From assembly GCA_964406605.1 (NCBI GenBank), contig CAYOSF010000004.1, forward strand, positions 36,322-100,321: a DNA stretch of 64,000 bases, read 5' to 3'. This document shows, piece by piece, positions 1-64,000 of the stretch. The DNA is from an uncultured Dehalococcoidia bacterium (GTDB lineage: Bacteria > Chloroflexota > Dehalococcoidia > DSTF01 > RBG-16-68-14). The notes below the pieces were generated by a model that ran no database searches, had not been told where the DNA came from, and saw only the letters and a list, made by a program, of their open reading frames with translations. Positions within the stretch are counted from its first letter, which is position 1, and every line of letters starts with the position of its first letter. The translations under genes and the position numbers were made by a program.

Positions 1-463
1 CTTTTCGCTGCTTGCCTCACAGTGCATATCGACCATTACGATGGTTCCTTCCCCGATCTCGGTCAGCGCCGCATCAACGGCTCGGAATGGGCAATCGGTT
101 TGGGGCATGAAGGTGCGGCCCTGGAGATTGATGATGGAGGCCCCCTTGTGTGAGAGCACGCCTCGGCCGGGCGTGCCCGGCGGGTAATTCAGCGGTCTCA
201 GGATGGGGAGATCCTTCTCCAGGACCGCGATACCCTCTTTCTGGTCCCAGATGTGGTTGCCTGACGTGAGGGCGTCCACGCCGGCATCAAATAGTTCGCG
301 CGCGGTGCCTTCCGTGAGGCCGAAGCCGCCGGCGGCATTCTCGGCGTTGGCAACGGCCAGATCCACGCCGAGCTCGTCGCGCAACGAGGGCAGCAGCGCG
401 GCCACCGCCCGGCGCCCAGGCTTCCCTACCACGTCGCCGATCATGAGGAGTTTCACGGCGGCC
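1..463 (-). CDS. ymdB: YmdB-like metallophosphoesterase (2',3'-cyclic-nucleotide phosphodiesterase family); 3' part beyond window start; GTG start
   Basis: Minus-strand translation reads VKLLMIGDVVGKPGRRAV...TSGNHIWDQKE...DMHCEASSEK, typical TIGR00282/YmdB. Lies directly downstream of rny, the conserved rny-ymdB pair. Confidence 0.8.
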
Positions 464-599
464 TACGCGCCAGGTTTCCCCGGCCTACGGTTCCTGCGCT
501 CCTTCCCTGGGCGTCTGGCTCATCTCTTCCAGTGTGCCCGGCGCTTCGTGTCACACGCGAGATGTCGCGGCAGCGCGTTCGGATCCACGAAAGGTCGCT

Positions 600-2138
600 C
601 TACCGAGCGTATTCGACGGCTCGGGTTTCCCGCACCACCGTTACCTTGATCTGGCCCGGGTACTCCAGCGACTCCTCGACCTTCTTGCTCACGTCTCGGG
701 CAAGGCGCATCGCCTCAACGTCATCGATTTCATCCGGCTTGACGATGACCCGCACCTCGCGTCCGGCTTGGATGGCGAAGGCCTTCTCGACGCCATCGAA
801 TTCGTTGGCGACGCTTTCCAGCGCCTCCAACCGTTTGATGTAATTGTCCAGCGTCTCCTGGCGGGCCCCAGGGCGGCTGCCGCTGATGGCGTCTGCTATC
901 TGGACGATGATTGCCTCTACGGTCCGCGGCTCCACTTCGTCGTGGTGCGCTTCGATGCAGTGCACCACCGCCGCGTTGACCTTGTGTCGCCGGGCCAGCT
1001 CCGCGCCCAGCAGAGCGTGCGTGCCTTCTACCTCGTGGTCGATTGCCTTTCCCAGGTCGTGCAGCAGTGCGCCGCGACGGGAGACATTGACGTCCGCTCG
1101 CACCTCCGCAGCGATCATCCCCGCGATGTGCGCGCTCTCTACGGCGTGCTTTAGCTGATTCTGCCCATACGAGGTCCGATACTTCAGCCTGCCCATGGCT
1201 TTCAGGATCTCGGGGTGCAGTCCCGGACACTTTGCCTCAACCGCCGCCTCCTCCGCAGCCTCCCGTATCGTCTCCTCCACCTCCTGACGCGCCTTTTCCA
1301 CCATTTCCTCCACGCGTGTCGGATGGATGCGCCCGTCCGTGACGAGGCGGCTGAGCGCCACGCGGGCCACTTCTCGCCGCACCGGGTCGAAGCTGGCAAG
1401 CGCGACGGCGTCCGGCGTGTCATCGATGATCAAGTCGACGCCTGTGGCCGCTTCCAGAGCGCGGATATTTCGGCCCTCGCGGCCGATGATCCGCCCCTTC
1501 ATCTCGTCGCTGGGAATGGGGACGACCGAGACGGTAGTTTCACTCACCACATCTGTGGTGAGCCGCTGCATGGTGCCAGCCAGGATCTCACGAGAGCGTA
1601 GGTCAGCCTTCTCCTTGACCTCCGCCTCCACGAGACGGAGGCGCCGGGAAGCGTCCTCACGGACCTCCTTGTCTATCTCTTGGAGAAGGAGATCACGCGC
1701 CTCCTGGGCGCTGAGCGTGGCTACGCGCTCGATTTCCTTGAGCTGGCGTCCGCGGAGTTCTTCCAGCTCTGCCTGGAGCTCGTCTGCCTTCTGTCGTTTG
1801 TTCGCAAGGTCGCGTTCACGACGTTCTTGCGTTTCGATCTTGCGGTCTAGGTTCTCCTCTTTCGAGGCGACGCGCTGCTCGAGCCGGAGGATCTCATCCC
1901 GCCTCCCCTTTAGCTCGGCTTCTGCCTGACTTCGTAGCTGAATCGCCTCCTCTTTGGCCTCAAGGACCGTTTCCCTTCTCTTCGCCTCTGCCTCCGTCAG
2001 GATGCGGGCTGCGGCACCTCGGGCCGCCTCTATCTGCCCCGCTCCCATTCGAATCTTGAGGTAGTAACCTAGAAGACCGCCGATCACCAACGCGAGAACG
2101 CCCACCACGACGCTCACCACGATGGCGGTCATGGTCAC
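600..2138 (-). CDS. rny: Ribonuclease Y
   Basis: 512 aa. N-terminal TM helix, long coiled-coil region, KH domain (IIGREGRNIRALE), HD domain (HDLGK...HH...). Conserved order with ymdB. Confidence 0.9.
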   Translation of the reverse strand: MTMTAIVVSVVVGVLALVIGGLLGYYLKIRMGAGQIEAARGAAARILTEAEAKRRETVLEAKEEAIQLRSQAEAELKGRRDEILRLEQRVASKEENLDRKIETQERRERDLANKRQKADELQAELEELRGRQLKEIERVATLSAQEARDLLLQEIDKEVREDASRRLRLVEAEVKEKADLRSREILAGTMQRLTTDVVSETTVSVVPIPSDEMKGRIIGREGRNIRALEAATGVDLIIDDTPDAVALASFDPVRREVARVALSRLVTDGRIHPTRVEEMVEKARQEVEETIREAAEEAAVEAKCPGLHPEILKAMGRLKYRTSYGQNQLKHAVESAHIAGMIAAEVRADVNVSRRGALLHDLGKAIDHEVEGTHALLGAELARRHKVNAAVVHCIEAHHDEVEPRTVEAIIVQIADAISGSRPGARQETLDNYIKRLEALESVANEFDGVEKAFAIQAGREVRVIVKPDEIDDVEAMRLARDVSKKVEESLEYPGQIKVTVVRETRAVEYAR

Positions 2139-2509
2139 CTCACTTTCTCTGCTTCGTCTCTATCCGATATGGAACATCCTTTCCAAAGTCTATGCTTTGA
2201 TTCATGATAAACGCGGCCTATTGGAGGTGTCAAGGAAATCCACTTGTACGAAATGGGGCCGCTTGATGAAGCTGTTGCTCCGCACCGAAAGCGCAGGAGA
2301 TGAGTCTGTGCAGTGTAGTGGCCAAGAGATGCCGGTGCCGAGCGAATGGCGTTGGCCCGTGGTCCGGTCGCTGCTAGACTGTATGCGCGCTGGTGACGTG
2401 TGGCAGAGGCCCTCGAACATCTGCGTGACCGACGAGGTCGACGATGGCGGCTGTTTCGGGTGTGGCCGCCCGCGAGTGCTGCGCGAGCGGATAGGAAAGG
2501 GGCTAGGCG

Positions 2510-3163
2510 ATGAAGGTGACGTGGCTTGGACATGCTAGTTTCCTGTTGGTGTCAGACGCGGGGGTCAAGATCATCACCGACCCATACACGCCGGGCATGT
2601 ACGGTCTGGACTACAAGGATATCAACGAGAGCGCCGACATCGTCACCGTGAGCCATGAGCACGGTGACCACAACAACGTTGCGGCAGTGAAGGGAGACCC
2701 GCAGGTCATTCGTGGGGACGGAAGCCACGAGGCGAAGGGGCTGACGTTCCGGGGAGTGGCCTCCTACCACGACGCGAGCAAAGGCGGCGAGCGGGGCGAG
2801 AACACGATCTTCTGCTTCGCCGTCGACGGCGTGAACGTCTGCCATGTGGGCGATCTTGGCCACGAGTTGGAAGACAAGGCGCTCGCACAGATTGGCCAGG
2901 TGGACCTTCTGCTCCTACCCGTGGGCGGTAATTTCACCATCGATGCTACGGTGGCCGGCCAGGTGTGCGAGAAGCTGCGACCCAAAGTGGTCATCCCCAT
3001 GCACTTCAAGAACGAGCGCTGTCCCACGTTCCCGGTGGCGGAGGTGGACGAGTTCCTCGGCGCATGTAGCCAGGTGAAGAAGCTGGAGAGCAGCGAGCTG
3101 GAGATAGCCGCAGATGCTCTCCCGGCGTCCACGGAGACCGTGGTGCTGAAGCCGGCTCGCTAG
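2510..3163 (+). CDS. Metal-dependent hydrolase, MBL fold (UPF0173-like)
   Basis: MKVTWLGHASFLL...VSHEHGDHNN...CHVGDLGH, typical of the small beta-lactamase-fold hydrolase family. Confidence 0.75.
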   Translation: MKVTWLGHASFLLVSDAGVKIITDPYTPGMYGLDYKDINESADIVTVSHEHGDHNNVAAVKGDPQVIRGDGSHEAKGLTFRGVASYHDASKGGERGENTIFCFAVDGVNVCHVGDLGHELEDKALAQIGQVDLLLLPVGGNFTIDATVAGQVCEKLRPKVVIPMHFKNERCPTFPVAEVDEFLGACSQVKKLESSELEIAADALPASTETVVLKPAR

Positions 3164-3185
3164 GCACGGTGAGCGAGAGGCTGGC

Positions 3186-3420
3186 CTAGCTGGGCGCTGC
3201 TGCCGCCAAGAATTGCCGATAGAAGGTCGCGAATCCCTCCGCGATTCTCGCCCAGGAGTAGCGTGTCCTAGCGAGTTGGAGAGCGTTTCGACCTAGGCGT
3301 CGGCGTTCGGACTCGTCGCATACCGATTCGGCGATGACCCGCGCGAGGGAGGTAGCGTCGTCCACATACGAGTCGGTGATCCCGCGCCGGATCGAGGGGC
3401 ACGCGGAAGGGACGAAAGGC
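3186..3420 (-). pseudogene. C-terminal remnant of a GT1-family glycosyltransferase
   Basis: The last ~70 codons (…RRRLGRNALQLARTRYSWARIAEGFATFYRQ) match the characteristic GT1 C-terminus. The upstream part of ORF 3186..3767 is non-GT-like and overlaps the strongly supported CoA-transferase gene, so only a fragment remains. Confidence 0.4.
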
Positions 3421-3509
3421 TCTTGCCCCACGGCGCGCGCTGACCCTAGCATGGGCAGGAGCATGTTCGTCCGTTGGAGAAAGGAGTCCTGTGTCGAGGA
3501 CAGGTCCGT

Positions 3510-4709
3510 ATGACTGACGCCGCCCTGTCCGGCCTGACGGTGGTCGAGCTGTGCGGAACGATCGCCGGGCCCTACTGCACCAAGGTCCTGGCGGATCTCG
3601 GGGCCCAGATAGTGAAGATCGAGGAACCTGCCGGAGGCGATCCGGCCCGGCGTGCGGGTCCTTTCCCGAAAGACAGCCCGCACCCTGAGCGCAGCGGTCT
3701 TTTCCTCTACCTCAATACGAACAAGCTGGGCGTCACACTCGACGTGACGAGCGCCACGGGCCGACATCTCCTGCTCGAGCTGCTGCGGGACGCCGACGTG
3801 TTCGTCCAGGATCTACCGCCGGGCGAGGCGGATGACCTGGGGATCGGCTACGAAGCGCTGGCGGATTCCCACCCGAAGCTGGTCGTCACTGCCATCTCTC
3901 CATACGGAGCATCGGGCCCCCACCGTGACTGGCGGGCCTATCACTTGAACCTGTACCACGGTAGCGGTCACTCTTCCTTCTTCTATCAGGACCCGCGGGA
4001 GGCGGCGAGAGGTCCGGTAGTCGGGGGCGGAAACGTCGGCGAGTACGATGCCGGCCTGGCGGCGGCCCTGGCAACCCTCGCGGCCGTTCTCGGGCGCGAG
4101 GCGACAGGTCGTGGACAGCAGGTGGAGGTGTCCAAGCAGGAGGCTCTCGTGGCCTTGGAGAGGGTTGAGATCGGCCGCCTCGCCAACGACCCCATCCCGA
4201 TGAATCGCCCGGGAATGGTCGGTGGGCTGGTGCGCTCCCGCGACGGCTACGTTGTGATAACGGCTGCCCAGGACGGCCAGTGGAAGGGTCTGGTGAAAGC
4301 GATGGGCAGCCCCGCATGGGCCGAGGACGAGAGCTGCCGTGACGAGAAGAGCCGCTCGGACAATCGAGACGAGATCCAGCGTCGGATCGAGGAGTGGGCT
4401 GCCGGGCTCTCCAGCGATGAGATCTATCGCGTGTCGCAAGAAAGCAGCACGCCTGTCGGCCCGGTGCGCACCGTGGCCGAGGTGATGGCATGGCCGCAGG
4501 CGCGCCAGAGGGGTTTTTTCGCCGAAATTGAGCACCCGGAGGTCGGCCGCCTCGAATACCCCACAGCGGCCTACCGCTTTTCTGAGACCCCCTGGCGGGC
4601 GGAGCGACCGGCGCCGCTTCTTGGTGAACACAACGAATCGGTCTTCTGCGGGAAGCTCGGGCACGCGCGAGCCGACCTGGTGCGTTTGCGAGCGGCTGGA
4701 GTGATCTGA
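3510..4709 (+). CDS. CoA-transferase family III (CaiB/BaiF-type)
   Basis: MTDAALSGLTVVELCGTIAGPYCTKVLADLGAQIVKIE, the classic family III N-terminus, with full-length similarity. An in-frame upstream ATG at 3474 is also possible. Confidence 0.8.
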   Translation: MTDAALSGLTVVELCGTIAGPYCTKVLADLGAQIVKIEEPAGGDPARRAGPFPKDSPHPERSGLFLYLNTNKLGVTLDVTSATGRHLLLELLRDADVFVQDLPPGEADDLGIGYEALADSHPKLVVTAISPYGASGPHRDWRAYHLNLYHGSGHSSFFYQDPREAARGPVVGGGNVGEYDAGLAAALATLAAVLGREATGRGQQVEVSKQEALVALERVEIGRLANDPIPMNRPGMVGGLVRSRDGYVVITAAQDGQWKGLVKAMGSPAWAEDESCRDEKSRSDNRDEIQRRIEEWAAGLSSDEIYRVSQESSTPVGPVRTVAEVMAWPQARQRGFFAEIEHPEVGRLEYPTAAYRFSETPWRAERPAPLLGEHNESVFCGKLGHARADLVRLRAAGVI

Positions 4710-4711
4710 CG

Positions 4712-5971
4712 ATGGTTGAAGCAGAGGTCAAGGGAGGTCCCCTGGCAGGAGTCAGAGTGCTTGACTTCACGTGGGCCTGGGCCGGACCCCACGGGACGTT
4801 GCTGCTCGGTCTCCTGGGGGCGGAAGTGATCAAAGTCGAGAGCAGAAGCCGACTCGACCATACGCGGGTTCGGTCGCTGATGACCGGCCCAACGATGACC
4901 AGTCCCGATCACTCGGCCATCTTCAACGATCTGAACGTCGGCAAACTGAGCCTGAGCCTGAACCTCAAGAAGCCGAGGGCGGTGGAGATCGCCCGGGAGG
5001 TGGCAAGGCACAGCGACGTGGTGACCGCGAACATGAGGCCGGGCGCCCTGGATCGACTGGGCCTGGGCTACGAGTCGCTGCGGGAGGTGAAGCCGGACAT
5101 CATCGTGGTATACTCCTCGGCCGTCGGTAGCACCGGGCCCGAACACACCTACGTAGGATACGCGCCCACCTTCGCCGCGCTGGGCGGCCTCTCCTCGATC
5201 ACCGGACACCGGGGCGGCATGCCCAACCCACACAGCGGCGCGGTCGACCTGCGGGTGGGTACCACGTGTGCATTCGCCGTTCTGGCCGCGCTCTACCATC
5301 GCCGGCGAACGGGCGAGGGACAGTTCATCGATATCTCCTCGGCGGAAGCGGTGAGCGCCCTTATCGGCGGCGTCTTCATGGAGCCTGCCATGAACGGGCG
5401 AACGCCCACTCGGGACGGCAACCGCGATCCATCGATGGCGCCGCACAACTGCTATCCCTGCCGGCGCAGCAAGAGCGCGTCGGGTGCGAACGAGGCAAGG
5501 CAGGAATCGCTGAGCATCGCCGTGGGCTCCGACGGGGAATGGCGGTCGCTCTGCGGGGTGATGGGCCGGGACGATCTGGCGGATGACACAAGGTTCGCCG
5601 ACGTGGTGAGCCGGTATCGGAACCAGGAAGAGCTGGACGCCATCATCTCGGCGTGGACGCGGCGGAGGACGGCCCAGAAGACGGCCGATAGACTGCAGAA
5701 GGCAGGCGTCGCGGCCGTACCGGTGCTCTCGGGCAACGGCCTGACGCAGGACCGCCACATTCGAGCCAGGCATGTTATCGACAAGGTTGAGCACCCGGTC
5801 CTCGGACCACAGTTCGTTCTGGGAGTCCCTTGGCGGCTTTCCGATACGCCGGCTGCCGTCCGCCGCCCCGCTCCCTGCCTGGGAGAGCACAACAGCTATG
5901 TGCTGGGAGAGATCCTGGGTATGGCGGAGGAGGAGATCGAAGCGCTGATCCGCGACGGCGTGGTGGCCTAG
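4712..5971 (+). CDS. CoA-transferase family III (CaiB/BaiF-type), tandem paralog
   Basis: GVRVLDFTWAWAGPHGTLLLGLLGAEVIKVE. Starts 2 bp after the stop of the preceding paralog. Confidence 0.8.
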   Translation: MVEAEVKGGPLAGVRVLDFTWAWAGPHGTLLLGLLGAEVIKVESRSRLDHTRVRSLMTGPTMTSPDHSAIFNDLNVGKLSLSLNLKKPRAVEIAREVARHSDVVTANMRPGALDRLGLGYESLREVKPDIIVVYSSAVGSTGPEHTYVGYAPTFAALGGLSSITGHRGGMPNPHSGAVDLRVGTTCAFAVLAALYHRRRTGEGQFIDISSAEAVSALIGGVFMEPAMNGRTPTRDGNRDPSMAPHNCYPCRRSKSASGANEARQESLSIAVGSDGEWRSLCGVMGRDDLADDTRFADVVSRYRNQEELDAIISAWTRRRTAQKTADRLQKAGVAAVPVLSGNGLTQDRHIRARHVIDKVEHPVLGPQFVLGVPWRLSDTPAAVRRPAPCLGEHNSYVLGEILGMAEEEIEALIRDGVVA

Positions 5972-6128
5972 TAGCAGCGGACAATCGCCAGACGCGGCGG
6001 CCCAAGCATTCGCTCCGTGACGCGCCGTCAGAGGCAATTCCCGGGAACGAAGAAAAAGATCCCTCAGACCGTGTAAGAATTCCGCGCCGCACCTGTCATA
6101 CCGGTGACACCAAGAAAGGAGGCGTAGG

Positions 6129-6731
6129 ATGAACGCCATCATAAAGGTCACCGGTCTCATGGTCATGGTAGCGGCGGGGTACATCGGAATAGCTGGAGGC
6201 GTCGTCCAGGCGGCACCGGGGCCCGAAGAGGCGCAGATGGAGCGGATCACCGACCCGTGCATGGTGCTCGCGGACTGCATCCAGATCGATCCCTGTCTCG
6301 TCGTGGATTGTGACGATGAGCCGGCCGTTGAGCCTGCTGACGACCCGGCCGTTGAGCCTGCTGACGACCCGGTCGTTGAGCCTGGTGACGACCCGGCCGT
6401 TGAGCCCGGCGACGACCCGGCCGTTGAGCCTGGTGACGACCCGGCCGACGATCCTGGGGACGACCCGGCCGACGACCCTGGGGACGATCCCGGAGACGAC
6501 CCGGGCGACAATCCGGGCGACGATCCTGGAGACCACCCTGGTGACCAGCCGGGCGGTGACCCTGGGAACCAGCCCGGGACCAGCTCTCTGCCCGACGCCG
6601 GCACCGGCGACGGCGCCCCGGCCCAGAACAGCCAGGGAGTCATCGTTCTCGCCGCACTGGGCATCGCGGGCATCGCGATCCTGTTCGCCATGTTCGTGGC
6701 GTTCCGGAGCAAGGAATCGTCCGCACGCTGA
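6129..6731 (+). CDS. Secreted/anchored acidic tandem-repeat protein (Asp/Pro-rich)
   Basis: N-terminal hydrophobic signal/TM. Five 8-aa repeats (DDPAVEPA/G), then about twelve 4-aa repeats (DDPG/DDPA). C-terminal LPDAGTG...hydrophobic helix...RSKESSAR tail. Confidence 0.5.
   Translation: MNAIIKVTGLMVMVAAGYIGIAGGVVQAAPGPEEAQMERITDPCMVLADCIQIDPCLVVDCDDEPAVEPADDPAVEPADDPVVEPGDDPAVEPGDDPAVEPGDDPADDPGDDPADDPGDDPGDDPGDNPGDDPGDHPGDQPGGDPGNQPGTSSLPDAGTGDGAPAQNSQGVIVLAALGIAGIAILFAMFVAFRSKESSAR
6304..6590 (+). repeat. In-frame tandem repeats (24-bp x5, then 12-bp x~12) inside CDS 6129..6731
   Basis: Repeating gacgacccggccgttgagcctgstgac units followed by gacgayccbggv units, read directly from the sequence. 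Confidence 0.7.
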
Positions 6732-6816
6732 CATCGAGGGAAGAGGTAGGACGGCAGCGGGCCGCCCGTACGGGCGGCCTGTTGCGTCGTGGGGCGGATC
6801 AGGATGGCGCGCCCGG

Positions 6817-7230
6817 TCAGCCATGCCAGACCCTCAGGAACTCCCCCGGCGTGACGAACTCCGTGCCCGCATAGCCCCGCGAGAGCAGTACTTCTCTGTC
6901 GGCCGTGACCAGATATTGGGCGTCTCCGCCGACCGCCGCTTCGGCCAGTCGACGGTCTCCCTCGTCCTTGAGCCGGAGGCCGGTCACCTTCCCCGGCACG
7001 ACGAGCACACTTCGCTCGCGCAGCTCCTGCAGCAGGCCGGTCACCTGGCCGCGGGACGTGACCCGCCCGAGCCAGGCGGCTCCCAGCACCAGTTCCGCCT
7101 CGCGGAGCGTCGCCTCCGACGCCACGATCTCCAATCGACCGTCGCGCCACGCCCGCACGATCTTCGCAGCGCTGCCTCTCGGCTTCGCCAGCGCGGCGAC
7201 GAAGACGTTGGTATCGACGACGATTCTCAC
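6817..7230 (-). CDS. PIN-domain protein (putative TA-system toxin family)
   Basis: VRIVVDTNVFVAAL...LVTADREVL motif layout typical of PIN nucleases. Start probably the GTG at 7230; the ORF is open up to 7290. Confidence 0.55.
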   Translation of the reverse strand: MRIVVDTNVFVAALAKPRGSAAKIVRAWRDGRLEIVASEATLREAELVLGAAWLGRVTSRGQVTGLLQELRERSVLVVPGKVTGLRLKDEGDRRLAEAAVGGDAQYLVTADREVLLSRGYAGTEFVTPGEFLRVWHG

Positions 7231-7299
7231 GGGAGCGAACTTCGCGTGGAGCTGCCTGTCACCGCATGCTGAGCGGGAGGAGCTGTTCAAACGACGATC

Positions 7300-9045
7300 C
7301 TACGGCGGAAGGCTGCCGATGATGCCCGCGTCGTACTGGAGGATGAGCAGGGCATCGACGGCGTTGACCCGGCCGTCTCCGTTTGCATCGGCATGCTCCA
7401 GACAGGGCAGCGTGTCGACGATGCCCGCGTCCGACTGGAGCGCCAAGGCGGCGTCGGCACTGTTCACGTATCCGTCGCAGTTCGCGTCCCCGGCTGCCGC
7501 ACTCCTGTTCGCCATGAGCAACGTGTGGCTGTTCTGGTAGACACTCTGCACGCCGTTGGCGTCCTTGGCCCGCACATGGAAGGTGTAGTGGCCATCCGCC
7601 AGGCCGTTGAAGGTGGCGGAGGTATCTGCCGTCCAGTCGGACCAGTTGGGCCGCCTGTCCTCCGTGAAGCCTTGCAGATACGCCATCTCCCAGGTCTGCG
7701 GATCCCTGCGCCAACCTTCGAGGTAGTACGAGTAGAGGTAGCCGCCGGCACCTCCTGAGGCTATCCACTCGTAGTGCGTCCTGCCGGAGGTCACAGTGTC
7801 GCCGGCTGGGAACCTCGTGAGCATCACCATCGGGGCTGAGGGGTTCGCAAGCTGCCGGCCGACGTCCCGGCGGGTGGTGCCGAGCAATGCGTAGACCTCT
7901 CCGCCGGGGCAGATCGTTGGGTTGCAGTCCCGGTGGCCGCTGACGTTGACGAGATCGCGATTCCAGTCATCGTTCGAGAGGAGGAAGTCGCTGGAGCCAG
8001 TCGGGTCGATCTGGTGCGTGGAGCACTCCCAGGCCAGCACCTCCTTCAAGCGCGCGAGCATCTGGCCGCCTGGTTCGCCTCCTCCTTCGCACTCAGCAGG
8101 GGAACAGAACGTGCCCAGGAGGGACACGCCGGTGCTCCCGTAATTGTGGTTCAGGGCGTGGCCGGCGACCACGTCTTCGCTCAGGACCTCGCGGCCATCC
8201 TCCCACTCCCGCCCGTAGCGACCCTCGTAGGAGTTGCCGAACCTGTCCACCAGTGAGTTGTAGCCGATGTCGCCCCAGCCCAGCGTCCGGGCGTGGTAGG
8301 TGTAGACGGCCCGCACGTCAGCCTTGGCTTCCTCTTCGTTCGCGTAGTCGTTGCCGGTCACCGTGTGGTGGACGACGATCTTCTTGGTGGGCACGTAGGA
8401 GCGCGGCCAGATCTCCGTCCCGCCGTTGAATCTCAGGCTCTCGTCGGCGCCCCAGGCCTCCCGGGTGAAGGTTATGGGTTTGGCGCCCACCACTTGCCCG
8501 CTCACATTCGACGCCGACTCCACGACCGGACCGTCGGCACTGTTGATGAACGTCGCGGTGACAGATGAGATCGAAACGGACTCGGGAAGAGACGCCCGGT
8601 ACTGGAGACGGCGATGCCTGGGAGCTCTCAGAAGCGCCGCATAGGTTTCACCGCGCGGCGTCTCCAGCGGCCGGGCCTCGACGTAGAGTTGACGCCAGGG
8701 CGACCAAGACGCACCGTCCTCGGAGGTTCGGACCTCGAACCCGGCCTTTGCTAGGTCCGGACCGCCGCCCTTCCAGTGGAGGCCAACATGCGTGAAGGGA
8801 AACCGCGCGGCCATGACCGGCGACTCGAAGGCACCCGGACCAGCAAGCGCGCCCGCGCCCGCACGATCCAGCGTGGCACCGGCAAGCCGTCCTCGGGAGA
8901 ACGCCGCGCCGGAATGCACCGCGTCGTGGACCAGTGCGCGGACGGCGCCGGGACGCCCGCTCGCCGCCGGGCGCGGCCGGCGCAAGGCGCACATGCCTGC
9001 GACGGTCGAACCAGCGGCCGACGCGAGGAACCGCCGGCGGCTCAT
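7300..9045 (-). CDS. N-acetylmuramoyl-L-alanine amidase (Amidase_2/PGRP fold) with Tat signal and C-terminal type-I dockerin
   Basis: Tat motif MSRRRFLASAAG. KIVVHHTVT...GWGDIGYNSLVDRFG...SGHRDC..PT.CPG amidase_2 signature. Two dockerin repeats (DANCDGYVNSADAALALQ / DANGDGRVNAVDALLILQ) at the C-terminus. The upstream in-frame ATG at 9180 is less likely. Confidence 0.8.
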   Translation of the reverse strand: MSRRRFLASAAGSTVAGMCALRRPRPAASGRPGAVRALVHDAVHSGAAFSRGRLAGATLDRAGAGALAGPGAFESPVMAARFPFTHVGLHWKGGGPDLAKAGFEVRTSEDGASWSPWRQLYVEARPLETPRGETYAALLRAPRHRRLQYRASLPESVSISSVTATFINSADGPVVESASNVSGQVVGAKPITFTREAWGADESLRFNGGTEIWPRSYVPTKKIVVHHTVTGNDYANEEEAKADVRAVYTYHARTLGWGDIGYNSLVDRFGNSYEGRYGREWEDGREVLSEDVVAGHALNHNYGSTGVSLLGTFCSPAECEGGGEPGGQMLARLKEVLAWECSTHQIDPTGSSDFLLSNDDWNRDLVNVSGHRDCNPTICPGGEVYALLGTTRRDVGRQLANPSAPMVMLTRFPAGDTVTSGRTHYEWIASGGAGGYLYSYYLEGWRRDPQTWEMAYLQGFTEDRRPNWSDWTADTSATFNGLADGHYTFHVRAKDANGVQSVYQNSHTLLMANRSAAAGDANCDGYVNSADAALALQSDAGIVDTLPCLEHADANGDGRVNAVDALLILQYDAGIIGSLPP

Positions 9046-9180
9046 CTTCCGGCTCAGAAATGGGGACACGGCGCTTCCTTGCTCAACTGCCACCCAGCAG
9101 GCCAATCCGAGTGCTATCGCGGCCACTATACGGGCGGGGAATCGGGCCGTCAAACTGCGTCCCGACGCGGCGCCCGTCAT

Positions 9181-9800
9181 GCGCGTGAGGGCGAGGGGGG
9201 AGGAGGGTCATGGGTCGGGGGTCGAGGGTCGGGGGTCGGGGGAGGGTCCTTCGGCAAGCCCTTCGGCAGGCTCGGGGCGAGGGGCCAGATTCCTCGCTTC
9301 GCTCGGAATGACATTGCTCTTCATGTGAGTGGGGGAGCGCTGATGTCGAGGCGGGCGAGGGGAGAGGGTTCACCGCGGCGGCGAGCTTGGAGGGCGTGGC
9401 TCCCTCACCCCGACCTGACGGTCGACCCTCTCCCGCAGGCGGGCGAGGGGAGAGGAGGGTCATGGGTCGGGGGTCGAGGGCCGCGGGAGGGCGGGAGGTT
9501 CCTTCGACAGGCTCGGGGCGAGGGGCCAGGTTCCTCGCTTCGCTCGGAATGACACCGCTCTTCATGTGAGTGGGGGCGCGCTGCTGATGTCAAGGCGGGC
9601 GAGGGGAGAAGGCGGGGGTCATGGGTCGGGGTCGAGGGTCACGAGAGGGCGGGAGGTTCCTTCGACAGGCTCGGGGCGAGGGGCCAGATTCCTCGCTTCG
9701 CTCGGAATGACATTGCTCTTCATGTGAGTGGGGGAGCGCTGATGTCGAGGCGGGCGAGGGGAGAGGGTTCACCGCGGCGGCGAGCTTGGAGGGCTTCGAG
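9181..9800. repeat. Cluster of REP-like composite repeats (family 1): three copies of a ~110-130-bp unit, one CCCTCACCCCGACCTGACGGTCGACCCTCTCCCGCAGGCGGGCGAGGGG hairpin unit, and (GGGTCGR)n G-tracts
   Basis: Near-identical units at ~9267-9393, 9507-9612 and 9667-9795 (GCTCGGGGCGAGGGGCCAGATTCCTCGCTTCGCTCGGAATGACATTGCTCTTCATGTGAGTGGGGG...). G-tracts at 9208-9245, 9463-9480, 9617-9640. The same modules recur at 20285-20545, 26893-27125 and 32800-32905. Confidence 0.85.
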
Positions 9801-10259
9801 CTCGTGGAGGGTCTGGAGGCACTGGCGGTGCAGGTGTGTTTCGTAGCGAATGATGTTGTCGAGGACATGGGGCTCGGGAATGATGGAACTGTCCTGGGCA
9901 CGGTCGACGGGCTCGAGGTCGGGAAACCGGTCTTCGGAGCCGGTCTCCTCGATATAGGCGGCGGCGTGGGCAAGGTCCTCCGCCTCGTCTTCTACCTGCT
10001 GGGCCGTGACGGCAACCTCGAAGCGAGTGACGCGGTGGAGACGCCAGAGGAGGAGGGCGACGCGTTCGGCCAGGGCGTGCTCGAGATCGCTCTCGGGGCC
10101 GAGACTGGCGAGGATGCCGTCGCGATAGCGACGCCAATCGGACTCCCGCTCCATGCCCGGAATGACGGGTTTGGTGGAGGTAATGCCATGCGTGAGGGCG
10201 TTGCGGGCAATGACCGCCTTGCCGGTGTCAGTTGCGGGACCTGTCTTGCCCTTTGTCAT
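9720..10259 (-). CDS. Hypothetical protein; 3' end runs into repeat copy 3
   Basis: Begins MTKGKTGPATDTGKAVIARNALTHGI with a non-Arg-rich composition. The last ~25 codons are encoded by the family-1 repeat, so the native C-terminus is probably altered. Confidence 0.4.
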   Translation of the reverse strand: MTKGKTGPATDTGKAVIARNALTHGITSTKPVIPGMERESDWRRYRDGILASLGPESDLEHALAERVALLLWRLHRVTRFEVAVTAQQVEDEAEDLAHAAAYIEETGSEDRFPDLEPVDRAQDSSIIPEPHVLDNIIRYETHLHRQCLQTLHELEALQARRRGEPSPLARLDISAPPLT

Positions 10260-10337
10260 GGTTGAGCGCCGCCCCGTGGGCGGACACGGGGGACAGGGCA
10301 CCCACAGGGGGGTGCCTCTACAGTGTGGGCCAGGTAA

Positions 10338-10570
10338 TTGTTTCGCAAAATCGTGTTTTTTCTATGTACGCGCATTCGCATTTGGTATTGGGCGTGTGGG
10401 CGCACCCTACCCGCGGAAGGGCAGGCGGCCGTGCGCCCCTACATGGCTAGGCGGCCGTACGCCCCTACGGTTGGGTGTACGGAGCTACGATACGGCGCGG
10501 GCGGGAGAACGCCAAGGGGTGGGTGGCACGGCAAAAGGGTCGAGGGCCAGGGGTCGCGGGTCGCCGGAGC
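10338..10570. repeat. Family-3 element, copy 1 (~190 bp), plus adjacent (GGGTCGR)n tract
   Basis: Homologous to 20558-20725: shared GTTTYGCARAATCRTGTT...CGCGYATTCGCRTTTGGTAT, perfect palindrome GGCGCACGGCCGTGCGCC, and 3' block GTACGRAGCYTAGGATACGGCGCGGKCGGGAGARCGCSAAGGGGYGGGTGGCAC. Confidence 0.75.
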
Positions 10571-10727
10571 AGGGGGGCCTGCGATATTCCGCTATCGCCT
10601 CGAGCCCTCTTCCCTCTCGTCGACGACGGACCAACTCCCAGTGAACGTTGTCCACAGAGTTCCCGTGTGAACCAGGGTTATCGGGTCTCTGTGACAATAA
10701 CGCTACCTGGGTCCGGCGGGGGGGGCG

Positions 10728-11207
10728 CTAGCCTGCGGACGCCGGACCCTCGCTGTCACCGCGGGCGGCTCGCAAGACCTGGTTGAGCTGTTCCTCATAC
10801 CCCTGAGCCCGGAGACCATCGCGAAGCTCCTTGCCCGGCAGGTGCGGCAGGCGGAAATAGAAGAAGTGTCCGACTGGGTCGGTGTTCGCCACACTCTCGT
10901 TCCACAGCGGTCGATCGACAGCGATAGTCAGGCGGCGAAACTCCTCATCGAGTTCCTGCACGATTGCCTCAGCAGTAGGAAGCATGCCGGGGCGTGCCCT
11001 CTCCAGGGAGCTCTTTATCAGCCAGCGCCTGTCGAGGTCGTTGCAGTACTCCTCGAGCGAATACAAGTAGACCGCGCGGCATTCGTCTACTGTCTGCGCC
11101 CACCCGCTCAGGAGAAGATGGGGCCACGATGATTTGGCCTTCTTGAGGAAGAGCACGCGCTCTTCATCAGGCAGTTCGAGCAGAGGGTCTCTTCGACTAG
11201 TCATCAC
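10728..11207 (-). CDS. Hypothetical protein (159 aa), translationally coupled to the upstream small ORF
   Basis: ATGA overlap with ORF 11204..11557. Balanced amino-acid composition. No recognisable domain by eye. Confidence 0.45.
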   Translation of the reverse strand: MMTSRRDPLLELPDEERVLFLKKAKSSWPHLLLSGWAQTVDECRAVYLYSLEEYCNDLDRRWLIKSSLERARPGMLPTAEAIVQELDEEFRRLTIAVDRPLWNESVANTDPVGHFFYFRLPHLPGKELRDGLRAQGYEEQLNQVLRAARGDSEGPASAG

Positions 11208-11557
11208 TTGACTTGGCTCCGGAAGTAGGCTTCGCTGCCCAGCTCCGGCTCGACCACAAACGATGTACCTATCCTACCACTAGGATGCACAAACACAATC
11301 GAGTTCGTGCTCCGCTCGTAGACCACCTTTGTCTGATCGTGGCTGCGGATGCCGATCAGGATGTCGTCGGTTTGATCGGTCTGCGCGGCGAGGCGCAGCG
11401 TGTGCCGCTGGTAGGCGCCCACCGCTGAGAAAGGACTCGCTGCGTCTAACCACGTTCGCTCCCCGGCGAGGCTCCGGCTTCCGTTCGCCCGGAACCAGGG
11501 CCGTAGTGGGAGGTCGGAATCCGGATTCCACCAACAGGACGCCGCGGACATTGACAT
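11204..11557 (-). CDS. Hypothetical small protein (about 118 aa)
   Basis: ORF 11204..11698, with start reassigned to Met48 (11557) because the 5' extension overlaps the patatin-gene promoter and start. Operon partner of 10728..11207. Confidence 0.35.
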   Translation of the reverse strand: MSMSAASCWWNPDSDLPLRPWFRANGSRSLAGERTWLDAASPFSAVGAYQRHTLRLAAQTDQTDDILIGIRSHDQTKVVYERSTNSIVFVHPSGRIGTSFVVEPELGSEAYFRSQVK

Positions 11558-11578
11558 GCTTAGACCAGCATGTATAAT
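11551..11578 (+). promoter_or_regulatory. Near-consensus sigma70 promoter: TTGACA - 16 bp - TATAAT, with TG immediately upstream of the -10
   Basis: ttgacaTGCTTAGACCAGCATGtataat read directly, ~80 bp upstream of the patatin ORF start (11656). Strikingly AT-rich for this genome. Confidence 0.6.
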
Positions 11579-11655
11579 AGGCCACGCAAGCGTTTCCTCT
11601 TCAGCGTCAGAGGAGGCGGCGCTGCCGTTCTGTGACGAGCGACGCAGTCGGCTGA

Positions 11656-14600
11656 TTGGCGCATCGGGAGCGAGCGGTGAACTCGGAGCGGGAATCACCG
11701 TGCCAGTGTAAACGACCCGGGGGACGCCCCACGGTCTTGGCGCTTCGTCTTGACGACCCGGGTGGGCTCTTCTCGTCGGGTGAGACTAACATTAGCGACG
11801 ACGTGAGGAGCATCCTCAAGGCGCACTACGCCGTCGTGCACGGTGCGCCCCACGGCCCCGAAGCACTGATCCCGGCACCCTGCAGAATCAAGGAAGACTT
11901 GGCGAGCCCCGAAGATATCGACGCCGCCGGACCCGCTAAGCTTCGTGAGTTCGCCCGGCGGCGGTTCGTTGCCGTATTTCAGTCCGAAACCGATGCGCTC
12001 CACCGGGCTGTGGCAATCCAGCAGAGGGCGTCAGAATCTCTGCAGGGTTCGTCAAAGCAAGGCGAGGGTGGCGGCACTGCGCCGGACAGGCCAGACGCAA
12101 GGCCGTACTATGGCGGAGAGGCGCGCCTCCAATGCGTTATCGGGCTGGCGCATGAAAAGGCGCCTCGCAGCACAGTCGAACGCATCAGATCCAAAGCGCA
12201 GAAGCTTCTTCAGCGAACGCCCTCGGAGTCAACGTCCGGCGCGCAAGAGCCGTCTAACGTGGGTGAGGCCGTCGCCTTGATCGGGCCCGAGGGCCCGGCG
12301 AGCGGCGGCAGCATCGTATGCACGGGCACGGTGTATCAGGAATTGCCGCAGAAGGACATGCGCCTGCTGTACGAGTGGGAGGAAGCCCGCGAACCCGCGC
12401 CGCGCAGGTTGAACCGGGACTATGTCCTGGCCCAGATCAAGCGTCCGTTCTCCGCCGTCAAACGCTTCATGAAGGGCGCCGGGGCGCCGATGGAGTGCAT
12501 CTACGACGACGCGCAGGTGCTTCTCAATGCCCCGTTTGAGCGCACGTTCTCGGCGGAAGTCCGCGGCTGGATCAAGCCGCGCCGAGGTGCTCGGCCAGAC
12601 GGCCCGGGGGCTCTGCTCTATCCCGAGCGCCCGCATCCCAAGAACGAGCTCGTCGGCCTGGCGCTCTCGGGCGGCGGCATGAGGTCTGGTGTGTTCAGCC
12701 TGGGTGCCGTGCAGGCGCTCGCGCGCTACGGCGTCCTAGAGGATGTCGACTACCTCTCGACCGTGTCCGGCGGCGGCTACTTCGGTGCCGCTCTATCGGC
12801 GCTCTGGGCCGATCCGCTCCCGTACGACGACCTCCCGCAGCTCAACGCCACACCCGAGCATTTCCCATTCGCCTATCCCCGCCCACCCTCGGACGGCGGA
12901 CCGCGCGCTGTGCACGGGAACGAGAGCCCCGCGCTCAAGTACGTGCGCGGCAATGCCAAGCTATTCGGCAGCGGCATCGGCCTGTTCAATGCCGGCACTT
13001 GGTCCGACGCCGGCCGGTTTCTCGTTTCCATGATGCTCCTCTGGACCGTGTTCCTCCTGCCGACGATAACCTTGCCGGTGCTCGGGGCAATAGGCGTACG
13101 CAACGGCTTCCAGCATCTTCGCCCGCACGTCGACTGGCAGGACCCGTGGTGGATCGCGCTCGCACTTATCCCTGCCGCGCCCGCCATCCTTGCCGTCTTG
13201 CTGTCCGCGGTTGCCTGGCGCGTGGGAGACAGGGGAAGGTGGCGAGAGCGACTGTGTGGCGCCAGCATCGGGTCCGCGATTGTCGCCGCCCTCCTGTTCG
13301 TACCGGAGGTCTTTGGGGCCGTGACGCTCCAACCCAGCATGGAGGACGTTTGGACGAGGCACTGGCTAGTCACGCTGGCAGCGGTGAGCCCGCTCGTGGT
13401 GTTCGGCGTCTATGCCTTGATCTCGTTCGTCGTCGAGAACATCAGAGGCGAGCGGACCAGGTTCGTCCCCGATTCGGTCAGATCTGTGCTTTTGCCCACC
13501 AGCGCCGTCCTCACGTTCGTTCTGCTGCTGTGCGCGGGAGTCTGGGGCTTCGACCAGCTATGGAATGGCACAATAGCTCGGTATGTCACCGGCGGCGCCG
13601 GGGTAGGGGGCGCGACGGTGGGCGGCTTCTCGCTCAGCAAGCTGTGGGACGCGCGTCTGAAGGACAACAAGCGAGTGCAGCGAGCCATCCTCCAGATCGG
13701 CCTGGCGGTTGGCGGTTACTTCGTGCTCGGTTTGGTGTTGAGCGCATGGTCCTGGTTCCTGTGGAGCAGTGGCGCTGGGAGTCCCGGATGGGTATTCCAC
13801 GCCGCTTGGGCTGCTGCCGGCGGGCTGGTCCTTCTTGGCCTTTGTCATCCGGTGTCCCGCGGGCTTCTGAACCGCTTTTCGCTCAGCCGTACGTACGCCG
13901 CGATGATCCAGAAGTCCTGGGTCGTGGGCGCGGTTCCCAAAGAATTGGCGAGCGGCAGGCCAGGTGCCGACACCGAAGAGGCCGGTGATCTCTCGCGACA
14001 GACCAAGGCCGCCCACTGGACGCGGGTTTGGCCTCGGCCCGACATCACGATGCATACGCTTCGCGAGAAGACGGCCGCTCCGGGAAAGGTGCCGCCGGGC
14101 CCGTACCACCTGGTCTGCACTGCGCTCAACCTGCCCGGTTCGACGAGCGCCAAGCTCCTTGACCGCCGCTCGGATTCGTTCGTGATCGCCCCCATTCACT
14201 CCGGCTCAGCCCTCACGCGCTGGCGCTCTACCGAAGGGCACGACGAACTCGACGGCATGCCGCTCGCCCAAGCGGCGGCCATCTCGGGCGCCGCCATCTC
14301 TCCCAACATGGGTGGGCGTACGACACGGACGCTCAGCATTATTCTCACGCTGCTCAACGTGCGGCTGGGCCGCTGGATGCGCAATCCTCGACCATCCACG
14401 AACACTCTCATCAAGAAGGTGTTCGTCGACGCGCCTCTCGTCCTCTACTGGAAGGAGATGCTCGGCCTTGCCTCGCACGAAGACGGGCAGATCTACCTCT
14501 CGGACGGCGGTCACTTCGATAACCTCGGCCTCTACGAGCTGCTCCGCCGTCGCTGCAAGTACATCGTCGCCGTCAGCGCCGATGTAGGAGCACTGGAGGA

Positions 14601-15084
14601 GGCGTTCGACATGGGCAACCTCGGCCGCGCCCTGCGTCTCGCGCGCGTCGACTTCGGTGTCGAAGTGGACATGGGACCGCTGGCACCGCTCATGCACGAT
14701 CCCACGACCGGCGAGGTCGGCTCTCTCTTCGCCGCCGGGGAGATCACCTATCCTTCGGGACACGGCGGAGACTCTGAGAAGGGAACGCTCATCTTCATCA
14801 AGAGCGGCATCGTCAACGAGGAGCTCACTGCCGACCTCCTCAGCTACTGGAAGAACGAGCATCCCGCCTTCCCCTATGACTCCACAACCGACCAACAGTA
14901 CGACCAGCCGCAGTTCGAATCCTACCGCCAGCTCGGCTACATAGCGGCCCGAGCCATGTGGAACTCAGTCGATGTTGCTCCGGGTGGCGATACGAGGGGA
15001 CGGCTCACAAGGATCGCCGACAAGTACAGCAAGACCACAGCGGAGCAGCATGCCCGCACAAGCCGATCAATATCCTATCCCTGA
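11656..15084 (+). CDS. Patatin-like phospholipase, 1142 aa, with ~320-aa N-terminal region and a ~570-aa multi-TM insertion between the catalytic Ser and Asp motifs
   Basis: GGGMRSG oxyanion block (LALSGGGMRSGVFSLG), nucleophile block STVSGGGYFG, and DGG block YLSDGGHFDNLGLYELL about 575 residues later. Residues ~445-720 form multiple hydrophobic helices. Start uncertain (next in-frame ATG at 12358). Confidence 0.75.
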   Translation: MAHRERAVNSERESPCQCKRPGGRPTVLALRLDDPGGLFSSGETNISDDVRSILKAHYAVVHGAPHGPEALIPAPCRIKEDLASPEDIDAAGPAKLREFARRRFVAVFQSETDALHRAVAIQQRASESLQGSSKQGEGGGTAPDRPDARPYYGGEARLQCVIGLAHEKAPRSTVERIRSKAQKLLQRTPSESTSGAQEPSNVGEAVALIGPEGPASGGSIVCTGTVYQELPQKDMRLLYEWEEAREPAPRRLNRDYVLAQIKRPFSAVKRFMKGAGAPMECIYDDAQVLLNAPFERTFSAEVRGWIKPRRGARPDGPGALLYPERPHPKNELVGLALSGGGMRSGVFSLGAVQALARYGVLEDVDYLSTVSGGGYFGAALSALWADPLPYDDLPQLNATPEHFPFAYPRPPSDGGPRAVHGNESPALKYVRGNAKLFGSGIGLFNAGTWSDAGRFLVSMMLLWTVFLLPTITLPVLGAIGVRNGFQHLRPHVDWQDPWWIALALIPAAPAILAVLLSAVAWRVGDRGRWRERLCGASIGSAIVAALLFVPEVFGAVTLQPSMEDVWTRHWLVTLAAVSPLVVFGVYALISFVVENIRGERTRFVPDSVRSVLLPTSAVLTFVLLLCAGVWGFDQLWNGTIARYVTGGAGVGGATVGGFSLSKLWDARLKDNKRVQRAILQIGLAVGGYFVLGLVLSAWSWFLWSSGAGSPGWVFHAAWAAAGGLVLLGLCHPVSRGLLNRFSLSRTYAAMIQKSWVVGAVPKELASGRPGADTEEAGDLSRQTKAAHWTRVWPRPDITMHTLREKTAAPGKVPPGPYHLVCTALNLPGSTSAKLLDRRSDSFVIAPIHSGSALTRWRSTEGHDELDGMPLAQAAAISGAAISPNMGGRTTRTLSIILTLLNVRLGRWMRNPRPSTNTLIKKVFVDAPLVLYWKEMLGLASHEDGQIYLSDGGHFDNLGLYELLRRRCKYIVAVSADVGALEEAFDMGNLGRALRLARVDFGVEVDMGPLAPLMHDPTTGEVGSLFAAGEITYPSGHGGDSEKGTLIFIKSGIVNEELTADLLSYWKNEHPAFPYDSTTDQQYDQPQFESYRQLGYIAARAMWNSVDVAPGGDTRGRLTRIADKYSKTTAEQHARTSRSISYP

Positions 15085-15230
15085 ACGTCCAGCCATTCCG
15101 CCTCGTTGCCGCCGGAGACCGAGGCACGTCTGCGGCTGGAGGCCCCGTCCCGCGTCCGGGACCCGCCCCATATAATGGTGCGCGTGGGCATGACTGAGCA
15201 CCGGTAGGGCATCGAAAGGATTCCATCGCC

Positions 15231-16820
15231 ATGAGTAGCGACGACACGATCCGGGTCGGCGTGTTCTCGCCGAACGACAACCGAGCGTGGGTGCGAGCCG
15301 ACAACCTGGACCTCATGCTCCGGCACGAGGGGCTGCTCATCGATGCGCTCCGGGGGCAGGGCGTGGAGGTGATCCGGGGCGGCGACGGCTACCCGCGCGA
15401 AGACCAGATCGCGTGGAATCGAGAGCTGGTGATCGAGCAGGCGAGGAAGATCGCCCAGGCGCGGCCGGACGCGCTGATCCTGAACCAGGGCTCGTGGACG
15501 TTCCCGCGGGACTCCGTGGATGCGGTGGACATCTATGAGGGCGCGATCCGGACGCTGGTGGACAACGCCGGCGAGGCCGGGGCGCGCATTCTGCTGTTCG
15601 GGTACAAGGACCCGGCGGTCCCCGGCATGGTGGCCGTGATGGCGGTGGCCGGGGCGCTCAAGATCATGGGCCGGTCGTACCAGATCTGCTACGGCCTGGT
15701 CGACCAGGACCCGTCGACGCTACAGGACCTGATGAGCAAGCTCCGCTTCTTCAAGCGACGCGCCGACGCGGCACGGGACGTTGCGGGCGTCATCGCCAGG
15801 CTGCCGGAGCAGAAGTACCTCCAGTTCGGGGGCGAGTCGCTGCGCATGCCCACGGCCACGGCCGACCCCAACCTGTGGCAGAAGACCTTCAAGGTGAGCT
15901 ACGACCACCTCGACCAGTCCGAGATCGTGAGCCGCGCCCTGGGCTTCGTGCGCTGGAGTGGCGTGGCGGGCGAGAGCGACTACGAGATCGTGGACGACAG
16001 GCTGAAGAAAGCCATCGCCTATAAGGAGAAAGAGGGCAGGTTCGACTTCAGCAGGCCAAAACTGACATCGATCGGCAAGTTCGTGATGCAGACGGCCATG
16101 TTCTACGCGGCGCGAGACATCGTGGAGGAGACGGGCGCCACCTTCTGCGGCGTCAAGTGCCAGGACGAACTGAGCGCGCGGATGTGCACCGCCTGCATCG
16201 TTACGTCGTATCTGGGCAACGACGTGGCGCCCGACGGGACGCCGCAGGAGCGCTTCTACCCGACCTCCTGCGAGAACGACATGGACACCGCGCTCACTCA
16301 GCACCTGCTCCACCTGCTGACGGGCCGCCCGGCCGCCTTCGGCGACTTCCGGGACGTGGAGGACGGCGCGCTGGCCATCGTCAACTGCGGCCAGCACCCG
16401 ACGCACTTCTTCGGCACGCCCGACGAGGACCCGGCGGAGAAGGAGCGCCGGGCCGAGTTCATGGGACAGGAGGTGTTCTATGACGCCGGCGGGAGCGTCG
16501 TGCGAGGCCGGACGCCGGGAGGTCTCGAAGTCACGGTGGCGAGGCTGGGGCGCGAGAACATGCGCTACTACCTGGCCGCCACGGTCCTGCAGACCGTCGA
16601 CGTGCCGGTCGAGCAGCACGAGCGCTACAACCCGTCTTGGCCGGTCCTGCGCGGCAAGATCCCGATGGCGGAGCGCGAGCTGATCGCCATGTGGCCGTCG
16701 AACCACCTCGCGTTCTCGTTTGGGGACTTGACGCCGGACCTGGCGGAGCTGTGCGAGGTGTTGGGCATCGGCTACTGTATCGTCGACGGGGACGGGAACC
16801 GGTACGAGCGGCCCGCGTAG
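15231..16820 (+). CDS. Sugar isomerase, L-fucose/L-arabinose isomerase family
   Basis: 529 aa with family-like N-terminal half. AAGGA RBS precedes the ATG. Family assignment by eye only. Confidence 0.45.
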   Translation: MSSDDTIRVGVFSPNDNRAWVRADNLDLMLRHEGLLIDALRGQGVEVIRGGDGYPREDQIAWNRELVIEQARKIAQARPDALILNQGSWTFPRDSVDAVDIYEGAIRTLVDNAGEAGARILLFGYKDPAVPGMVAVMAVAGALKIMGRSYQICYGLVDQDPSTLQDLMSKLRFFKRRADAARDVAGVIARLPEQKYLQFGGESLRMPTATADPNLWQKTFKVSYDHLDQSEIVSRALGFVRWSGVAGESDYEIVDDRLKKAIAYKEKEGRFDFSRPKLTSIGKFVMQTAMFYAARDIVEETGATFCGVKCQDELSARMCTACIVTSYLGNDVAPDGTPQERFYPTSCENDMDTALTQHLLHLLTGRPAAFGDFRDVEDGALAIVNCGQHPTHFFGTPDEDPAEKERRAEFMGQEVFYDAGGSVVRGRTPGGLEVTVARLGRENMRYYLAATVLQTVDVPVEQHERYNPSWPVLRGKIPMAERELIAMWPSNHLAFSFGDLTPDLAELCEVLGIGYCIVDGDGNRYERPA

Positions 16821-16879
16821 CGGCGGGCGGCGCCGGACAGCGCCAACAGAGACCTGGCCAGAGCGGAGGGAAGCACACG

Positions 16880-17494
16880 ATGGACGTATTCGAAGCGATC
16901 GGCACGCTGCGCGCGATGCGCCGGCTGAAGCCCGATCCGGTCTCCGATGAGGACGTCTGGAAGGTTCTCGACGCCGCCATCAAGGCGCCCAGCGGCGGGA
17001 ACCGGCAGCCGTGGAACTTCATCGTCGTGCGAGACCCGGAGATCAGGCGCAGGCTGGGCGAGTACTACCTCGACGCGTGGGGCAAGGCGTACGCCGGCGG
17101 GCCAGGCCGGGCCAGGCTGGACGACCCACGCTCGGCGCGCGTGTACCGTTCGGCCGAGCACCTGGCGCACCACCTGGCCGAGGCGCCGGTCCTCATCATC
17201 GTCACCCTACGCAAGGACGGGCCGACCCTTCCGCCCCTGGCCGGCAGCTCCATCTACCCGGCGATCCAGAACCTGATGCTGGCCGCGCGGGCGCTCGGCC
17301 TGGGCACCACGCTCACAACGCTGCACAAGCTCCACGAGCGGGAGGTGAAGGAACTCCTCGGCATCCCGGAGCAGGTCGAAACCATGGCGCTCATCCCCCT
17401 CGGCCGGCCGAAGGGGCGGTTCGGTCCTCCGACGCGGTTGCCCGTGGAGAAGGTCGTCTACTGGGAGCGGTGGGGCGAACGACGGGAGCGGTGA
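16880..17494 (+). CDS. Nitroreductase-family protein
   Basis: MDVFEAIGTLRAMRRL...APSGGNRQPWNFIVV, the classic nitroreductase N-terminus. GGAGGG RBS at 16865-16870. Confidence 0.75.
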   Translation: MDVFEAIGTLRAMRRLKPDPVSDEDVWKVLDAAIKAPSGGNRQPWNFIVVRDPEIRRRLGEYYLDAWGKAYAGGPGRARLDDPRSARVYRSAEHLAHHLAEAPVLIIVTLRKDGPTLPPLAGSSIYPAIQNLMLAARALGLGTTLTTLHKLHEREVKELLGIPEQVETMALIPLGRPKGRFGPPTRLPVEKVVYWERWGERRER

Positions 17495-17657
17495 CCGCGC
17501 CACGAGCGGCCGGCCGAGAGACTGCTGAACAAACTCCGCAAATCTGTCCCACCCGCCCGCCCGGTTGTGTTTGTTGAATCTGGGGGACACCCCCAGACCC
17601 CCGGCAGAGTCCTTCCCGGGAAGGACTCTGCACTCCCCCTTCTTCCGCAGGCTCAGC

Positions 17658-20252
17658 CTAGCCGGTTGACAGAGCGATGTCGATGTGCAGGCTGTCGCCC
17701 GCGCCCAGCGCGACGGGCCGCGTGAACTCGACCGACAGCCCCTCATCATCGACGGTCAGCCGTCCCTCGACATCGCTGCCGGCCACCGAAAGCTGATCGA
17801 CGCGCGCCGCGCCGCCGTCCACCAGTCGCGGGACGCCGAGACGCTCGAGTAACAAGCTGCCGTACAGCAGATCGAGCGCGTGGGTCTGCTTCGACCCGTC
17901 GCGGCGCTGGGCGTAGCGGCCCCAGGATTCGCCCGCGGTAAAGAAGCAACGGAAGTCGTCGGTCGAGAGGCGCGGCGCGAAGGCGAGCGAGCGCTCCGGC
18001 GCGCTGTACCGGTACCCGCTCAGCGCGAGCAGCAGCGACCACGACGACATGGCGCGGGCGTAATGGCTCCCGCATTCGACCTCGTTCCAGGGGTTGCGGC
18101 GCTCGCCGTCGTAGCGCTCTCGGGCCGAGCGCACGATTGTCAGTCCCTCGTCCAGCAGTCCCTCCCAGATGAGGTGCGCCGCGACGTGGTACTCGATGCC
18201 CGTCCACACCTCGTGCGCGTAGGGGAAGGGATAGCGGGGGCGGCCGCCCTGGGGCCAGGAGCAGAGAACGAGCCCCGCCTCGTCGTTGAGGGCATAGACA
18301 CGCTGGGGATTGGGGTGGTCGGATAGATCGGCGCGGTAGTTGTACCGGTAGATCGACGCGAGCGCCTGCCGCACGCGCTCCCGCGGCAGCAGGTGACCGA
18401 GCCCGATGGTGGAGGCAAGCCACTGGCCGAGAAGCTGGTCGGACAGGCAGCCGACGCCGAACTGGTAGCGGTGCTCGTCGATGTCTTCGAGGCGCTGCAC
18501 GTAGAACTCGCCGTTCCAGAGCAGCTCCTCGGTCCGCTGCCGGCCCTGCTCGTACACGCGACGGTACTCCTCGGCCGACTGCTCCTCGCCCAGGGCGCGG
18601 GCCATCTCCTCGGCGGCGCGCAGGGCGCCGAGGTAGAGGACGTTGGTCATCGGGTTCGAGCCGTAGAACTCGATGTCGTAGGTGTTGTGCTGTTCGCCGT
18701 CCATCATGCCGTCGCGGTCGGCGTCCCAGGACTGCCAGGCGAACTCAAGGGCGCGCTTGGCGTGGGGCCACAGCTCGCGCAGGAACGACTCGTCGCCGCC
18801 CATCTGCCATTCGCGGTAGAGCCGGAGGACGGTGCCCATCTGGCCGTCGGCCGCGGGCGCGTGGGCCCACAGCTCGCCGACCAGCGGGATGAGCGAACGG
18901 AAGGCCATGTCGCCGTCGGACCGGGTGTTCGATGCGAAGTCGGTCCGGCGCGCGCCGCGTTCGAGCTGGGGGAAGAGGAAGGCGGGCGCCTGGGCGTAGT
19001 TCCAGACGTGGGTGCAGTCCATGGGGCAGCAGCCGGACGTGTCGGCGCAGCCCTCGAAGGCGTGGAAGCGGCCGTCCTCAGTGCGGAGGCAGGTGGTGGT
19101 GCGGATGGTCGACATTTGGCTGGAGACGGCGTCCAGCACATAGTCGGGGAGCGTGCTCCCGAAGAACGCGTCGTGGAAGAGGCGGGTCTGCGACTCCAGG
19201 CGATCCATGTGCTCAACGGTGTAGCGGGCCGCGTCCCAAGCGTCGGCGAAGCGGGTCGCGTACTCGTTGCCCAGGCGCTTGCCCCGCACCGCCTCCTCGA
19301 CGTTCCAGTAGTTCATCAGGTTCGGGAAGTGCCAGGCGAGGATGAACGGGAGCCGCGCCGACTCCCCGGGGGCGAGCGAGGCGACCAGCCCGAGGCTGCC
19401 GATGTCGGTCTCGTTATCCGGCGTGGGGCTCTCGTCCGAGGGAGCGATTCGGCCGTTCTGAGAGAAGGCGTCCCAGAAGCCCTGGACGTCGTCGAACCAG
19501 CCGGCGCGCTCCCAGTGGGCGCAGGCGGTAATCTCCGGCCAAGGCGTCGCGACGGCCATCGTGCCGAAGGCGGGGTCCTCGGGAGCGTACTTGGCGCTGG
19601 ACATGCGCAGGCCCCGGAGCGAGCCTTCATCGACCACCTGATTCAGATTCCGGCCGTACAGGTGGCTGTGCCGGCCTCGTAATGAGGCCAGGCCGTCGTA
19701 GCCGACGGCGTTCATCATGCTGAAGGCGACCGTCGCACGCACGGGCCGGTCACCATCGTTCGTGAGCGTCCAGAAGAAGACGGCGACCGGCAGGCCGGAG
19801 TCCTCGGGGTCGGCCGGGATGCACGGGTTGAACGCCTCCAGGGCGAAGCGGAGCGGGAGGGCCGGGTCCTCGAAGTCGATGCGGGCGAAGGGGTAGCTGC
19901 CGGTGAATCGGGCGGAGGCGAGCCGGGGGAGGCCGGCGGCGAGGTTGGCGGGCGCGCCGAACCCGCCTCCGTAAGGCGGCTGGAGTCGCGACTCCAGGAC
20001 GCGGGCGACGGGCTCGCCGCCCTCGGGCGCGGCCCAGATGCTGAAGAAGGTATAGGGCAGGTGCTTGCCCTTGCCGGGTCGATTGAAGACCTCCCAGTCG
20101 CGGAGCTGGCCGCGCCCGCCGAGCGACACGGTACCGGTGCCGATGCCGCCCAGCGGGAAGGCGATCTCCTGGAGCGCCGCGCCCTCGAACGTGCGCCCGA
20201 CGGGCGGTTCCGGCGACGGGTCGGCAGGTGGTGAGCTACTCGATGTGGACAT
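17658..20252 (-). CDS. Glycoside hydrolase family 116 (GBA2-type beta-glucosidase/glucosylceramidase-like)
   Basis: Full-length GH116-like sequence (…FPLGGIGTG…, catalytic-domain blocks). Start set at MSTSSSSPPAD (ATG 20252). Confidence 0.8.
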   Translation of the reverse strand: MSTSSSSPPADPSPEPPVGRTFEGAALQEIAFPLGGIGTGTVSLGGRGQLRDWEVFNRPGKGKHLPYTFFSIWAAPEGGEPVARVLESRLQPPYGGGFGAPANLAAGLPRLASARFTGSYPFARIDFEDPALPLRFALEAFNPCIPADPEDSGLPVAVFFWTLTNDGDRPVRATVAFSMMNAVGYDGLASLRGRHSHLYGRNLNQVVDEGSLRGLRMSSAKYAPEDPAFGTMAVATPWPEITACAHWERAGWFDDVQGFWDAFSQNGRIAPSDESPTPDNETDIGSLGLVASLAPGESARLPFILAWHFPNLMNYWNVEEAVRGKRLGNEYATRFADAWDAARYTVEHMDRLESQTRLFHDAFFGSTLPDYVLDAVSSQMSTIRTTTCLRTEDGRFHAFEGCADTSGCCPMDCTHVWNYAQAPAFLFPQLERGARRTDFASNTRSDGDMAFRSLIPLVGELWAHAPAADGQMGTVLRLYREWQMGGDESFLRELWPHAKRALEFAWQSWDADRDGMMDGEQHNTYDIEFYGSNPMTNVLYLGALRAAEEMARALGEEQSAEEYRRVYEQGRQRTEELLWNGEFYVQRLEDIDEHRYQFGVGCLSDQLLGQWLASTIGLGHLLPRERVRQALASIYRYNYRADLSDHPNPQRVYALNDEAGLVLCSWPQGGRPRYPFPYAHEVWTGIEYHVAAHLIWEGLLDEGLTIVRSARERYDGERRNPWNEVECGSHYARAMSSWSLLLALSGYRYSAPERSLAFAPRLSTDDFRCFFTAGESWGRYAQRRDGSKQTHALDLLYGSLLLERLGVPRLVDGGAARVDQLSVAGSDVEGRLTVDDEGLSVEFTRPVALGAGDSLHIDIALSTG

Positions 20253-20284
20253 GAGCGGTCTCCTCGGTGGGCGGGCAGTATGTG

Positions 20285-20545
20285 TCGTTGAGAGGATAGC
20301 GGCGAGAGGGTCGGGGGTCGAGGGCCGGGGGTCGCGAGAGCGCGGGCGAGGCAGTTGCCTGTTGATTGCATTTGGAAATGGGACGGATTCCAGATACGAG
20401 AAGCGCGCATGTGGTTTGATTGACCGTCGTCGGGATGGGACCGAGGGCCGGAGATGGAGGGTCGGGGGCCAAGGGTCGCCGGAGCGGACCCTCACCCCGA
20501 CCTGACGGTCGACCCTCTCCCGCACGCGGGCGAGGGCAGGGAACG
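20285..20545. repeat. Family-1 repeat modules: (GGGTCGR)n tracts plus CTCACCCCGACCTGACGGTCGACCCTCTCCCGCACGCGGGCGAGGG unit
   Basis: Direct sequence identity to modules in the 9181-9800 cluster. Confidence 0.8.
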
Positions 20546-20557
20546 GTAGGGAATTCG

Positions 20558-20725
20558 TTTTGCAGAATCATGTTCTTCCCCTGCACGCGTATTCGCGTTT
20601 GGTATCTGGAATCGGTTTCCGGGCGCACGGCCGTGCGCCCCTACGCGACCGGACCCGCACAAGACGGGTTGTACGAGCCTAGGATACGGCGCGGTCGGGA
20701 GAGCGCGAAGGGGCGGGTGGCACCG
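20558..20725. repeat. Family-3 element, copy 2
   Basis: See copy 1 (10338-10530). Contains palindrome GGCGCACGGCCGTGCGCC. Confidence 0.75.
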
Positions 20726-20852
20726 GGGGGAGGGCGGATACTGCGGCTGGCGAACGCAGAACGGACGCTACTGCGGCGGGACGGGCCTCGCCAGCAGAGC
20801 GAGTATGCGGGACAAGGGCGGCCTATAGCGAGGGGGCGGCGATCGGCTTAGA

Positions 20853-22208
20853 ATGGTAGTGGTCATGAGGCAAGTGGAGAGCGTGGCTGTGGGCGCGAAG
20901 GCGTGCAACTTGGCGGAGCTAGAGCCCTATGTCCGAGCGCTGGAGACTCTGGCGACGCAAGCCCGCCCTGTGGGTGTAAGCACGGGCAGCGCTGATTGGA
21001 TGTCGAAGGTGCTTGATGGGCAGCCCAGCGGGGAGCTGAAGAGAGTTGTTCCGCTGGAGAAAAGAAGGGAAATGGGCGCGTTCTTCACCGGGAAGGCGCT
21101 GGCAGGCGAAACGGTAGCGCCATGGCGGCAGAAGCTCACGCGGCAGGCGAGGATAGTTGACCCGGCGTGCGGTGCGGGAGATCTTCTGCTTGCATGTGCG
21201 CGGTCATTACCAACGCATGAAACACTCAGAGAGACCTTGTGGCAATGGGGCCGCCAGGTATTCGGGTTCGACTTGCATCCGGAGTTCGTGCGGGTGACCA
21301 AAGCAAGGCTAGCCCTGCTGGCCGCCCAGCGTGTACGCCGAGACAGTAGAGTGGTGATCCCTCCGCTTGATCAGATGTTCCCGAATGTGCAGGTGGGGGA
21401 TGGCTTGGGCGATGTGTACGATGCGGTCCGCCCGACGCACATCGTCTTGAACCCTCCGTTCCAGAGAGCGGAGGCCCCGGACTGGTACACGTTGGGGAAT
21501 GGTCTGGTATCGCGCGCGGCGGTGTTCGTTCAGAGATGGCTGTTGGAGGCAGAGTCAAAAACGGAGTTCGCCGCAATCCTGCCTGACGTACTGAGGACGG
21601 GAGCCAACTACGCGAGCTGGAGAGCGTGGGTGGAAAGGCAGAGCGCGAGCCGCGAGGTGAAGGTGCATGGAGCCTTTGACTCCGAGGCGGATGTGGATGT
21701 GTTCATACTTCGGGTGGTATGCGGCTCGAGGAAGGAAGCCGATGAGACTGGCTGGTGGCGGGGAGGGCCGGCGGAGCAGGGATGCGTAGGCGAGCGGTTC
21801 AATGTGCACGTGGGATCCGTGGTGCCGCACAGAGACGCGAAAATGGGGCCTTGGCGTGCGTTTGTCACCACGCGGGTATTGCCACGCTGGGGTGTGGTGA
21901 GGGCTGATAAGAGCAAGAAACGCCGATATCGCGGCCGAACGTTCTCGCCGCCGTTCGTGGCGATACGCCGCACATCAGCACCCGGCGACAGGAAGCGGGC
22001 TGTGGGTACGATTGTCACAGGTGCGATTCCTGTGGCGGTAGAGAACCATCTTATCGTGGCCGAGCCGCGTGACGGCTCAGTTCAGAGCTGTCGTGGGTTG
22101 CTGGATGTGCTGCATTCAGACGAGAGCGATCGGTGGTTCGACGAGCGAATACGGTGTAGACATCTGACGGTGTCGGCGGTGGCCGAATTGCCGTGGCGGA
22201 GCTGGTAG
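20853..22208 (+). CDS. N6-adenine DNA methyltransferase (gamma-class amino-MTase)
   Basis: Motif I DPACGAGDLL (AdoMet binding), motif IV IVLNPPF ((N/D)PP(Y/F)). No TRD/REase fused. Alternative ATG 12 nt downstream. Confidence 0.8.
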   Translation: MVVVMRQVESVAVGAKACNLAELEPYVRALETLATQARPVGVSTGSADWMSKVLDGQPSGELKRVVPLEKRREMGAFFTGKALAGETVAPWRQKLTRQARIVDPACGAGDLLLACARSLPTHETLRETLWQWGRQVFGFDLHPEFVRVTKARLALLAAQRVRRDSRVVIPPLDQMFPNVQVGDGLGDVYDAVRPTHIVLNPPFQRAEAPDWYTLGNGLVSRAAVFVQRWLLEAESKTEFAAILPDVLRTGANYASWRAWVERQSASREVKVHGAFDSEADVDVFILRVVCGSRKEADETGWWRGGPAEQGCVGERFNVHVGSVVPHRDAKMGPWRAFVTTRVLPRWGVVRADKSKKRRYRGRTFSPPFVAIRRTSAPGDRKRAVGTIVTGAIPVAVENHLIVAEPRDGSVQSCRGLLDVLHSDESDRWFDERIRCRHLTVSAVAELPWRSW

Positions 22209-22209
22209 G

Positions 22210-24258
22210 ATGACGACCGACTACCTCAAGTTCTCTCCAGACATTCTGCGCCGGCTGGGCGAAGAGCTTGTGCCTCAGCCGGAACAGGGCATCGTAGAGC
22301 TGGTGCGAAACTCATACGATGCGGACGCCGTAAGCTGCACTGTGGAGATCAACGACGCGGGGGGGCCAGGAGGAGCGGTTTGCGTCACTGATGACGGCGT
22401 GGGCATGGATGTCGAGGCGATCAGCTCTGGGTGGCTGGTAGTGGGACGGTCGCCAAAAGTGGGGCGGCAGGTCACCGGGCGGGGGCGCTATCCTGTAGGG
22501 GACAAGGGGCTTGGGAGACTGGCCGCACTGCGCATGGGGCGGTTCGCCGACCTGGCGACTCGACCCAAGCGGGATCCGGGGAAGCAGTTCCGCCTGGTAA
22601 TCGACTGGGTGCGCGTAGACAGCGCGACTGTAGTGGAAGGCGTTCCATTCGAGATCAAGGAACAAGAGACCAGGGAGCCCCCTGGAACGACGATCGAGAT
22701 CAGGGACCTCCACGTTGCGCTGGGGCGGAGAGAGGTGAACCGGCTAGCGCGGTCACTGCTTCTACTGGCGGATCCCTTCGATGACTCGACTGGATTCCAC
22801 CCGCAACTTGTGGCACCAGCCTTCAGTGATCTGGAGAAGCGTGTGCGGGAGTCCTATTTCGCGGAAGCGGATCACAAGCTTGTGGCGAGCTTGGACGAGG
22901 CCGGTAGAGGTCAAGCGGAAGTAGTGGACTGGAAGAATGAAGTGCTGTGGAAGGCTGCACACGAGGATTTGAGCGACCGGCCGTACGAAGCGCCTGCTGC
23001 AACCTTCGAGTTGTCGGTCTTCCTTCTGGACTCCAAGACGTTCTCTTCGCGCTCGGTATCACTGCGGGAAGTCAGGCAATGGCTCCAGGTGGTGGGCGGT
23101 GTCCACCTGTACCATAGGGGACTTCGCGCACATCCGTATGGCGATCCCGGCCACGACTGGCTGGAGATGAATCTCCGAAGGGCAAGAAGCCCCGAAGAGC
23201 GCCCTTCTACGAACACGTCGATTGGCCGGGTCGTCGTCCCGGATCCTGGAGAGCACCTGATACAGAAGACGGATCGAACGGGCTTCATAGAGAACGAAGC
23301 TTTCGGGGAGCTCCGTGGCTTTTGCACAGACGCTCTGGATTGGATGGCGAAAGCGCGACTGCGTGCAAGAGAACGGGGCCGGCAGAAGGAGAGAGTGGGG
23401 GCGTCGCGGTCGGTGGTACGTGCGCGCGAGTCAGTCAAGCACGCCATGGACGAGGTGCCCGTACCGGTGCGGAGGTCGGTGGAAAAGGCGGTGGAGCGCC
23501 TGGATCGTGCGCGTGACAGAGAGTCAAGAGCGCTCAGGGAAGAGCTGCAGCTGTACAGAACGCTGGCTACTGTGGGGACGACGGCCGCAGTCTTCGCTCA
23601 CGAATCGGCGAAGCCAGTTTCTCAGATCGAGAGGACGGCCAGGATCATCGAGAATCGCGGGCGTAGGCTGTTGAAGGAGCGGTATGCAGAAGAGCTGGAG
23701 AAGCCCGTTGGCCTGGTCATTCGGTCATCTCAAGCTCTGCGGAGTTTTGCCGCGCTGCCGCTGAGTCTTCTCAAGCGGGAAAAGCGAAGGGTGGGTCGCG
23801 TGGACGTGCATGCGGTCATCGGGGATGTTCATGATCTCTTCGAACCGTTCCTGACGGACGCTCGCATACGGGTGGATCTTGAACTGACGCAGCAGATCCC
23901 TTCGATAAGGGGGAGTGCTGCAGCGCTTGAGGCCATAGTGGCGAATCTGCTTACTAACGCGGTAAACGCTTTCGCAGCTCAGTCTGGCAAGGTAGCGTCG
24001 CGCCGAGTGGTGATTCGTACAGAACTCTCGGGAGACAGACTGCTCCTGCGAGTCATGGACAATGGACCGGGAATCACGGACATAAGCGTAGACGACATCT
24101 GGCTGCCTGGCCAGAGCACCGTGCCTGGTGGCACAGGCCTGGGGCTTACGATTGTGCGCGACTCGGCGGTGGACCTTGGCGGGAGTGCGCACGCACTGGC
24201 GCATGGGGAGCTGGAGGGTGCCGAATTGGTAGTTGAGCTTCCGACTATCGGAGCGTAG
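22210..24258 (+). CDS. Cytoplasmic GHKL-ATPase (MORC/MutL-like Bergerat fold) fused to a histidine kinase core (HisKA-like + HATPase_c)
   Basis: N-terminal ELVRNSYDADA N-box, DDGVGMD and GDKGLG. C-terminal H-box-like VFAHESAKPVSQI, N-box LLTNAVNAF, DNGPGI, GGTGLGLTIV. No TM segments. Starts 2 bp after the MTase stop. Confidence 0.75.
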   Translation: MTTDYLKFSPDILRRLGEELVPQPEQGIVELVRNSYDADAVSCTVEINDAGGPGGAVCVTDDGVGMDVEAISSGWLVVGRSPKVGRQVTGRGRYPVGDKGLGRLAALRMGRFADLATRPKRDPGKQFRLVIDWVRVDSATVVEGVPFEIKEQETREPPGTTIEIRDLHVALGRREVNRLARSLLLLADPFDDSTGFHPQLVAPAFSDLEKRVRESYFAEADHKLVASLDEAGRGQAEVVDWKNEVLWKAAHEDLSDRPYEAPAATFELSVFLLDSKTFSSRSVSLREVRQWLQVVGGVHLYHRGLRAHPYGDPGHDWLEMNLRRARSPEERPSTNTSIGRVVVPDPGEHLIQKTDRTGFIENEAFGELRGFCTDALDWMAKARLRARERGRQKERVGASRSVVRARESVKHAMDEVPVPVRRSVEKAVERLDRARDRESRALREELQLYRTLATVGTTAAVFAHESAKPVSQIERTARIIENRGRRLLKERYAEELEKPVGLVIRSSQALRSFAALPLSLLKREKRRVGRVDVHAVIGDVHDLFEPFLTDARIRVDLELTQQIPSIRGSAAALEAIVANLLTNAVNAFAAQSGKVASRRVVIRTELSGDRLLLRVMDNGPGITDISVDDIWLPGQSTVPGGTGLGLTIVRDSAVDLGGSAHALAHGELEGAELVVELPTIGA

Positions 24259-24259
24259 A

Positions 24260-24976
24260 TTGACCTCCGTGCGTTCCGACTCGCAGATCGAAAAGGTGGC
24301 GGTGGTTGATGACGACCAAACCGAGGCACAGCTAATGAGCGAGATTGTGCAAGAGGCTGGCTTCTTGCCTGTGCCAGTTCTTGCGACCGAGCGAACGGAT
24401 CGGTTTGACAACCCCTCGGTGCTAGCAGCTGTGATTCAGGACAGAGCGGAGGCGGCCGTGTGTGATCATCGCCTGCGACCGCTGGGTTATGCATCTTTCG
24501 ACGGCGCACAACTGGTGGCCGAGCTTCTTGTGCGAAAGATACCGGCAGTGCTGGTCACTACGTACCTGGATATCGACGCAGATGTGTCGATTAGAAGGTG
24601 GCGCGACAAGATCCCAGTTCTACTAAGTAGGGATGAAGCCGATCCAGAGCATATCCGAGAGGGACTGGAAGCGTGTCTGTCGGAGATAGCCGGCGCAGTA
24701 CTAGCTGGCCGGCGGCCTCGCAGAGCCCTGATACGCGTGGTGGATGTCACACAGGAATCCAGCGAGACCGTTGTGGACGCTATCGTGCCGCAGTGGAACC
24801 CGAACAAGGGCGTTCGCTTTCCGGTCACGCTCCTGCCTCGTGAGCTGCACAGCGAGGTGGCCCCCGGAATCAGGCTACTGGCTGATGTGAATATTGGCGC
24901 ACGAAAGGCCGAAGAGCTGTTCTTCGGGAACTTCGATCTTGCGCCAGAGCCTGCTCGAGAGAATGACGTCCTGTGA
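24260..24976 (+). CDS. Response-regulator receiver (REC) domain protein with ~100-aa uncharacterised C-terminal extension
   Basis: KVAVVDDDQTEAQ…AAVCDHRL (phospho-Asp position)…VLVTTY…K. TTG start at 24260 directly after the kinase stop. The in-frame ATG at 24233 would overlap the kinase by 26 bp. Confidence 0.65.
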   Translation: MTSVRSDSQIEKVAVVDDDQTEAQLMSEIVQEAGFLPVPVLATERTDRFDNPSVLAAVIQDRAEAAVCDHRLRPLGYASFDGAQLVAELLVRKIPAVLVTTYLDIDADVSIRRWRDKIPVLLSRDEADPEHIREGLEACLSEIAGAVLAGRRPRRALIRVVDVTQESSETVVDAIVPQWNPNKGVRFPVTLLPRELHSEVAPGIRLLADVNIGARKAEELFFGNFDLAPEPARENDVL

Positions 24977-25943
24977 GCTAGCAATCCTTGATGTGGGACA
25001 CGGCAACTGTGTCGTGCTCAGTGACGACCTTGGCACAGTGGTGTTCGACGCTGCGAGCGGAGAGACCTTGCTCGAGTTCCTCGAACAGGAGGAGATTACT
25101 GACATAGATGCGGTGCTGATCTCGCATGCGGACGCCGACCACATCGCGGGCGTGCTGACACTCCTGCTGGAGCCCAGCGTTCTCGTTCGCAAGATCTACC
25201 TCAACCCAGACGCTGCGAGGACAACACAGATATGGTGGGACTTCCGGTGCGCGCTACGTGTCGCCAGAAGGAGCTTCGGCACACAGGTGAAGACGCAGCT
25301 GACAATGGAGTCGTCGGCGGAGTTCGCCAGGGGTGAGGTGCAGATTGATGTGCTAGCACCGCAACCTGAGATTGCGGCAAGCGGCGCGGGCGGCCGGGAC
25401 TTGAGGGGACGTCTCCTCACGTCCCACTCGGTGTCCGCCGTCGCCCGGATCATGACAGACGATGTCGGCCAGGCAATTCTGTGTGGTGACCTGGACGACG
25501 TGGGCCTTGACAACTTTCTAGAGGCGGGTTCGTCGCCGAGCGCGAAGGTGCTGCTCTTCCCACATCACGGCGGGACGCCAGGTGGAAGCAATGCCTTCGA
25601 CTTCGCGAAACGACTGGTTCAGGCTGTTCAACCGAATGCGGTGGTGTTCTCAAACGGGCGGGCGAGACACGGAACTCCGCGTCCCGAGATCATTGAGGGC
25701 GTACGCGCGGCCGCGCCGCAGGCGCACATCGCGTGCACCCAGCTGTCCGAGAGATGCGCAGCAAATACTCCTTCTGAGCCTCCTGGGCATCTGGCCGCGC
25801 TCCCCGCACAAGGTCGCGCGGTCAACGCGTGCTGCGCAGGGAGTCTGCACGTGAGCCTGCGCGAAGGCAGCATAGCTGCACCGAAGCCGAGCGAGCATCT
25901 GGGTTTCATTAGGCGAGAGGCTCCGACGCGGCTTTGCGAGTGA
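24963..25943 (+). CDS. MBL-fold hydrolase of the ComEC-C-terminal type (candidate nuclease effector)
   Basis: LAILDVGHGNCVVL…DAVLISHADADHIAG…LLFPHHG. Overlaps the REC gene end by 14 bp. Confidence 0.7.
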   Translation: MTSCELAILDVGHGNCVVLSDDLGTVVFDAASGETLLEFLEQEEITDIDAVLISHADADHIAGVLTLLLEPSVLVRKIYLNPDAARTTQIWWDFRCALRVARRSFGTQVKTQLTMESSAEFARGEVQIDVLAPQPEIAASGAGGRDLRGRLLTSHSVSAVARIMTDDVGQAILCGDLDDVGLDNFLEAGSSPSAKVLLFPHHGGTPGGSNAFDFAKRLVQAVQPNAVVFSNGRARHGTPRPEIIEGVRAAAPQAHIACTQLSERCAANTPSEPPGHLAALPAQGRAVNACCAGSLHVSLREGSIAAPKPSEHLGFIRREAPTRLCE

Positions 25944-26106
25944 CGCTGGGCAAGGGATTGTAGTCTGTCGCAGAGAGGCCGGTTGGCGGGCGGCGAGCTG
26001 GTGCCGATGGAGGCGGAACTGGCGGGCCGTGAGGGGCGCCAGTACGAGCCGGCGTCGGTGCTGCTGGAGCGCGTCAAGGCAAAGCGGGTGGCGCGGTAGA
26101 CCAGAC

Positions 26107-26761
26107 GTGAGGCGCGATTCCGAGCGGCGGCATCGCCAGTCCATTCGGCTGAAAGGGTACGACGACGCGCAGGCCGGCGCGTATTTCGTGACGGTCTGCA
26201 CGTACGGTCGGGAATGCCTGTTCGGGGAGGTGGCCGGCGGTGAGGTACGGTTGAACGAATGTGGCGAACTGGTTGAGGCGTGCTGGAATGACATTGCCGG
26301 CCATTTCGCCTGCGTCCAATTGGACGCGTTCGTGATCATGCCCAATCACGTTCACGCTATCCTTCACATCACGGAATGCCAGAGCGCCGCAACCGTAGGG
26401 GCACGGCATGCCGTGCCCCTACCGGGCAACGTGCCCCACCGAAACGTTGAACGGTTCGGCAAGCCGGTGGTGGGTTCGATTCCGACCATCGTGCGGTCCG
26501 TGAAATCCGCCACCACCAAACGTATCAACGAACGGCGCGACACGCCCGGGCGCGCGCGTGTGGCAACGCAACTACTACGAACACATCATCCGCGACGAGG
26601 AAACCACCATGGGCGCGGAAACCGCGCCCCTACCGGGGGTGGAACGACCGGCGCTGGACCGTATCCGACGGTACATCGTCGACAATCCGGCACGGTGGGC
26701 GTCCGATCCGGAGAACCCGCAGGCGGCGGTGCCGGAACGCGAGGAGGCATGGCGCACGTGA
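26107..26761 (+). pseudogene. REP-associated tyrosine transposase (RAYT / IS200-like TnpA_REP) with +1 frameshift
   Basis: Frame 1 reads HRQSIRLKGYDDAQAGAYFVTVCTYGRECLFGE…FVIMPNHVHAILH…SVKSATTKRINERRDTPG. Frame 2 continues VWQRNYYEHIIRDEE…IRRYIVDNPARW. The break lies in a GCGCGCG run near 26545-26555. Confidence 0.75.
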
Positions 26762-26892
26762 CCGCGTGGGTCACCCATGGGCGCAGAGACCGCCACTACG
26801 GGACCGGCGGCGGGGATGGTGCCCGATCCCCGGGCGGGTTAGAAACCCGCCCCTACGGCGGGTGCGGCCCGGAGGGCGAGGGGAGCGCCCGG

Positions 26893-27125
26893 TAGGCCTA
26901 TGGCGAGGGGCCAGATTCCTCGCTTGCGCTCGGAATGACGGAGAGGGGGAAGGCGGGAGAGCGAGGGGCCGGGGGTCGAGTGTCGGGGGTCGGGAAAGAA
27001 CGGGCGGTGTGAGATGGTGGGGGCGTGGACGCACACGGATAGAGACCGAGGGTGGAAAGCCTCGGCTACGGTGGCGAGAGGGGTCGAGAACCGGGAGTCG
27101 AGGGTCGAGGGTCGAGGGTGGCAGT
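26893..27125. repeat. Family-1 repeat modules immediately downstream of the RAYT remnant
   Basis: GGCGAGGGGCCAGATTCCTCGCTTGCGCTCGGAATGAC plus several GGGTCGAGGGTCG tracts, e.g. gggtcgagggtcgagggtcgagggtgg at ~27096. Confidence 0.8.
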
Positions 27126-27137
27126 GTGCGGGACCAG

Positions 27138-28664
27138 TTAGCGCCGGCGCAGGCGCAGCGCCGCGTACGCAGCGGCCGCCGCGAGGCCCGTAGCCGCAAG
27201 GGCGGCGATGGGCCAGATCGGCAGGCCGTCGCCGGGGCCGCCGCCGATGCCGGTAGACGGCGGCCGAATGACCCCCGCGGTCGCGGTCGGGACGGGCGTG
27301 GTCGACGCGGGCTCGAACTCGTAGGCGCCGATGTCGCAGACCGCGCTACCGTCGCCGTCGCCGTCGAGGGGGCGGGCGACGCCGCGCTGGTCGGTGTCGG
27401 GCGGCGGGCAGTCATCGCTCGCGGCGTCGATGGCGGGGCTTCCGGCGAGGAGGGCGGAAGTTCGGGTGGACCCGCCGTTGTCGGCGAGGTCGCCGAGCAA
27501 GGGATCGGCGTCGGTGATGTCGCTGGGGGCGGTCGGGCCGCACGCGAGCGGATAGAAGATGTTGTGGCCGGCGGACGCGATCGTGGCGCCGATGCAGTTG
27601 TTGCCGATGCGGGTGCCGTTGAAGGCGACGATCGTGTTCTTCAGCGTCGTGGTGCCGCCGCCGGAGATGCCCCCTCCCCGACCGATGGCCGTGTTCGATG
27701 CGACGGTAGCGTGGTTGAGCATCGCCGATCCGGTATTGAAGAGGCCGGCGCCATCGCTGTTGGCGAGATTGCCTCCAATCGTGACGTTGGTGAGCGACAT
27801 GGCAGCGCCGTTGAAGATGCCGCCGCCGTCATCGCCGATGTTGCCGGCGAAGGTACTGTCACGGATGGTGACCGTGCCCGCATCGTTGTAGAGCCCGCCG
27901 CCGTTCGCGCTGAAGGCCGTGTTGCCGTTGCCGCTGATGGTACTGTCGGTGAGCATGAGGGAGCCGTTGTTTGCGATCCCGCCGCCGTTCGCGCTGTAAG
28001 CCGTGTTGCCGTTGCGGCTGACGGTACTGTCGGTGAGCGTGAGGGAGCCGTTGTTTGCGATCCCGCCGCCGTCGAAGGCGGAGTTCCCGCTGACGACGAC
28101 ATGGACAAGCGCCAGCACGCCGTTGTTCAAGACGCCGCCGCCGTCGTTGGGAGCGTTCCCTTTCCGGAGGGTCACGCCGGCGATCTGCACCGAGATACCG
28201 TCGGATGCAGGATCGACGTGGAAGGCGCGGTCGACGCCGCCCATGTCAATGACGGTGTCGGCCGCCCCTGCGCCCGTAATAGTGAGGTCACCCGTCGTGA
28301 CGTCCAGGTCGCCGTCGGCGGCGTCGTCGGGCGTGCCGTCCGGCGGGATACGCAGCATGTAGGTGCCCGGCCCGAGCAAGATGGCATCCGGACCGGGGGC
28401 CGTGTTGGCGTCGATGATCGCCTCCCGCAGGGAGCAGTCACCCGGCGCGCAGCCGTCGGGGGCGGGATCGTCGAACCTCGTAACCTCGAAGCCGGTCGCT
28501 GCGGCCGGCTGCCGGCCGCCCGGCATGACCAGCACAAGAGCGGCAACGGCAAGGCCGAACGCGACCAATGCGAGAAGTCGGGGAACGGCAGGGGTCAAAC
28601 GGGACGTGGGCGTGCCTCCTTGTACGTCTCGACCTGGGCGGGAGCTTACTCCGCGGTCGAGCAA
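27138..28664 (-). CDS. Secreted right-handed beta-helix protein with CSLREA domain and C-terminal hydrophobic anchor plus Arg tail
   Basis: CSLREAIIDAN motif, many NxGxL / GGG beta-helix repeats, N-terminal signal/TM, C-terminal …WPIAALAATGLAAAAAYAALRLRRR. Confidence 0.6.
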   Translation of the reverse strand: MLDRGVSSRPGRDVQGGTPTSRLTPAVPRLLALVAFGLAVAALVLVMPGGRQPAAATGFEVTRFDDPAPDGCAPGDCSLREAIIDANTAPGPDAILLGPGTYMLRIPPDGTPDDAADGDLDVTTGDLTITGAGAADTVIDMGGVDRAFHVDPASDGISVQIAGVTLRKGNAPNDGGGVLNNGVLALVHVVVSGNSAFDGGGIANNGSLTLTDSTVSRNGNTAYSANGGGIANNGSLMLTDSTISGNGNTAFSANGGGLYNDAGTVTIRDSTFAGNIGDDGGGIFNGAAMSLTNVTIGGNLANSDGAGLFNTGSAMLNHATVASNTAIGRGGGISGGGTTTLKNTIVAFNGTRIGNNCIGATIASAGHNIFYPLACGPTAPSDITDADPLLGDLADNGGSTRTSALLAGSPAIDAASDDCPPPDTDQRGVARPLDGDGDGSAVCDIGAYEFEPASTTPVPTATAGVIRPPSTGIGGGPGDGLPIWPIAALAATGLAAAAAYAALRLRRR

Positions 28665-28912
28665 CGGTCAATGGCCCGATCTGCATTGTAGGCGCCCCGC
28701 GTTCCAGAGGCTCGGCCTTATCCGCGGGCCGCGGGGGCGGCTTGTAGGAGAGCTGCTGGTGGCGACCTTCAGGTCGCCGCTACGGAGGAAGGGAAAGCTG
28801 TCAGGCTGAAGCTCCTCCCAAGGCGGACGCGGCTGACCCGCGAGGAGAGATGAGAGGTGGGTTGGCCCCCTGAGAGGGGGACAGATGGCCATGCGCCGCA
28901 CCAGCCGCTAGG

Positions 28913-29719
28913 ATGGGTGCCATGATGGATGCTCCTAGCCCGGGCGTGGGCGGGTTCTACCTGGACGGCGAGCCGCAGCTATCGCCGGAGCGTGCCGTGG
29001 CCGAGCGGTGCGAGCGTCAGGGGATCACGTTGGACCAGATGGGGGTGAAGCCGTCGGTGGTGGCGACGTTCTTCCCGCAACTCACCACGTATCTCGCCCA
29101 GCGAAGCGGCGCGACTCGGTCCGAGCACTGGTGGCCGGAGATGGACAGCCGCGCGCTCTTCACGGCGGACGGCGGGGTGTCCATCGCGACGCTGGACGTC
29201 GGCGCGCCGGGCGCGTGCTTGATCTTCGAGGAGCTGATCGCGTGCGGGGCGAGGAATATCGTGGTGGTGGGGGCGGCCGGGAGCCTGCAGCACCACCTGC
29301 CTATCGGGTCGGTCGTGGTGCCGACAAGGACCGTGCGAGAGGAAGGCACGTCCTACCACTACCTGCCGCCGGAAGCGCCGGCCGAGGCGTCCGCGGGCGT
29401 GCTCGGCGCGCTGCGGGCCGCCTGGCGCGGGTCGGGCGAGATGCGGGAGGGCCTGCACTGGACCACGGACGCGCCCTATCGAGAACACAAGGAGAAGGTC
29501 GCCGCCTTCCGCGAGGCCGGCGTTCTCTCGGTCGACATGGAGGTGTCGGCGCTGTACGCGGTTGCGCAGCACCGGGGCGCGTCGTGCGCGGCCATTCTCG
29601 CGATATCGGACGAGCTGTACGAACCGTGGCGGATCGGCTTCTACGGGGAGGAGTTCCAGCGCGCGATCGTGCGGTGCGGGCTGGCCGCGTTGGAGGCGGC
29701 GACGCAGGTGGCGACCTGA
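28913..29719 (+). CDS. Nucleoside phosphorylase family protein (PNP_UDP_1 fold)
   Basis: NIVVVGAAGSL … SVDMEVSALYAVAQ blocks characteristic of the PNP/MTAN superfamily. Confidence 0.55.
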   Translation: MGAMMDAPSPGVGGFYLDGEPQLSPERAVAERCERQGITLDQMGVKPSVVATFFPQLTTYLAQRSGATRSEHWWPEMDSRALFTADGGVSIATLDVGAPGACLIFEELIACGARNIVVVGAAGSLQHHLPIGSVVVPTRTVREEGTSYHYLPPEAPAEASAGVLGALRAAWRGSGEMREGLHWTTDAPYREHKEKVAAFREAGVLSVDMEVSALYAVAQHRGASCAAILAISDELYEPWRIGFYGEEFQRAIVRCGLAALEAATQVAT

Positions 29720-29834
29720 AGGTGGCCGCTACGGGGATACGACAAGGGGGCGGGGCGCGTCAGGCTGAAGCTCTTCCAGAGGCGGACGCGGCTGAACCGC
29801 GCGAAGACGAGCGGAGGTGGGAAGACCGGCGTCG

Positions 29835-30716
29835 TCAGGTCGCTTCGTCGACGCGCAGGAAGAAGTCGAGCATTGCCTGCCATGTCTCTTCGTTGTTGCC
29901 GGCCATGAGCCCGTGCTGGGCGCCGGGCAGGATGCGTAGCTCGGAGTTCGGGATGCCCTCGTGAAGCCGGTGCGCGCCGGCTACCGGTACGACGCTGTCG
30001 GCGTCCCCGTGGATGATGAAGGCCGGCATCGTTATCTCGGAAAGGCGGGCCGTCAGGTCGGATTCGAGGTAGGCGGAGTAGTTGCGCGTCTCGCCCGCGT
30101 ACCAGCGTATGCGCTCCTCTCGGGATGTGTTCTTGATCAGATTCTGGAGCAGCTCCCGGCGTGCGAGAAACTCGGTGACCTGTTCCGGCGTGGCCGTCTT
30201 CACGGCGTCCGCCAGCATCGTTTCCAGCCCCATCGCCGGCTGCGACTTGCGTGCCTCGTAGGCCGCCTCACTTCCCTCGCGCTCCAGGAAGGCCACGCGT
30301 TCGCGTAGCCCCTCGGTGGGCGGTCCCTCCGGGATCAGCCGGGGCGCGGTATTGACCAGCGCGAGCGCCTTCACCGTCTCCGGGTACCTGAGGACATAGG
30401 TGAGGGCGATCGGCCCGCCGGCGGAAGCGCCGATGAGGTGGCTTCTCTCGATGCCGAGATCGCGCAGGAGCCCGCGGAGGTCTTCGGCGAAGCTCTCGAG
30501 GGAGTAACCGTCGTCGGCGTATTCCGACCGGCCCGCCGACCGCCGGTCGTAGGTGATCACGGTGTAGCGCCGCGCGAACAGATCGACCCAGGGCTCCGGC
30601 TGCGGGTCGAGCGTGGAGGCGATCCCGCCGAAGCCGCCGTGAACGAAGGCAACGGGGAACCCCCGGCCCGCCACCTCGTAGTGCATCTCGAAGCCGTTGA
30701 TGGTCTTCCTTGGCAT
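29835..30716 (-). CDS. Alpha/beta-hydrolase fold protein
   Basis: HGGFGG…SHLIGASAGG (GxSxG nucleophile elbow)…C-terminal His region. Start at MPRKTINGFEMHYE. Confidence 0.7.
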   Translation of the reverse strand: MPRKTINGFEMHYEVAGRGFPVAFVHGGFGGIASTLDPQPEPWVDLFARRYTVITYDRRSAGRSEYADDGYSLESFAEDLRGLLRDLGIERSHLIGASAGGPIALTYVLRYPETVKALALVNTAPRLIPEGPPTEGLRERVAFLEREGSEAAYEARKSQPAMGLETMLADAVKTATPEQVTEFLARRELLQNLIKNTSREERIRWYAGETRNYSAYLESDLTARLSEITMPAFIIHGDADSVVPVAGAHRLHEGIPNSELRILPGAQHGLMAGNNEETWQAMLDFFLRVDEAT

Positions 30717-30772
30717 CGGTTCACCTCCGCTGCGTGCCGGCGACAATCCCCTGCGGCGCCGGTGCCTTCAGC

Positions 30773-31375
30773 TCAGGTAGGCCGGCGCTCGTGCTCCCTG
30801 ATGGAAGAGAGGAACTCTCGAACTTCCCGCATGGAGCGTAGCACAACGACATCCGCATGGTGCGAGATCTCGCGGAGTGATTCGGTGATGCCGCGAACGT
30901 GGGCCCGCCAATGGGTGATGCACCACAGCAGGATCGAGTCCCTGCTCATGAAGGTCATGCGCCAGGACTCGTAGTTCGTTCCCCAGAGGGACTCCCCTGT
31001 CCAGGCCCTGGTCACCGTCCGCTTGAACAGCCGCCAGAAGACCAGAGGAAAGGGCAGGCGCAGCCAGACGACCGTCTCGACCTTGGGCAGCACGATGTCG
31101 CGTATGGTGCGATAGTTCCCGTCGCACACCCAGCCATCGGAATGGCGGGCCAGGCGCTCTGCGATCTTCTCTCTGAACTCGTCCTCCGGTGTGGGCTCCC
31201 AGTTGGGCCGGTGGAAGAGAGCGTCCAGCTCGATCACCGGGAGGCCGAGCAGGCGGCCAAGCTCACGCGAAACCGTGGTCTTGCCGGACCCGGTCGGGCC
31301 GTACACGGCGATCCGCCTTCCCAGCACGGTGGGAAGCGAGGTTTCTCGCACAGCCTGAACTTCTCTTGAGGTCAT
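30773..31375 (-). CDS. P-loop NTPase, adenylate-kinase-like (topology-modulation-protein-type)
   Basis: VYGPTGSGKTT Walker A. Size and layout as in small AAA/NMP-kinase-like proteins. Confidence 0.5.
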   Translation of the reverse strand: MTSREVQAVRETSLPTVLGRRIAVYGPTGSGKTTVSRELGRLLGLPVIELDALFHRPNWEPTPEDEFREKIAERLARHSDGWVCDGNYRTIRDIVLPKVETVVWLRLPFPLVFWRLFKRTVTRAWTGESLWGTNYESWRMTFMSRDSILLWCITHWRAHVRGITESLREISHHADVVVLRSMREVREFLSSIREHERRPT

Positions 31376-31568
31376 TGCGACATGTCGATGCCTTGACAAT
31401 CTAGAAGGACGTACCCGGACGGAGAACCAGATCTCATTGTACGACGGCGACCGCCGGGATGGGAGCGCTCTCTGTATCATCCGGGTGCGGCACGCTGTCG
31501 CCCAGTGGTATCATCCAGTACCCCTAGCACCGATGTGCCTTCGCAGGCAGAAAGGACAGGCCGACGAG

Positions 31569-32750
31569 ATGGGCGCCCACATAGACTACCCGGCGAGGCT
31601 GAAGAAGATCCAGAACGGGATGGATGACCAGGCCATCGATATCCTGGTCGCGACACGGCTGAGCACGGTGGGCTACGTCTTCGGCGCTTTCGTCCCCTGG
31701 CGGGGTATCGGCGTGATACCGAAGGACGGGGAACCGGAGCTGTACGTACTGGCGCTCGACGCGGAACGCGTCAAAGACGACAGCTTCTTCAAGGACGTGA
31801 AGCCGGTGGGACCGCTGCCCGGGCTGCTGATGTGGGACCAGGTCGTCTCATCGGTGCGCGCGAGGGGCGCCGAACGGGGCACGATCGGGGTGGAGCTCGG
31901 CCATTCGCCCATCAGGATCGAGACGTTCCTGCTCGCGAGCGAGGACGAGATCCTCCGCAACGCCTTCCCGGATGCCTCCTTCAAGAGCGCGACGCCGATG
32001 CTGAACGAGATCTTCCTGTTGAAGGAGGAGGCGGAGATCGCGCTCTTCCGGCGGGCGGCCGAGATCTGCGACCTGGGCATGGCGGCCGTTCTCGACGAGA
32101 TAGAAGTGGGCATGAGCGAGACGGAGGTCGCCGGTATCGCGGAGTACGCCATGCGGGAGGCCGGCAGCGAGCTGAACTGGACCTTCACCGGCGGGCAGGA
32201 GATAGGCTCCGGCTACCGCTCAGCGTACGGCTGGGGCGGCTGCACGCCGCCGACGCGGAAGCGGATCCAGCCGGGGGACAACGTGGTGCTCGATCTGCAC
32301 TGCATGTACGAGCTGTACCTCGGGGACGTGTCGAGGAACGCCATCATGGGCGATCCCACGTCGGAACAGGAAGAGCTGTCATCGGCCTTCGTGGCCATCT
32401 GCAACCACCTGCTGGAGAATCTGAAGCCGGGGGTGACGCTCGGTGAGGTCGCACAGAAGGTGGATGCCATGATCGACGAAGGGGGATGGCGGCAGTATGC
32501 GCTGCCCGGCTACGGCCACGGCATCGGTATCCTCGGGAACGAGTGGTACCCGGCCATCGCGCAGTCGACCGCCGACTACGAGTCGAGCGCCGACCTGGTG
32601 CTCAAGCCGAACATGGTGGAGATCGCGGCGATCGTGCTGAACAAGCCCGGCATCGGAGGCTTGAGGATGGAGACGCCCGTGCTGATCACCGAGGACGGCA
32701 GCGAGTCGCTCAGCAAGTCACCGTTCCAGCCGGCGATCATCGAGATCTAG
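31569..32750 (+). CDS. M24-family metallopeptidase (Xaa-Pro aminopeptidase/creatinase fold)
   Basis: N-terminal creatinase-like domain plus C-terminal pita-bread fold blocks (…DLHCMYELYLGDVSRN…GYGHGIG…). Confidence 0.7.
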   Translation: MGAHIDYPARLKKIQNGMDDQAIDILVATRLSTVGYVFGAFVPWRGIGVIPKDGEPELYVLALDAERVKDDSFFKDVKPVGPLPGLLMWDQVVSSVRARGAERGTIGVELGHSPIRIETFLLASEDEILRNAFPDASFKSATPMLNEIFLLKEEAEIALFRRAAEICDLGMAAVLDEIEVGMSETEVAGIAEYAMREAGSELNWTFTGGQEIGSGYRSAYGWGGCTPPTRKRIQPGDNVVLDLHCMYELYLGDVSRNAIMGDPTSEQEELSSAFVAICNHLLENLKPGVTLGEVAQKVDAMIDEGGWRQYALPGYGHGIGILGNEWYPAIAQSTADYESSADLVLKPNMVEIAAIVLNKPGIGGLRMETPVLITEDGSESLSKSPFQPAIIEI

Positions 32751-32799
32751 TGCGGCTCCAAGTTGATTCCCGCGAATGTCGGGGGCGAGGCGGGCTGCG

Positions 32800-32905
32800 G
32801 CCGTGCGAGGTCCCTCCCTCACCCCCTTCCCCTCTCCCTCGTGCGCGAGGGCGAGGGGTGGCCCTTCCGCAGAAGGGCCGGTGTGAGGGAATACCGGAAG
32901 AAGGC
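32800..32905. repeat. Family-1 C-type unit (CCCTCACCCCCTTCCCCTCTCCCTCGTGCGCGAGGGCGAGGGG)
   Basis: Sequence similarity to units at 9396-9452 and 20490-20540. Confidence 0.6.
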
Positions 32906-32971
32906 CGCCGGGTTGACGGCTGGGAGAGGAACACCTGCGCGTCCCGGCGATACTGAGGAAAGGAGATTCAG

Positions 32972-33442
32972 ATGGCTTTGACGCTGAAAGGAAGCGTCGA
33001 ACTGGTGGACGGGATGACCTTCGAGGGAACATCCGGGTCCGGCCACACCACGTTGATGGATGCCGAGCCAGGTGCGGGCGGGCAGGAGCGGGGAGCGCGC
33101 CCCATGGAGGTGGTGCTCCTGGCCTTCGGGGGATGCACGGGGATGGACGTGATCTCCATCCTTCGCAAGATGCGGCAGGAGGTGAGCGGGTACGAAGTGC
33201 GGCTGGTGGGCGAGCGCACGGAGGAGCAGCCAACGGTATTCACCGACGTCACCGTCGAGCACGTCGTGCGCGGCCGCAACCTGAACGTGGCCAACGTGCG
33301 GCGCGCGGTCGAGCTTTCGGCCACACGCTACTGTCCGGTGGCGGCGATGCTGCGGAAGGGGGGAGTGAACGTGGCGGACAGCTACCGCGTCATCGACGAG
33401 GCGACCGGGCAGGAGGACGCGGGCCCGGTCGAGATCGCGTGA
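32972..33442 (+). CDS. OsmC/Ohr-family peroxiredoxin-like protein
   Basis: …LLAFGGCTGMDVISILRKM…ELSATRYCPVAAML, two conserved Cys blocks of OsmC. Confidence 0.75.
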   Translation: MALTLKGSVELVDGMTFEGTSGSGHTTLMDAEPGAGGQERGARPMEVVLLAFGGCTGMDVISILRKMRQEVSGYEVRLVGERTEEQPTVFTDVTVEHVVRGRNLNVANVRRAVELSATRYCPVAAMLRKGGVNVADSYRVIDEATGQEDAGPVEIA

Positions 33443-34494
33443 CGGGACGTCCTTTGCTGGCCCCATTGCCATCGCAGCCGAAAGGCGTAGCGTGGCCGAC
33501 CGAGGAGTGGCCGGAATCCGAGCCGCCGCCCGGCGTGGACCGGGATGCGCTCAGCGCGCTGCTCGACGCGACGTTCGCCGAGCCACAGCCGCCCACGACC
33601 GCGCAGACCAACGACCTGATCGTCGTCCACCGAGGCCGCATCGTGGCGGAGCGATACGCGGCGGGGCTGGGGCCGGAGGACCCGCAGCCGTCGTGGTCGA
33701 TGGCCAAGAGCATGCTGCACGCGGCGGTAGGGACCCTGGTGCGCGAGGGGCGGCTCGACGTGAGCAAGCCGGCGGCGGTGCCGGAATGGCAGGGGGAGGG
33801 AGACCCGCGGGCCGCGATCGCCCTCGACTCGCTCCTGCACATGACCTCCGGCCTCCGGTTCTGCGAGGACTACGTGGACGAGCAGATCTCGGACACGATC
33901 CAGATGCTCTTCCGAGGGGGCGCGGAAGACACGGCGGCGTTCGCAGCCTCCTTCCCGCTCGACCATGAGCCGGACACCGTGTTCAACTACTCGAGCGGCA
34001 CCAGCAACATCATCTCGGGGATCGTCAAGCGGATCGTCGGCGCGGGAGACGAGTACCTGGCCTTCCTGCGGCGCGAGCTCTTCGACCGGATAGGGATGAG
34101 GAGCGCTGACCCCAGGTTCGACGGATCGGGTACCTGGATCGGCTCGTCCTTCTGCTTCTGCAGGCCGCGGGACTTCGCGCGCTTCGGGCTCCTCTATCTG
34201 CGGGACGGCGTGTGGGAGGGGAAGCGCGTCCTGCCGGAGGGCTGGGTTGACTACGGACGCACGCCCGCGCCCGTACAGCCCGAGGAGGAGGACGACCGGG
34301 GATACGGCGCCCACTGGTGGCTGCTCAACGACGACCTGGGGACGTTCTTCGCCAGCGGCTACTTCGGCCAGTATGTGTTCCTGGTGCCGCCGCTCGACCT
34401 GATCATCGTCCGCAACGGCAACACGCCGGAGGAGCGACGGACGCACGTGGTGGAGCTCGTACGGCGCATCACGGACTTGTTCCGCGAGGCCTGA
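33439..34494 (+). CDS. Serine hydrolase of the beta-lactamase/transpeptidase-like family
   Basis: SWSMAKS (SxxK)…YSSG…full-length class C/esterase-like similarity. GTG start overlaps the OsmC stop. Confidence 0.65.
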   Translation: MTGRPLLAPLPSQPKGVAWPTEEWPESEPPPGVDRDALSALLDATFAEPQPPTTAQTNDLIVVHRGRIVAERYAAGLGPEDPQPSWSMAKSMLHAAVGTLVREGRLDVSKPAAVPEWQGEGDPRAAIALDSLLHMTSGLRFCEDYVDEQISDTIQMLFRGGAEDTAAFAASFPLDHEPDTVFNYSSGTSNIISGIVKRIVGAGDEYLAFLRRELFDRIGMRSADPRFDGSGTWIGSSFCFCRPRDFARFGLLYLRDGVWEGKRVLPEGWVDYGRTPAPVQPEEEDDRGYGAHWWLLNDDLGTFFASGYFGQYVFLVPPLDLIIVRNGNTPEERRTHVVELVRRITDLFREA

Positions 34495-34658
34495 GGAGGG
34501 GTCCGGCGGGACCGCGTCGACGCCGAAGCAAGCGAGGCAAGAGGCCATCGAGGATGCTGCGTCGCGATTCCGAGGACCCTTCGCTGACGGGAGCCGACGT
34601 TCCATGTTAGACTTCTGGATTCGGAGCGGGTCGTGAAAGAACCAGCGAGGAGTGGAGC

Positions 34659-35327
34659 ATGGTAGGAGCGGAAGCAGGGAGGACGCCCCAGGATTCGGTC
34701 GACGTAAGGGGCAAGACGATCACGACCTTCATCCTGTATGAGGCGGCGACGAAACTGCAGGGGATGAAGGAAGGGGACGTGCTGGAGATACTGACCGACC
34801 CCTTCGAACCGATAGAGAACGACATCCAGGCGTGGTGCCGGATGACGGGCCACGTTCTGGCCGGCACGCAGAAGGAGCCGGACAGCGAACGGTACTACAT
34901 CCAGAAGGGAGCGCCCAAGAAGGAGGGGCACAAACTGGCGATGGTCGTCTCAGATCCCGGCCTGGAGGAACTGCTGTCGCCGCTCGGATTCGCTCTCGGG
35001 GCCGCCCTGGCGGGAACGGAAGTGGCCATCTATTTCCAGGGTCCGGCCGTGAGGGTGCTGACAAAAGGCTTCAAGGCGAGACTGAAAGGCATAGGCAGGT
35101 TCTTCAGCAGCTTCGCCCAACGCGGAATGGCCGCCACGGGCCACATTCCGCCACAGGAGAAGCTCAGGCAGCTTCGGGAGCTGGGTGCGCAGTTCTACAT
35201 CTGCGGTCCGTCGATGGAGCACTTCGGCGTCAAGAAGGACGAGCTCGCGTTCGACGACGTGGTCATGGCCGAATACGTGACGCTCGTCGAGGTGATGAAC
35301 GGGGCGGACACCCACATCTACGTGTAG
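34659..35327 (+). CDS. TusA-like / DsrE-like fusion protein (sulfur-relay-type folds)
   Basis: N-terminal TusA-like two-layer sandwich region (no CPxP Cys), C-terminal DsrE/DsrF-like region (…ICGPSMEHFGV). Confidence 0.45.
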   Translation: MVGAEAGRTPQDSVDVRGKTITTFILYEAATKLQGMKEGDVLEILTDPFEPIENDIQAWCRMTGHVLAGTQKEPDSERYYIQKGAPKKEGHKLAMVVSDPGLEELLSPLGFALGAALAGTEVAIYFQGPAVRVLTKGFKARLKGIGRFFSSFAQRGMAATGHIPPQEKLRQLRELGAQFYICGPSMEHFGVKKDELAFDDVVMAEYVTLVEVMNGADTHIYV

Positions 35328-35483
35328 CGGGCACGCCGCCCGGGCAGTACGCCCGGAGCGGAACGGACAACGTCATTCCATCTGCTTAGGGTGGCGTCGA
35401 CCGGTTGGGCGTTGGCGGTTGCGCGGGGCCGCTCTGAGAGGTGGAGCCCGACAGCGGAGGAGGAAGTGGGAGAGGAGACCTGG

Positions 35484-35792
35484 CTAGGCAGCCTTGCCGG
35501 GGTTCTCCATGAGCAGCCGCAGGCGCGCGTCCACCGCGGACCGAGTCGCCCTAAGGGCATTGGCAGTGGGGTCGCCTCGATCCTCGTCGGACGGTGCGTC
35601 TTGCTCAGGGTCGAGTTGATGGCTGACCGGGTCGACTACGCCGGCCGCGCTAGGTCCTGAGGCCTCTTTAGCAGGCCCGCCGCGCGCGGCGCCGGTATCC
35701 GCGCTATCGGGCTGGACTCTGTCGCGAGGCTGGCTCGCTATCGCCCAGCCGATCAGGCCGAGAACCATCCCGACGAAAGTGATCCTGCGCAT
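35484..35792 (-). CDS. Small hypothetical membrane-anchored protein
   Basis: N-terminal TM (ITFVGMVLGLIGWAIA) followed by disordered acidic region. Weak support. Confidence 0.25.
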   Translation of the reverse strand: MRRITFVGMVLGLIGWAIASQPRDRVQPDSADTGAARGGPAKEASGPSAAGVVDPVSHQLDPEQDAPSDEDRGDPTANALRATRSAVDARLRLLMENPGKAA

Positions 35793-36011
35793 CGATACAC
35801 TCTCCCCAATCGTACTATCGACATCTTCCGAGTGAGTCCGAACGGGCGCGGGGAAAAGGGGGTGTTGCGGCAGGGCCGGCCGTTGCGTGTGGCCTGCGGG
35901 GGAGACCGTCAGAGATGGCCGTCGGCAGGCAATCCGCCGTGCTGACGGGCGGCGCGCCGCTGGTATAATCGGCGTATCCTACACCGCGGGACGGTCGAAA
36001 TCCGAAACGCC

Positions 36012-36812
36012 ATGTCCAAGCTGACGACGAAGACACGTCCTTTCTCTGAGCCCGCGGTCGACCTCGAGTACTCCATCCGCGATCTGCACTTCGGTGAGGG
36101 ACGAGATCACCGATTCCTGGCCGAGCGCACAGAGGAGGTTCTGGTCGAGGAGATGGCGCGCCCAGGCACGAGGGCGCTGGACGTGGGCTGCGGCACCGGG
36201 CAGCAGGCGGCACGTCTGGGAAGGCGGGGCGTGGCGGCCTGGGGGGTGGAGCCTTCACTGGAGATGCTGGACCTCAGCCGCATGCTCTACCCACCGGGCC
36301 GGGTGGTGCTCGTCCGGGGGATCGCGGAGGCGCTGCCGCTCAGGGACGGGAGCTTCGACCAGGTGGTGTGCCGCTGCGCGCTTGACCATTTCGTCAATCC
36401 GCGGGCCTTCATCCGGGAGGCCGAGCGCGTGCTGCGGCCGGACGGCCGCCTGATCATCGCGCTGAACAACTACGGCAGCCTGACCAGCCGGTTCGTCTGG
36501 CTGCTGCATCACATCGGGCGGATGCTCTACGGCCGGTCGCCGGTGGGACGCCGTCGCCTGTGGGAGCCGCCGTCCGATCACAACTACCGGAGCGATATCT
36601 CCTTCGCGCGCGGGTTGGGCGGGAGTCGGCTGCGGCTGGAGCGGTGCTACGGCGTCTCGATGCTCTGGGGGTTCCCCGGCTGGGAACCCTTCGTGGGCGC
36701 TCTGCCCTCCGCTCTCGCGAGGGCGCTGCTCATGACGGCGGACCGGATCGCGCGGCGGACGCCGGCGGTGGCGGATATCATCGTTACCGTCTGGCGGCCG
36801 CGAGCGGAGTGA
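36012..36812 (+). CDS. Class I SAM-dependent methyltransferase
   Basis: LDVGCGTGQQA motif I …RVLRPDGRLI. Confidence 0.7.
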   Translation: MSKLTTKTRPFSEPAVDLEYSIRDLHFGEGRDHRFLAERTEEVLVEEMARPGTRALDVGCGTGQQAARLGRRGVAAWGVEPSLEMLDLSRMLYPPGRVVLVRGIAEALPLRDGSFDQVVCRCALDHFVNPRAFIREAERVLRPDGRLIIALNNYGSLTSRFVWLLHHIGRMLYGRSPVGRRRLWEPPSDHNYRSDISFARGLGGSRLRLERCYGVSMLWGFPGWEPFVGALPSALARALLMTADRIARRTPAVADIIVTVWRPRAE

Positions 36813-36900
36813 AGCCGAGAACCGTCCGGTTCGGCCGGAGAACAGGCCTCAGCCCGCCGGTCCCTGCGTTCGGCCCGGGTCGCGCCGGGGGCGGAGGCGT

Positions 36901-37836
36901 TCAGCTCCCGCCGGCCAAGAACTTGCGCGGCACCTCTCGCAGCATAACGTCGATGGTCTGATCGCTGACGCCCTCCTCGCGCAGGGCGGGCAGCGCCACC
37001 TTCGTGACGAAAAGGAAGCCGTCGGCGCTACCGGACTCCGGCTCGCCGCTTCCCGCCAGCACCGCGCCCGGAGCGTGGTCATGTCCCACCATCAGACGGT
37101 GCGCCCAGCCGCAGTCGAGGAGCGTCTTCAAGGTCGCGTTCCGCTGCTTCCAGTCCGGTCGAGGAGGACGTCCCGGGTAGCGGTCCATCGAGAGGTAAAC
37201 GCCGGTATCGAGCAACGACTCCAGGTAGGCCACGTCGGTGGTGTCCGCGCTGTGGCCGATGCAGACGCGGTCCATCGGCGCGCCCTCCTCCTGGAAGATC
37301 TCCACCTGTCGCCGGCCGACCTGGTCGGGCGCCCACTGGTGCGTGCTGATTGGGCAGCCGGTGCGCTTGAGCGCTCGGGCCGCCCCGCGCAGAATGAGCT
37401 CGCCTTCCGGCGTCACCCCCTGGGTATCGTTGGCCACCTTGATGACGCCCGCCTTGATCCCGGTGTCACCGATGCCCACTTCGATCTCGCGAACGAAGAT
37501 GTCCGCGATGGCATCGGGGTCGCGCCCCAGGAACGAGCGCGGCGGATCGAGCCAGATGCCCGTGGCGACGATGACGTTCACGCCGGAGGCCTTCGAAACC
37601 TCGGCGAAGAACTCGACGTCCCGCCCGAGATCCGGCGTGGTCAGGTCGATCACTGTGTCGATGCCGCCGGACTTGGCCTCGCTGAACTCGCGGACGATCT
37701 TCGTCTTGGTCTTCTCCCAGTCGAACAGCCACGGGTAGTGGTGGTTGTCGGCGCCCATGGACACGAGCACATGCTCGTGCGCGAGCGTGACGCCGAGGTC
37801 GGAGTCGGGTATCGGTCCCAGGGCCGTCTCTATCAT
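36901..37836 (-). CDS. Phosphotriesterase-family (PTE/PHP) metal-dependent hydrolase
   Basis: GVTLAHEHV…KxG…HxH blocks of the amidohydrolase PTE family. Start at MIETALGPIP. Confidence 0.7.
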   Translation of the reverse strand: MIETALGPIPDSDLGVTLAHEHVLVSMGADNHHYPWLFDWEKTKTKIVREFSEAKSGGIDTVIDLTTPDLGRDVEFFAEVSKASGVNVIVATGIWLDPPRSFLGRDPDAIADIFVREIEVGIGDTGIKAGVIKVANDTQGVTPEGELILRGAARALKRTGCPISTHQWAPDQVGRRQVEIFQEEGAPMDRVCIGHSADTTDVAYLESLLDTGVYLSMDRYPGRPPRPDWKQRNATLKTLLDCGWAHRLMVGHDHAPGAVLAGSGEPESGSADGFLFVTKVALPALREEGVSDQTIDVMLREVPRKFLAGGS

Positions 37837-38128
37837 TCCCACGTTCTTCCTCCTCATTGGGACGGTGGTCCACCGGCGGCAGGTCTTTCAGGCGGGACCG
37901 GGCAGCCGGCGGCATTCCAGCCGCCATATCCTACCGCCGGAGCAACGGCGAGGGCCAGCGGAGAACGGTGCGCCGGCCTACCACGAGGCGGCGAGGCTGG
38001 AGTATCCTTGCTGGTGCCCGGCAGTGCCCTCGCCCGTGTGGGCGCTTCGGGGGCAGCCGCATATCGATTCTCCGCCGCGGAATCGGGAGCGCGCCAGCGG
38101 GCCGCTCACTCGAAAGGAGCCCAATGCC

Positions 38129-39778
38129 ATGCGCAGCGACGCCGTGAAGGGACGCAGGTCCTTCTTCCTCGCCATGGGGAGGACGCGTGAGGAGATAGCC
38201 GGGCCTCTGGTAGCCGTGGTCAATTCCCAGAACGAGCTGGTCCCCGGCCACATCCATTTGAACGAGATCGCAGGCGCGGCCCGGGAGGGCGTGATCTCGG
38301 CGGGAGGCACGCCGTTCGAGTTCCCCAGCATCGCCATCTGCGACGGCCTGGCCATGGGCCACGCGGGCATGTGCTACCCGCTGGCGAGCCGCGAGCTGAT
38401 CGCGGATTCGGTCGAGGCGATGATGCTGTCCCATGCCCTGGACGCGATGGTGATGGTCAGCAACTGCGACAAGATCACGCCGGGCATGATGATGGCGATG
38501 GCGCGGCTGGACGTACCGTCGATACTCGTGAGCGGCGGACCGATGCTGGCGGGCTCCTTCCACGACCGGGCCATCGACGTGAGCAATCTGGCGGACCTGG
38601 CGGGCATGGAGCAGCGGGAGGAGCTGACGGCGGACGAGCGAGAGGACTTCCTGGGGGAGGCGGCGCCCACTTGCGGCTCTTGCGCCGGCCTGTTCACAGC
38701 CAACAGCATGAACTGCATGGCGGAGGCGCTGGGGCTGGCCCTGCCGGGCAACGGCACGATCCCCGCAGTCTACGGCAGGAGGCGGGAGCTGGCCAAGTAC
38801 GCGGGCCGGAGGGCGATGGAGGTGTTCGAAGAGGAGAGGACGCCGAGGAGCGTCCTTACCAGAGAGGCCTTCGAGAACGCGATCACCGTCGACATGGCGA
38901 TCGGCGGCTCCTCAAACACGATCCTACACCTGATGGCCATCGCGGCCGAGGCCGGCGTGGAGCTGGACCTGGATACTTTCGACGTCATCAGCCGGCGGAC
39001 GCCGCGGCTCTGCGACCTGAGCCCCGGCGGCCGGCACCACGTGGAGGACCTCTACCAGGCAGGGGGGATCCAGGCCGTGATGAAGGAGCTGGCACCGCGG
39101 GACCTGCTGCATCTGGAGGCGATGACGCTGAGCGGGCAGACGGTAGGCGAGATCGTCGAGGGCGCGCGCATCAGGCGGCGCGACGTGATCAGGGAGATCG
39201 ACGATCCGTACGACGCAGAGGGCGGCCTGGCCCTGCTCTACGGGAACCTGGCGCCGGCGGGCGCGGTGGTCAAGCAGGCGGCGGTGCGACCGGAGATGCT
39301 GAGGCACCGCGGCCCGGCCCGGGTGTTCGACATCGAGGAGGAGGCGGTGAGCGCGACCATGGGCGGCGCGATCGTGAGTGGAGACGTGGTGGTGATCCGC
39401 TACGAGGGGCCGAAGGGCGGGCCCGGCATGCGGGAGATGCTGATGGCCACTATGTCGATCGTCGCGCGGCAGCTCGACGGGGAGGTGGCGCTGATCACGG
39501 ACGGCCGGTTCTCGGGCGCGACGAAGGGGGCGGCGATCGGCCACATCTCACCAGAGGCGATGGAGGGAGGGCCGCTGGCCATCGTTGAGGAGGGCGACAT
39601 GATCGAATTCGACATCCCGGCCAGGACGCTCAACGTCGACCTGCCGCAATCCGAGATCGACAAGCGGCTTTCGGAGTGGTCGGCGCCTCCGCTGAAGCGG
39701 GAGGTGGCTTCCTACCTGAAGCGCTATTCGGCCCTGGTGACGTCGGCCAGCACTGGGGCAGTGCTGAGGCTGCCGTAG
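38129..39778 (+). CDS. ilvD: Dihydroxy-acid dehydratase
   Basis: MRSDAVKGRR…CDGLAMGH…SNCDKITPGM…full-length IlvD/EDD. AAAGGAG RBS at 38113-38119. Confidence 0.9.
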   Translation: MRSDAVKGRRSFFLAMGRTREEIAGPLVAVVNSQNELVPGHIHLNEIAGAAREGVISAGGTPFEFPSIAICDGLAMGHAGMCYPLASRELIADSVEAMMLSHALDAMVMVSNCDKITPGMMMAMARLDVPSILVSGGPMLAGSFHDRAIDVSNLADLAGMEQREELTADEREDFLGEAAPTCGSCAGLFTANSMNCMAEALGLALPGNGTIPAVYGRRRELAKYAGRRAMEVFEEERTPRSVLTREAFENAITVDMAIGGSSNTILHLMAIAAEAGVELDLDTFDVISRRTPRLCDLSPGGRHHVEDLYQAGGIQAVMKELAPRDLLHLEAMTLSGQTVGEIVEGARIRRRDVIREIDDPYDAEGGLALLYGNLAPAGAVVKQAAVRPEMLRHRGPARVFDIEEEAVSATMGGAIVSGDVVVIRYEGPKGGPGMREMLMATMSIVARQLDGEVALITDGRFSGATKGAAIGHISPEAMEGGPLAIVEEGDMIEFDIPARTLNVDLPQSEIDKRLSEWSAPPLKREVASYLKRYSALVTSASTGAVLRLP

Positions 39779-39845
39779 GGGGACGGGGCGCTGCATTGGG
39801 CATGGAATGATGGCGTCACGTGGCGGCAGAACGCTTGGGGAGTAA

Positions 39846-39957
39846 GGGGCCGGACTGGCTCCCCGAGCAGTCCTTCCCCGGAAGGAGAACCTGCAATCCT
39901 TCCCCGGAAGGACGGTTAATCCTTCCCTGGAAGGACCCGCTCTGGCGGGTGAGCGAT
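39846..39957. repeat. Family-2 repeat (tRNA-Asn 3'-half-like unit with two CCTTCCCCGGAAGGA palindromes)
   Basis: TGGCTCCCCGAGCAGTCCTTCCCCGGAAGGAGAACCTGCAATCCTTCCCCGGAAGGA…; compare tRNA-Asn 3' half TGGCTCCCCGAGCAGGACTCGAACCTGCAACC at 46860-46891. Confidence 0.75.
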
Positions 39958-40062
39958 GGGGAACTAGGGAGCCTGCGCTCCGGCCGTTGGGCGACTATGG
40001 TATCACGCGGCCTGTTACGCCGCGAACCACAGAACCTCTCCCCCACCGATCGCGGTCTCCAC

Positions 40063-41355
40063 CTAGCCCGCAAGACGCCCGGATTCCGATCTCAGACGGT
40101 TTGAGGGCGGGCTGGGCGAGCGGCCGTAAGCCGCGGATCCCGCGTCCCAAACGAAGACGGCGAATACTGCCGCTAAGACGGCGATGAGCGGGTCGAGTGG
40201 GAAGTGGTAGCGCGGGAAGGTCTCGAAGTAGCTGAACAGGAGCGTCCAGCCGAGAGCGGCGACGACCACTACTAGCCCTCCCCTGTTACGGCGCACGATC
40301 ACTAAGCCGAATCCTACCAACGCCGCCGCGCCCGCCACGAAGTAGAACGCATCCGCCAGGCGGCGCCAACCCCGCTCCTCCGCCGGCGTGAGCGGCTGTT
40401 CGTAGCCCGGCACGGTCGCCCCGCCCCCCGGACCCTTCTGGATCATGCGGATCCCATCGGCGTCCGTCCGGTACAGGTTTTGGAGGCGCCGCCCAACCGT
40501 GGTCGGGACCTCCCAGGGATGGGTAATCTGATAGCGGAGGCCGGTGGGCAGCGGCAACGGGTCGCCTTCGCCGATACCGATCCCGTGCCTGTCTGGATCG
40601 AGGGAAGTCGCGATCACGTCACCCGTCCCGCTTCGGAGCGGAATGAATGCGTGGAGTTCAACCGGGTTGCGGACGGTCCAGGGCGTAAGCGCCAGTACGA
40701 CGCCTAGCGCCAGGAGTGCCCCATATCGGGCGACCGTCCGCCACGGGCGTACCGTGATGGCCCAGAGCGCGAGCAGCACTACGGCGAGGAACACACCTTC
40801 GGACCGGACCATGCCCGCCATACCGGTGAGGAGTCCGAGGACGAACACCTGCCACCACAGGGCTTCGCGGCGTTCGACCGTCCAGACGAATGCGAGGAAG
40901 AGGACTAGGAGGAAGACCATCGCGAACATGGTCTCCGTCAACACCAGAGTGGAGAAATATATCTGGCCCGGGAAGAGGGCGAGGATCAGTGCACCCAGCA
41001 GCGCGACCCGGCGATCGAAGGCTCGACGAGCGAATAGGTAGGCGAGGGCAATGGTTGCGGCGGCGAATGCGATGTTCAGCACTTTCGCGACCGTGACATG
41101 GAACCCGAACAGCTTGTAGAAGGCGGCCAGGGTTGCGGTGTAGGCGGGCGCCCAGCGAGCGGTGACACCTAGCCCGTAGGGGGAGACGTACCCCTCCCCA
41201 CGGGCGAGCAAGTGCGCGACGTTGTGATACGCCACGCTGTCGTCGAAGCGGCCGTCGTTCGGGTCGACGTTGACATGAACCACCCAGAGGATGCGCAGCA
41301 CGACGGCGGCGAGGATCAACGCCGCGAACCAGGGAAGCTCCGCTCTTGTCAACAT
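40063..41355 (-). CDS. Membrane glycosyltransferase, GT39/ArnT/PMT-like
   Basis: More than 10 TM helices. DPNDGRFDDSVAYHNVAHLLARGEGY loop typical of ArnT/PMT-family transferases. Start at MLTRAELPWFAAL. Confidence 0.6.
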   Translation of the reverse strand: MLTRAELPWFAALILAAVVLRILWVVHVNVDPNDGRFDDSVAYHNVAHLLARGEGYVSPYGLGVTARWAPAYTATLAAFYKLFGFHVTVAKVLNIAFAAATIALAYLFARRAFDRRVALLGALILALFPGQIYFSTLVLTETMFAMVFLLVLFLAFVWTVERREALWWQVFVLGLLTGMAGMVRSEGVFLAVVLLALWAITVRPWRTVARYGALLALGVVLALTPWTVRNPVELHAFIPLRSGTGDVIATSLDPDRHGIGIGEGDPLPLPTGLRYQITHPWEVPTTVGRRLQNLYRTDADGIRMIQKGPGGGATVPGYEQPLTPAEERGWRRLADAFYFVAGAAALVGFGLVIVRRNRGGLVVVVAALGWTLLFSYFETFPRYHFPLDPLIAVLAAVFAVFVWDAGSAAYGRSPSPPSNRLRSESGRLAG

Positions 41356-41835
41356 GGAGGGGTGTGCCGGCTCCCACAGCCTGCCGACGCAGTCCACGCC
41401 GGCAGCGGCGGCGCGCTCATGGGCCGGTAGTTCTACAGGTACCGGCAAGTCGAAACCGAACACTCGACCACAGGCCACGCATCGAACTTGCATAGCAGCG
41501 CCGTCCTAACACAATCCGTGGGTGAGTGGCGGTGGCCTCCCCATCACGGTTGGAATAGTAGCACCAGGGGGCGCTTGTTGCGGAGAGGTAATCGTTCACG
41601 CGCTCGATGGACGCCGATCACGGCGGTGCCTAGGCCCTCGCTGCCCGGGTCGGGAGGTGCATGCCAACACGAAGGAAGTGACCCGTGGAGGGGAGCGTGA
41701 ACGATGATAACGTCCCACAACGATTCTCTGGTGCAGCCCGAATCGTGCCGACTCCTCACGCTCTCCGTGCCTGAGGAGTTCCACGTCCCCGTCGTCTTCC
41801 CCAGCCGTCGAATACCCGGGGCGGGATCGGGCGTC

Positions 41836-42372
41836 ATGGGCCAAATGCGGCGGCCCGACCTGTCGGTACACATCAGTCTTGGCGTGCTTTGGGCTTCGTC
41901 ACGGCCCTCCTCAGCCGCTCTTTGGCACGAGCTGCTTTGCGTCTGCTACCACGAGTTCGGCCACGTAGCCACGTTCTGGGCACAAGGCTATGTCTCAGTG
42001 GGCGAGTATGTGGTTTGCGGTGATGGCTGCCGCCGGGCTGAGCGAGCAGAAGGGTTGGTCCTAATGCCGAAATCCTCGCTCCGCTCGCTCGTGATTGCCA
42101 ACAATTGCGGATGCACACGCAGCACCCGTCGAATCCGTCAACTGCTCAGATCAACATTGACAACTAATGCTTGGTGTGTTGCCACCGAGACCTCCTCTGC
42201 TGACCTCAGAGCATGCTCATCTGGGGGGCTGGTGGTGGTTCAGGTGCCGAATCCGCGGGTGTTGAGTCTGGTGTTAGCTGTTGGCTCCCCGAGCATCCTT
42301 CCCCGGAAGGAGAACCTGCAATCCATCCCCGGAAGGACCCGCTCTACTGGTTGGTGGGTCTTCTGCGTCTGA
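41836..42372 (+). CDS. Possible degraded HExxH-motif ORF (YHEFGH), lower GC, 3' end replaced by family-2 repeat
   Basis: Only support: HEFGH motif, a local GC drop, and no better ORF in 41500-42280. Composition is odd (Cys/Ser-rich). Confidence 0.2.
   Translation: MGQMRRPDLSVHISLGVLWASSRPSSAALWHELLCVCYHEFGHVATFWAQGYVSVGEYVVCGDGCRRAERAEGLVLMPKSSLRSLVIANNCGCTRSTRRIRQLLRSTLTTNAWCVATETSSADLRACSSGGLVVVQVPNPRVLSLVLAVGSPSILPRKENLQSIPGRTRSTGWWVFCV
42284..42350. repeat. Family-2 repeat unit
   Basis: TGGCTCCCCGAGCATCCTTCCCCGGAAGGAGAACCTGCAATCCATCCCCGGAAGGACCCGCTCTACTGG. Confidence 0.8.
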
Positions 42373-42601
42373 GGCGTTCGCGCAATTCCTGGTTCGCTCT
42401 GCCTCGCTTGAGTTCTCGCTCCCGGCGCATGGCGGCGGTCCGGGTAGGGAACTCCTCAGAGTACACCAACTGCCAGGGGCCTCGCGTGGCCGTCCACTTG
42501 GCCTGTCCCTCAGCATGCTCGGTCAAGCGCCGGGCCAGGTCTCTGGTGCTTCCGACGTACAATCGTCCTTCCGGGTTCTGCAACACGTAGACAGAGAACA
42601 A
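42344..42601 (-). CDS. GIY-YIG nuclease-family small protein
   Basis: FSVYVLQNPEGRLYVGSTRDLARRLTEHAEG…WQLVYSEEFPTRTAAMRRERELK. Start set at the TTG at 42601 because the longer ORF N-terminus is encoded by the repeat array. Confidence 0.6.
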   Translation of the reverse strand: MFSVYVLQNPEGRLYVGSTRDLARRLTEHAEGQAKWTATRGPWQLVYSEEFPTRTAAMRRERELKRGRANQELRERLRRRRPTNQ

Positions 42602-42622
42602 GAACGCCCCTTGACTCCGGAA

Positions 42623-42895
42623 AGCGGACTGGCTCCGCGAGCGTCCTTCCCTGGAAGGAGAACCTGCAACCCAGCGCTCGATCTTTCGCTGGAAGGACCT
42701 GCTCTGTGGTTGAGTAACTGGCTCCCCGAGCATCCTTCCCCGGAAGGACCCGCTCTATGGTTTGGTGGACTGGCTCCCCGAGCATCCTTCCCCGGAAGGA
42801 GAACCGGCAACCCAGCGGTGAATCCTTCCCCGGAAGGACCCGCTCTATGGTTTGGCGAAATGGCTCCCCGCGCCGGGGTAAAATCCGAACTTTTC
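42623..42895. repeat. Tandem array (~3.5 units) of family-2 repeats
   Basis: Units beginning CTGGCTCCCCGAGCATCCTTCCCCGGAAGGA…, in long (~90 bp) and short (~50 bp) forms. Confidence 0.85.
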
Positions 42896-43016
42896 TGACC
42901 TTCACCCTCCTCGCCGCCGCTGACCGCTGCAAGCGCCCCGCGCGCTGGCAGGCGGTCTTGAGTCTTTCGCCGGTTGATCGACGAAATGAACCCCTCGCCG
43001 GTCTCAGGGATATATA

Positions 43017-43610
43017 TTGAAGTGGCGAAAGAAGGTCGTTGTGGCAGAATCCGACATGATTCGCCGGGCGAAGGAAGGGGACCGGGCAGCGCTGTCCGAG
43101 CTGCTGGCCACCTATCGCGACCAGGCCTATCGGCTCGCCCTCCATATCGTTCGCAACCCAAATGATGCGGAAGACGCCACTCAAAACGCCTTCGTCCGTG
43201 CCTTTACCCACCTCGATCGCTTCGACGAGAGCCGGCCCCTTTCGCCGTGGCTGCTGCGCATCGTCGTCCGCGAGGCCCTAAAGCTCTTGCGGGCGGAGAA
43301 GGTTAGATTCGCGTTTTCGCAGCGGCAAATCCAAGTCCGAGAGATAGAAGAAACGGTGGAGTCAGCGGTAATGGTCAGGGCGGAGCACAAAGACCTGTGG
43401 CGCGCCGTAAACCGGCTAGGGAATAAGCACCGACTGGTGTTGACGCTCAGCTATCTTATGGAGATGGCCGAGGCAGAGGTGGCGCAGGTGTTGGGCATCA
43501 GGCGCGGCACGGTGAAGTCGAGAAAGCACAACGCCCTAGTTCGTCTGCGCGCACTCGTGGAACGGGAATTTCCGGACCTGCAGCCGATGGTGCTGGGGGC
43601 CCCCCAATGA
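43017..43610 (+). CDS. ECF-subfamily RNA polymerase sigma factor
   Basis: Region 2 (…DAEDATQNAFVRAF…) and region 4 (…AEVAQVLGIRRGTVKSR…). Confidence 0.8.
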   Translation: MKWRKKVVVAESDMIRRAKEGDRAALSELLATYRDQAYRLALHIVRNPNDAEDATQNAFVRAFTHLDRFDESRPLSPWLLRIVVREALKLLRAEKVRFAFSQRQIQVREIEETVESAVMVRAEHKDLWRAVNRLGNKHRLVLTLSYLMEMAEAEVAQVLGIRRGTVKSRKHNALVRLRALVEREFPDLQPMVLGAPQ

Positions 43611-45181
43611 GACAGTACAGCGAATTGGACCGCCTGGAGGCGGCACTGGTAGAGATGGGCCAGGGCATGAGCTACGCGGCTACGCCGAACTTCGAGCCGA
43701 AGGTGCTGGCGGCTCTGGAGCGAGCACGCGGCGCGCGGCCGCGGCTTGTCACAGGCCTTCGGGTCGTGACCCCGCGCGTGATCCTCATCATCGCCCTGTC
43801 GCTGGCGCTGCTGGCCGCCGTGGCCGCCAGCGCTTACTACGTCAGCGTGCGGGTCGGCTTTATGCCCGGCGTCGGGTTCGTCGAACTCGACGAGACCCTG
43901 ATTCTCGCCGAGCCTGTCGCGGTTGAACAGGGTGGGCTGACCGTGCAGGTGAACCAGGTGGTCGCCAATCCTGAAGGGACGCGGATCCAGTACTCGATCT
44001 CGCCATTCTTCCCGCTTCCGGACGAGGGGCAGGCGATTAACCCGTATAACCTGCCTGTTGACCCTGACCTCCCATACGAGCCCAAACTGCTGCTTCCCGA
44101 CGGGAGGGTGTTGTCTGAAAACGGCGGGGGTGTGGGTTTCATGAACTCCGACGACCCCAGCGACCTCCGACCGGGGTTCGTAATGACAGGGGGGCATATC
44201 GACTTTGCTGCCCTTCCCAAAGGCGCCCACGACGTTACCTTGATCCTGAACTGCATCCCGGTTCAGCCGGGGGACATTGGCCCTGTACCTATGGGGACCC
44301 GCGCGCCGCAGCCCTGCATCCCAGGCGAGTGGCGGGTCGCCCTCCGGCTCGTCCCGGCCACAGAGGGGCGTTTCTCCCTTTCCCAGCCTTACGATCCGCA
44401 GGTCAGCGCGAGCGCCGATGGCGTGACCATGCGCGTGCAGCAGGTGGCGCATAACGACCAGGAAACCGCCGTCGAGCTGCAGTTCGAGTGGGACAACCCG
44501 GCCTGGCTGTATCCGGGTTCTGTGTACACTTCGGATTTGCAGGACGAACTTGGTCATCAATATTTACAAATCGGGAACAAAAAGGGTGGGATGACCGAGA
44601 TCGGTTGTGTTTGGTGCGCAAATGTCGTCACGCGAGACACGCCCGGCGGGCAGGTGATGTCCGAAGTGCAAACGCTTGCTTTTGCCCCCGTTTCCCACCA
44701 GGCCAGGGAGGTGACCCTCACGGTTGAAGCCCTCACATTTGTCGTGCCAGCCAGCGACGAGTTTTCGATTGACCTGGGTCCTGATCCGCAGGTCGGGCAG
44801 ACCTGGACCTTAGACCAGATCTTGCAGGTGGTCGGATACGAAGTCCACCTGTTCGGGGCGCGCCTAACCAAGAAAGATGGCTTGTTCTCGCTGGAACTCT
44901 TCTTCAAACTCAAAACAGAAGAGCCAACCGATTCCTACCTGAATGATTTTTCTGCTCATCCATTGAATGCACGGTTTTTCCAGTTGGGGGGCTGTGCGGA
45001 AGCAGACCAAACGCGCTGCATGCCGGGATGGGCGAGGGAAGCCGCCGCTGGGCATCGCGGGATCATGCTGTCTATCGAAACAGACGAGATGCCGCGCGGG
45101 CGGCAATCATTCGTCATCGGTGAGGCGACGATCGGGTTGCGCGGCCCCTGGCAGGTCACCTGGCCGATTCCCAGCCCCTGA
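43607..45181 (+). CDS. Membrane anti-sigma factor (N-terminal cytoplasmic domain, one TM, large extracytoplasmic domain)
   Basis: ATGA overlap with the sigma gene. TM at VILIIALSLALLAAVAASAYYV. Typical sigma/anti-sigma pairing. Confidence 0.65.
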   Translation: MRQYSELDRLEAALVEMGQGMSYAATPNFEPKVLAALERARGARPRLVTGLRVVTPRVILIIALSLALLAAVAASAYYVSVRVGFMPGVGFVELDETLILAEPVAVEQGGLTVQVNQVVANPEGTRIQYSISPFFPLPDEGQAINPYNLPVDPDLPYEPKLLLPDGRVLSENGGGVGFMNSDDPSDLRPGFVMTGGHIDFAALPKGAHDVTLILNCIPVQPGDIGPVPMGTRAPQPCIPGEWRVALRLVPATEGRFSLSQPYDPQVSASADGVTMRVQQVAHNDQETAVELQFEWDNPAWLYPGSVYTSDLQDELGHQYLQIGNKKGGMTEIGCVWCANVVTRDTPGGQVMSEVQTLAFAPVSHQAREVTLTVEALTFVVPASDEFSIDLGPDPQVGQTWTLDQILQVVGYEVHLFGARLTKKDGLFSLELFFKLKTEEPTDSYLNDFSAHPLNARFFQLGGCAEADQTRCMPGWAREAAAGHRGIMLSIETDEMPRGRQSFVIGEATIGLRGPWQVTWPIPSP

Positions 45182-45232
45182 TTACGGCGCTGCAATCCGA
45201 CGACGCACGGTTCACACAGCAAGGAGGTTCAC

Positions 45233-45845
45233 GATGAAAATGGCAGTCCGGCCGCTAAGGCTATTCGTGCCTGCAGCGGTCATCCTATCCCTGGCGGCCT
45301 TCGTGCTCGCCACACCCGCGGTGGCGACACACGGGCAGCCGGAGAAGCAGCTTCCGTTCCAACTTGTGCAGACGGGGTCGGGCATCGTCGAGTTGGCCCC
45401 GGGGTTTCCGTTCGAGCGCAGCACCGTCGGCGGGCGCTGTTCCGTCCCCTCCGACGCCCTCAGCAGTTGGGACTACACGGGTACAGCGACCCACCTCGGC
45501 TCGTTCACCGCTGAAGCCAGCCACTGCTCGCTGCTGGACCTGGCAGCCGGCGTCGGCACCTTTGGTGACGGCGTGTACACGGCCACGGCGGCGAACGGCG
45601 ACACGTTCACGTACACGTACGACAACGGGTTGACGGCATTCCACCCGGACGGAACGATCACGTATACCGGTGATGCGACGATCACGGGCGGAACCGGTCG
45701 CTTCGCCGGTGCGACGGGCGAGATCCTCGAGGTCAGCGGGACAGTGTTGGAGTCCGACATGACGGTGACGCCGTGGGTGGTGACGGTCGCCGAGACGCTC
45801 GGTGGCTGGATCGCCTGCGACGCGTCGCAGAGAAGCGGACCGTAG
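45233..45845 (+). CDS. Secreted hypothetical protein (signal peptide)
   Basis: MKMAVRPLRLFVPAAVILSLAAFVLATPAVA signal. AAGGAGG RBS at 45219-45225. Confidence 0.5.
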
Positions 45846-45914
45846 CAGGCGATGTTCGGTACGGGCAAGGCGCAGGTGCAAGAATGGCGGCGGCGGGCCG
45901 CGAGGAGGAATGAC

Positions 45915-46367
45915 ATGCCAGTGCGATGGGCCTTGGCCATGGCCATGGCGATCAGTATGCTTCTGCTAGTCGCTTCCTGCGGCGGGGGTGACGGTGGCGC
46001 CGATACCCGCGCAGTGGTCGAGCGAGCCATGGCCGCCTACAGGGAACGCGACGCCGCCGCGTACGCCGCTCTTTTTGCGATTGACGGCAGAATGGACGAT
46101 TTCAGCGCAGTCGGGGACCACGTGCAGGGTCGCGACAAGGTCGAGCACCTGTACCGGCAGTGGTTTTCCATCGTTGTGCCGGCGGACCACACCTCGGAAT
46201 ACAAGATATTGATGGCCGACGAGCATATGGCGATCGTGCAGGTGTCGGACGAGTGGTCCGAAAACGGAAAGACGCTGCGCTTGGAAGGCATCACAGTCTA
46301 CGAGGTCGAGGACGGCGAGATCGTCCGCGAGGCTGACTACTACGACTCGGAGCCCGTGGAGCGTTGA
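45915..46367 (+). CDS. Lipoprotein with SnoaL/NTF2-like fold
   Basis: Lipobox LLLVASC. Ketosteroid-isomerase-like layout. GGAGGA RBS. Confidence 0.5.
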   Translation: MPVRWALAMAMAISMLLLVASCGGGDGGADTRAVVERAMAAYRERDAAAYAALFAIDGRMDDFSAVGDHVQGRDKVEHLYRQWFSIVVPADHTSEYKILMADEHMAIVQVSDEWSENGKTLRLEGITVYEVEDGEIVREADYYDSEPVER

Positions 46368-46859
46368 CTCCCCTAGCAGGGGAGAGCTCGAAGGTCGGTG
46401 GTCTGTCTAGCTGAGGGTTGGACGCAGCGCGTTCTGTACGGTCGGCTGCAGAGCCTGGGGTACGAGGTTGCGTTCCACGACCTTCCGGACTCCCGCCACG
46501 GCCTTTTCAGCGAGGCGGCTCTTCAGGTCGCCGTCGACGCGATCAACCGCCCGGATAGCGACGGGGAAATGTGGAAGCCCCGAGCCTGAATGGGGAAACA
46601 CTCGGTGACGTGGCTCCGTTCCTACCCGTGAGATCGGCGACCTGCGCGTTGTTCGGCCTACTCCTTAACATCGTGGTCGCGTTCTACGCTGGCTCACGAT
46701 CGGTCCGCTATCATTTCGGCGTCTTCAGGCACCGGCGCAGGGTCCGCGCGGCTGCTATGATTTCTTTCTTCATGGAAGGGCTCTATTACTTTCGGACGCA
46801 TGTTTGGGATCAAAGCGGAATGCAGTGGCCAGTCGAGCATCAGCACATATGTTTCATGT

Positions 46860-46937
46860 TGGCTCCCCGAGCAGGACTCGAACCTGCAACCTAGCGGTTA
46901 ACAGCCGCCCGCTCTACCAATTGAGCTATCGGGGAGC
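46860..46937 (-). tRNA. tRNA-Asn: tRNA-Asn (GTT), CCA encoded
   Basis: Reverse complement GCTCCCCGATAGCTCAATTGGTAGAGCGGGCGGCTGTTAACCGCTAGGTTGCAGGTTCGAGTCCTGCTCGGGGAGCCA. 7-bp acceptor stem, D-, anticodon- (CTGTTAA loop) and T-arms fold canonically. Confidence 0.85.
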
Positions 46938-47153
46938 GACCCAAGCCTCGGACTGATCTCCTCAGTGCCGGCTGGAGGAAGTCCGAGCTTCCCGTAGCAT
47001 GTTAGCAGGTCTCGAGAGGGGAGCGATAGGAGCGGGGGGATGTGCCGGCAGGGCCGCGCTTCGGCGGCGAACGTGAAACGCCGGCCGCGCTTCCATGCGG
47101 CTCACCTGTGGCTCTACGTGTGAACGCTTGCCTGCCTGGGTTCCGCCTGTGTT

Positions 47154-47582
47154 CTAGGAAAGGCCGACCCCGACCTGCTGGACGAGGGTCATCATGTCGA
47201 AGTAGCGATGGCTCTCCTTGATCCTTCCGCCCTCGAAGGTGAGTAGCTGGACGGACCGCGTTACCTGATGCTTGCCGGAGGCGGGGATCGTACCGTCCGG
47301 ACCAACGAGCGGGCGGGTGTGGGTCCCCTCCCAGATGATCTCCACCGTGGCGGTGCTGTCGCCGGCGACGGCCTTGGTGATGGTTCCCTTGGCGTCCGGG
47401 AAGGCTTCCTTCCAGCCGCGAGCTGCCTCGACGATCCGATCGGCGCCCCGGACGTGCAGGTGTGACCCGATCTCGTCGTACGCACTATCGGGCGCCAGCG
47501 TGGCCTTGAAGCGCTTCATGTCCCCGTCGTTGAACGCCCCGATGTTCTCTCGAGCCACGTGAATCATCTCTTGCTCGGTCAT
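47154..47582 (-). CDS. Ester-cyclase / SnoaL-like polyketide-cyclase family protein (copy A)
   Basis: MTEQEMIHVARENIGAFNDGDMKRFKATLAPDSAYDE… ~80% identical to copy B. Confidence 0.7.
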   Translation of the reverse strand: MTEQEMIHVARENIGAFNDGDMKRFKATLAPDSAYDEIGSHLHVRGADRIVEAARGWKEAFPDAKGTITKAVAGDSTATVEIIWEGTHTRPLVGPDGTIPASGKHQVTRSVQLLTFEGGRIKESHRYFDMMTLVQQVGVGLS

Positions 47583-47686
47583 TTCCTAGTCCTTCCCCTG
47601 GGTCTCTCGAAGGGCGACCCCGCGTCCCTTCGGGCCTGAGATAGGAACGGGGGATACCATCTTCACAAACAAGGATATCACTACTG

Positions 47687-47701
47687 ATTGACGAAGTCAA
47701 T
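47687..47701. promoter_or_regulatory. Perfect inverted repeat ATTGAC-GAA-GTCAAT (candidate operator) in divergent intergenic region
   Basis: Read directly. Identical site at 48519-48533 in the duplicate. Overlaps a TTGACG -35-like hexamer. Confidence 0.45.
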
Positions 47702-47878
47702 CGCCGCGATAGATAACAGCCGGGCTCATCCGGTCATGCGGGACAGGAGTGCATGTAGGAATCGTATTGGAGTCTTGAAGCGGCCAGAGTCAGAGCGTAA
47801 CGTGCTGATACAGATACGTGTTTGCGTTCTTCCCGATAGCCCGCAGGGGGCCGAGCTTCTGTTAGGCCCGTAGACGGC

Positions 47879-47913
47879 GCAGGCAGCCATCGGACATGGC
47901 TGCCTGCTTTCTT
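47879..47913 (+). terminator. Intrinsic-terminator-like hairpin (12-bp perfect stem GCAGGCAGCCAT/ATGGCTGCCTGC, 5-nt loop) followed by TTTCTT
   Basis: Read directly. Lies in the duplicated leader region ahead of a truncated HIT-gene 5' fragment. Confidence 0.55.
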
Positions 47914-47990
47914 GGTGCCGCCTGCGCGCCCAGCTAGAGATGGGCGACGGTCGCGCTCGTGCAGTGGTGTGCGTTCTGCCGCATCGTCCC

Positions 47991-48419
47991 TCAGGAGGAG
48001 GCGGCCCCGATCTGCTGAAGGAGCGTCATCATGTCGAAGTAGTGGTGGCTCTCCTTGATCCTTTCGCCCTCGAACGTGAATACTTCTACCGCCCGAGTGG
48101 TCTGGCGCTTGCCGGAGGGAGGAATCGTGCCTCCCGGACCCATGAGCGGTCCGGTATGCGTCCCCTCCCAGATGAGCTCTACCGTGGCGGTGCTGTCGCC
48201 GGCAACCGCCTTGGTGATGGTTCCCCTGGCGTCCGGGAAGGCTTCCTTCCAACCCAGAACGGTCTCTGCGATCTGCTCTGCGCCTTGGATGCGCCGGTGG
48301 GTCCCGACCTCGTCGTAGACGCTGTCGGGCGCCAGCGTGGCCTTGAAGCGCTTCATGTCCCCATCGTTGAACGCCTCGACGTTCTCACGGGCCAAGTGGA
48401 TCATCTCTTGCTCGGTCAT
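47991..48419 (-). CDS. Ester-cyclase / SnoaL-like polyketide-cyclase family protein (copy B)
   Basis: MTEQEMIHLARENVEAFNDGDMKRFKATLAPDSVYDE…. Start at Met45 of ORF 47991..48551. Confidence 0.7.
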   Translation of the reverse strand: MTEQEMIHLARENVEAFNDGDMKRFKATLAPDSVYDEVGTHRRIQGAEQIAETVLGWKEAFPDARGTITKAVAGDSTATVELIWEGTHTGPLMGPGGTIPPSGKRQTTRAVEVFTFEGERIKESHHYFDMMTLLQQIGAASS

Positions 48420-48518
48420 TTCCTGCTCCTTCCTTTCGATCTCCCCCCGAGTGTCTTGGCGGCCCTCCGAACGGGATGGAGGGTATACCATGCTTACAAG
48501 CAAGCGTAGCATGGTTTG

Positions 48519-48533
48519 ATTGACGAAGTCAAT
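48519..48533. promoter_or_regulatory. Second copy of ATTGAC-GAA-GTCAAT palindrome
   Basis: Identical 15-mer, same relative position between the cyclase (copy B) and HIT genes. Confidence 0.45.
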
Positions 48534-48709
48534 CGCTTTCATAGGAAACACCTAGGATTCCATGGTTATGTAGGGCAGAAGTGTCCTTCGGAGATGTATG
48601 GAGGTCTTGACTCGGCCGGAGTCCGAGCGTAAAGTGCTGATACAGATAGACGTTTGCCTATTTCCGATAGCCCGCAGGGGGCCGAGTGTCTCCAGGGCCC
48701 GTAGCCGGC

Positions 48710-48738
48710 GCAGGCAGCCACATCCGATGGCTGCCTGC
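48710..48738 (+). promoter_or_regulatory. Leader hairpin (GCAGGCAGCCA / TGGCTGCCTGC stem) 50 nt upstream of the HIT start; attenuator-like, weak U-tract
   Basis: Homologous to the 47879-47907 hairpin. Followed by GCGTTTG rather than a clean U-run. Confidence 0.4.
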
Positions 48739-48788
48739 GCGTTTGACGCCGCCTGCGCGCCCACCTAGAATGGGCGACGGTCACTGTC

Positions 48789-49109
48789 GTGCAGTGGTGT
48801 ACGTTCTGCCGCATCGTCGCTCACCAGGAGCCCGCCGAGATCCTCTTCGAGGATGAAGAGATCATGGTGTTCCGCAACCGGCTGAACTGGGTGCCGGTGA
48901 TGCTGCTGGTGGTGCCGAAAGAGCACATCTCGCAGGAGGACTTGTGGCGGCGGATGGGTCGGGTGGCGGAGGTGGCGGTGGAGATGGGCGCGACCCACTG
49001 TCCCAACGGCTTCCGGCTGATCTCGAACTTCGGCCACGACGGAATGCAGAGCATCCAGCACGGGCACGTGCACGTCCTTGGCGGCGGGTTCCTGGGCGAA
49101 TACGCCTGA
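48789..49109 (+). CDS. HIT-family (histidine triad) hydrolase
   Basis: MQWCTFCRIV… and HGHVHVLGG histidine-triad motif. Confidence 0.75.
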   Translation: MQWCTFCRIVAHQEPAEILFEDEEIMVFRNRLNWVPVMLLVVPKEHISQEDLWRRMGRVAEVAVEMGATHCPNGFRLISNFGHDGMQSIQHGHVHVLGGGFLGEYA

Positions 49110-49219
49110 TCGACCGAGGGTTCCGACGTACTGGAGGCGCGCGGGCGCGGCTTCGACCAGGGTGCGGCGTCGCCGCGCTCAGAACGAGGCGGGGGAGATT
49201 GGGGTGGTGCGCCGGGAGC

Positions 49220-49957
49220 CTAAGGAGCCGCGCCGGGCGGCTGGGCGAGCGCCTCCTGCTGGACCTCCAGCAGCTCGCGAATGCCGGCCTCCGCGAGGAG
49301 GAGGAGGGCGTCCATCTCCTCGCGCGGGAAGGGCTGGTCTTCGGCGGTGCCCTGCACTTCGACGAAGCGGCCGTCGCCGGTCATCACCACATTGAAGTCG
49401 ACCCCGGCTCGGGCGTCCTCCTCGTAGCAGAGATCGAGCAGGGGCACGCCCTCGACGATGCCGGCGCTGGTGGCGGCGACGGCGGTCGACATCGGCACGG
49501 AGGTAAGGACTTCCTTCTCCACCAGCTTCTCGAGCGCCTGGTGCAGCGCGACGTAGGCGCCGGTGATGGACGCGGTGCGGGTGCCGCCGTCGGCCTTGAT
49601 GACGTCGCAGTCGATGGTGAAGGTGCGCTCGCCGAGGATGTCAAGGTTGGTGACGGCGCGGAGGGCTCGGCCGATGAGGCGCTGGATCTCCTGGGAGCGT
49701 CCGGACGGACGGCCGGCGGCCGCCTCGCGGCCGGTGCGCTCCTTCGTTGAGCGAGGGAGCATGCCGTACTCGGCGGTGACCCAGCCGGAGCCGGTGCCAC
49801 GGAGGAACTGGGGCAGGCGGGCCTCGACGGTGGCGGCGCAGAGCACCTGGGTGCCGCCCAGATCGATCAGGGCGGAGCCTTCGGCCCACGGGAGGTAGCC
49901 GGTGGTGATGCGGACCGGGCGGAGCTGGTCAGGCCTGCGGCCGTCCACACGTTCCAT
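49220..49957 (-). CDS. rph: Ribonuclease PH
   Basis: [15 protein letters not shown]…GSALI…GTQVLC…[18 protein letters not shown], full-length RNase PH. Confidence 0.9.
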
Positions 49958-50041
49958 GATGGGGGGAGTATAGCACGGACGGGGGGCGTCGCAGTCGCGG
50001 GAGGCGGCGGGGGCACATGGGAAGCCGCTGGCTCCTTGTCG

Positions 50042-50605
50042 CTACTCGGCCGTGGGGGGTGGGGCCTCCTCTCCCTCCGTGCAGGTGATCTCGCCGTCCT
50101 GGATCGCCGCGACGACGGGCTGAGGGTCGCCGATGGTGGCGTCCGCGAAGACGTCGATGGCGATGGCGAGGGGGCTCGAGCCGGCGGCGGCGCAGGTGAA
50201 CTCCACCGTCGCTAGGACGGTATCGCCCTCGTTGCCGTAGGCGGTGGCGCCGGCGACCCGGACCGTGGTGTCATCGTACGCGGGGTTGCAGACGCTGCCG
50301 GCGAACGGTGGACAGTCCACGATGGTGATCACAGCGGGGTCGTAGGTGATGTCGGCGGTCCAGGCGCCCAGCCCGGGCGCGGGAAAGCCGGTCACCTCCA
50401 GGTCCACCGAGCCGTCCTCGCCGACGGCCAGCGAAGCCGAGCCGACGGACAGTACCGGGGCGTCCGGGCCGGGAGTCGCGGCGGCGGCCTCGCCATCGGG
50501 GCTCGCCGTGCCGCCCGAGTCGGATTCTTCCTCGCCTCCGTTTCCGCAGGCCACCGCCAGCGCGAGCGCAAGCGACAGCAACAGGACCGTGAACAATCGC
50601 ATCAT
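50042..50605 (-). CDS. Lipoprotein with cohesin-like domain
   Basis: Lipobox LALAVAC. VLSVGSASLAVGEDGSVDLEV…YDPAVITIVD…GDTVLATVEFTCAAAGSSPLAIAIDVFADATIG follows the cohesin beta-sandwich sequence pattern. Starts at tandem ATGs (50605/50602), with a GAGGGAGA RBS. Confidence 0.55.
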   Translation of the reverse strand: MMRLFTVLLLSLALALAVACGNGGEEESDSGGTASPDGEAAAATPGPDAPVLSVGSASLAVGEDGSVDLEVTGFPAPGLGAWTADITYDPAVITIVDCPPFAGSVCNPAYDDTTVRVAGATAYGNEGDTVLATVEFTCAAAGSSPLAIAIDVFADATIGDPQPVVAAIQDGEITCTEGEEAPPPTAE

Positions 50606-50698
50606 TGCGTCTTCTCCCTCAGTGCGGCGCTCAGCGGCCGCGGGCCGGCGGAGGGCCTCCCCGGCCTCCGAAGTCCATGCTGGGGCGAGTATAGCACC

Positions 50699-51724
50699 AT
50701 GAGACATGATAGGGGGTTGACAGAGGCGAACGAACATTCTACTATGGCGCTTGATGACTGTCTTTGCCTTGGCATGGCCAAGTCGACGGCCTGTGTAGTA
50801 GTCCCCATGCAGAAAGGACGTTCTTTGCCATCCACCATTCGAATTGTGGGGCCTGACGGGCATGGCGTACCTGGTGGAGGGGGAGCTACGCATCATGACC
50901 TGCGCTTGGGTGACGCGCGCCAGCTTAGCTGGGTCCCAGATGGGTCGGTCCATTTGGTCTTGACCTCACCTCCCTACTGGACCCTGAAGAAGTACAACGA
51001 CCATCCCGATCAGCTAGGCAATGTGACTGACTACGAGACTTTTCTCAACGAGCTTGACAAGGTATGGACGCACTGCTATCGGGCCTTGGTGCCGGGCGGC
51101 CGACTGGTCTGCGTTGTTGGCGATGTGTGCTTGGCCAGACGAAGGAACGCCGGACGCCACATGGTGGTTCCGCTGCACGCAGACATATCAACACGATGCC
51201 GGCGGATAGGGTTCGACTACCTCACGCCGATCCTCTGGCACAAGATTGCCAATGCAAGCTATGAAGTGGAGAACGGTTCATCCTTCTTAGGCAAGCCCTA
51301 CGAGCCGAATGCGATAATCAAGAATGACATAGAGTACGTCCTAATGCTGCGAAAACCTGGAGGGTACCGGAAGCCTACGGAAGAACAGCGAGGTCGTTCG
51401 AAGCTGTCCAAGGACGAGCACCGGCGATGGTTCAGGCCAATCTGGGCTGACCTTCCGGGTGCTTCAACGCGGGATCACCCAGCTCCGTTCCCACTTGAAC
51501 TGGCCTATCGGGCCATTAGGATGTTCTCTTTTGTCGGCGACACAGTGCTCGATCCCTTTGTCGGCACTGGCACCACGGTAGTGGCGGCCATACGCGCGGA
51601 GCGGAACTCCGTGGCGAGTGAGGTTGACCCCCAATACCTTCAAATGGCTGAGCGTGCCGCCAGGAAGGAGACTTCCCAGCAGCGCCTCTTCGGTCTTTCG
51701 GCAGTCATCGATCCGGATCTGTGA
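50699..51724 (+). CDS. DNA methyltransferase, beta-class (motif IV before motif I), probably N4-cytosine-specific
   Basis: LVLTSPPYW (SPPY motif IV) N-terminal and DPFVGTGTT (FxGxG motif I) C-terminal. Markedly lower GC than surroundings. Alternative start ATG at 50762. Confidence 0.7.
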   Translation: MRHDRGLTEANEHSTMALDDCLCLGMAKSTACVVVPMQKGRSLPSTIRIVGPDGHGVPGGGGATHHDLRLGDARQLSWVPDGSVHLVLTSPPYWTLKKYNDHPDQLGNVTDYETFLNELDKVWTHCYRALVPGGRLVCVVGDVCLARRRNAGRHMVVPLHADISTRCRRIGFDYLTPILWHKIANASYEVENGSSFLGKPYEPNAIIKNDIEYVLMLRKPGGYRKPTEEQRGRSKLSKDEHRRWFRPIWADLPGASTRDHPAPFPLELAYRAIRMFSFVGDTVLDPFVGTGTTVVAAIRAERNSVASEVDPQYLQMAERAARKETSQQRLFGLSAVIDPDL

Positions 51725-52652
51725 TTGCCGAAAAGCGAGACACGTAGAACTGGACCACGCGCCGCAAGAAAGTCTCATAGTGGTCCCGATCACCTGGCTG
51801 TGGAGCGGGTGGCGCCGTCCACAGCGTCACCCCACCCTGATTGTCGCAATCTACGACAAGAGAGGCGTACGCGTCGAAACCCACCGTACCAACGGCGTCG
51901 CGAAGCGGAAGGCCTCGAAGATGCTGGATCATGCCCGCTGCGGCATCGGGCTGTCTATGGGGCGTGACAGTCAACGAGTGGCGATCACGCTGGCGCAGAG
52001 GTGAGACGAACGTCTCCGCAATGTTGACTACGGTGATGCCAGCGGCAATTGCGTTGGGATTGCCTTGGTGCACAATCTGATGGGATGAACTCAGTTCGTC
52101 ATAGACGCGCGGTTTCGATTTCGCGTGCTCTGTCATGACGGACTTGGCCTCGCAGGACACGAAGACCTCAGCCGGTGCACTCTTGGCTATCGCTCCGCCG
52201 GGAGCTGGATGTGCTTTCGTATGGCCACCAGATTCCCGGGCGGCCGGCGAATCGTCACTCCGCGCCGAGACCGGGGGTTCGGCAGGTGGCCCAAGGACCA
52301 AGTCCAGCGTCTTGGTCTTGCTCGTGGACGGCGACGTGAACTTCTCATTGATGCCGTACACTACCAGTCCTTGTGCTGCCTGATTCCTGAGAAGCGGACA
52401 CGCGTCGATGAGGTCTTCCAGTATGTAGGTGCAGAGGGCAATCGAGTGAGCGTCGCTTCGTGGGTGGTACCGGTAGACATGGCCGAGGCCGTTGGTGTGG
52501 GAGTGGTGGCTCATCCAATCCGCGAACTTCTCGGGAGCTGGCATCAGCTTAGGATAGGACTGGTGCGATGGAGGAGGCAAGGCGCTGCCCTGTGCTGTCA
52601 CTGGGGTGGACATTCCCCCGAACCGCATGGAGTGGGTATAGCCTTGCATCAC
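51705..52652 (-). CDS. Putative type II restriction endonuclease (convergent partner of the MTase)
   Basis: Convergent with 20-bp 3' overlap to the MTase gene. Low GC. Possible PD-(D/E)xK-like block (…DLVLG…EVFVSCEAK). No confident family match by eye. Confidence 0.35.
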   Translation of the reverse strand: MMQGYTHSMRFGGMSTPVTAQGSALPPPSHQSYPKLMPAPEKFADWMSHHSHTNGLGHVYRYHPRSDAHSIALCTYILEDLIDACPLLRNQAAQGLVVYGINEKFTSPSTSKTKTLDLVLGPPAEPPVSARSDDSPAARESGGHTKAHPAPGGAIAKSAPAEVFVSCEAKSVMTEHAKSKPRVYDELSSSHQIVHQGNPNAIAAGITVVNIAETFVSPLRQRDRHSLTVTPHRQPDAAAGMIQHLRGLPLRDAVGTVGFDAYASLVVDCDNQGGVTLWTAPPAPQPGDRDHYETFLRRVVQFYVSRFSAITDPDR

Positions 52653-52744
52653 CTAGGGGATTCCCCGATTCCGCGCCTGTCATTCGGGCCGCATAATGGC
52701 GGGGTCGGACGCGGCCTCGGCCGCGTGCCGTGCGAATCAGGCAC

Positions 52745-53032
52745 ATGAAACAGTTCCTGGCAGTCATGCGATACGCGCTCGATCACCGGCCCGCGCTGCT
52801 GGTGACGATGCTGTTGCCGGTGCTGGTTACGATGCTGGTCGCGGTGGCCGCGCCCACGGTGCCCACGATGGTGGCGGCGTTCATCGCCGTGCCAGCGGCG
52901 ATGGCGGCCTGGGGCGGCGGCATGCTGGCCGGCAAGCTCCACGAGCAGGAGTCGACGCCGTTGACGAGCGGTATGAGCGAGGAACCGCCGGCGGCGGACG
53001 AACCGGCCGAGCGGCGGAAGCGGGCCGCCTAG
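52745..53032 (+). CDS. Small hypothetical membrane protein
   Basis: Two hydrophobic helices (LLVTMLLPVLVTMLVAVAA / MVAAFIAVPAAMAAWGGGML). Weak support. Confidence 0.3.
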   Translation: MKQFLAVMRYALDHRPALLVTMLLPVLVTMLVAVAAPTVPTMVAAFIAVPAAMAAWGGGMLAGKLHEQESTPLTSGMSEEPPAADEPAERRKRAA

Positions 53033-54036
53033 CTCTCGGATCGGCCGCCGGCCGCAGCCTCCGATTCCTCCAGAGCGATTTCCCTGCGGATCTCGTCCGG
53101 GTCCACGGTCCCGGGCGGCTTTTCTTCGTGCACGAGGCGGCTCGCGATCCGCTGCAGTGCGCTGTTCGCCGGTGTGGGCACGCCGTGGAGGCGGCCGAGG
53201 AGAGCGATCTCGCCGTTGAGGAAGTCGACCTCGATGGAGCCGGCGCCGCGGGCGAGGCTTTGCCAGGAAGAGCCGCCGAGCCGCCGGCGGTTGCCGGCTC
53301 TATCCATGCGGAGCACGTTCCCGCGCCGCTCGCGCACCTCCTCCGCCGAGGCACAGTCGATGCCGGCGGCGCGATAGCAGGCGAGCGCCTCGTCGCGGAG
53401 ACGGCGCACGATGTCGCCGATGTCGGCGCCGAGGCCGCAGGCCGCCTGAAGCGCGTTGCCGACGTTCATGAGCAGCTTGGCGTACTTCCAGCGCATGATG
53501 TTCTCGTAGACGTGTGAATCGAAGGTGGAGGCGTTCAGGTCGCCGGCGACGCGCGCGGCAAGCCGGTCGGCGCCATGCGGGAAGCATCCGATGTCGAGCA
53601 TACCGGTGGTGGGCCAGGAGTTGGCCCGGACGACGCCGGGCTCCAGGTGGGTGGCGGGCAGCATGACGACGACGCCGTAGACGGACCGGAAGCGCCGGAG
53701 CGCGAGGCGCTCGTTCGCTACGCCGTTCTGGGCGCAGAAGACGGGAACCGCATCGCCCGCAGCGGCCCGGAGGTCGACGAGCGCTCGTTCGGTGTCCTGC
53801 CCCTTCATCGTGAGGAACACGACATCGTCGTCCCGGAAGTCGATCTCGGAAGGGTGGGCGACGACTGGTACTGGAAGGGCGACGGTCTCTTCCGGGGACT
53901 CGAGCGTTAGGCCCCGCTCTCGAATCGCGGCGAAATGTTCGCCCCGGGCGATGAGGACGGTATCGCGCTCGTGCTGGAAGAGCCGGCCACCGATGACGCC
54001 TCCGACGGCCCCGGCCCCGTAGATGACGTAGCGCAT
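53029..54036 (-). CDS. 2-dehydropantoate 2-reductase (ketopantoate reductase, ApbA/PanE family)
   Basis: MRYVIYGAGAVGGVIGGRL Rossmann N-terminus …K…N…E family blocks. Confidence 0.7.
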   Translation of the reverse strand: MRYVIYGAGAVGGVIGGRLFQHERDTVLIARGEHFAAIRERGLTLESPEETVALPVPVVAHPSEIDFRDDDVVFLTMKGQDTERALVDLRAAAGDAVPVFCAQNGVANERLALRRFRSVYGVVVMLPATHLEPGVVRANSWPTTGMLDIGCFPHGADRLAARVAGDLNASTFDSHVYENIMRWKYAKLLMNVGNALQAACGLGADIGDIVRRLRDEALACYRAAGIDCASAEEVRERRGNVLRMDRAGNRRRLGGSSWQSLARGAGSIEVDFLNGEIALLGRLHGVPTPANSALQRIASRLVHEEKPPGTVDPDEIRREIALEESEAAAGGRSES

Positions 54037-54199
54037 GGTGCTCAGTCCCGGTCCTCCCGCCGCGCGGCGAACACCCTGCGGGACCTATCACCCCGCGCGG
54101 AGTCGCACTTGCACGGCCGACGGTGGTCGGCGTCGCTCATGGACGTACCATAGCATGAGCGAGGTGCCGGGGCGACGTGGGCCTGGTCGGCCGGGGCAC

Positions 54200-55182
54200 C
54201 TACTGGTTCGTGTACGTGTCCGTGGCGCCGCCTCCCGAAACGGTGAACTCGCCGCCGAGGTCCGGCTCCGCTTCGATCACGACGGTGCCGTTCACAACGT
54301 GGTCCTGTCCCGGAACCGGGGTGGCATCCTTGCTGGATCCGAGGTTCGTCCAGTAGGTGGTCACTCCGTGGTCGTGCAGACGCACCAGGGCGTCGGCCGT
54401 TGGGTGATCGTAGGTATTTGTGCCGGTGGAGATGATCGCGACCTTCGGCGTGATGCCGTCGAGCCAGCTAACGCTCGAGGAGTACTTGGAGCCGTGGTGG
54501 TTGACCTTGTAGACCTCGACGTCACCGACGTGGGGCGCGACCGTCCCCTCCACGAGCGGGTACGGCTCCACGCCTGTCAGGTCACCGGCGAGGACCTCAT
54601 CGAACGAGCCGTACGTGAGCTTGAGCACCAGGCTGAGGGCGTTCTCATCATCCGTCTGGATGCCCGCGCCGTCCAGGTCGATCACGGTGATCGTCACGGG
54701 GTTGGCCGAGCCTGCATCCAGAGTGATCACCTGGCCCTTGGCCACGGTCTGCCGCTTCGTCCCGCACGTGTCCACGTAGGAATCGAAGGTCTTGCTCGCA
54801 TAGGTTCCGCCCCGGTCGTAGCAGGCCACAGCCACCGTGATCCCTTCCGCGGCCATGTCGTCGAGGCAGCCGATGTGGTCGTCGTGGTAGTGGCTGGCGA
54901 AATGGTAATCAATCGAGGTTATGCCGAGGGCATCGAGGTAGGAGATGACCTGGGCACACCTCTGCCGCTGGCCGTCGTCTACCATGGCCAGCTCGCCGCC
55001 GGGCGACACGATCAGGATCGCGTCCCCCTGCCCCGTATCGATGTGGTGGATCTGGAGGGCCGGTGGGGGCGGCGTGTCGGACGGCGACACGGTCGCCTCC
55101 GGAGGTCCATTCTCCTCTCCGCCGCCGCAGGCTGTCGCCAGCAGCACGGAGAGCAGGATTAGCAGCGCTATCGATCGTCTCA
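54200..55182 (-). CDS. Lipoprotein, MBL-fold hydrolase of the ComEC C-terminal type (standalone)
   Basis: GTG start with GAGGAGG RBS. Lipobox LLATAC. HHIDTGQGDAILIV…HYHDDHIG…VNHHGS. Confidence 0.65.
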
Positions 55183-55221
55183 CTTGTATCCTCCTCAATC
55201 CGGCATGTCCCCGCGTTGTTC

Positions 55222-57624
55222 TCACGGCGGGCGCCATGCGTACTCGGGCTGGACACGGAGTCGCTCACCGTCGGTGGAGAGCCGGACCGTGCCGTGTTGG
55301 TCGGTACGAAAGAGCAGCGAGCCGCCCAGCCGGTCGAGGACGGCGCGCGCGGGGTGGCCGAAGGTGTTCTCCTCGCCGACCGAGACGACGGCGACGGCCG
55401 GCTGCACCGCCCGGACGAACGCGGCGCCCGTCGAGGTGCGTGAGCCGTGGTGGGGCACCTTGAGCACCGACGCGCGCAGGTCGGCCTTGGAATCGAGCAA
55501 CGCTTCCTCGCTGAGGGCCTCGATGTCACCGGCCAGGAGGAAGCTGACCTGCCGCCAGGTCAGCTTGAGCACGAGCGAGGCGTCGTTGGGCTCGCCTCCG
55601 GCGAGCATCTCTTCGTCCGGCGCGAGGACCCGCAGCGTCGCACCGTCGTCCAGGTCTACCCGGTCGCCGACCCGCGCCTCGTGGTACGGAATGTCCTCCA
55701 GCCGGATCAGCTCGCGCCATTCCTCGTAGGCGGCGGTATCCGCCTCGCGCGGCGTGGCGAGCACCTGCTTTACGTCGTAGCGTTCCAGCACATCGATGAG
55801 GCCGGCCAGATGATCGTCCTCCGGGTGGGTGAGCGCCACGAGGTCGAGGGTGTGCTCCCAGAAGGGGAGCTCCCGTCCCAATGCCTCGGTGACGGCCTGG
55901 CCGCTGGCCCCGCCATCGATGAGGAGATTGCGGCCGTCCGGGGTCTCCACCAGGATGGCGTCGCCCTGGCCGACGTCCAGGACGTTGACGGTGAGCCGCC
56001 CGCCGCTCCCGCCCAGCGCGGCCCACCAGGAGAGGGCGGCGAAGAGGGCGAAGCCGGCCCCGAGCAGCCAGACCGGCCGCAAGCCGAACCCGCCGGTGAC
56101 TGTCCGCTCGGGCGTGGAGGCCGTCGCCGGATCGAATCGCGGCCGGCTCAGCCACCAGGCGAAGACGGCGAGCGCGAGGTAGGCCGCGGCGGCGTGCCCG
56201 GCGCCGAAGCCGGAGACGTGGAACGAGGCGAGCGGGATGGCCGCGAAGAAACGGGCGATTTCGATCATGTAGGTGAGGGCGGCCCACGAGAACCAGGCCG
56301 TGGCGTGGCCGAGCGGCTCCCAGAGGACGCCGGCCGCCGCCGTGAGGGCCGAGCTGCCGAGGATGATCGGGAAGGCGGGTACCAGCAGCAGGTTCGAGAC
56401 CAGCGCCACGGCGGAGACCCGGCCGAAGTTGAGCGCGATGAGGGGCAGTGTGGCCATCACGGCGCCCGCGGTCATCACCATGCCCTCCAAGATGCCTCCC
56501 GCCAAGCCGCCTTCGGTCGTCCCAACGTCCCAAGAGCGGAGGAGGTCGGCGGCGCGCTCCTGGAGCATGGGCGTGAGATAGACGAGGCCGAGGATGGCGG
56601 CGAAGCTGAGCTGAAAGGAGACGTCCTCGATCACGAACGGATGCCAGCCGGTCATGATCGCCGCCGCCAGCGTGATGGAGGTGAGAGCGCTGCCCGGCCG
56701 GCCGACGAGGGTGGCCAGGACGAAGAGGCTGCCCATGATCGCCGCCCGTACTACTGTCGGTGACGCGCCGGTGAGTGCGGTGTAGCCGGCGATGGCGACG
56801 AGGGCCACCAGGGCAGCCTGTCGCCGGCCGATGAGCCAGGCCAGCCCGCTCATGATGAGCGCGGCCACCAGGCTGACGTTGTGACCGGAGATCGCGATCA
56901 GGTGCGAGGTGCCGGTCGCGTTCAGGTCGTCCGTCAGGTCCGTCGGGATGGCGGAGCGCTGACCGAGGAAGATGCCCTGGGCGAGGGCGGCCTGCGGCTC
57001 GGGCAGGGCTCGCGCGAGGGCGTCGCCCAGGCGGTTGCGCACGGAGTGGAGCGCGGCCAGGGCGGGGTTGCCCTCGCCGGTGGCGATGGTGCGCACTTCC
57101 TCCGGGAAGTCGATCACGGAGGCGACGCCCCGGCGCGCGAGGTAGTCGCGGTAATCGAAGTCAGGAAGGATGGGCGGCGTCTCCAACTCGCCCGTCACTT
57201 CAAGCAGCTCGCCGTAGTGGTGCTGGGGGAAGAGGCCGCAGCGCAACAGCACGCCGCCCGAGGTGGACCGCCACCGTCCGCCGTCGAGCACCTCGCGCAC
57301 CGAGAGGCGGACGCGCTGCAACCGGCCGCGCACGTCCGGCTCGTCGCTGACCAGGGCGCGGAAGGTGACGGCGGCGCCGTCGTTGTGGAGGGCGATGCCG
57401 GCGGGCTGATTGGGCGGTCGCTGATCGACGTATCGGAGACCGCCGGCCAGGAAGAGTCCGGCCGAGAGCAGGCCGATGACGGCCAATCGAGGCTGTCGCT
57501 CGAGTGCCGCGGCCACGAGCCCCGCGGCGCCGATCGCGGCGACACCGGGCCACCAGACGGCGCCGCCAACGGCGCCCGCGACGACGCCGAGCAGCCACGC
57601 ACCTGCCAGGTAGACGAGAGTCAC
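55222..57624 (-). CDS. comEC: DNA internalisation competence protein ComEC/Rec2
   Basis: N-terminal DUF4131-like TM region, competence domain, C-terminal MBL domain (VLDVGQGDAILVETPDGRNLLIDGG…HPEDDHLAG…PHHGS). Confidence 0.85.
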   Translation of the reverse strand: MTLVYLAGAWLLGVVAGAVGGAVWWPGVAAIGAAGLVAAALERQPRLAVIGLLSAGLFLAGGLRYVDQRPPNQPAGIALHNDGAAVTFRALVSDEPDVRGRLQRVRLSVREVLDGGRWRSTSGGVLLRCGLFPQHHYGELLEVTGELETPPILPDFDYRDYLARRGVASVIDFPEEVRTIATGEGNPALAALHSVRNRLGDALARALPEPQAALAQGIFLGQRSAIPTDLTDDLNATGTSHLIAISGHNVSLVAALIMSGLAWLIGRRQAALVALVAIAGYTALTGASPTVVRAAIMGSLFVLATLVGRPGSALTSITLAAAIMTGWHPFVIEDVSFQLSFAAILGLVYLTPMLQERAADLLRSWDVGTTEGGLAGGILEGMVMTAGAVMATLPLIALNFGRVSAVALVSNLLLVPAFPIILGSSALTAAAGVLWEPLGHATAWFSWAALTYMIEIARFFAAIPLASFHVSGFGAGHAAAAYLALAVFAWWLSRPRFDPATASTPERTVTGGFGLRPVWLLGAGFALFAALSWWAALGGSGGRLTVNVLDVGQGDAILVETPDGRNLLIDGGASGQAVTEALGRELPFWEHTLDLVALTHPEDDHLAGLIDVLERYDVKQVLATPREADTAAYEEWRELIRLEDIPYHEARVGDRVDLDDGATLRVLAPDEEMLAGGEPNDASLVLKLTWRQVSFLLAGDIEALSEEALLDSKADLRASVLKVPHHGSRTSTGAAFVRAVQPAVAVVSVGEENTFGHPARAVLDRLGGSLLFRTDQHGTVRLSTDGERLRVQPEYAWRPP

Positions 57625-58214
57625 GGGCCCACGGTGATCAGGTCCACGATCTTGTCGAACGTGCCCTGAGGAATGACACGGCGCTCCACCAGCTCCTCGG
57701 CGGTCTGGAAGGGGCCGTCCCAGGTGCGGCTCTCGACGATGCGCTGGCTGTAGACCTCGCCGATGCCGGGAAGCTCATCGAGCTCGGCCGCGGTAGCGGT
57801 GTTGATATTGACGATCTCCCTGGCGGCGCCCGCCACGTCCGACGCAGTCCCCGAGGCCAGGACGGGCGCGGGCTCACCCAGGCGCGGCACGACGATGTGG
57901 TGCTCGTCGTGGAGACGCAGCGACAGGTTGATCGCCTCCAGGTTCGCGTCGGCCGCAGGGCCGCCGGCCTCGTACAGGGCATCGATCACGCGGTCGCCGT
58001 CCGCCATCTCGTAGACGCCGGGCTGGGCGACGGCGCCGGTGATGTAGACCTCCATCGGGCCTTCGTCGGTGGGCGTCGTTTGGCCGAAGGTGACCTCGAT
58101 CGGCTGCTCGTCGCGCTCGCGAGAGACGATGACGACGATAGCAGCGACCAGCGCCGCCGCCAGTGCGACGACGGCGATTCTCAGATAGCGGCTGTCCCCT
58201 GTCGCCACGGGCAC
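57621..58214 (-). CDS. comEA: Competence protein ComEA (SLBB + tandem helix-hairpin-helix)
   Basis: N-terminal TM. NINTATAAELDELPGIGEVYSQRIVE HhH motif. 4-bp overlap with comEC. Confidence 0.8.
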   Translation of the reverse strand: MPVATGDSRYLRIAVVALAAALVAAIVVIVSRERDEQPIEVTFGQTTPTDEGPMEVYITGAVAQPGVYEMADGDRVIDALYEAGGPAADANLEAINLSLRLHDEHHIVVPRLGEPAPVLASGTASDVAGAAREIVNINTATAAELDELPGIGEVYSQRIVESRTWDGPFQTAEELVERRVIPQGTFDKIVDLITVGP

Positions 58215-58503
58215 TCCCTGCCTCGCTGCCTGTCAGTTGGGGTGGATCGGACGCCAGACGGATGTCCTTGCCACCACGCTCATGCGCGAACACTTAAGCC
58301 GAAACGGGAGCGCTGTGTCAAGGGTAGGAGGATGGGGGCGCGGCGTGACGCTGGTGAACCCGCGTGGGGGCGCGCGTGGCAGTTTCGCTGTGTGAGCAAG
58401 AGCAGGAGGCCGGCTGAAGCACAGTGGCGAGGCTCGGAGTGCTGCGCCGTGGCGGACAGGCTGTGTCGTTTGTCTGACAGGCGAAAGGCAGCAGGGAGTG
58501 CGG

Positions 58504-59334
58504 CTAGAGCCTAGATGCCTTTCGGCGGACTGCTATCTTCACCATGGACGCAAGTCTCTCGCGGTGGTCATCGTCTTCCCACGAGGCTCCGTCGTTCTCG
58601 TAGCAGGCCCACGTTTGCCCCGAGATGTCAGAAGGCGGCCGCGGTCTTTGGCTGTGGCGTATTGGGTGTACGCGGATGCCCCAGGTCAGTGCTACGCCCA
58701 TTTCGATCATGACATTGGGATTGAGATCCGATGTTTCGAAAACCGCGATGTCAGACGCAATGATGGATCGGGCTATCTGGTTGAATAGGTGTTCACCGTA
58801 GCCCGCCCGCAGTGGAACGAAGTCGAGGGATAGGCTGGTGCCAAGATCCGTGTTGGCCGCCTCAAGCGCTTCCGTGAATAGGCCCTCAAGGTTGCTAGCC
58901 AGACTCCCGGCATCGTAGAACTGGCTTTCGAACTGGTGCCCGAATACGACGATCAGCCTTCCGGATCTCCGTTCGCGATCTATGTATTCCCAGTCATCAT
59001 CAACGAAACCATAAGGAGAGCCGACCGGCCATGGAGAAGGGCGAACGTGCGACTCTTCAACTCCCTGCTCCATCGATTGTGCGGCTGCCTCGGCACGCTC
59101 CAACTCATAGCGTCCAGCCGCCGTAATCCAGAGACTGTTGAAATCGAAGGGCCGGTTGCCCAGCGTCCTCACAGCTTCAACGTAACCGCTGTCCTCCAGC
59201 ATTTGGACGGCGTCGTTTACGCGTCCAGGGTCAAGCTTCGTGGTTTCGGCAAGCTTGCTGTTGTGGACCGGACTGTCGCGCTCGAACTGCGCGAGTGCCC
59301 GCAAGATCGTAGCCATGTCTTGTTGGATAGTCAT
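58504..59334 (-). CDS. wHTH domain fused to a nucleoside 2-deoxyribosyltransferase-like (Rossmann/TIR-like) domain
   Basis: N-terminal MTIQQDMATILRALAQFE…KLAETTKLD (winged-helix-like). C-terminal LIVVFGHQF…IAVFETSDLNPNVMIEMGVALTWG, resembling the NDT catalytic-Glu block. Lower GC than flanks. Confidence 0.4.
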   Translation of the reverse strand: MTIQQDMATILRALAQFERDSPVHNSKLAETTKLDPGRVNDAVQMLEDSGYVEAVRTLGNRPFDFNSLWITAAGRYELERAEAAAQSMEQGVEESHVRPSPWPVGSPYGFVDDDWEYIDRERRSGRLIVVFGHQFESQFYDAGSLASNLEGLFTEALEAANTDLGTSLSLDFVPLRAGYGEHLFNQIARSIIASDIAVFETSDLNPNVMIEMGVALTWGIRVHPIRHSQRPRPPSDISGQTWACYENDGASWEDDDHRERLASMVKIAVRRKASRL

Positions 59335-59638
59335 TGAGCTTGTCGCGCCGCGTTGCCTTCCACTCCTCACCGCATTCTAGATCATGAGGTCTAACACTAC
59401 GAGCTTGAGGTCCTATCGATCCATCAAGGTGATGCCGGGGCGGAGGCCACGCTGGCCGGTGTTCCACAATCTCAGTCAGCGCCGGGGTTATGTCCTCGCA
59501 CGCGCTTCTCCGCGTCACGTTCGGCTCCGCAGGCCGACCGATCGCCCGTGGGGCCAGCGCTGGTGCTTGGGTGGCAGCTTCACATCCCCCGGGAACTGGA
59601 GGCGGTCGGGTGATTCGGCCAGGGTGAGCGGCGGAGCG

Positions 59639-60388
59639 CTAGTCTTCGGCGGGGACGTAGAAGATCTCCACCGACGAAATCTCGCGGGTGTTTACTATCA
59701 CTGCGTTGCCACCCGCGCTTGGGGGAAGCGTGGCCAACGGGGGTGTCCCCTTGCCAGGCTCCGGCGGTGGCGCGTAGTGTGCCCGCCAGATGGCAATATC
59801 CCGTGTTCCATCCTTCCGTGAACGGACGTCGAACGAAGCCACGAAGCCAGCGTAGACCGCTCCGGACTTCATCCTTATACGCGCCGCGCGATAGGTGCGA
59901 CGACCCGCGCTTCCGCCTTTGGTCGCGTTGGCCTCGTTGACGTCATTGATAAGCTCTTCATCGCTGGTGAGGATAGCAGTCCAGGCAGGACTGTGGGTCA
60001 GCCCCACCTGTCGGAGCCTGGATTCGATCTGCTTGTCAGGGAAGCGGCGGTATCCCGCCAGAGTGCCAACGGCTAGATTGAACCCCAGCACCCCGGTTGC
60101 GCAGCCCAACAGCCGGACGGGATGTTGATCGGCGTACGCGGGCAGGCCGTCAGCGACGAGCAACTGAAGCTGATCCTTCAACCCAGGCCAGAGAATCGCC
60201 AATAGCACGATGGCCGTCGCCTCCGCAGCCAAGAGGACGAGGGTACCGCAGAGGCTGCGTACAAGTAGCTGGAGATCGCTCGGATCCGCATCGCTCGCAA
60301 CACCGAAAGCGCGCGTGAAGTAGTAGTGGACGAACCCAGGCGCGACAAAGTACGCCATGACGAAGACGCCCTGGATCGTAGCGTTCAT
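59639..60388 (-). CDS. Hypothetical membrane protein (2-3 TM) with soluble C-terminal domain
   Basis: Hydrophobic helices (VFVMAYFVAPGFV / LVLLAAEATAIVLLAILW / LLGCATGVLGFNLAVGTLAG). No recognisable domain. Confidence 0.4.
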   Translation of the reverse strand: MNATIQGVFVMAYFVAPGFVHYYFTRAFGVASDADPSDLQLLVRSLCGTLVLLAAEATAIVLLAILWPGLKDQLQLLVADGLPAYADQHPVRLLGCATGVLGFNLAVGTLAGYRRFPDKQIESRLRQVGLTHSPAWTAILTSDEELINDVNEANATKGGSAGRRTYRAARIRMKSGAVYAGFVASFDVRSRKDGTRDIAIWRAHYAPPPEPGKGTPPLATLPPSAGGNAVIVNTREISSVEIFYVPAED

Positions 60389-60420
60389 CTTGCTGCTCCC
60401 TCTTTGACGATCAGCACAGC

Positions 60421-60738
60421 CTAGTCGTCGCCCCCGGACGAGTCCTGTCCTGGCGCGGCGGATGATCCCGATGCGTCCGGCGGGGGCGCTACCGGTGTGG
60501 ACTCTGTACTGCCCTGCCCTGGTGTGGCAGCCGGACTTTGGTCGCCTTGAACCGCTGGGTTCTGGAGGCCAGCAGGCGGGGCCGCCTGGAGCCCTGCCTC
60601 GGCCTCCTTCATGCTGATGGGCTTGCGGGGAGCAGGGCGGGTCTCACCTTCGGGCGCGGGATGGCTCTGACCCTGGCTGGCCTGGGTGTTCTCGCTGCCT
60701 TGGCCGCCTTCGGGGTTGCCTTCGTTGTCTTGAGTCAT
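60421..60738 (-). CDS. Low-complexity Q/G/P/S-rich hypothetical protein
   Basis: ORF with biased but non-Arg-rich composition. Uncertain. Confidence 0.3.
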   Translation of the reverse strand: MTQDNEGNPEGGQGSENTQASQGQSHPAPEGETRPAPRKPISMKEAEAGLQAAPPAGLQNPAVQGDQSPAATPGQGSTESTPVAPPPDASGSSAAPGQDSSGGDD

Positions 60739-60830
60739 GGCGGGTATGACCTCCTTCTTATGGTGTTGTCCTCAACGCATCAGGACCGCCGAATTTCCGC
60801 TTGGCGGTGCGCGTCGTGTGGGACCATTCG

Positions 60831-61043
60831 TCAGTCGTCTTTCTCGAACTCCTCGGAAGACAGTGACGCTGCGTTTGGCTTGGGCGCGACCTCACGGTAG
60901 CCGATGATCTGGGTCAGATTGTACCTTCCTATTTCACCTCCGCCTCTGGTCAGGACGAGGAAGTCGCTCTCCGTCTTGTAGTCGTCGCACTCAACGCGGA
61001 CCGGGTCGCGCTCCTTCAGATCGATTTGCAGGGTCTTTGCCAT
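60831..61043 (-). CDS. Small hypothetical protein (70 aa)
   Basis: Plausible composition. Directly downstream of 61097..62017. Confidence 0.35.
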   Translation of the reverse strand: MAKTLQIDLKERDPVRVECDDYKTESDFLVLTRGGGEIGRYNLTQIIGYREVAPKPNAASLSSEEFEKDD

Positions 61044-61096
61044 CTCATCAACCTCCCGAAGATCATCCTATCGCGTCGCCGTCGAAGGCGGGCGGG

Positions 61097-62017
61097 CTAT
61101 CGAAAATGGAACTCAACGTCGCTCGTTGTGAAGATCTGCGGATCGTACTTCAGCACGTCGAGTGGCGTGGCGGCGTCCACCTCGAAGCCGAACCACCCGC
61201 GTATCTTCTCCCCGCTCCCGATGTCGGTGCCGGATAGCAGGGGCTGCAGACCGAAGAGCAGCGTGGGTTCGTAAGCAAACCCCTCCGTGTTCGTCAGCTT
61301 GAAGTTGAACTGGTTGGCGTAGTGCTGGCTGCCCTTCACTCGCTCGATGGTCACGTCGAAGGCAACGAACCTCTTGCCAGGGGCGGGCTGTTGCGGGGCG
61401 AAGTTGGACGGATCTACCCAGGGATCGGCGATCTCGTTGAGAGTAATCCGCACGTCCTCAGCCTGAGCGACAGCACCAGGGGCCGCCTGGACAATCCGCT
61501 CGATCTGCGGCTCCGGCGTCTCCGTCGGCTCGGCAGGTTGCTGCAAGTCGTTGCCTGCGTCTGCTTGCTGCTGCTCCTCGGCTGCTGCCTGTTCTTCGCC
61601 GTCGCCTCCGCCGCCCGTAGCTGACGCGACCCAGATGATGATGATCAAGACGATCACCACCGCGACCGGCCCGCCGAACGCCAGCACCTTGCCCTGCGTG
61701 CTCTGGCGTTGTCCGGCCCAGCGCCAGTAGGCCCCGACCGGCGCGAACAACGTTGCGAGCATGCTCCGCCCGCCTTTGACGACGAGCTGCCCGTCGACCA
61801 CACGGATATAGATCAACTGGTCGCTCTTCGCCCAGTGCCACAGCAGGTAAACTATGATGCCAAGGCCGAAGACCAGCAGCCAGAGCAAGGCCCAGACGAA
61901 GCTGAACCTCTTGGGCTTTCTCATCTGGGCCTCGGTCGCACCGCGCGAGACTAGCACCCATCCTTGCCCGGTCCGCCTGGCTATCTCGTCCTGGAGTGTG
62001 TCGGGTTGCATCGCCAT
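61097..62017 (-). CDS. Membrane protein with two TM helices and C-terminal DUF4352-like extracytoplasmic domain
   Basis: TMs FVWALLWLLVFGLGIIVYLLW and VAVVIVLIIIIWVA. C-terminal …GKRFVAFDVTIERVKG…GWFGFEV, Ig-like lipoprotein-domain pattern. Confidence 0.5.
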   Translation of the reverse strand: MAMQPDTLQDEIARRTGQGWVLVSRGATEAQMRKPKRFSFVWALLWLLVFGLGIIVYLLWHWAKSDQLIYIRVVDGQLVVKGGRSMLATLFAPVGAYWRWAGQRQSTQGKVLAFGGPVAVVIVLIIIIWVASATGGGGDGEEQAAAEEQQQADAGNDLQQPAEPTETPEPQIERIVQAAPGAVAQAEDVRITLNEIADPWVDPSNFAPQQPAPGKRFVAFDVTIERVKGSQHYANQFNFKLTNTEGFAYEPTLLFGLQPLLSGTDIGSGEKIRGWFGFEVDAATPLDVLKYDPQIFTTSDVEFHFR

Positions 62018-62436
62018 GGCTTGTTCTCCTCTTTACTACTCGCAGCCCAGGCCGTCGTTGTCGCGGTCGAGGTCATATACATCCGGCCCACGACCGTGAG
62101 CGTGCCCGTGCAGCAGGGGCCGTTGCCGCAGCCGCCCGCACAATCGTAGTCGCTGCAGTTCGGGTCGAGGAATGCGCGCTGATAGGGCGGGTAGGACGTG
62201 GTCCCTGGTGGCGGTCAGGAGTACGCCCGAACGTGGCACAAGCACCATCCATCGCATGTTCCGCCTCCTTGAACACTGGTGGACGGGCGGCGGCGGTCGC
62301 CAAGCTTCCCGGCGGTGGGGCCGTCCCCACGTCCAAGGACGTTGCAGTGATTATATCAGGTGATCAAGGGGGGTGCTATGGGCGGCCTATGCGCCGCCCC
62401 CGGCCGGTCGATCATACAGGGAGGAGGTGTTTGCCG

Positions 62437-62682
62437 ATGGCGACGAAGCTGATATACGTCCGGCCCATCAGGATACTGGCCCCAGGCCAAGTGGAAGTTC
62501 TGGAAGAACTCGACGACCAGGAAATGCGCGACGTTCTGGAGCGGGCCGAGAGGGTGGGCTTTTCGTGCGAAAGCTCCGTGGTGGAAAAGCCGCCCTACAC
62601 CGACCGGATCAAGCTCAACGATCCGAACCGCGAGGGCTATCACCGTGACTACTTGGCGCGGATAGAGCGCCCCGAGGCGTAG
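62437..62682 (+). CDS. Small hypothetical protein (81 aa)
   Basis: GGGAGGAGG RBS 7 nt upstream of ATG. Lower local GC. Confidence 0.4.
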   Translation: MATKLIYVRPIRILAPGQVEVLEELDDQEMRDVLERAERVGFSCESSVVEKPPYTDRIKLNDPNREGYHRDYLARIERPEA

Positions 62683-63081
62683 CCTTCCGCCTCGTCCGGC
62701 ACCCACCCCGAGGCCGCCGGAGGTCGGCCCCTGCGAGGCGCTCGCCGGTCGGCCGGGAGTCAGGCGGGGGTTCCGCGGGGGCGCGGCGGGGGCCGCTGCA
62801 TATGCCGCTGCCCGTTGCTGCTAGGAGTGGCAGTAGCCTAGCCTGCCCACCGCCTCCTGACATACCACGCCGCGCCACCCAGGGCGATCGCACCTGCTGC
62901 CGCAGCCACCGCGATGCCGCCGAGGACTCCGCTGCTCGTCAGCGTCGGTGGGAACTCAAGCGCGATAGGGTGTGGAACTATCCCTGGTAGGGGAGCGACC
63001 CGACGCGACAGCTAGCCCGAACGTGGCCGCGGGTGGCGTCCAGCAGGACCACGTCGCGCGGCCGGGGCGACCGGCGGAACA

Positions 63082-63399
63082 CTAGGCGTCGCCCCACGAA
63101 TGCAGAAGGTAGTCCTGCCCGTCATATAGACCGATAATCTGCCGACGTTGGTGGTCGAGGTGGACTAGACCGAAAGGTCTTGCTGGGCTGATCAGCGCTT
63201 GGGTCCCCACTCGCTCGATCCATAGAGTGAAGCTACCGTCTTCCGGCTCTGGCCAGATCGACTTCACTATCGACGCAGGTGCCCTGGCTCCGCCTTCTAT
63301 GGTGACGAATCTGGGCACGGCTTCGTGATCGGTCTTGATCACCACACAACTGCCGTTCTTCGTCTGCCTTTGCCCGTCTAAGAACTCGATGAGAACCAC
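63082..63399 (-). CDS. Hypothetical protein (105 aa)
   Basis: ORF with ordinary composition. No domain recognised. Confidence 0.35.
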   Translation of the reverse strand: MVLIEFLDGQRQTKNGSCVVIKTDHEAVPRFVTIEGGARAPASIVKSIWPEPEDGSFTLWIERVGTQALISPARPFGLVHLDHQRRQIIGLYDGQDYLLHSWGDA

Positions 63400-63644
63400 A
63401 CGTCGACCTCCATGCCTGAAGGGGCCAGTGTTAGCCTATCACAGGCAGTGCGCGCTGCGGCCCGTCATCCGACTCCGGCCCACGCCCGTGGCAGCCCCGA
63501 CCATCGAACGCCCTGGGGCGTGTGATGGCCGATGCCCTGCCCCCGTGCCGTTCCTGATCGCGATCTGCCGGCGAGGCCCCGCGACCCGCGCGTTGCGCCC
63601 GTATCTCGTGGCACTGGCTACGGTTCCGGCGTGGGCATCAGCTT

Positions 63645-64000
63645 CATAGACTGGTTCTGCAGTCGTGGAAGTAGGACTTGATGATGGCGAGGATATCGTC
63701 GATGCGGATCCGGCCGTTCGGTGGGCCCAGACTCCACGGGTTCGGTCCGACGTACGTGCGATCGTATGATTCGTCGTATGCCGGCTGCCCCTTGTCCATG
63801 AAGTAGTGGCTCAGAACGGCTAGGATGTCGTCGACGCGGTTCTCACCGTCGCCCGTGGGGTTGAAGTAGTCCCAGGGGTTCTTTGGGTCGCGCAGCCCGG
63901 CGTGTAATTCCTCGGAACCCAGTTCCTGCTTGTCGGTGCAGGCGTCGCCGTCGGCGTCGATGTCCAGGGGGTCGACCTCGGCCTTGCCCAGCGGACAGCC
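63645..64000 (-). CDS. C-terminal part of a dockerin-domain protein (N-terminus beyond window end)
   Basis: Minus-strand translation …DIDADGDACTDKQELG…NPTGDGENRVDDILAVLSHYF…NGRIRIDDILAIIKSYF…, two type-I dockerin-like Ca-binding repeats, then stop at 63645-63647. Confidence 0.55.

Follow-up and report, generated by a model that had tools for sequence, protein, structure and literature searches.

Intact enzymes of the REP-associated tyrosine transposase (RAYT) family bind, cut and rejoin GTAG-footed REP hairpins in single-stranded DNA, by a chemistry that combines an HUH metal site with a tyrosine on a C-terminal helix. In subclass 2.4 TnpA_REP (Quentin et al. 2018, BMC Genomics 19:475, PMC6006769), a double-foot REP palindrome lies in frame inside the gene itself. 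Group 4 RAYTs are described as spread over many classes and as frequent in Cyanobacteria, Chlorobia and Caldilineae (Bertels, Gallie and Rainey 2017, PMC5581495). A GTAG family is reported from Thermomicrobium roseum, a member of the Chloroflexi, in a study on GTAG-tagged REPs (Di Nocera et al. 2013, PMC3733652).

The locus reported here, at 26107–26761 of a 64-kb window (i.e., the whole stretch of DNA analysed), belongs to a known kind. It is a disrupted RAYT that resembles subclass 2.4 and contains REPs, and it comes from the metagenome-assembled genome of a member of the Chloroflexota. For DNA-level comparison it was aligned to the JGI contig L081, which encodes homologue P0002 (74% identical in amino acids to the repaired protein, i.e., the product obtained after removal of one base), with a mean column identity of 80%. 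The parts of the gene are as follows:

26107–26550, plus strand: RAYT N-terminal reading frame, which opens with GTG, includes helix alphaC as well as the HUH motif H81-V-H83 (PNHVHAI) and closes with …RRDTPG (translation, tblastn).
26395–26422, no strand assigned: perfect 28-nt "double-foot" REP palindrome GTAGGGGCACGGCATGCCGTGCCCCTAC, located after the HUH motif and ahead of helix alphaC and translated in frame as VGARHAVPL.
26545–26558, plus strand: frameshift zone CCCGGGCGCGCGCG, with one base more than intact relatives (DNA alignment to L081, homologue consensus, HSP overlap).
26546–26761, plus strand: RAYT C-terminal reading frame (+1), …PGARVWQRNYYEHIIRDE…ALDRIRRYIVDNPARW…WRT*, with the predicted catalytic Tyr Y189 (repaired numbering) and N193 (translation).
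26600–26647, plus strand: in-frame insertion of 48 nt (16 codons), (E)TTMGAETAPLPGVER, delimited to within ~3 nt by a 48-column gap against L081 and by protein alignment.

Three-frame translation of 26107–26761 yielded VRRDSERRHRQSIRLKGYDD…FVIMPNHVHAILH…KRINERRDTPGRA in frame 1 from 26107, followed by nonsense, and …PGARVWQRNYYEHIIRDE…ALDRIRRYIVDNPARWASDPENP…WRT* in frame 2, with the stop codon at 26759–26761. The peptides quoted in the first-pass annotation, which had placed the N-terminal two-thirds of the protein in one frame and the C-terminus in the +1 frame, were hereby reproduced exactly. When intact homologues were searched against the window with tblastn, two HSPs were obtained (26107–26550 in frame 1 and 26546–26755 in frame 2) that overlapped at 26546–26550 and had a joint E of 1.75e-85, far beyond chance; the same search revealed no second RAYT copy in the 64 kb. 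The start at 26107 was also given by an independent Logan gene call. Instead of a continuous single ORF carrying both motifs, a one-base break was found at 26545–26557, and the sequence as given reads as a pseudogene of the RAYT family. Since frame 1 remains open to 26895, a gene caller would report a 288-aa ORF, and annotation as a RAYT pseudogene, or with a possible-indel flag, is more appropriate than annotation as a 288-aa hypothetical protein.

Profile, fold and homologue evidence agree that the gene is a RAYT/TnpA_REP of the Y1 HUH single-strand DNA endonuclease family, so that the RAYT/IS200-like homology proposed by the first-pass annotation is borne out. The comparison with Pfam Y1_Tnp (PF01797) named there as a check placed the repaired protein at 25.7 bits, above the gathering cutoff of 23. 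The NCBIfam model REP_Tyr_transpos (NF047646) gave 59.1 bits, under its equivalog cutoff of 80, by which the repaired protein would be related to this E. coli-type equivalog without being a member of it; that REP model was matched by 24/24 aligned members of the family and Pfam Y1_Tnp by 22/24. At E<=1e-10, 7540 homologues were recovered from Chloroflexota, Nitrospirota, cyanobacteria, Planctomycetota and others, several of them named RayT by JGI, and the best was an uninterrupted protein of 201 aa with 73% identity.

A PDB search with the single sequence gave no match, and a search with the family profile matched E. coli TnpA_REP (4ER8), to which it aligned both in the HUH strand and over the segment WQ…EH…Y-I-x-x-N-P. 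Specifically, the HUH motif in frame 1 (PNHVHAI, H81-V82-H83) aligned to PEHMH of 4ER8, and RRY189-IVD-N193-P to DYIYINP (Y115/N119 by numbering from the alignment start). N119 of TnpA_REP is a residue named in PMC6006769. The catalytic Tyr is therefore predicted to be Y189, which follows WQRNYYEH in the C-terminal frame. The expected polar residue lies four positions after it, and both are shifted by +1 from the frame of the HUH motif. An AF2 model of the repaired protein (pLDDT 73, pTM 0.71) had a confident core, and its top 30 PDB fold matches were all Y1 transposases, i.e., IS200/IS608/ISDra2 TnpA or 4ER8 (4er8_A).

The shared Pfam family and fold, with ISDra2 and IS608 TnpA among the top fold matches, would also suit the TnpA remnant of an autonomous IS200/IS605-type insertion sequence that is not a REP-associated enzyme, as would the lack of downstream synteny between L081 and the window and the partial second RAYT copy located 250 nt after the first in L081. 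Nevertheless, the TnpA_IS200 profile (NF033573) scored only 20.4 bits against a cutoff of 55, compared with 59 bits for the REP model, and the protein is ~200 aa long where the IS200/IS608/ISDra2 chains among the fold matches measure 125–152 aa. Moreover, neither of the neighbouring ORFs (an MBL-fold protein and a 508-aa ORF without Pfam hit) has a tnpB-type Pfam hit, and the hairpins at the locus are GTAG-footed REPs that are also dispersed elsewhere in the window, so that we regard an IS200/IS605 origin as extremely improbable.

The DNA alignment to L081 placed exactly one extra base in the window between ACG and GTGTGG, and all aligned homologues read TPG-x-x-(V/I)WQRNYYEH at the site of the break. 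Removing a base from CCCGGG (26545–26550) restores ACG CCG GGC GCG CGC GTG TGG, i.e., a repaired TPGARVWQ, with 5 mismatches to L081 in 21 nt, four of them synonymous, whereas removing it from the adjacent CGCGCGCG run (26551–26558) leaves ~10 mismatches (both read by eye from the alignment). Because of this difference, the C3G3 run is favoured over the GC run, and the extra base is most likely, by parsimony, in CCCGGG at 26545–26550, its exact position within 26545–26557 being ambiguous. The one-base break that the first-pass annotation had assigned to a GCGCGCG run thus stands, and its probable location moves to just 5′ of that run.

A set of 80 homologue genome loci (best identity 58%, hence without the source genome) contained no mid-gene frame change, and all 109 homologous proteins scorable for spacing were continuous, as were the closest relatives P0001 and P0002 across the shift position. 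Since none of the 80 loci has such a break, it is not a family feature and a conserved programmed shift is unlikely. Nonetheless, a +1 slip on ACG-CCC-G would yield precisely TPGARVWQ, as read off the codons, and CCC-N sites are prone to +1 slips; a programmed or tolerated shift of tRNA-Pro on CCC-G (CCC to CCG) could then supply …T-P-G-A-R-V-W-Q… and a regulated, low amount of full-length RAYT. In addition to the continuity of the homologues, it speaks against this scenario that the closest relative reads CCG-GGT at the site, that the site is followed by no in-frame stop or obvious stimulator (frame 1 being open to 26895), and that programmed frameshifting is, to our knowledge, without precedent in IS200/RAYT genes. 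We therefore deem it very unlikely, and from the three origins listed by the first-pass annotation (decay, sequencing error or programmed shift), decay is favoured. The production of two functional polypeptides from the split gene was likewise set aside, as no Shine-Dalgarno-like sequence precedes the GTG at 26558, judging from the sequence only.

The 28-nt palindrome lies 11 codons after the HUH motif, and in a protein alignment its translation, VGARHAVPL, is nearly invariant among the closest homologues. In a survey of the 80 homologue loci, which span many phyla and include 71 scorable genes, a GTAGGGGC…GCCCCTAC-type palindrome was present in most of the 71, 10–30 codons past the HUH motif. 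The exact 28-nt double-foot palindrome occurred in 38 loci, in codon phase 0 in 23 and in phase 1 in 15, the two phases giving VGAxHAxPL or RGTxxRAPT. The stems covary (99.2% of cells paired, with 45 double-sided changes, a level reached by 0/500 shuffles), and in several loci identical copies of the palindrome flank the gene. Because of the two codon phases, the compensatory stems and the identical flanking copies, the palindrome is to be regarded as a REP at the DNA level, and VGARHAVPL was rejected as a conserved protein motif. Neither is the intragenic palindrome a new feature, since it has been published for subclass 2.4 in PMC6006769; what our counts add is the frequency of this published intragenic REP in the RAYT clade. 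Neither the shift site nor the palindrome had a match in metagenome contigs when the sequence spanning it was searched as an exact pattern.

A second lesion, which had gone unnoticed in the first-pass annotation, was found further downstream. The 48-nt insertion is absent from every aligned homologue and is built around the GTAG-footed REP hairpin GTAGGGGCGCGGTTTCCGCGCCC (26611–26633, minus strand). The insertion sits seven residues before the predicted catalytic Tyr, and in the AF2 model it forms a low-confidence loop (164–180) directly before the Tyr helix (181–199). The spacing between WQ..YEH and Y-I-x-x-NP is 13 aa in 107/109 sequences, as opposed to 29 aa here and 19 aa in P0006, an intact-looking homologue in which this C-terminal site also carries an insert derived from a REP; the HUH-to-WQ distance, by contrast, ranges among homologues between 52 and 177 aa.

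At the level of substitutions, the copy does not appear obviously decayed. Deviations were found at 3/58 positions that are at least 90% conserved (R11Q, Y20D and G84A, all near-invariant residues, the last adjoining the HUH motif), which is within the range of intact homologues, 39/118 of which have at least three such deviations. Because both halves are open and well conserved, with only these 3/58 deviations, the copy has no long history of decay.

For most of the 71 loci, the intragenic double-foot REP occupies a matching position; it is read in different codon phases, its stems covary, and in several loci it is identical to the flanking REPs. These features would be compatible with a maintained cis element, e.g., a self-recognition or autoregulatory hairpin that co-evolves with the REPs of each genome. 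The window would then present a self-inflicted inactivation by the gene's own repeat type next to the catalytic Tyr. We offer this reading tentatively and consider it doubtful.

Outside the gene, the following repeats were located:

26779–26799, minus strand: degenerate REP, GGGCGCAGAGACCGCCACTAC, which lies 18 nt past the stop codon and shares its subtype with the insertion inside the gene (alignment; 5′ flank CACC(C)ATG in common).
26832–26856, minus strand: REP hairpin GTAGGGGCGGGTTTCTAACCCGCCC, ~70 nt past the stop codon, with a similar REP at the matching position in L081.
27047–27069, minus strand: weak GTAG-tagged hairpin, GTAG CCGAGG CTTTCCAC CCTCGG, read from the sequence and of uncertain REP-family membership.
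20621–20644, minus strand: dispersed REP of the same general type, GTAGGGGCGCACGGCCGTGCGCCC, elsewhere in the window.
~10420–10442 and 10449–10468, minus strand: two imperfect REP copies, elsewhere in the window.
26902–27123, plus strand: family-1 modules, with M1 (GGCGAGGGGCCAGATTCCTCGCTTGCGCTCGGAATGAC) at 26902–26939 and M2 blocks at 26951–27001 and 27073–27123 (repeat search and module scan).

Hairpins that combine GTAG with GGGC and have stems of at least 8 bp number about 6 in the 64 kb (20621–20644, 26395–26422, 26611–26633, 26832–26856 and the two imperfect ones at ~10420–10468), with GTAG on the minus strand in all extragenic copies, and GCCCCTAC occurs 7 times in the 64-kb window against 2.0 expected. 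At the RAYT locus, REPs are found only inside the gene (26395–26422, 26611–26633) and 3′ of it (26779–26799, 26832–26856), the 160 nt upstream of the start being free of them. The gene had been described as flanked by repeats, with repeat modules beginning ~130 bp downstream; this applies to its 3′ side and not to its 5′ side, and the modules are real (26902 onward), but they are preceded by REP-like GTAG hairpins, both within the gene and, starting 18 nt past its stop codon, downstream of it.

The family-1 modules are of a different make. M1 is GGCGAGGGGCCAGATTCCTCGCTTCGCTCGGAATGAC, M2 is a G-rich (GGGTCGN)n array with the G-rich strand on plus in 8/8 cases, and M3 and M4 are two further modules at other clusters in the window; the GTAG foot is absent from all four. 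A scan of RAYT-homologue loci totalling 711 kb found no M2, M4 or M3 core motif, a single short M3 sub-motif (in L012), and M1-like sequence in no more than two loci, both from Dehalococcoidia, one of which has it 8 nt away from a double-foot REP. Altogether, family-1 modules were not found beside the RAYT homologue in 79/81 related loci. The proposal of the first-pass annotation that this locus explains the dispersed repeat family is not supported by these data. The repeats that conform to the known REP type of this RAYT family are the GTAG+GGGC hairpins, which that annotation does not mention, and the cognate repeats of the RAYT would be the sparse GTAGGGGC hairpins, not the G-rich or ATTCC…GGAAT family-1 modules. 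Nevertheless, a spatial, BIME-like association exists, REPs and M modules co-occurring in 3/4 mosaic clusters of the window. These clusters comprise at least two unrelated components, i.e., GTAG-footed REPs and G-rich/ATTCC…GGAAT modules, and only the former have a known enzymatic partner.

An independent view of the region was provided by the Logan assembly of SRR14802572, in which a 5692-nt contig (L082) is 100% identical to 20646–26337. This contig begins right after the REP at 20621–20644 and stops at the conserved DAFVI|MPNH-coding sequence inside the RAYT, ~210 nt short of the shift, so that the break site lies outside its span. Its interruption at a conserved motif implies that near-identical RAYT sequences occur elsewhere in the sample. 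The single-copy, domesticated state that the first-pass annotation ascribed to RAYTs is established for groups 2 and 3 (PMC5581495) and does not necessarily extend to the clade here.

Exact-protein look-ups of the 288-aa read-through ORF, the 67-aa C-terminal ORF, P0001 and the product of a neighbouring PNP-family gene gave no record. The latter gene is located as follows:

28913–29719: PNP-family neighbour gene.

Elsewhere in the window, the RNase Y (600–2138) shares 85% identity with its counterpart in "Chloroflexi bacterium RBG_16_68_14". A 307,586-bp NCBI contig encodes an identical RNase Y, along with proteins that are identical or near-identical to three further ORFs of the window.

The contig break inside the gene also bears on the question whether the extra base is real, since near-identical RAYTs in the sample could confuse a consensus. 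The gene might be intact, with the extra base a sequencing, consensus or strain-mixing artefact at CCCGGG(CG)4 and the RAYT functional with both in-frame REP inserts. A single-base break in a low-complexity run is what such an artefact would produce, a homopolymer or simple-sequence run being a typical site of sequencing or consensus error, and removal of one base puts the HUH motif, WQRNYYEH and the Tyr/Asn pair all in place, in a protein with only 3/58 conserved-site deviations. Moreover, the clade tolerates in-frame REP inserts (PMC6006769), and the insert in P0006 suggests that the 48-nt insertion may be tolerated as well. Against an artefact, the window is otherwise base-perfect over 5.7 kb relative to the independent assembly, and both the rare insertion by the catalytic Tyr and the missing 5′ REP are what a copy released from selection would be expected to show. 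A crude scan of GC3 phase flagged only normal gene junctions and no other frame breaks in the window, but it is uninformative, as it would miss the RAYT break too, the GC3 of the RAYT (0.76) being below its threshold. On balance, an intact gene hidden by an artefact is possible but, in our judgement, somewhat unlikely.

Since its HUH motif and catalytic Tyr are split over two frames and a second REP has inserted, the gene has most likely been recently inactivated, and we put the probability that it is a recently inactivated RAYT pseudogene carrying a real mutation at roughly 0.6. A real mutation is suggested by the absence of a REP on the 5′ side, by the rare insertion beside the catalytic Tyr and by how accurate the adjoining assembly proved to be, while the simple-sequence context of the indel, the otherwise good conservation and the possible tolerance of the insertion count against the pseudogene reading. 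In this copy, one extra base in CCCGGG(CG)n at 26545–26557 moves the HUH motif and the catalytic Tyr into different frames, and a second, 48-nt REP copy has inserted in frame seven residues ahead of that Tyr. Under recent inactivation, the REP hairpins within the gene and 3′ of it, with none 5′, would represent a small, decaying REPtron. Whereas identity, fold, frame break, insertion and REP anatomy are seen in the data, we infer that the mutation is real and the gene inactive, and that the GTAG-footed hairpins are its substrate repeats. The locus also offers a concrete example of a REP landing in the transposase gene of its own family at a second site that is normally invariant in length.

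In comparison with described systems, E. coli TnpA_REP (YafM, PDB 4ER8; Messing et al. 2012, Ton-Hoang et al. 2012) has the same fold (Foldseek E 2.7e-05, TM 0.45/0.58), alignable HUH and WQ..(F/Y)WEH…Y-I-x-x-N-P motifs, and GTAG-footed hairpins as its associated repeats. However, identity to it is only ~15%, the E. coli gene lacks an intragenic REP, and the E. coli REPs are bulged and very abundant, as opposed to the perfect short palindromes at low density found here.

The GTAG-tagged REPs of PMC3733652 resemble those of the window in their GTAG foot and GC-rich stem, in their grouping into clusters and in the presence of REPs in frame inside ORFs. The likeness is one of foot and stem type, the stems here being unmatched to the 24 families of that paper, and REPs inside the RAYT gene itself are not described in the part considered. 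Group 4 RAYTs (PMC5581495) are similar, by description, in the taxonomic spread of the homologues and in flanking repeats that are only modestly abundant.

Finally, subclass 2.4 (PMC6006769) differs from the present locus in that the copy here is frameshifted, has an additional REP inserted at a site where this is unusual, immediately ahead of the helix with the catalytic Tyr, shows REPs on its 3′ side only, and contains an internal palindrome without an identical extragenic copy within 64 kb. Shared with subclass 2.4 are the HUH/Y1 core, a variable REP-derived insertion domain between beta3 and alphaC, "double-foot" REPs (5′ GT[AG]G … C[TC]AC 3′) and canonical long REPs whose stem opens with three G-C pairs, so that the gene, as matched by the published description and not by the authors' profiles, fits subclass 2.4.

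The RAYT is preceded by a gene block with repeat clusters on both sides (20290–20720 and 26770–27130). Two features are relevant here:

20853–26100, block upstream of the RAYT, with a 451-aa ORF, a 682-aa protein, an ORF of ~235 aa and an MBL-fold protein
25983–26099, 38-aa ORF (MAGGELVPMEAELAGREGRQYEPASVLLERVKAKRVAR) immediately 5′ of the RAYT start, a gene call in the Logan assembly

The 682-aa protein carries HATPase_c_3 and HATPase_c domains, and neither the 451-aa nor the 38-aa ORF had a Pfam match; the latter may be the leftover of a disrupted gene. With a GC content of 0.61 and a GC3 of 0.62–0.70, the block lies below its neighbouring genes (e.g., a GC3 of 0.90 for the PNP-family gene), and could represent an acquired island or a cassette of the defence type.

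The stretch from 20646 to 26337 was found to be 100% identical to an independent Logan contig (L082, from SRR14802572), which starts directly past the REP at 20621–20644 and whose other end falls precisely on the conserved motif that codes for MPNH in the RAYT. This suggests that the assembly graph was broken there by k-mers common to other REPs and RAYT copies in the sample. On the contig of the closest relative, L081, a second, partial RAYT (L081:736–981, residues ~120–201) lies ~250 nt 3′ of the first copy, and REPs separate the two. This points to duplication or fragmentation of the RAYT in this lineage.

Two further repeat types occur in the window:

26902–26939, 9289, 9530 and 9688, ATTC(C/T)TCGCTTCGCTC(G/A)GAATGAC module
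9205–9247, 9457–9492, 10537–10563, 20308–20343, 20459–20485, 26951–27001 and 27073–27123, (GGGTCGN)n blocks, G-rich strand on +

The ATTC…GAAT module was also found in two loci from Dehalococcoidia MAGs (L017:3062–3121 and L035:4840), in the first of which a double-foot REP lies 8 nt away. The module therefore seems to be a repeat common to the wider Chloroflexota that at times adjoins REPs. The G-rich heptad blocks are present in each mosaic repeat cluster of the window, with their G-rich strand on the + strand in 8/8 copies, + being the strand of positive GC skew across the window; these blocks may have G-quadruplex potential.

Other repeats in the window were the following:

39850–39970 and 42278–42873, a distinct family of short repeats based on TCCTTCCCCGGAAGGA(GAACCTGCAA) hairpins flanked by GGACTGGCTCCCCGAGC, present as several copies (tandem or dispersed) and bearing no relation to the GTAG-footed REPs
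47156–48842, tandem duplication of a ~830-nt unit (72–85% identity; families D3, D9, D13 and D17), each copy with a 31-nt inverted repeat
46863–46935, minus strand, tRNA gene ~220 nt from this duplication
6266–6577, array of 12/24-nt tandem repeats (GACGACCCGGCCGTTGAGCCTG…) within a long minus-strand ORF (4571–7150, 859 aa) that had no Pfam match

Finally, the RAYT gene itself harbors a palindrome:

26395–26422, intragenic palindrome within the RAYT ORF

Among 71 scored RAYT homologues from many phyla, the majority had a palindrome of the form GTAGGGGC-[variable stem]-GCCCCTAC at the same ORF position. Its stems were fully compensated across these homologues, its codon phase differed between homologue loci (L001–L081), and some RAYT loci (L006, L066, L074 and L077) contained tandem half-copies of it. 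Intragenic REPs have already been published for subclass 2.4 (PMC6006769).

Follow-up and report, generated by a model that had tools for sequence, protein, structure and literature searches.

The 64,000-nt stretch of DNA analyzed here (the window) carries short repeats resembling tRNA-Asn on both sides of a small GIY-YIG nuclease gene. The locus raises the question of whether such repeats are the junctions of islands integrated at the tRNA gene, copies of a dispersed repeat, or parts of an element to which the nuclease itself belongs.

tRNA-Asn-derived units and their palindromes

The tRNA-Asn(GTT) gene was located at 46860-46935 on the minus strand (ARAGORN; Rfam tRNA 71.4 bits), and six units derived from it were recognized, all on the strand of the tRNA and all to its 3' side. 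Allowing up to 2 mismatches, the sequence TGGCTCCCCGAGCA was matched 8 times in the window where 1.2 matches were expected, a count reached by 0 of 100 shuffles; six of the eight matches lie within 39856-42874 and another is the tRNA. The palindrome TCCTTCCCCGGAAGGA, searched with at most 3 mismatches, gave 26 strand-matches in the window against 0.95 expected, and is found at 10 sites in 39871-42838 and as one solitary copy at 17610. In the form TCCTTCC(S)GGGAAGGA it is present in ten copies in the unit cluster, where about 1 would occur by chance. The features of the locus are:

39856-39962, minus strand: U1, solo full-length pseudo-tRNA-Asn with palindromes at 39871-86, 39897-912 and 39920-35 (alignment, fold)
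39963-42281, no strand assigned: DNA between U1 and U2, with a PMT_2-family glycosyltransferase gene and about 0.8 kb without a recognizable gene
42282-42346, minus strand: U2, 3' end of the intact cassette, palindromes at 42296-42311 and 42322-37 (alignment)
42344-42601, minus strand: minimal GIY-YIG nuclease gene, 85 aa, Slx1/UPF0213 type (Pfam PF01541, E=1.6e-17)
42602-42629, minus strand: leader between U3a and the ORF, with a Shine-Dalgarno-like AAGGGG 5 nt before the TTG start (sequence reading)
42630-42706, minus strand: U3a, decaying, palindromes at 42644-42659 and 42682-42697, the second degenerate (alignment, palindrome search)
42719-42757, minus strand: U3b, short, with one palindrome at 42733-42748 and a deletion between two palindromes (alignment)
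42771-42847, minus strand: U3c, pseudo-tRNA-Asn from D-arm to CCA, palindromes at 42785-42800 and 42823-42838 (alignment, palindrome search)
42861-42900, minus strand: U3d, acceptor-stem minihelix remnant (…AAAAGTTCGGATTTTACCCCGGCGCGGGGAGCCA), the member of the array closest to the tRNA (alignment, sequence)
42901-46859, no strand assigned: DNA between array and tRNA, with four plus-strand genes
46860-46935, minus strand: functional tRNA-Asn(GTT), template for every unit (ARAGORN, Rfam)

Alignment of the units with the tRNA (alignment A1) revised their extent. The first-pass annotation had taken them for the 3' half of the tRNA, which held for the 3' part, but the units run from the D-loop/D-stem (TAGAGCGGG) through the CCA, and U1, which is full length (RNA fold z=-2.9), additionally retains the 5' acceptor strand, in degenerate form, and the complete and intact D-arm. 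The palindrome was likewise present as annotated, but rather than replacing the whole T-arm, one copy stands for GAGTC(C) only, that is, the 3' part of the T-loop and the first base(s) of the T-stem 3' strand. Another copy takes the place of CGGCTG, which forms the anticodon stem's 5' strand, and a third, in U1, that of CTAGG in the variable loop. U3b and U2 are deletion products between palindromes, U2 being a U1-like unit minus the segment between palindromes A and B. The spacers beside U3a (42707-42718), beside U3b (42758-42770) and on the 5' side of U3c (42848-42860, 13 nt) are only 12-13 nt long and share homology with the final codons of the GIY-YIG ORF. Derivation from tRNA-Asn and linkage to the GIY-YIG gene, as first proposed, were borne out by alignment A1 and by the stop codon of the ORF, which lies inside U2 and is the TAG of the unit's 'TAGAGC'; the coordinates given for the repeats, their strand and their position 3' of the tRNA were essentially right on re-reading of the sequence, and the gene at 42344-42601 was confirmed by Pfam.

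A piece homologous to U3d (GTGAAGGTCAAAAAAAGTTCGGATTTACCCCCGACCCGGGGAGCCA) stands before a unit in the metagenome locus L073.

The nuclease, its cassette and the intervening DNA

The GIY-YIG ORF scores 64 bits against PF01541 (cutoff 22.6), with residues 2-67 matched, and its closest PDB relatives are the UPF0213 proteins 1zg2 (E=2e-11) and 1ywl (E=8e-7). Residues Y5, Y15, R25, H29 and E61 are invariant or almost so (alignment A2), and the catalytic residues, the minimal size and the lack of both an accessory domain and an Asn-containing extension at the C-terminus place the protein in the Slx1/UPF0213 branch of the GIY-YIG superfamily. The UPF0213 proteins BH0048 and EF2693, of the B. subtilis YazA type, belong to the same sequence family and are of the same size; the housekeeping members, however, are found in a trmN6-GIY-rsmI operon, unlike the tRNA-lodged cassette described here. 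A 2006 survey treated these housekeeping members as vertically inherited repair proteins and mentioned neither linkage to tRNA genes nor flanking repeats (PMC1564403). The dN/dS of the nuclease is 0.17 against locus L001 and 0.17-0.25 over the comparisons made; by this measure, the gene is under purifying selection, which together with the conserved catalytic residues marks its product as functional. The tRNA-Asn-associated nucleases form one clade spanning several phyla, with relatives that are rare on plasmids and phages; none were found on viral contigs.

The same design was recovered at 18 loci in other phyla, where a tRNA gene (Asn, Gln, Gly, Lys, Met, Asp or Ser) ends, on the same strand, 6-260 nt upstream of a minimal GIY-YIG ORF of the Slx1/UPF0213 type. 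In the canonical cassette, an intact tRNA is followed by a spacer of 6-25 nt, an ORF of about 85 aa and a second tRNA copy that extends from the D-arm or anticodon loop to the CCA and holds the last codons and stop of the ORF. In at least 13 of the 18 loci the ORF terminates within such a duplicate of its tRNA, which bears a lineage-specific palindrome. This second copy contains a cassette-specific GC-rich palindrome in the anticodon stem, and often in the T-loop or variable loop too, with the consensus TCCNNC-loop-GNNGGA across cassettes. The Asn palindrome type of the window is shared by L001 (78% aa identity), L070 (an AT-rich host) and L083, all three of which also show the overlap of ORF and unit seen at U2. 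Other palindromes occur at the Asn loci L011-L015, L020 and L021, and the non-Asn loci include L022 (Gln), L019 (Gly), L023 (Lys, a CPR bacterium), L016 (Asp), L018 (Met) and L058 (Ser). The local tRNA is the best match of the tRNA-derived parts in 12 of 12 units; as far as the compared sequences go, the palindromes are shown to travel with the cassette and not with the local tRNA. At L083, two divergent cassettes lie in tandem at one site and differ in palindrome type. Tandem copies were found at L012, L019, L022, L024 and L083, and ORF-less derivatives at L073, L076 (a solo unit analogous to U1), L077 and L080. Of 8,591 homologous clusters, the top 150 include 16 whose C-terminal tail is encoded by tRNA or hairpin sequence and at least 14 whose N-terminus reads through a tRNA T-arm.

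Because this design recurs at other loci, the window is read as an intact cassette with its decayed derivatives, namely three upstream tandem copies in which deletion has left only the final 12-13 nt of the ORF (U3a-c), a minihelix remnant (U3d) and a solo pseudo-tRNA (U1). Neither a literature record nor an Rfam entry was found for a tRNA-lodged GIY-YIG cassette; the arrangement is apparently undescribed, occurs in many bacterial phyla, and looks like a selfish element.

Intervening segments of 4.0 kb and 2.3 kb now separate the tRNA, the array and U1. The first (42901-46859) encodes, all on the plus strand, an ECF sigma factor, a putative anti-sigma factor, a matchless ORF and a SnoaL-like protein. 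Between U1 and U2 are an intact PMT_2-family glycosyltransferase gene (40063-41493, minus strand) and the stretch of about 0.8 kb (GC 0.59-0.64), which contains the HEFGH ORF (41704-42372, plus strand), present but without a match in Pfam, PADLOC or PHROG. U1 abuts ilvD, a high-GC core gene whose neighborhood is not syntenic in relatives sharing 83-88% ilvD identity. The GC profile, suggested in the first-pass annotation as a check, is lowered to 0.57-0.66 across 39.8-48.8 kb, whereas the flanks are at 0.68-0.72; variable DNA beside a tRNA would be expected to show such a drop.

This layout, with direct repeats of the tRNA 3' end in the same orientation on the 3' side of the gene and lower-GC variable DNA between them, is shared with tyrosine-integrase tRNA islands, and the first-pass annotation had offered successive integrations at the 3' end of tRNA-Asn as one origin of the units. 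Each event would have left one direct repeat, with the GIY-YIG gene as unrelated cargo. At L003, L005 and L010 a homologous module does adjoin an integrase fragment, an HTH_17 excisionase-like gene and a tRNA-Pro 3' fragment. Nevertheless, a Pfam scan found no integrase among the main ORFs of 36-57 kb of the window, att sites have no need of palindromes, the units reach the D-arm or full length, and the stop of the ORF lies within one of them. Furthermore, U3a-c are 12-13 nt apart with spacers derived from the ORF end, and the ORF-plus-unit module recurs behind tRNAs in many genomes of other phyla without integrases and with no island between. Successive integration is thereby made a very improbable origin of the units, although it may have been the source of the two intervening segments.

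Classification as a tRNA-integrating island is not supported, since the repeats should then be plain direct repeats but here bear 1-3 palindromes and overlap the ORF, and a dispersed MITE or REP repeat was rejected, as the units form one cluster in 64 kb and the true metagenome matches are tRNA-Asn-like. Of 17 metagenome matches to the unit, nine are tRNA-Asn-like units and the remaining eight arose by chance in unrelated sequence; repeat copies spread over numerous loci with no tie to tRNA genes, which the first-pass annotation had associated with a pure MITE, were not found. Its other proposal, of a tRNA-derived element possibly mobilized by the GIY-YIG nuclease, points in the right direction, given the ORF-less copies here (U3a-c, U1) and at the four loci noted above.

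Palindrome structure at the DNA and RNA levels

Base pairing in the palindromes is strongly maintained. Watson-Crick pairs make up 137 of the 138 stem pairs in 23 palindromes; stem positions 2, 4, 5 and 6 each show 3-5 pair types, and the loops are unconstrained. Between the window and L001, pS is 0.49 at synonymous sites, yet 12 of 12 stem positions are identical per palindrome while the loops differ; on these comparisons the stems show covariation, and their conservation far exceeds the level set by synonymous divergence. Inserts in the T-loop comprise 1-3 hairpins of 16-57 nt, and their position in the loop shifts slightly among L011, L012, L020 and L058. The T-loop palindrome is absent in several lineages (L013-L015, L022), leaving 25-41 nt of uninterrupted identity, so that breaking of homology cannot be what the palindromes do in general. 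The gene of a sister actinobacterial clade has arrays of hairpin repeats on its two sides, in inverted orientation (57 copies within 800 nt, 3 farther off), which points to recognition at the DNA level.

Such an arrangement resembles REP/RAYT REPtrons and IS200/IS605 elements, in which short GC-rich hairpins also cluster around a single nuclease-type gene and, as in the actinobacterial relatives, are inverted on its two sides. The palindromes could then be the proliferating modules of an element that combines hairpin repeats and a structure-specific nuclease, the GIY-YIG equivalent of a REP/RAYT or IS200-type system. An Slx1-like nuclease would cut loops or stem junctions of extruded DNA hairpins, either in tRNA-gene loops or in its own palindromes; palindromes or units would be inserted or multiplied at the cuts, and tRNA genes would merely be preferred structured targets. 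Consistent with this, identical palindromes occupy 2-3 different loops per unit and are unlike the sequence replaced, the varying positions of the T-loop inserts suggest structure-directed and not sequence-directed insertion, and eukaryotic Slx1 is a structure-specific nuclease (PMC1564403). However, the enzyme is of the GIY-YIG type and not an HUH/Y1 transposase, and GIY-YIG enzymes are hydrolytic, with no known strand-transfer activity. The hairpins are embedded in pseudo-tRNAs and not dispersed, with one solitary copy in 64 kb and all true metagenome matches in tRNA-Asn-like units, and neither terminal inverted repeats nor target-site duplications were found around the tRNA-type units. This origin is regarded as unlikely.

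The palindromes might instead act as RNA, the hairpin-bearing pseudo-tRNA being co-transcribed with the nuclease mRNA and serving as a cis-regulatory or mRNA-stabilizing 3' structure, or as a tRNA-like decoy or antitoxin for a tRNA-acting nuclease, in which case the upstream tandem units would look like a type III toxin-antitoxin array. Units are invariably on the strand of the ORF, and three to four repeats stand directly upstream of the gene in the window. The covariation of stems with free loops, the placement of inserts in loops with retention of the T-stem, and the linkage of family members to tRNA methyltransferases by fusion or operon (PMC1564403; the trmN6-GIY-rsmI operon) would also fit. 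Full units fold more stably than shuffles (z -2.2 to -3.0), but U3c and U2 fold no better than shuffles; the anticodon stem is destroyed in every case, and most units lack the 5' acceptor and D-stem strands, making a tRNA-like L-shape impossible. There is no terminator between repeats and gene, canonical cassettes carry one real upstream tRNA and no repeat array, and in Rfam only the true tRNAs matched, the units and the actinobacterial repeats giving nothing even at E<=10. GIY-YIG enzymes are, as far as known, DNA nucleases, and the inverted actinobacterial repeats argue for DNA recognition. With these objections an RNA-level partnership appears decidedly improbable. [quoted passage not shown]

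Probable homing and the known GIY-YIG systems

The favored interpretation, judged moderately likely, is that the cassette is a homing-type selfish element that lodges at the 3' ends of tRNA genes and amplifies by recombination between its tRNA arms, by a mechanism that we infer as follows. The cassette would be transcribed by read-through from the tRNA promoter, and in some lineages the GGAG of the tRNA-Asn 3' end may provide the Shine-Dalgarno sequence for translation. Its two tRNA-derived arms would allow entry into the cognate tRNA gene of any genome by homologous recombination, and the same arms could lead to tandem amplification or collapse, with breaks or nicks made by the nuclease stimulating recombination, as for phage SegB at tRNA clusters. 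The element-encoded palindromes would turn the duplicate into a non-tRNA and interrupt homology with the real tRNA; they are most likely also the structure bound or cut by the nuclease, since stem sequence is conserved within nuclease lineages.

As for a homing gene, the ORF sits between tRNA-derived sequences, here and at at least 13 other loci. Several points count against homing. The 85-aa protein consists of the catalytic domain only, without the separate DNA-binding or recognition domains of characterized GIY-YIG homing enzymes (its NCBIfam group-I-intron endonuclease score is 24 bits against a cutoff of 56), and we know of no cleavage specificity for the UPF0213-type family. A site wholly within the tRNA would recur in the cassette's own intact tRNA, posing a problem of self-immunity, and the housekeeping members' operon context, with tRNA or rRNA methyltransferases (PMC1564403), would also fit an RNA-directed function. 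Additionally, the cassette in the window is 4 kb from the tRNA, and other events are therefore part of its history.

Two known systems bear directly on a homing-type cassette. Free-standing mitochondrial GIY-YIG elements of the Allomyces atp6 type enter a gene at its 3' end and supply a substitute for that end. In common with the cassettes, their ORF adjoins an essential, conserved gene at its 3' terminus, this host gene is left intact, and a duplicated 3' fragment lies downstream; in the cassettes, however, the target is a bacterial tRNA, the duplicate is systematically remodeled by palindromes and not simply decaying, and the nuclease has no recognition domain. The second system is SegB, a free-standing enzyme in the tRNA gene cluster of T-even phages, where, as in the window, a GIY-YIG gene lies among tRNA genes. 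SegB is a larger protein of the homing-endonuclease/UvrC branch, whereas the protein in the window amounts to a catalytic domain of 85 aa from the Slx1/UPF0213 branch; SegB resides in phage genomes and the cassettes are chromosomal, and no palindrome-bearing partial tRNA duplicate has been described for SegB. [quoted passage not shown] The tandem copies of unit plus ORF end in the window, and the tandem cassettes at the five loci listed above, look as if they arose by the same process.

Repeat units and the nuclease gene at the tRNA-Asn locus

The sole tRNA gene of the window, tRNA-Asn(GTT), lies at 46860-46935 on the minus strand, and six copies of the 14-mer TGGCTCCCCGAGCA (the reverse complement of its acceptor 3' end plus CCA) were found between 39856 and 42874, on the strand of the tRNA and on its 3' side. 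Over the whole window the 14-mer matched 8 times at up to two mismatches, against 1.2 expected, and the palindrome TCCTTCCCCGGAAGGA, which occupies 10 sites within 39871-42838, gave 26 strand-matches at up to three mismatches, against 0.95 expected. Alignment to tRNA-Asn together with a coordinate check defined six units, and bore out the coordinates and orientation assigned to the repeats in the first-pass annotation.

Repeat units and nuclease gene of the window
39856-39962, minus strand: U1, full-length pseudo-tRNA with complete D-arm
42282-42346, minus strand: U2, overlapping the end of the GIY-YIG ORF
42344-42601, minus strand: GIY-YIG ORF, 85 aa, catalytic domain only (Pfam E=1.6e-17)
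42630-42706, minus strand: U3a, preceded by a 12-nt spacer
42719-42757, minus strand: U3b, with one palindrome, preceded by a 13-nt spacer
42771-42847, minus strand: U3c, preceded by a 13-nt spacer
42861-42900, minus strand: U3d, GAAGGTCAGAAAAGTTCGGATTTTACCCCGGCGCGGGGAGCCA

The units had been taken to begin at the T-arm; their start is instead in the D-loop/D-stem (TAGAGCGGG). Replacement of the T-arm by a palindrome, also proposed earlier, was seen for the T-loop, where a palindrome stands in place of GAGTC(C) immediately 3' of GGTTC, but not for the T-arm as a whole, and further palindromes lie elsewhere: a second takes the place of CGGCTG (the 5' strand of the anticodon stem), with TTAACCGC retained, and a third, present only in U1, replaces CTAGG of the variable loop. 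Deletion between two identical palindromes would produce the forms of U3b and U2. U3d resembles an acceptor minihelix of tRNA-Asn, from which the body is deleted, so that the 5' acceptor strand meets the 3' one, and which has a conserved A-rich stretch before it; L073, a metagenome contig unrelated to the window, has a close homologue about 100 nt upstream of its unit, again directly before it.

The nuclease ORF starts at a TTG with AAGGGG ahead of it, and its stop TAG belongs to the TAGAGC of the unit, which places the end of the ORF within U2. The catalytic residues are conserved, and the nearest solved structures are 1zg2 and 1ywl (bacterial UPF0213/Slx1-like). Comparison with the 78%-identical homologue at locus L001 gave a dN/dS of 0.17, and the nuclease is therefore under selection.

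Read along the minus strand, tRNA-Asn is followed by 4.0 kb carrying plus-strand genes (an ECF sigma factor, a putative anti-sigma factor, an unknown ORF and SnoaL), then by U3d, by U3c, U3b and U3a, each behind its spacer, by a 28-nt leader and the overlapping ORF and U2, and, after 2.3 kb with a PMT_2 glycosyltransferase gene and a stretch without recognisable gene, by U1 and the end of the core gene ilvD. The spacers (TTTCGCCAAACCA, GTCCACCAAACCA and GTTACTCAACCA) share homology with the final codons of the nuclease gene (CCCACCAACCAG followed by TAG), and U3a-c are therefore copies, minus the ORF, of a cassette in which a tRNA and a spacer precede a GIY-YIG ORF of about 85 aa that ends inside a second copy of the same tRNA. 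The locus is a collapsed tandem array with one live cassette and a solo pseudo-tRNA, inside about 9 kb of lower GC; GC stays at 0.57-0.66 between about 39.8 and 48.8 kb, and the lowered GC thus reaches the 5' side of the tRNA too. Attachment-site repeats of an integrase may explain the arrival of the two intervening segments. However, the earlier reading of the units as island junctions is not supported: such repeats leave the palindromes, the ORF overlap and the 12-13-nt spacing unexplained, and neither an integrase nor a transposase was found over 36-57 kb of the window.

The host is of Chloroflexota/Dehalococcoidia type, as judged from ilvD homologues, and the ilvD neighbourhood differs in four of four relatives, with no synteny at the locus. 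A promoter and terminator scan did no better than shuffled sequence, the units matched nothing in Rfam at gathering or relaxed thresholds, and PADLOC and PHROGs returned nothing informative for the window. The idea that U2 is an extended duplicate of the tRNA's downstream flank was dropped, the similarity being only about 10 nt. SnoaL-like paralogues flank tRNA-Asn (47154-47582 and 47991-48551 on the minus strand, 45852-46367 on the plus strand), and a few kb beyond it lie an orphan N6/N4 DNA methyltransferase gene (50699-51724) and a ComEC competence gene (55222-57624).

The cassette in other genomes

At L001-L010, the loci of the closest homologue, the unit is the same, down to its two palindromes and their positions, and it overlaps the ORF end. 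A scan of one genome per species gave 56 loci in many phyla. When these are counted together with L011, L070 and L083, 18 loci have a tRNA (Asn, Asp, Met, Gln, Gly, Ser or Leu) on the strand of the ORF, ending 6-260 nt upstream of it, and in at least 13 loci the ORF continues into a second copy of the same tRNA with a GC-rich palindrome. Three Acidobacteriota loci (L013, L014 and L020) read …GGCTGTTAA/TTCGCCGCGGCGAA/TTGC…CCA, the nuclease stop TAA being the TAA of the anticodon loop; at L022 (tRNA-Gln) the entire anticodon arm is replaced by TCCCGCTTTGCGGGA, and at L023 (CPR bacterium, tRNA-Lys) TCCGTCAGCCGACGGA occupies both positions used in the window. The tRNA-derived pieces of the units best match the tRNA of their own locus in 12 of 12 cases, and the palindromes go with the cassette. 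In a rough NJ tree the Asn-associated nucleases form one clade spanning phyla, divided into two subclades according to whether the palindrome stands before or after the anticodon-loop TTAA.

A metagenome scan with the T-loop/palindrome junction as query gave 17 matches; nine are tRNA-Asn-like units whose palindromes are of the window's type. It yielded a textbook cassette in an AT-rich host (L070) and ORF-less derivatives (L073, L077 and L080/L084). Two divergent cassettes stand in tandem at L083, each with its own palindrome, and L076 is a solo full-length hairpin-bearing pseudo-tRNA like U1.

The protein family comprises 8,591 clusters at E<=1e-3 and 50% identity. Among the best 150 of these, 16 end in peptides encoded by a tRNA D-arm plus palindrome (…VERVLPGKD, …NGRAGPPxAD, …GGC) and at least 14 begin with a read-through translation of a tRNA T-arm; linkage to tRNA is therefore common, and visible even in mis-called ORF ends. 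Many of the entries P0141-P0290 are mis-called, some with N-terminal translations of an upstream tRNA T-arm (VAGSNPAPAT, VRGSSP, FESL…), some with C-terminal tails from a pseudo-tRNA D-arm and palindrome (…VERVLPGKD, …NGRAGPPEAD), and several 'proteins' of 190-215 aa are two tandem cassettes read through. Viral contigs scanned with the nuclease protein gave no relatives; in plasmid and phage collections relatives are rare, and the annotated cases are not beside tRNAs. In open-access text and bioRxiv, neither minimal GIY-YIG cassettes linked to tRNAs nor hairpin-bearing pseudo-tRNAs were found described.

Some loci depart from the usual layout. At L023:5960-6720, in a member of the Sungiibacteriota (CPR), the arrangement is permuted: the ORF ends in the live tRNA-Lys and takes its last codons from the 5' acceptor strand of that tRNA. 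Behind the tRNA come two full-length pseudo-tRNA-Lys units with hairpins, and a partial unit stands ahead of the ORF. In the closest homologous locus (L001:6630-6693; also L003, L005 and L010) the GIY-YIG gene begins right beside the 3' fragment, in inverted orientation, of a tRNA-Pro(CGG)-like gene, and next to this fragment are an HTH_17 (excisionase-like) gene and, in some contigs, a partial tyrosine integrase. The cassette of this locus thus borders an integrative element and is not near any live tRNA-Asn.

Palindromes and their probable recognition

Counted directly and not from an alignment, the stems of 23 palindromes hold 138 base pairs, of which 137 are Watson-Crick. Four of the six positions in the stem show 3-5 pair types, whereas the outer TCC/GGA is conserved; the loops vary freely. 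The stems are held by compensatory change. Between the window and L001, 49% of synonymous sites differ as against 0 of 12 stem positions in either palindrome, and the stems are the same at L070 despite lower protein identity; within the nuclease lineage, stem sequence is kept far beyond neutral expectation. The palindromes always entail loss of the anticodon stem; they lie in loops, in positions that vary slightly by lineage, with up to 2-3 per site (L011, L020 and L058). Palindromes that covary and yet are conserved within lineages point to probable specific recognition by the 85-aa enzyme. We take them to be a putative recognition structure of the nuclease and, secondarily, homology breakers and inactivators of the pseudo-tRNA.

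Other origins and roles were considered. An origin as P-nucleotide or fold-back products of local sequence was dropped, as the palindromes have no relation to their flanks, and so was remodelling of anticodon stems, which would suit L013 and L015 but disagrees with L012 and with the window. Several lineages keep 25-41 nt of identity, and a general role in breaking homology below the minimal length for recombination was therefore rejected. A solitary 28-nt perfect palindrome at 17603-17630 (GCAGAGTCCTTCCCGGGAAGGACTCTGC), which holds the 16-nt core of the unit palindromes, is found where two ORFs converge, at a distance of about 22 kb from the cluster and without a tRNA-like flank; it may be a copy that strayed, or else a terminator-like hairpin of no relation to the units.

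The same-strand arrangement and the stem covariation are compatible also with a role at the RNA level, as a 3' structure, decoy or antitoxin, and so are the family's links to tRNA methyltransferases. A survey of the GIY-YIG superfamily in 2006 described such proteins as vertically inherited repair enzymes (PMC1564403). In Radiobacillus kanasensis (L090, NZ_CP088021.1:11696-11971) a housekeeping member lies in a trmN6 - GIY-YIG - rsmI operon, trmN6 being the tRNA m6A37 methyltransferase, in agreement with the methyltransferase associations of that survey (PMC1564403); the ancestral cellular role of the family may be linked to tRNA or rRNA, and an RNA-directed function is therefore possible. Against the RNA-level role, the tRNA 5' half is missing, the anticodon arm is destroyed and the repeats of actinobacterial relatives are inverted. 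With one wobble pair in 138, the strand asymmetry of G·T pairs leaves RNA and DNA folding inseparable.

The relatives of this sister actinobacterial clade (L026-L066, in Microbacterium, Nocardioides, Cryobacterium and other Actinobacteria, and in one Chloroflexota MAG) form a longer GIY-YIG subfamily flanked by several repeats of 40-56 nt, of the form GTCTCGAyrCG-hairpin-CTACTCGACC. The upstream repeats are inverted relative to the downstream ones, with complementarity of up to 91% over 56 nt and 98% over 40 nt (for example, L066:5690-5910 with 6325-6440, and L038:5636-5835 with 6363-6490). A count by a crude motif placed 57 copies at no more than 800 nt from the gene and 3 beyond that distance, and the repeats gave no match to tRNA models or other Rfam families. 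The inverted hairpin arrays have a REP/RAYT-like layout, and such a layout argues for probable recognition at the DNA level. Transposition of hairpin repeats in the manner of REP/RAYT would share most of the evidence for the cassette; however, dispersed copies are lacking, and we know of no strand-transfer chemistry in GIY-YIG enzymes.

Proposed mechanism and related elements

The cassette would be a selfish passenger of tRNA genes, expressed by read-through. Through homologous recombination at its two tRNA arms it could enter the cognate tRNA in any genome, unequal exchange between the arms would give tandem copies and pop-outs, and the nuclease would supply the breaks that stimulate recombination. 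Solo pseudo-tRNAs such as U1 and L076 would be expected from crossover or gene conversion between tRNA and unit. SegB, a phage GIY-YIG endonuclease of the T-even tRNA cluster, cuts tRNA-containing DNA and is the driver of a RecA-type amplification of [tRNA + segB] in tandem (PMC13096335), and is the closest documented mechanism to the amplification proposed here. The finding also resembles free-standing homing-type nuclease elements at tRNA loci, from which it differs in a nuclease without recognition domain, a systematically remodelled duplicate of the target and lineage-specific palindromes.

More broadly, it is conceivable, though we hold it doubtful, that minimal Slx1-like GIY-YIG nucleases (regarded until now as 'UPF0213' housekeeping orphans) are engines of widespread, undescribed bacterial selfish elements that recognise lineage-specific hairpins, a GIY-YIG counterpart of REP/RAYT. 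Just as tentatively, hairpins would be planted in the duplicated tRNA loops behind a live tRNA in many phyla and set in inverted arrays in Actinobacteria, with tRNA homing and tandem amplification. If true, this would give a biological context to an orphan family of 8,591 clusters, explain the tRNA-encoded N- and C-terminal extensions in databases, and provide a chromosomal counterpart to the 'genomic accordion' recently described for SegB at the tRNA clusters of phages. Arrays of tRNA-like fragments beside tRNA genes need then not be integrase scars, and selfish DNA would have a route to tRNA loci without an integrase, with the tRNA sequence serving as promoter, sometimes as ribosome-binding site, and as universal homology arms across phyla; nuclease specificity and enzyme engineering are further points of relevance.

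At L013, L014, L020, L070 and L083 the tRNA-Asn 3' end provides a GGAG resembling a Shine-Dalgarno sequence (SD) 9-14 nt ahead of the start codon of the nuclease, and L012, L015, the second copy of L083 and the window have longer spacers or an SD of their own. This GGAG, part of the universal 3' end of bacterial tRNA-Asn (…GGAG-CCA), may be part of the reason why tRNA-Asn is favoured as host.

Follow-up and report, generated by a model that had tools for sequence, protein, structure and literature searches.

TTHA0409 (M.TthA0409) of Thermus thermophilus HB8, solved as PDB entries 2ZIE, 2ZIF, and 2ZIG, has been described as a dimeric DNA methyltransferase (MTase) and, in PMC5173035, as a putative N4-cytosine enzyme. 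The closest structural neighbor of the MTase of CfrBI, a two-gene type II system (CCWWGG, m4C), is TTHA0409 (bioRxiv 10.64898/2025.12.04.692298). For TTHA0409 itself, no published target sequence or cognate nuclease was found in the literature searched, and a search of the literature for a Thermus m4C methylome returned nothing useful.

Among nucleases, the restriction endonucleases (REases) of the CCGG family (NgoMIV, Cfr10I, Bse634I, SgrAI, Ecl18kI, and PspGI) share an R-(D/E)-R recognition motif that lies shortly C-terminal to the catalytic Lys. Cyclic tri-AMP activates NucC, an effector nuclease of CBASS and type III CRISPR systems whose gene accompanies that of a cyclase. Here, we describe a TTHA0409-type MTase gene that overlaps the gene of a nuclease in a 64-kb stretch of DNA (the window, which denotes the whole stretch that was analyzed). 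In our view, the pair is highly likely to be an orthodox type II restriction-modification (R-M) cassette of foreign origin.

Layout of the cassette

Both open reading frames (ORFs) were recovered where a sequence-only reading of the window had placed them: the MTase ORF at 50699-51724 (+), 341 aa, and the nuclease ORF (ORF2) at 51705-52652 (-), 315 aa. The convergent 20-bp overlap of their 3' ends is exact, with TGA stop codons at 51722-51724 (MTase) and 51705-51707 (ORF2). The lipoprotein and panE-like neighbors were also recognized correctly, as a cohesin-domain lipoprotein gene on the left (50042-50605, -) and an ApbA/PanE-family gene on the right (53029-54036, -); ORF2 and the ApbA gene are separated by a further gene, which encodes a 95-aa membrane protein and has host-like GC3. 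The features of the locus are as follows.

50606-52744, no strand: low-GC island holding the two-gene cassette, bounded by high-GC3 host genes
50699-51724, + strand: MTase gene, beta-class DNA amino-methyltransferase; 341 aa as annotated, probable coding sequence (CDS) 50807-51724, 305 aa
50717-50745, + strand: sigma-70-like promoter TTGACA-N17-TACTAT, candidate MTase promoter; 10/12 consensus matches, inside the annotated MTase 5' extension
50963-50980, + strand: catalytic motif IV TSPPYW, residues 89-94; S90, P91, P92, Y93, and W94 invariant among homologues
51551-51577, + strand: AdoMet-binding motif I DPFVGTGTT, residues 285-293; D285, P286, F287, G289, T290, and G291 invariant
51696-51733, no strand: imperfect palindrome, 38 bp, centered on the 20-bp overlap of the 3' ends; 19-nt arms, 84% complementary
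51705-52652, - strand: predicted type II restriction endonuclease gene (ORF2); 315-aa ORF, probable CDS 51705-52544, 279 aa
52143-52304, - strand: PD-(D/E)xK catalytic core, D117 to E168-A-K170; D117 in TLDLVLG (beta-2), E168-A-K170 in CEAKSVMTEH (beta-3)
52443-52469, - strand: invariant N-terminal block YHPRSDAHS; Y, H, R, S, D, and H invariant across the superfamily

Both annotated ORFs are probably over-long at the 5' end, because in either family the homologues begin at the position of M37 (nt 50807 in the MTase, nt 52544 in ORF2). Public gene calls give 341 and 314 aa, and the over-long segments correspond to 50699-50806 and 52545-52652. MTase homologues begin 25 to 35 residues before the conserved H66, equivalent to M37 (nt 50807); the annotated N-terminal 36-63 residues of the window MTase are not conserved and are probably untranslated. 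Together with the near-consensus promoter inside the annotated 5' extension, these homologue starts make 50807-51724 the likely MTase CDS. Judged by match to the consensus alone, three sigma-70-like sites occur in the region, with 0.5 expected from shuffles.

The palindrome reads TCCGGA at its center and is without a U-tract. The predicted RNA fold has an energy of -27.9 kcal/mol on the + strand (z -3.3) and -25.3 kcal/mol on the - strand (z -2.1). Because the palindrome lies on the overlap, the MTase and ORF2 end in near-identical peptides (AVIDPDL and AITDPDR, respectively, each followed by the stop). More speculatively, the palindrome may serve both transcripts as a two-way hairpin terminator or as an RNA stabilizer.

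The methyltransferase and its modified base

The product of 50699-51724, METHYLTRANSFERASE, matches PF01555 (N6_N4_Mtase) with an E value of 1.7e-36 and 126.7 bits against a cutoff of 26.7, in an alignment spanning model positions 1-220 of 221. It also matches the PADLOC type II MTase models (MTase_II; E 8e-62) and PDB entry 2zie (TTHA0409; E 4.8e-114), the latter with ~70% identity over residues 66-323, target-recognition region included. With the translation verified, TSPPYW precedes DPFVGTGTT: motif IV lies ~190 residues upstream of motif I with the target-recognition region between them, which is the circularly permuted beta-class order that the sequence-only reading had recognized. The protein is thus a beta-class DNA amino-MTase.

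The MTase family is very large (at least 8,000 candidates scored, all at E <= 1e-10) and tightly conserved, with 71-85% identity in the best 120 matches. This conservation includes the target-recognition region between the motifs, which argues for a single shared specificity across the family. Two close homologues, P0184 (404 aa) and P0210 (373 aa), carry an N-terminal HTH_17 domain (PF12728), which suggests that those variants regulate their own transcription; the domain is missing from the window copy.

Given the R-M reading, the MTase probably modifies N4 of cytosine. Motif IV shows the Ser-for-Asp replacement (SPPY/F) of the N4-cytosine subgroup in an invariant SPPY, a feature that is a correlate of specificity and not proof of it. 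The N4-cytosine assignment also draws on the contrast between the SPPY of N4CMT and the DPPY of CcrM (PMC10406627), on the published description of TTHA0409, and on the exchange of this partner for C5-cytosine MTases in relatives of the cassette (see below). Because both partner MTase classes modify cytosine, the protected base is very probably cytosine.

The nuclease family and its linkage to methyltransferases

The sequence-only reading had assigned ORF2 to no clear family and had noted a possible PD-(D/E)xK-like block. The first observation agrees with the searches, in which ORF2 had no match in Pfam, NCBIfam, or PADLOC at E values up to 1, none among PDB sequences by single-sequence (phmmer) or profile searches, and no significant Foldseek match in the PDB. 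The second is borne out by D117 (nt 52302-52304) and E168-A-K170 (nt 52143-52151), both verified by translation and conserved in the family. ORF2 has the alpha-beta-beta-beta-alpha-beta core fold of the PD-(D/E)xK superfamily, and in the model the corresponding residues D81 and E132-A-K134 lie on strands E77-85 and E129-136. Across 14 family sequences, down to 27% identity, the D and K are invariant and the E/D is nearly so; a disordered insertion between D117 and E168 is specific to the window copy. Thus, ORF2 has a nuclease fold with the conserved triad D117, E168, and K170.

The family signature is YH(P/S)RSDxHS plus D...ExK-x3-T-x-H, and the YHPRSDAHS block may play a part in recognizing DNA or in the active site. 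At 50% identity the family forms ~700 clusters, with >1,000 members in >10 phyla and on archaeal plasmids. Long members are fused to an FAD-oxidoreductase or a resolvase fragment, and none to an MTase; these fusions are probably gene-call artifacts.

Gene context was sampled at 70 loci with relatives from species-representative genomes and at 3 from plasmids, 64 of them with a full-length homologue. The loci span Planctomycetota, Acidobacteriota, Chloroflexota, Bacillota, Actinomycetota, Gemmatimonadota, Verrucomicrobiota, Armatimonadota, Pseudomonadota, and a haloarchaeon. An MTase was linked to the nuclease homologue in every evaluable locus (63/63; the remaining locus of the 64 lies at a contig end and is not evaluable). 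Most often this was a TTHA0409-type MTase within 400 bp (52/64), with 41 pairs convergent, 9 in the order MTase-then-nuclease, and 2 in the order nuclease-then-MTase; in two more loci it lay at 0.6 or 3.2 kb. In the other nine (9/64), a PF00145 C5-cytosine MTase replaces the TTHA0409-type partner, and all nine nucleases are divergent (28-38% identity). Gene order, phylum, and even MTase class vary, yet the nuclease gene retains an MTase neighbor, the pattern that marks a cognate restriction enzyme; this strict linkage is the strongest evidence for the R-M reading.

A Vsr gene is present in three of the nine C5-MTase loci, among them those on RefSeq plasmids from Sinorhizobium mexicanum and Rhizobium phaseoli. 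These nuclease-Vsr-Dcm cassettes occupy 4019-6390 of locus L073 (S. mexicanum pEmeITTGR7b), 4001-6390 of L074 (R. phaseoli pRphaN841c), and 6001-8784 of L065. The nuclease homologues on the rhizobial plasmids are labeled "hypothetical protein" in RefSeq, and the cultured rhizobia that carry the cassettes, R. phaseoli N841 (CP013560) and S. mexicanum ITTG R7 (CP041240), would be convenient strains for finding the recognition site of the family.

On a plasmid of Haloferacaceae archaeon XH8 (L075), a TTHA0409-type MTase gene (39-833; 55% identity) and a nuclease gene (4001-4738; 30% identity) are separated by 3.2 kb that holds other ORFs, and the nuclease has D-A-K for E-A-K. Loci L059, L066, and L068 to L072 hold only short nuclease-gene fragments (e.g., 6001-6123 in L070 and 3292-3414 in L071), sometimes beside an apparently full MTase gene. 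Such fragments would fit decay of the nuclease with the MTase left behind as an orphan, although some may reflect contig ends or divergence.

The interpretation of the locus as a type II R-M pair is therefore supported by the identity and motif order of the MTase, the fold and triad of ORF2, and the 63/63 linkage. As in type II systems, the MTase and the endonuclease are encoded by separate, adjacent genes, here convergent with a 20-bp overlap; no ATPase/translocase, helicase, or specificity subunit (marks of type I and III systems) is present in either protein or in the flanking genes. We infer that the MTase would methylate a short target sequence in host DNA, with N4 of a cytosine the most likely position, and would probably act as a dimer as does its solved homologue TTHA0409. 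ORF2 would be a standalone Mg2+-dependent PD-(D/E)xK endonuclease with a metal site formed by D117, E168, and K170, making a sequence-specific cut that is blocked by methylation, so that the same sequence would be cleaved when unmethylated, e.g., in incoming phage or plasmid DNA. No C protein is present at the cassette, which suggests that expression may be controlled by the convergent layout and the junction hairpin instead.

Two other accounts of the pair were weighed. An R-M pair whose MTase methylates adenine N6 instead of cytosine N4 is improbable. Beta-class PF01555 includes many m6A enzymes, the partial NCBIfam matches are adenine MTases, homologues are labeled "adenine-specific" by JGI, and RsrI, CcrM, MboIIA, and DpnA are among the PDB matches, mostly via the motif I region; yet motif IV is an invariant SPPY, whereas the cited m6A beta-class enzymes have DPPY, and the next best PDB match after TTHA0409 is the N4-cytosine enzyme N4CMT. 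The pairing of divergent nuclease-family members with C5-cytosine MTases likewise implies cytosine in the protected site. That same pairing bears on an even less credible account, in which the MTase in effect stands alone and ORF2 is a nuclease of a different type: type IV methylation-dependent, repair, toxin, or a NucC-like signal-activated effector. A solitary MTase is at odds with linkage at 63/63 evaluable loci, and a pairing that outlasts changes of gene order and MTase class is what typifies cognate R-M partners. A nuclease that depends on methylation could not coexist with a linked MTase, and in C5-MTase loci a separate Vsr gene already supplies repair. Nor does a NucC-like role fit, as no CD-NTase or CRISPR cyclase gene was found in the window neighborhood or in the gene contexts listed.

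Within the type II reading, we tentatively entertain a broader proposal, which we hold at somewhat less than even probability: the ORF2 family would be a widespread group of biochemically uncharacterized type II REases outside the profile libraries, with an MTase partner swapped between N4-cytosine and C5-cytosine types. If this is true, the specificity of the family could be new, and assigning it would give the long-orphaned TTHA0409 structure a target sequence.

Composition, recognition-site searches, and comparison with known systems

The pair has a GC content of 0.587, the lowest among all 1954-bp segments of the 64 kb (mean, 0.656; standard deviation, 0.029). The island at 50606-52744 has a GC content of 0.598, and its 3-kb flanks have 0.664 and 0.684. 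The GC3 profile that the sequence-only reading had proposed as a check gave 0.64 for the MTase and 0.66-0.67 for ORF2, compared to 0.86-0.91 for the neighbors (lipoprotein, RNase PH, small membrane protein, ApbA, MBL, and ComEC). The claim of lower GC than the flanks thus held, but its description of the codons as AT-rich was too strong, since the absolute GC content of both genes is still high.

The cassette is very probably of foreign origin, acquired from another organism. Relatives of RNase PH place its host in Chloroflexota, as a Dehalococcoidia-like metagenome-assembled genome. That the acquisition was recent is suggested by third-position composition, by the patchy phyletic spread, and by the absence of the pair from three relatives (L084, L085, and L086) whose RNase PH is 84-85% identical. 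In these relatives, the RNase PH-HIT side is syntenic with the window and the opposite flank is wholly different, so that no strict empty site is definable. Because this flank differs while the HIT side is conserved, that side of RNase PH appears to be a variable region in the lineage. Upstream of RNase PH (compare window 49220-50605), the relatives carry either His_Phos_1/DUF2344/CNNM genes or acetyltransferase/glycosyltransferase genes. An empty-site search via ApbA relatives in metagenomes gave a best identity of <=58% and no synteny, and a search of a phage collection gave no match.

An old resident, with its lower GC held by strong sequence constraint, or an inactive and decaying cassette would offer an alternative to recent gain, which we judge unlikely. 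The MTase family is unusually conserved (71-85% identity across phyla), which could hold composition, and no empty site was found; the cassette borders show no mobility genes, with no convincing flanking direct repeats and no adjacent tRNA or integrase found. However, the GC deficit is greatest at third codon positions, where protein constraint is weakest, and the pair is missing from the three relatives despite the similarity of their RNase PH. Decay is countered by the state of the genes, as neither ORF is disrupted and every family-invariant residue is retained in both.

Recognition-site searches covered palindrome depletion in 622 kb of host DNA from 58 loci, in 103 kb from m5C-type hosts, and in the window, and gave no specific signal from which a site could be assigned. 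The most depleted palindromes were AAGCTT (ratio, 0.35) and CAGCTG (0.49), in a pattern that was patchy among loci and shared by several other palindromes; depletion of CTAG was generic. No palindrome was enriched upstream of R or M genes, as a possible autoregulatory site, among 43-46 loci. We note that CAGCTG (a PvuII-type site) is absent from the window outside a 20.8-26 kb low-GC island (0 observed against 18.9 expected under a maximal-order Markov model), its only copies, at 23548, 24426, 25296, and 25740, all lying inside that island. This absence suggests long-standing avoidance by the host and is not attributable to the R-M pair at 50699-52652.

The sequence-only reading had also counted at least two independent methylation modules in the window. 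A second MTase-like ORF does exist, at 20853-22208 (+), although the evidence for it as a methylation module is weak: the 451-aa product has an NPPF motif, no Pfam match, and weak matches to PADLOC type II MTase/mad2 models (E 8e-9). One nucleotide further on begins a gene whose 682-aa product has two GHKL ATPase domains (HATPase_c_3 N-terminal and HATPase_c C-terminal) and weak PADLOC "REase_II" matches. Together, these genes (20853-24258, +) make up a defense-like module, unrelated to the R-M pair, in another low-GC patch (GC ~0.60).

The cassette itself is ordinary and marks a small defense island in the host genome, leaving the general understanding of R-M systems unchanged; what is mildly new is a nuclease from a widespread family that is unnamed in public annotation libraries. 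This >1,000-member family of "hypothetical proteins" can now be annotated as type II restriction endonucleases, and the TTHA0409-type MTase, solved structurally with its function unassigned, gains a cognate enzyme. That m4C and m5C partners have been exchanged clearly illustrates the modular way in which R-M systems evolve.

Set against described systems, the two genes are convergent, while those of CfrBI are divergent and share a promoter, and the Pfam search gave no CfrBI-type nuclease match for ORF2. REases of the EcoRI/NgoMIV branch (NgoMIV, BbvCI, PspGI, Bse634I, AgeI, SgrAI, and BsoBI) show ~10% identity to ORF2 and no profile-level match. ORF2 is without the CCGG-family R-(D/E)-R motif; K134 is followed by SVMTEHxKSxPRVYDE in all members, so that the likeness is in fold only, and unlike the enzymes of this branch ORF2 has its own invariant YH(P/S)RSDxHS block. 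In contrast to NucC, its conserved partner is an MTase and not a cyclase. On Sinorhizobium and Rhizobium plasmids and in several metagenome-assembled genomes, divergent homologues of ORF2 (28-38% identity) occur in the layout of Dcm-Vsr-restriction enzyme cassettes, whereas the window copy is paired with an unrelated amino-MTase of the N4 type and has no Vsr. The absence of Vsr fits this pairing, as m4C does not deaminate to thymine. Finally, the window MTase resembles TTHA0409 in family, beta-class order, and SPPY motif and, unlike TTHA0409 as described in the literature searched, has a linked nuclease.
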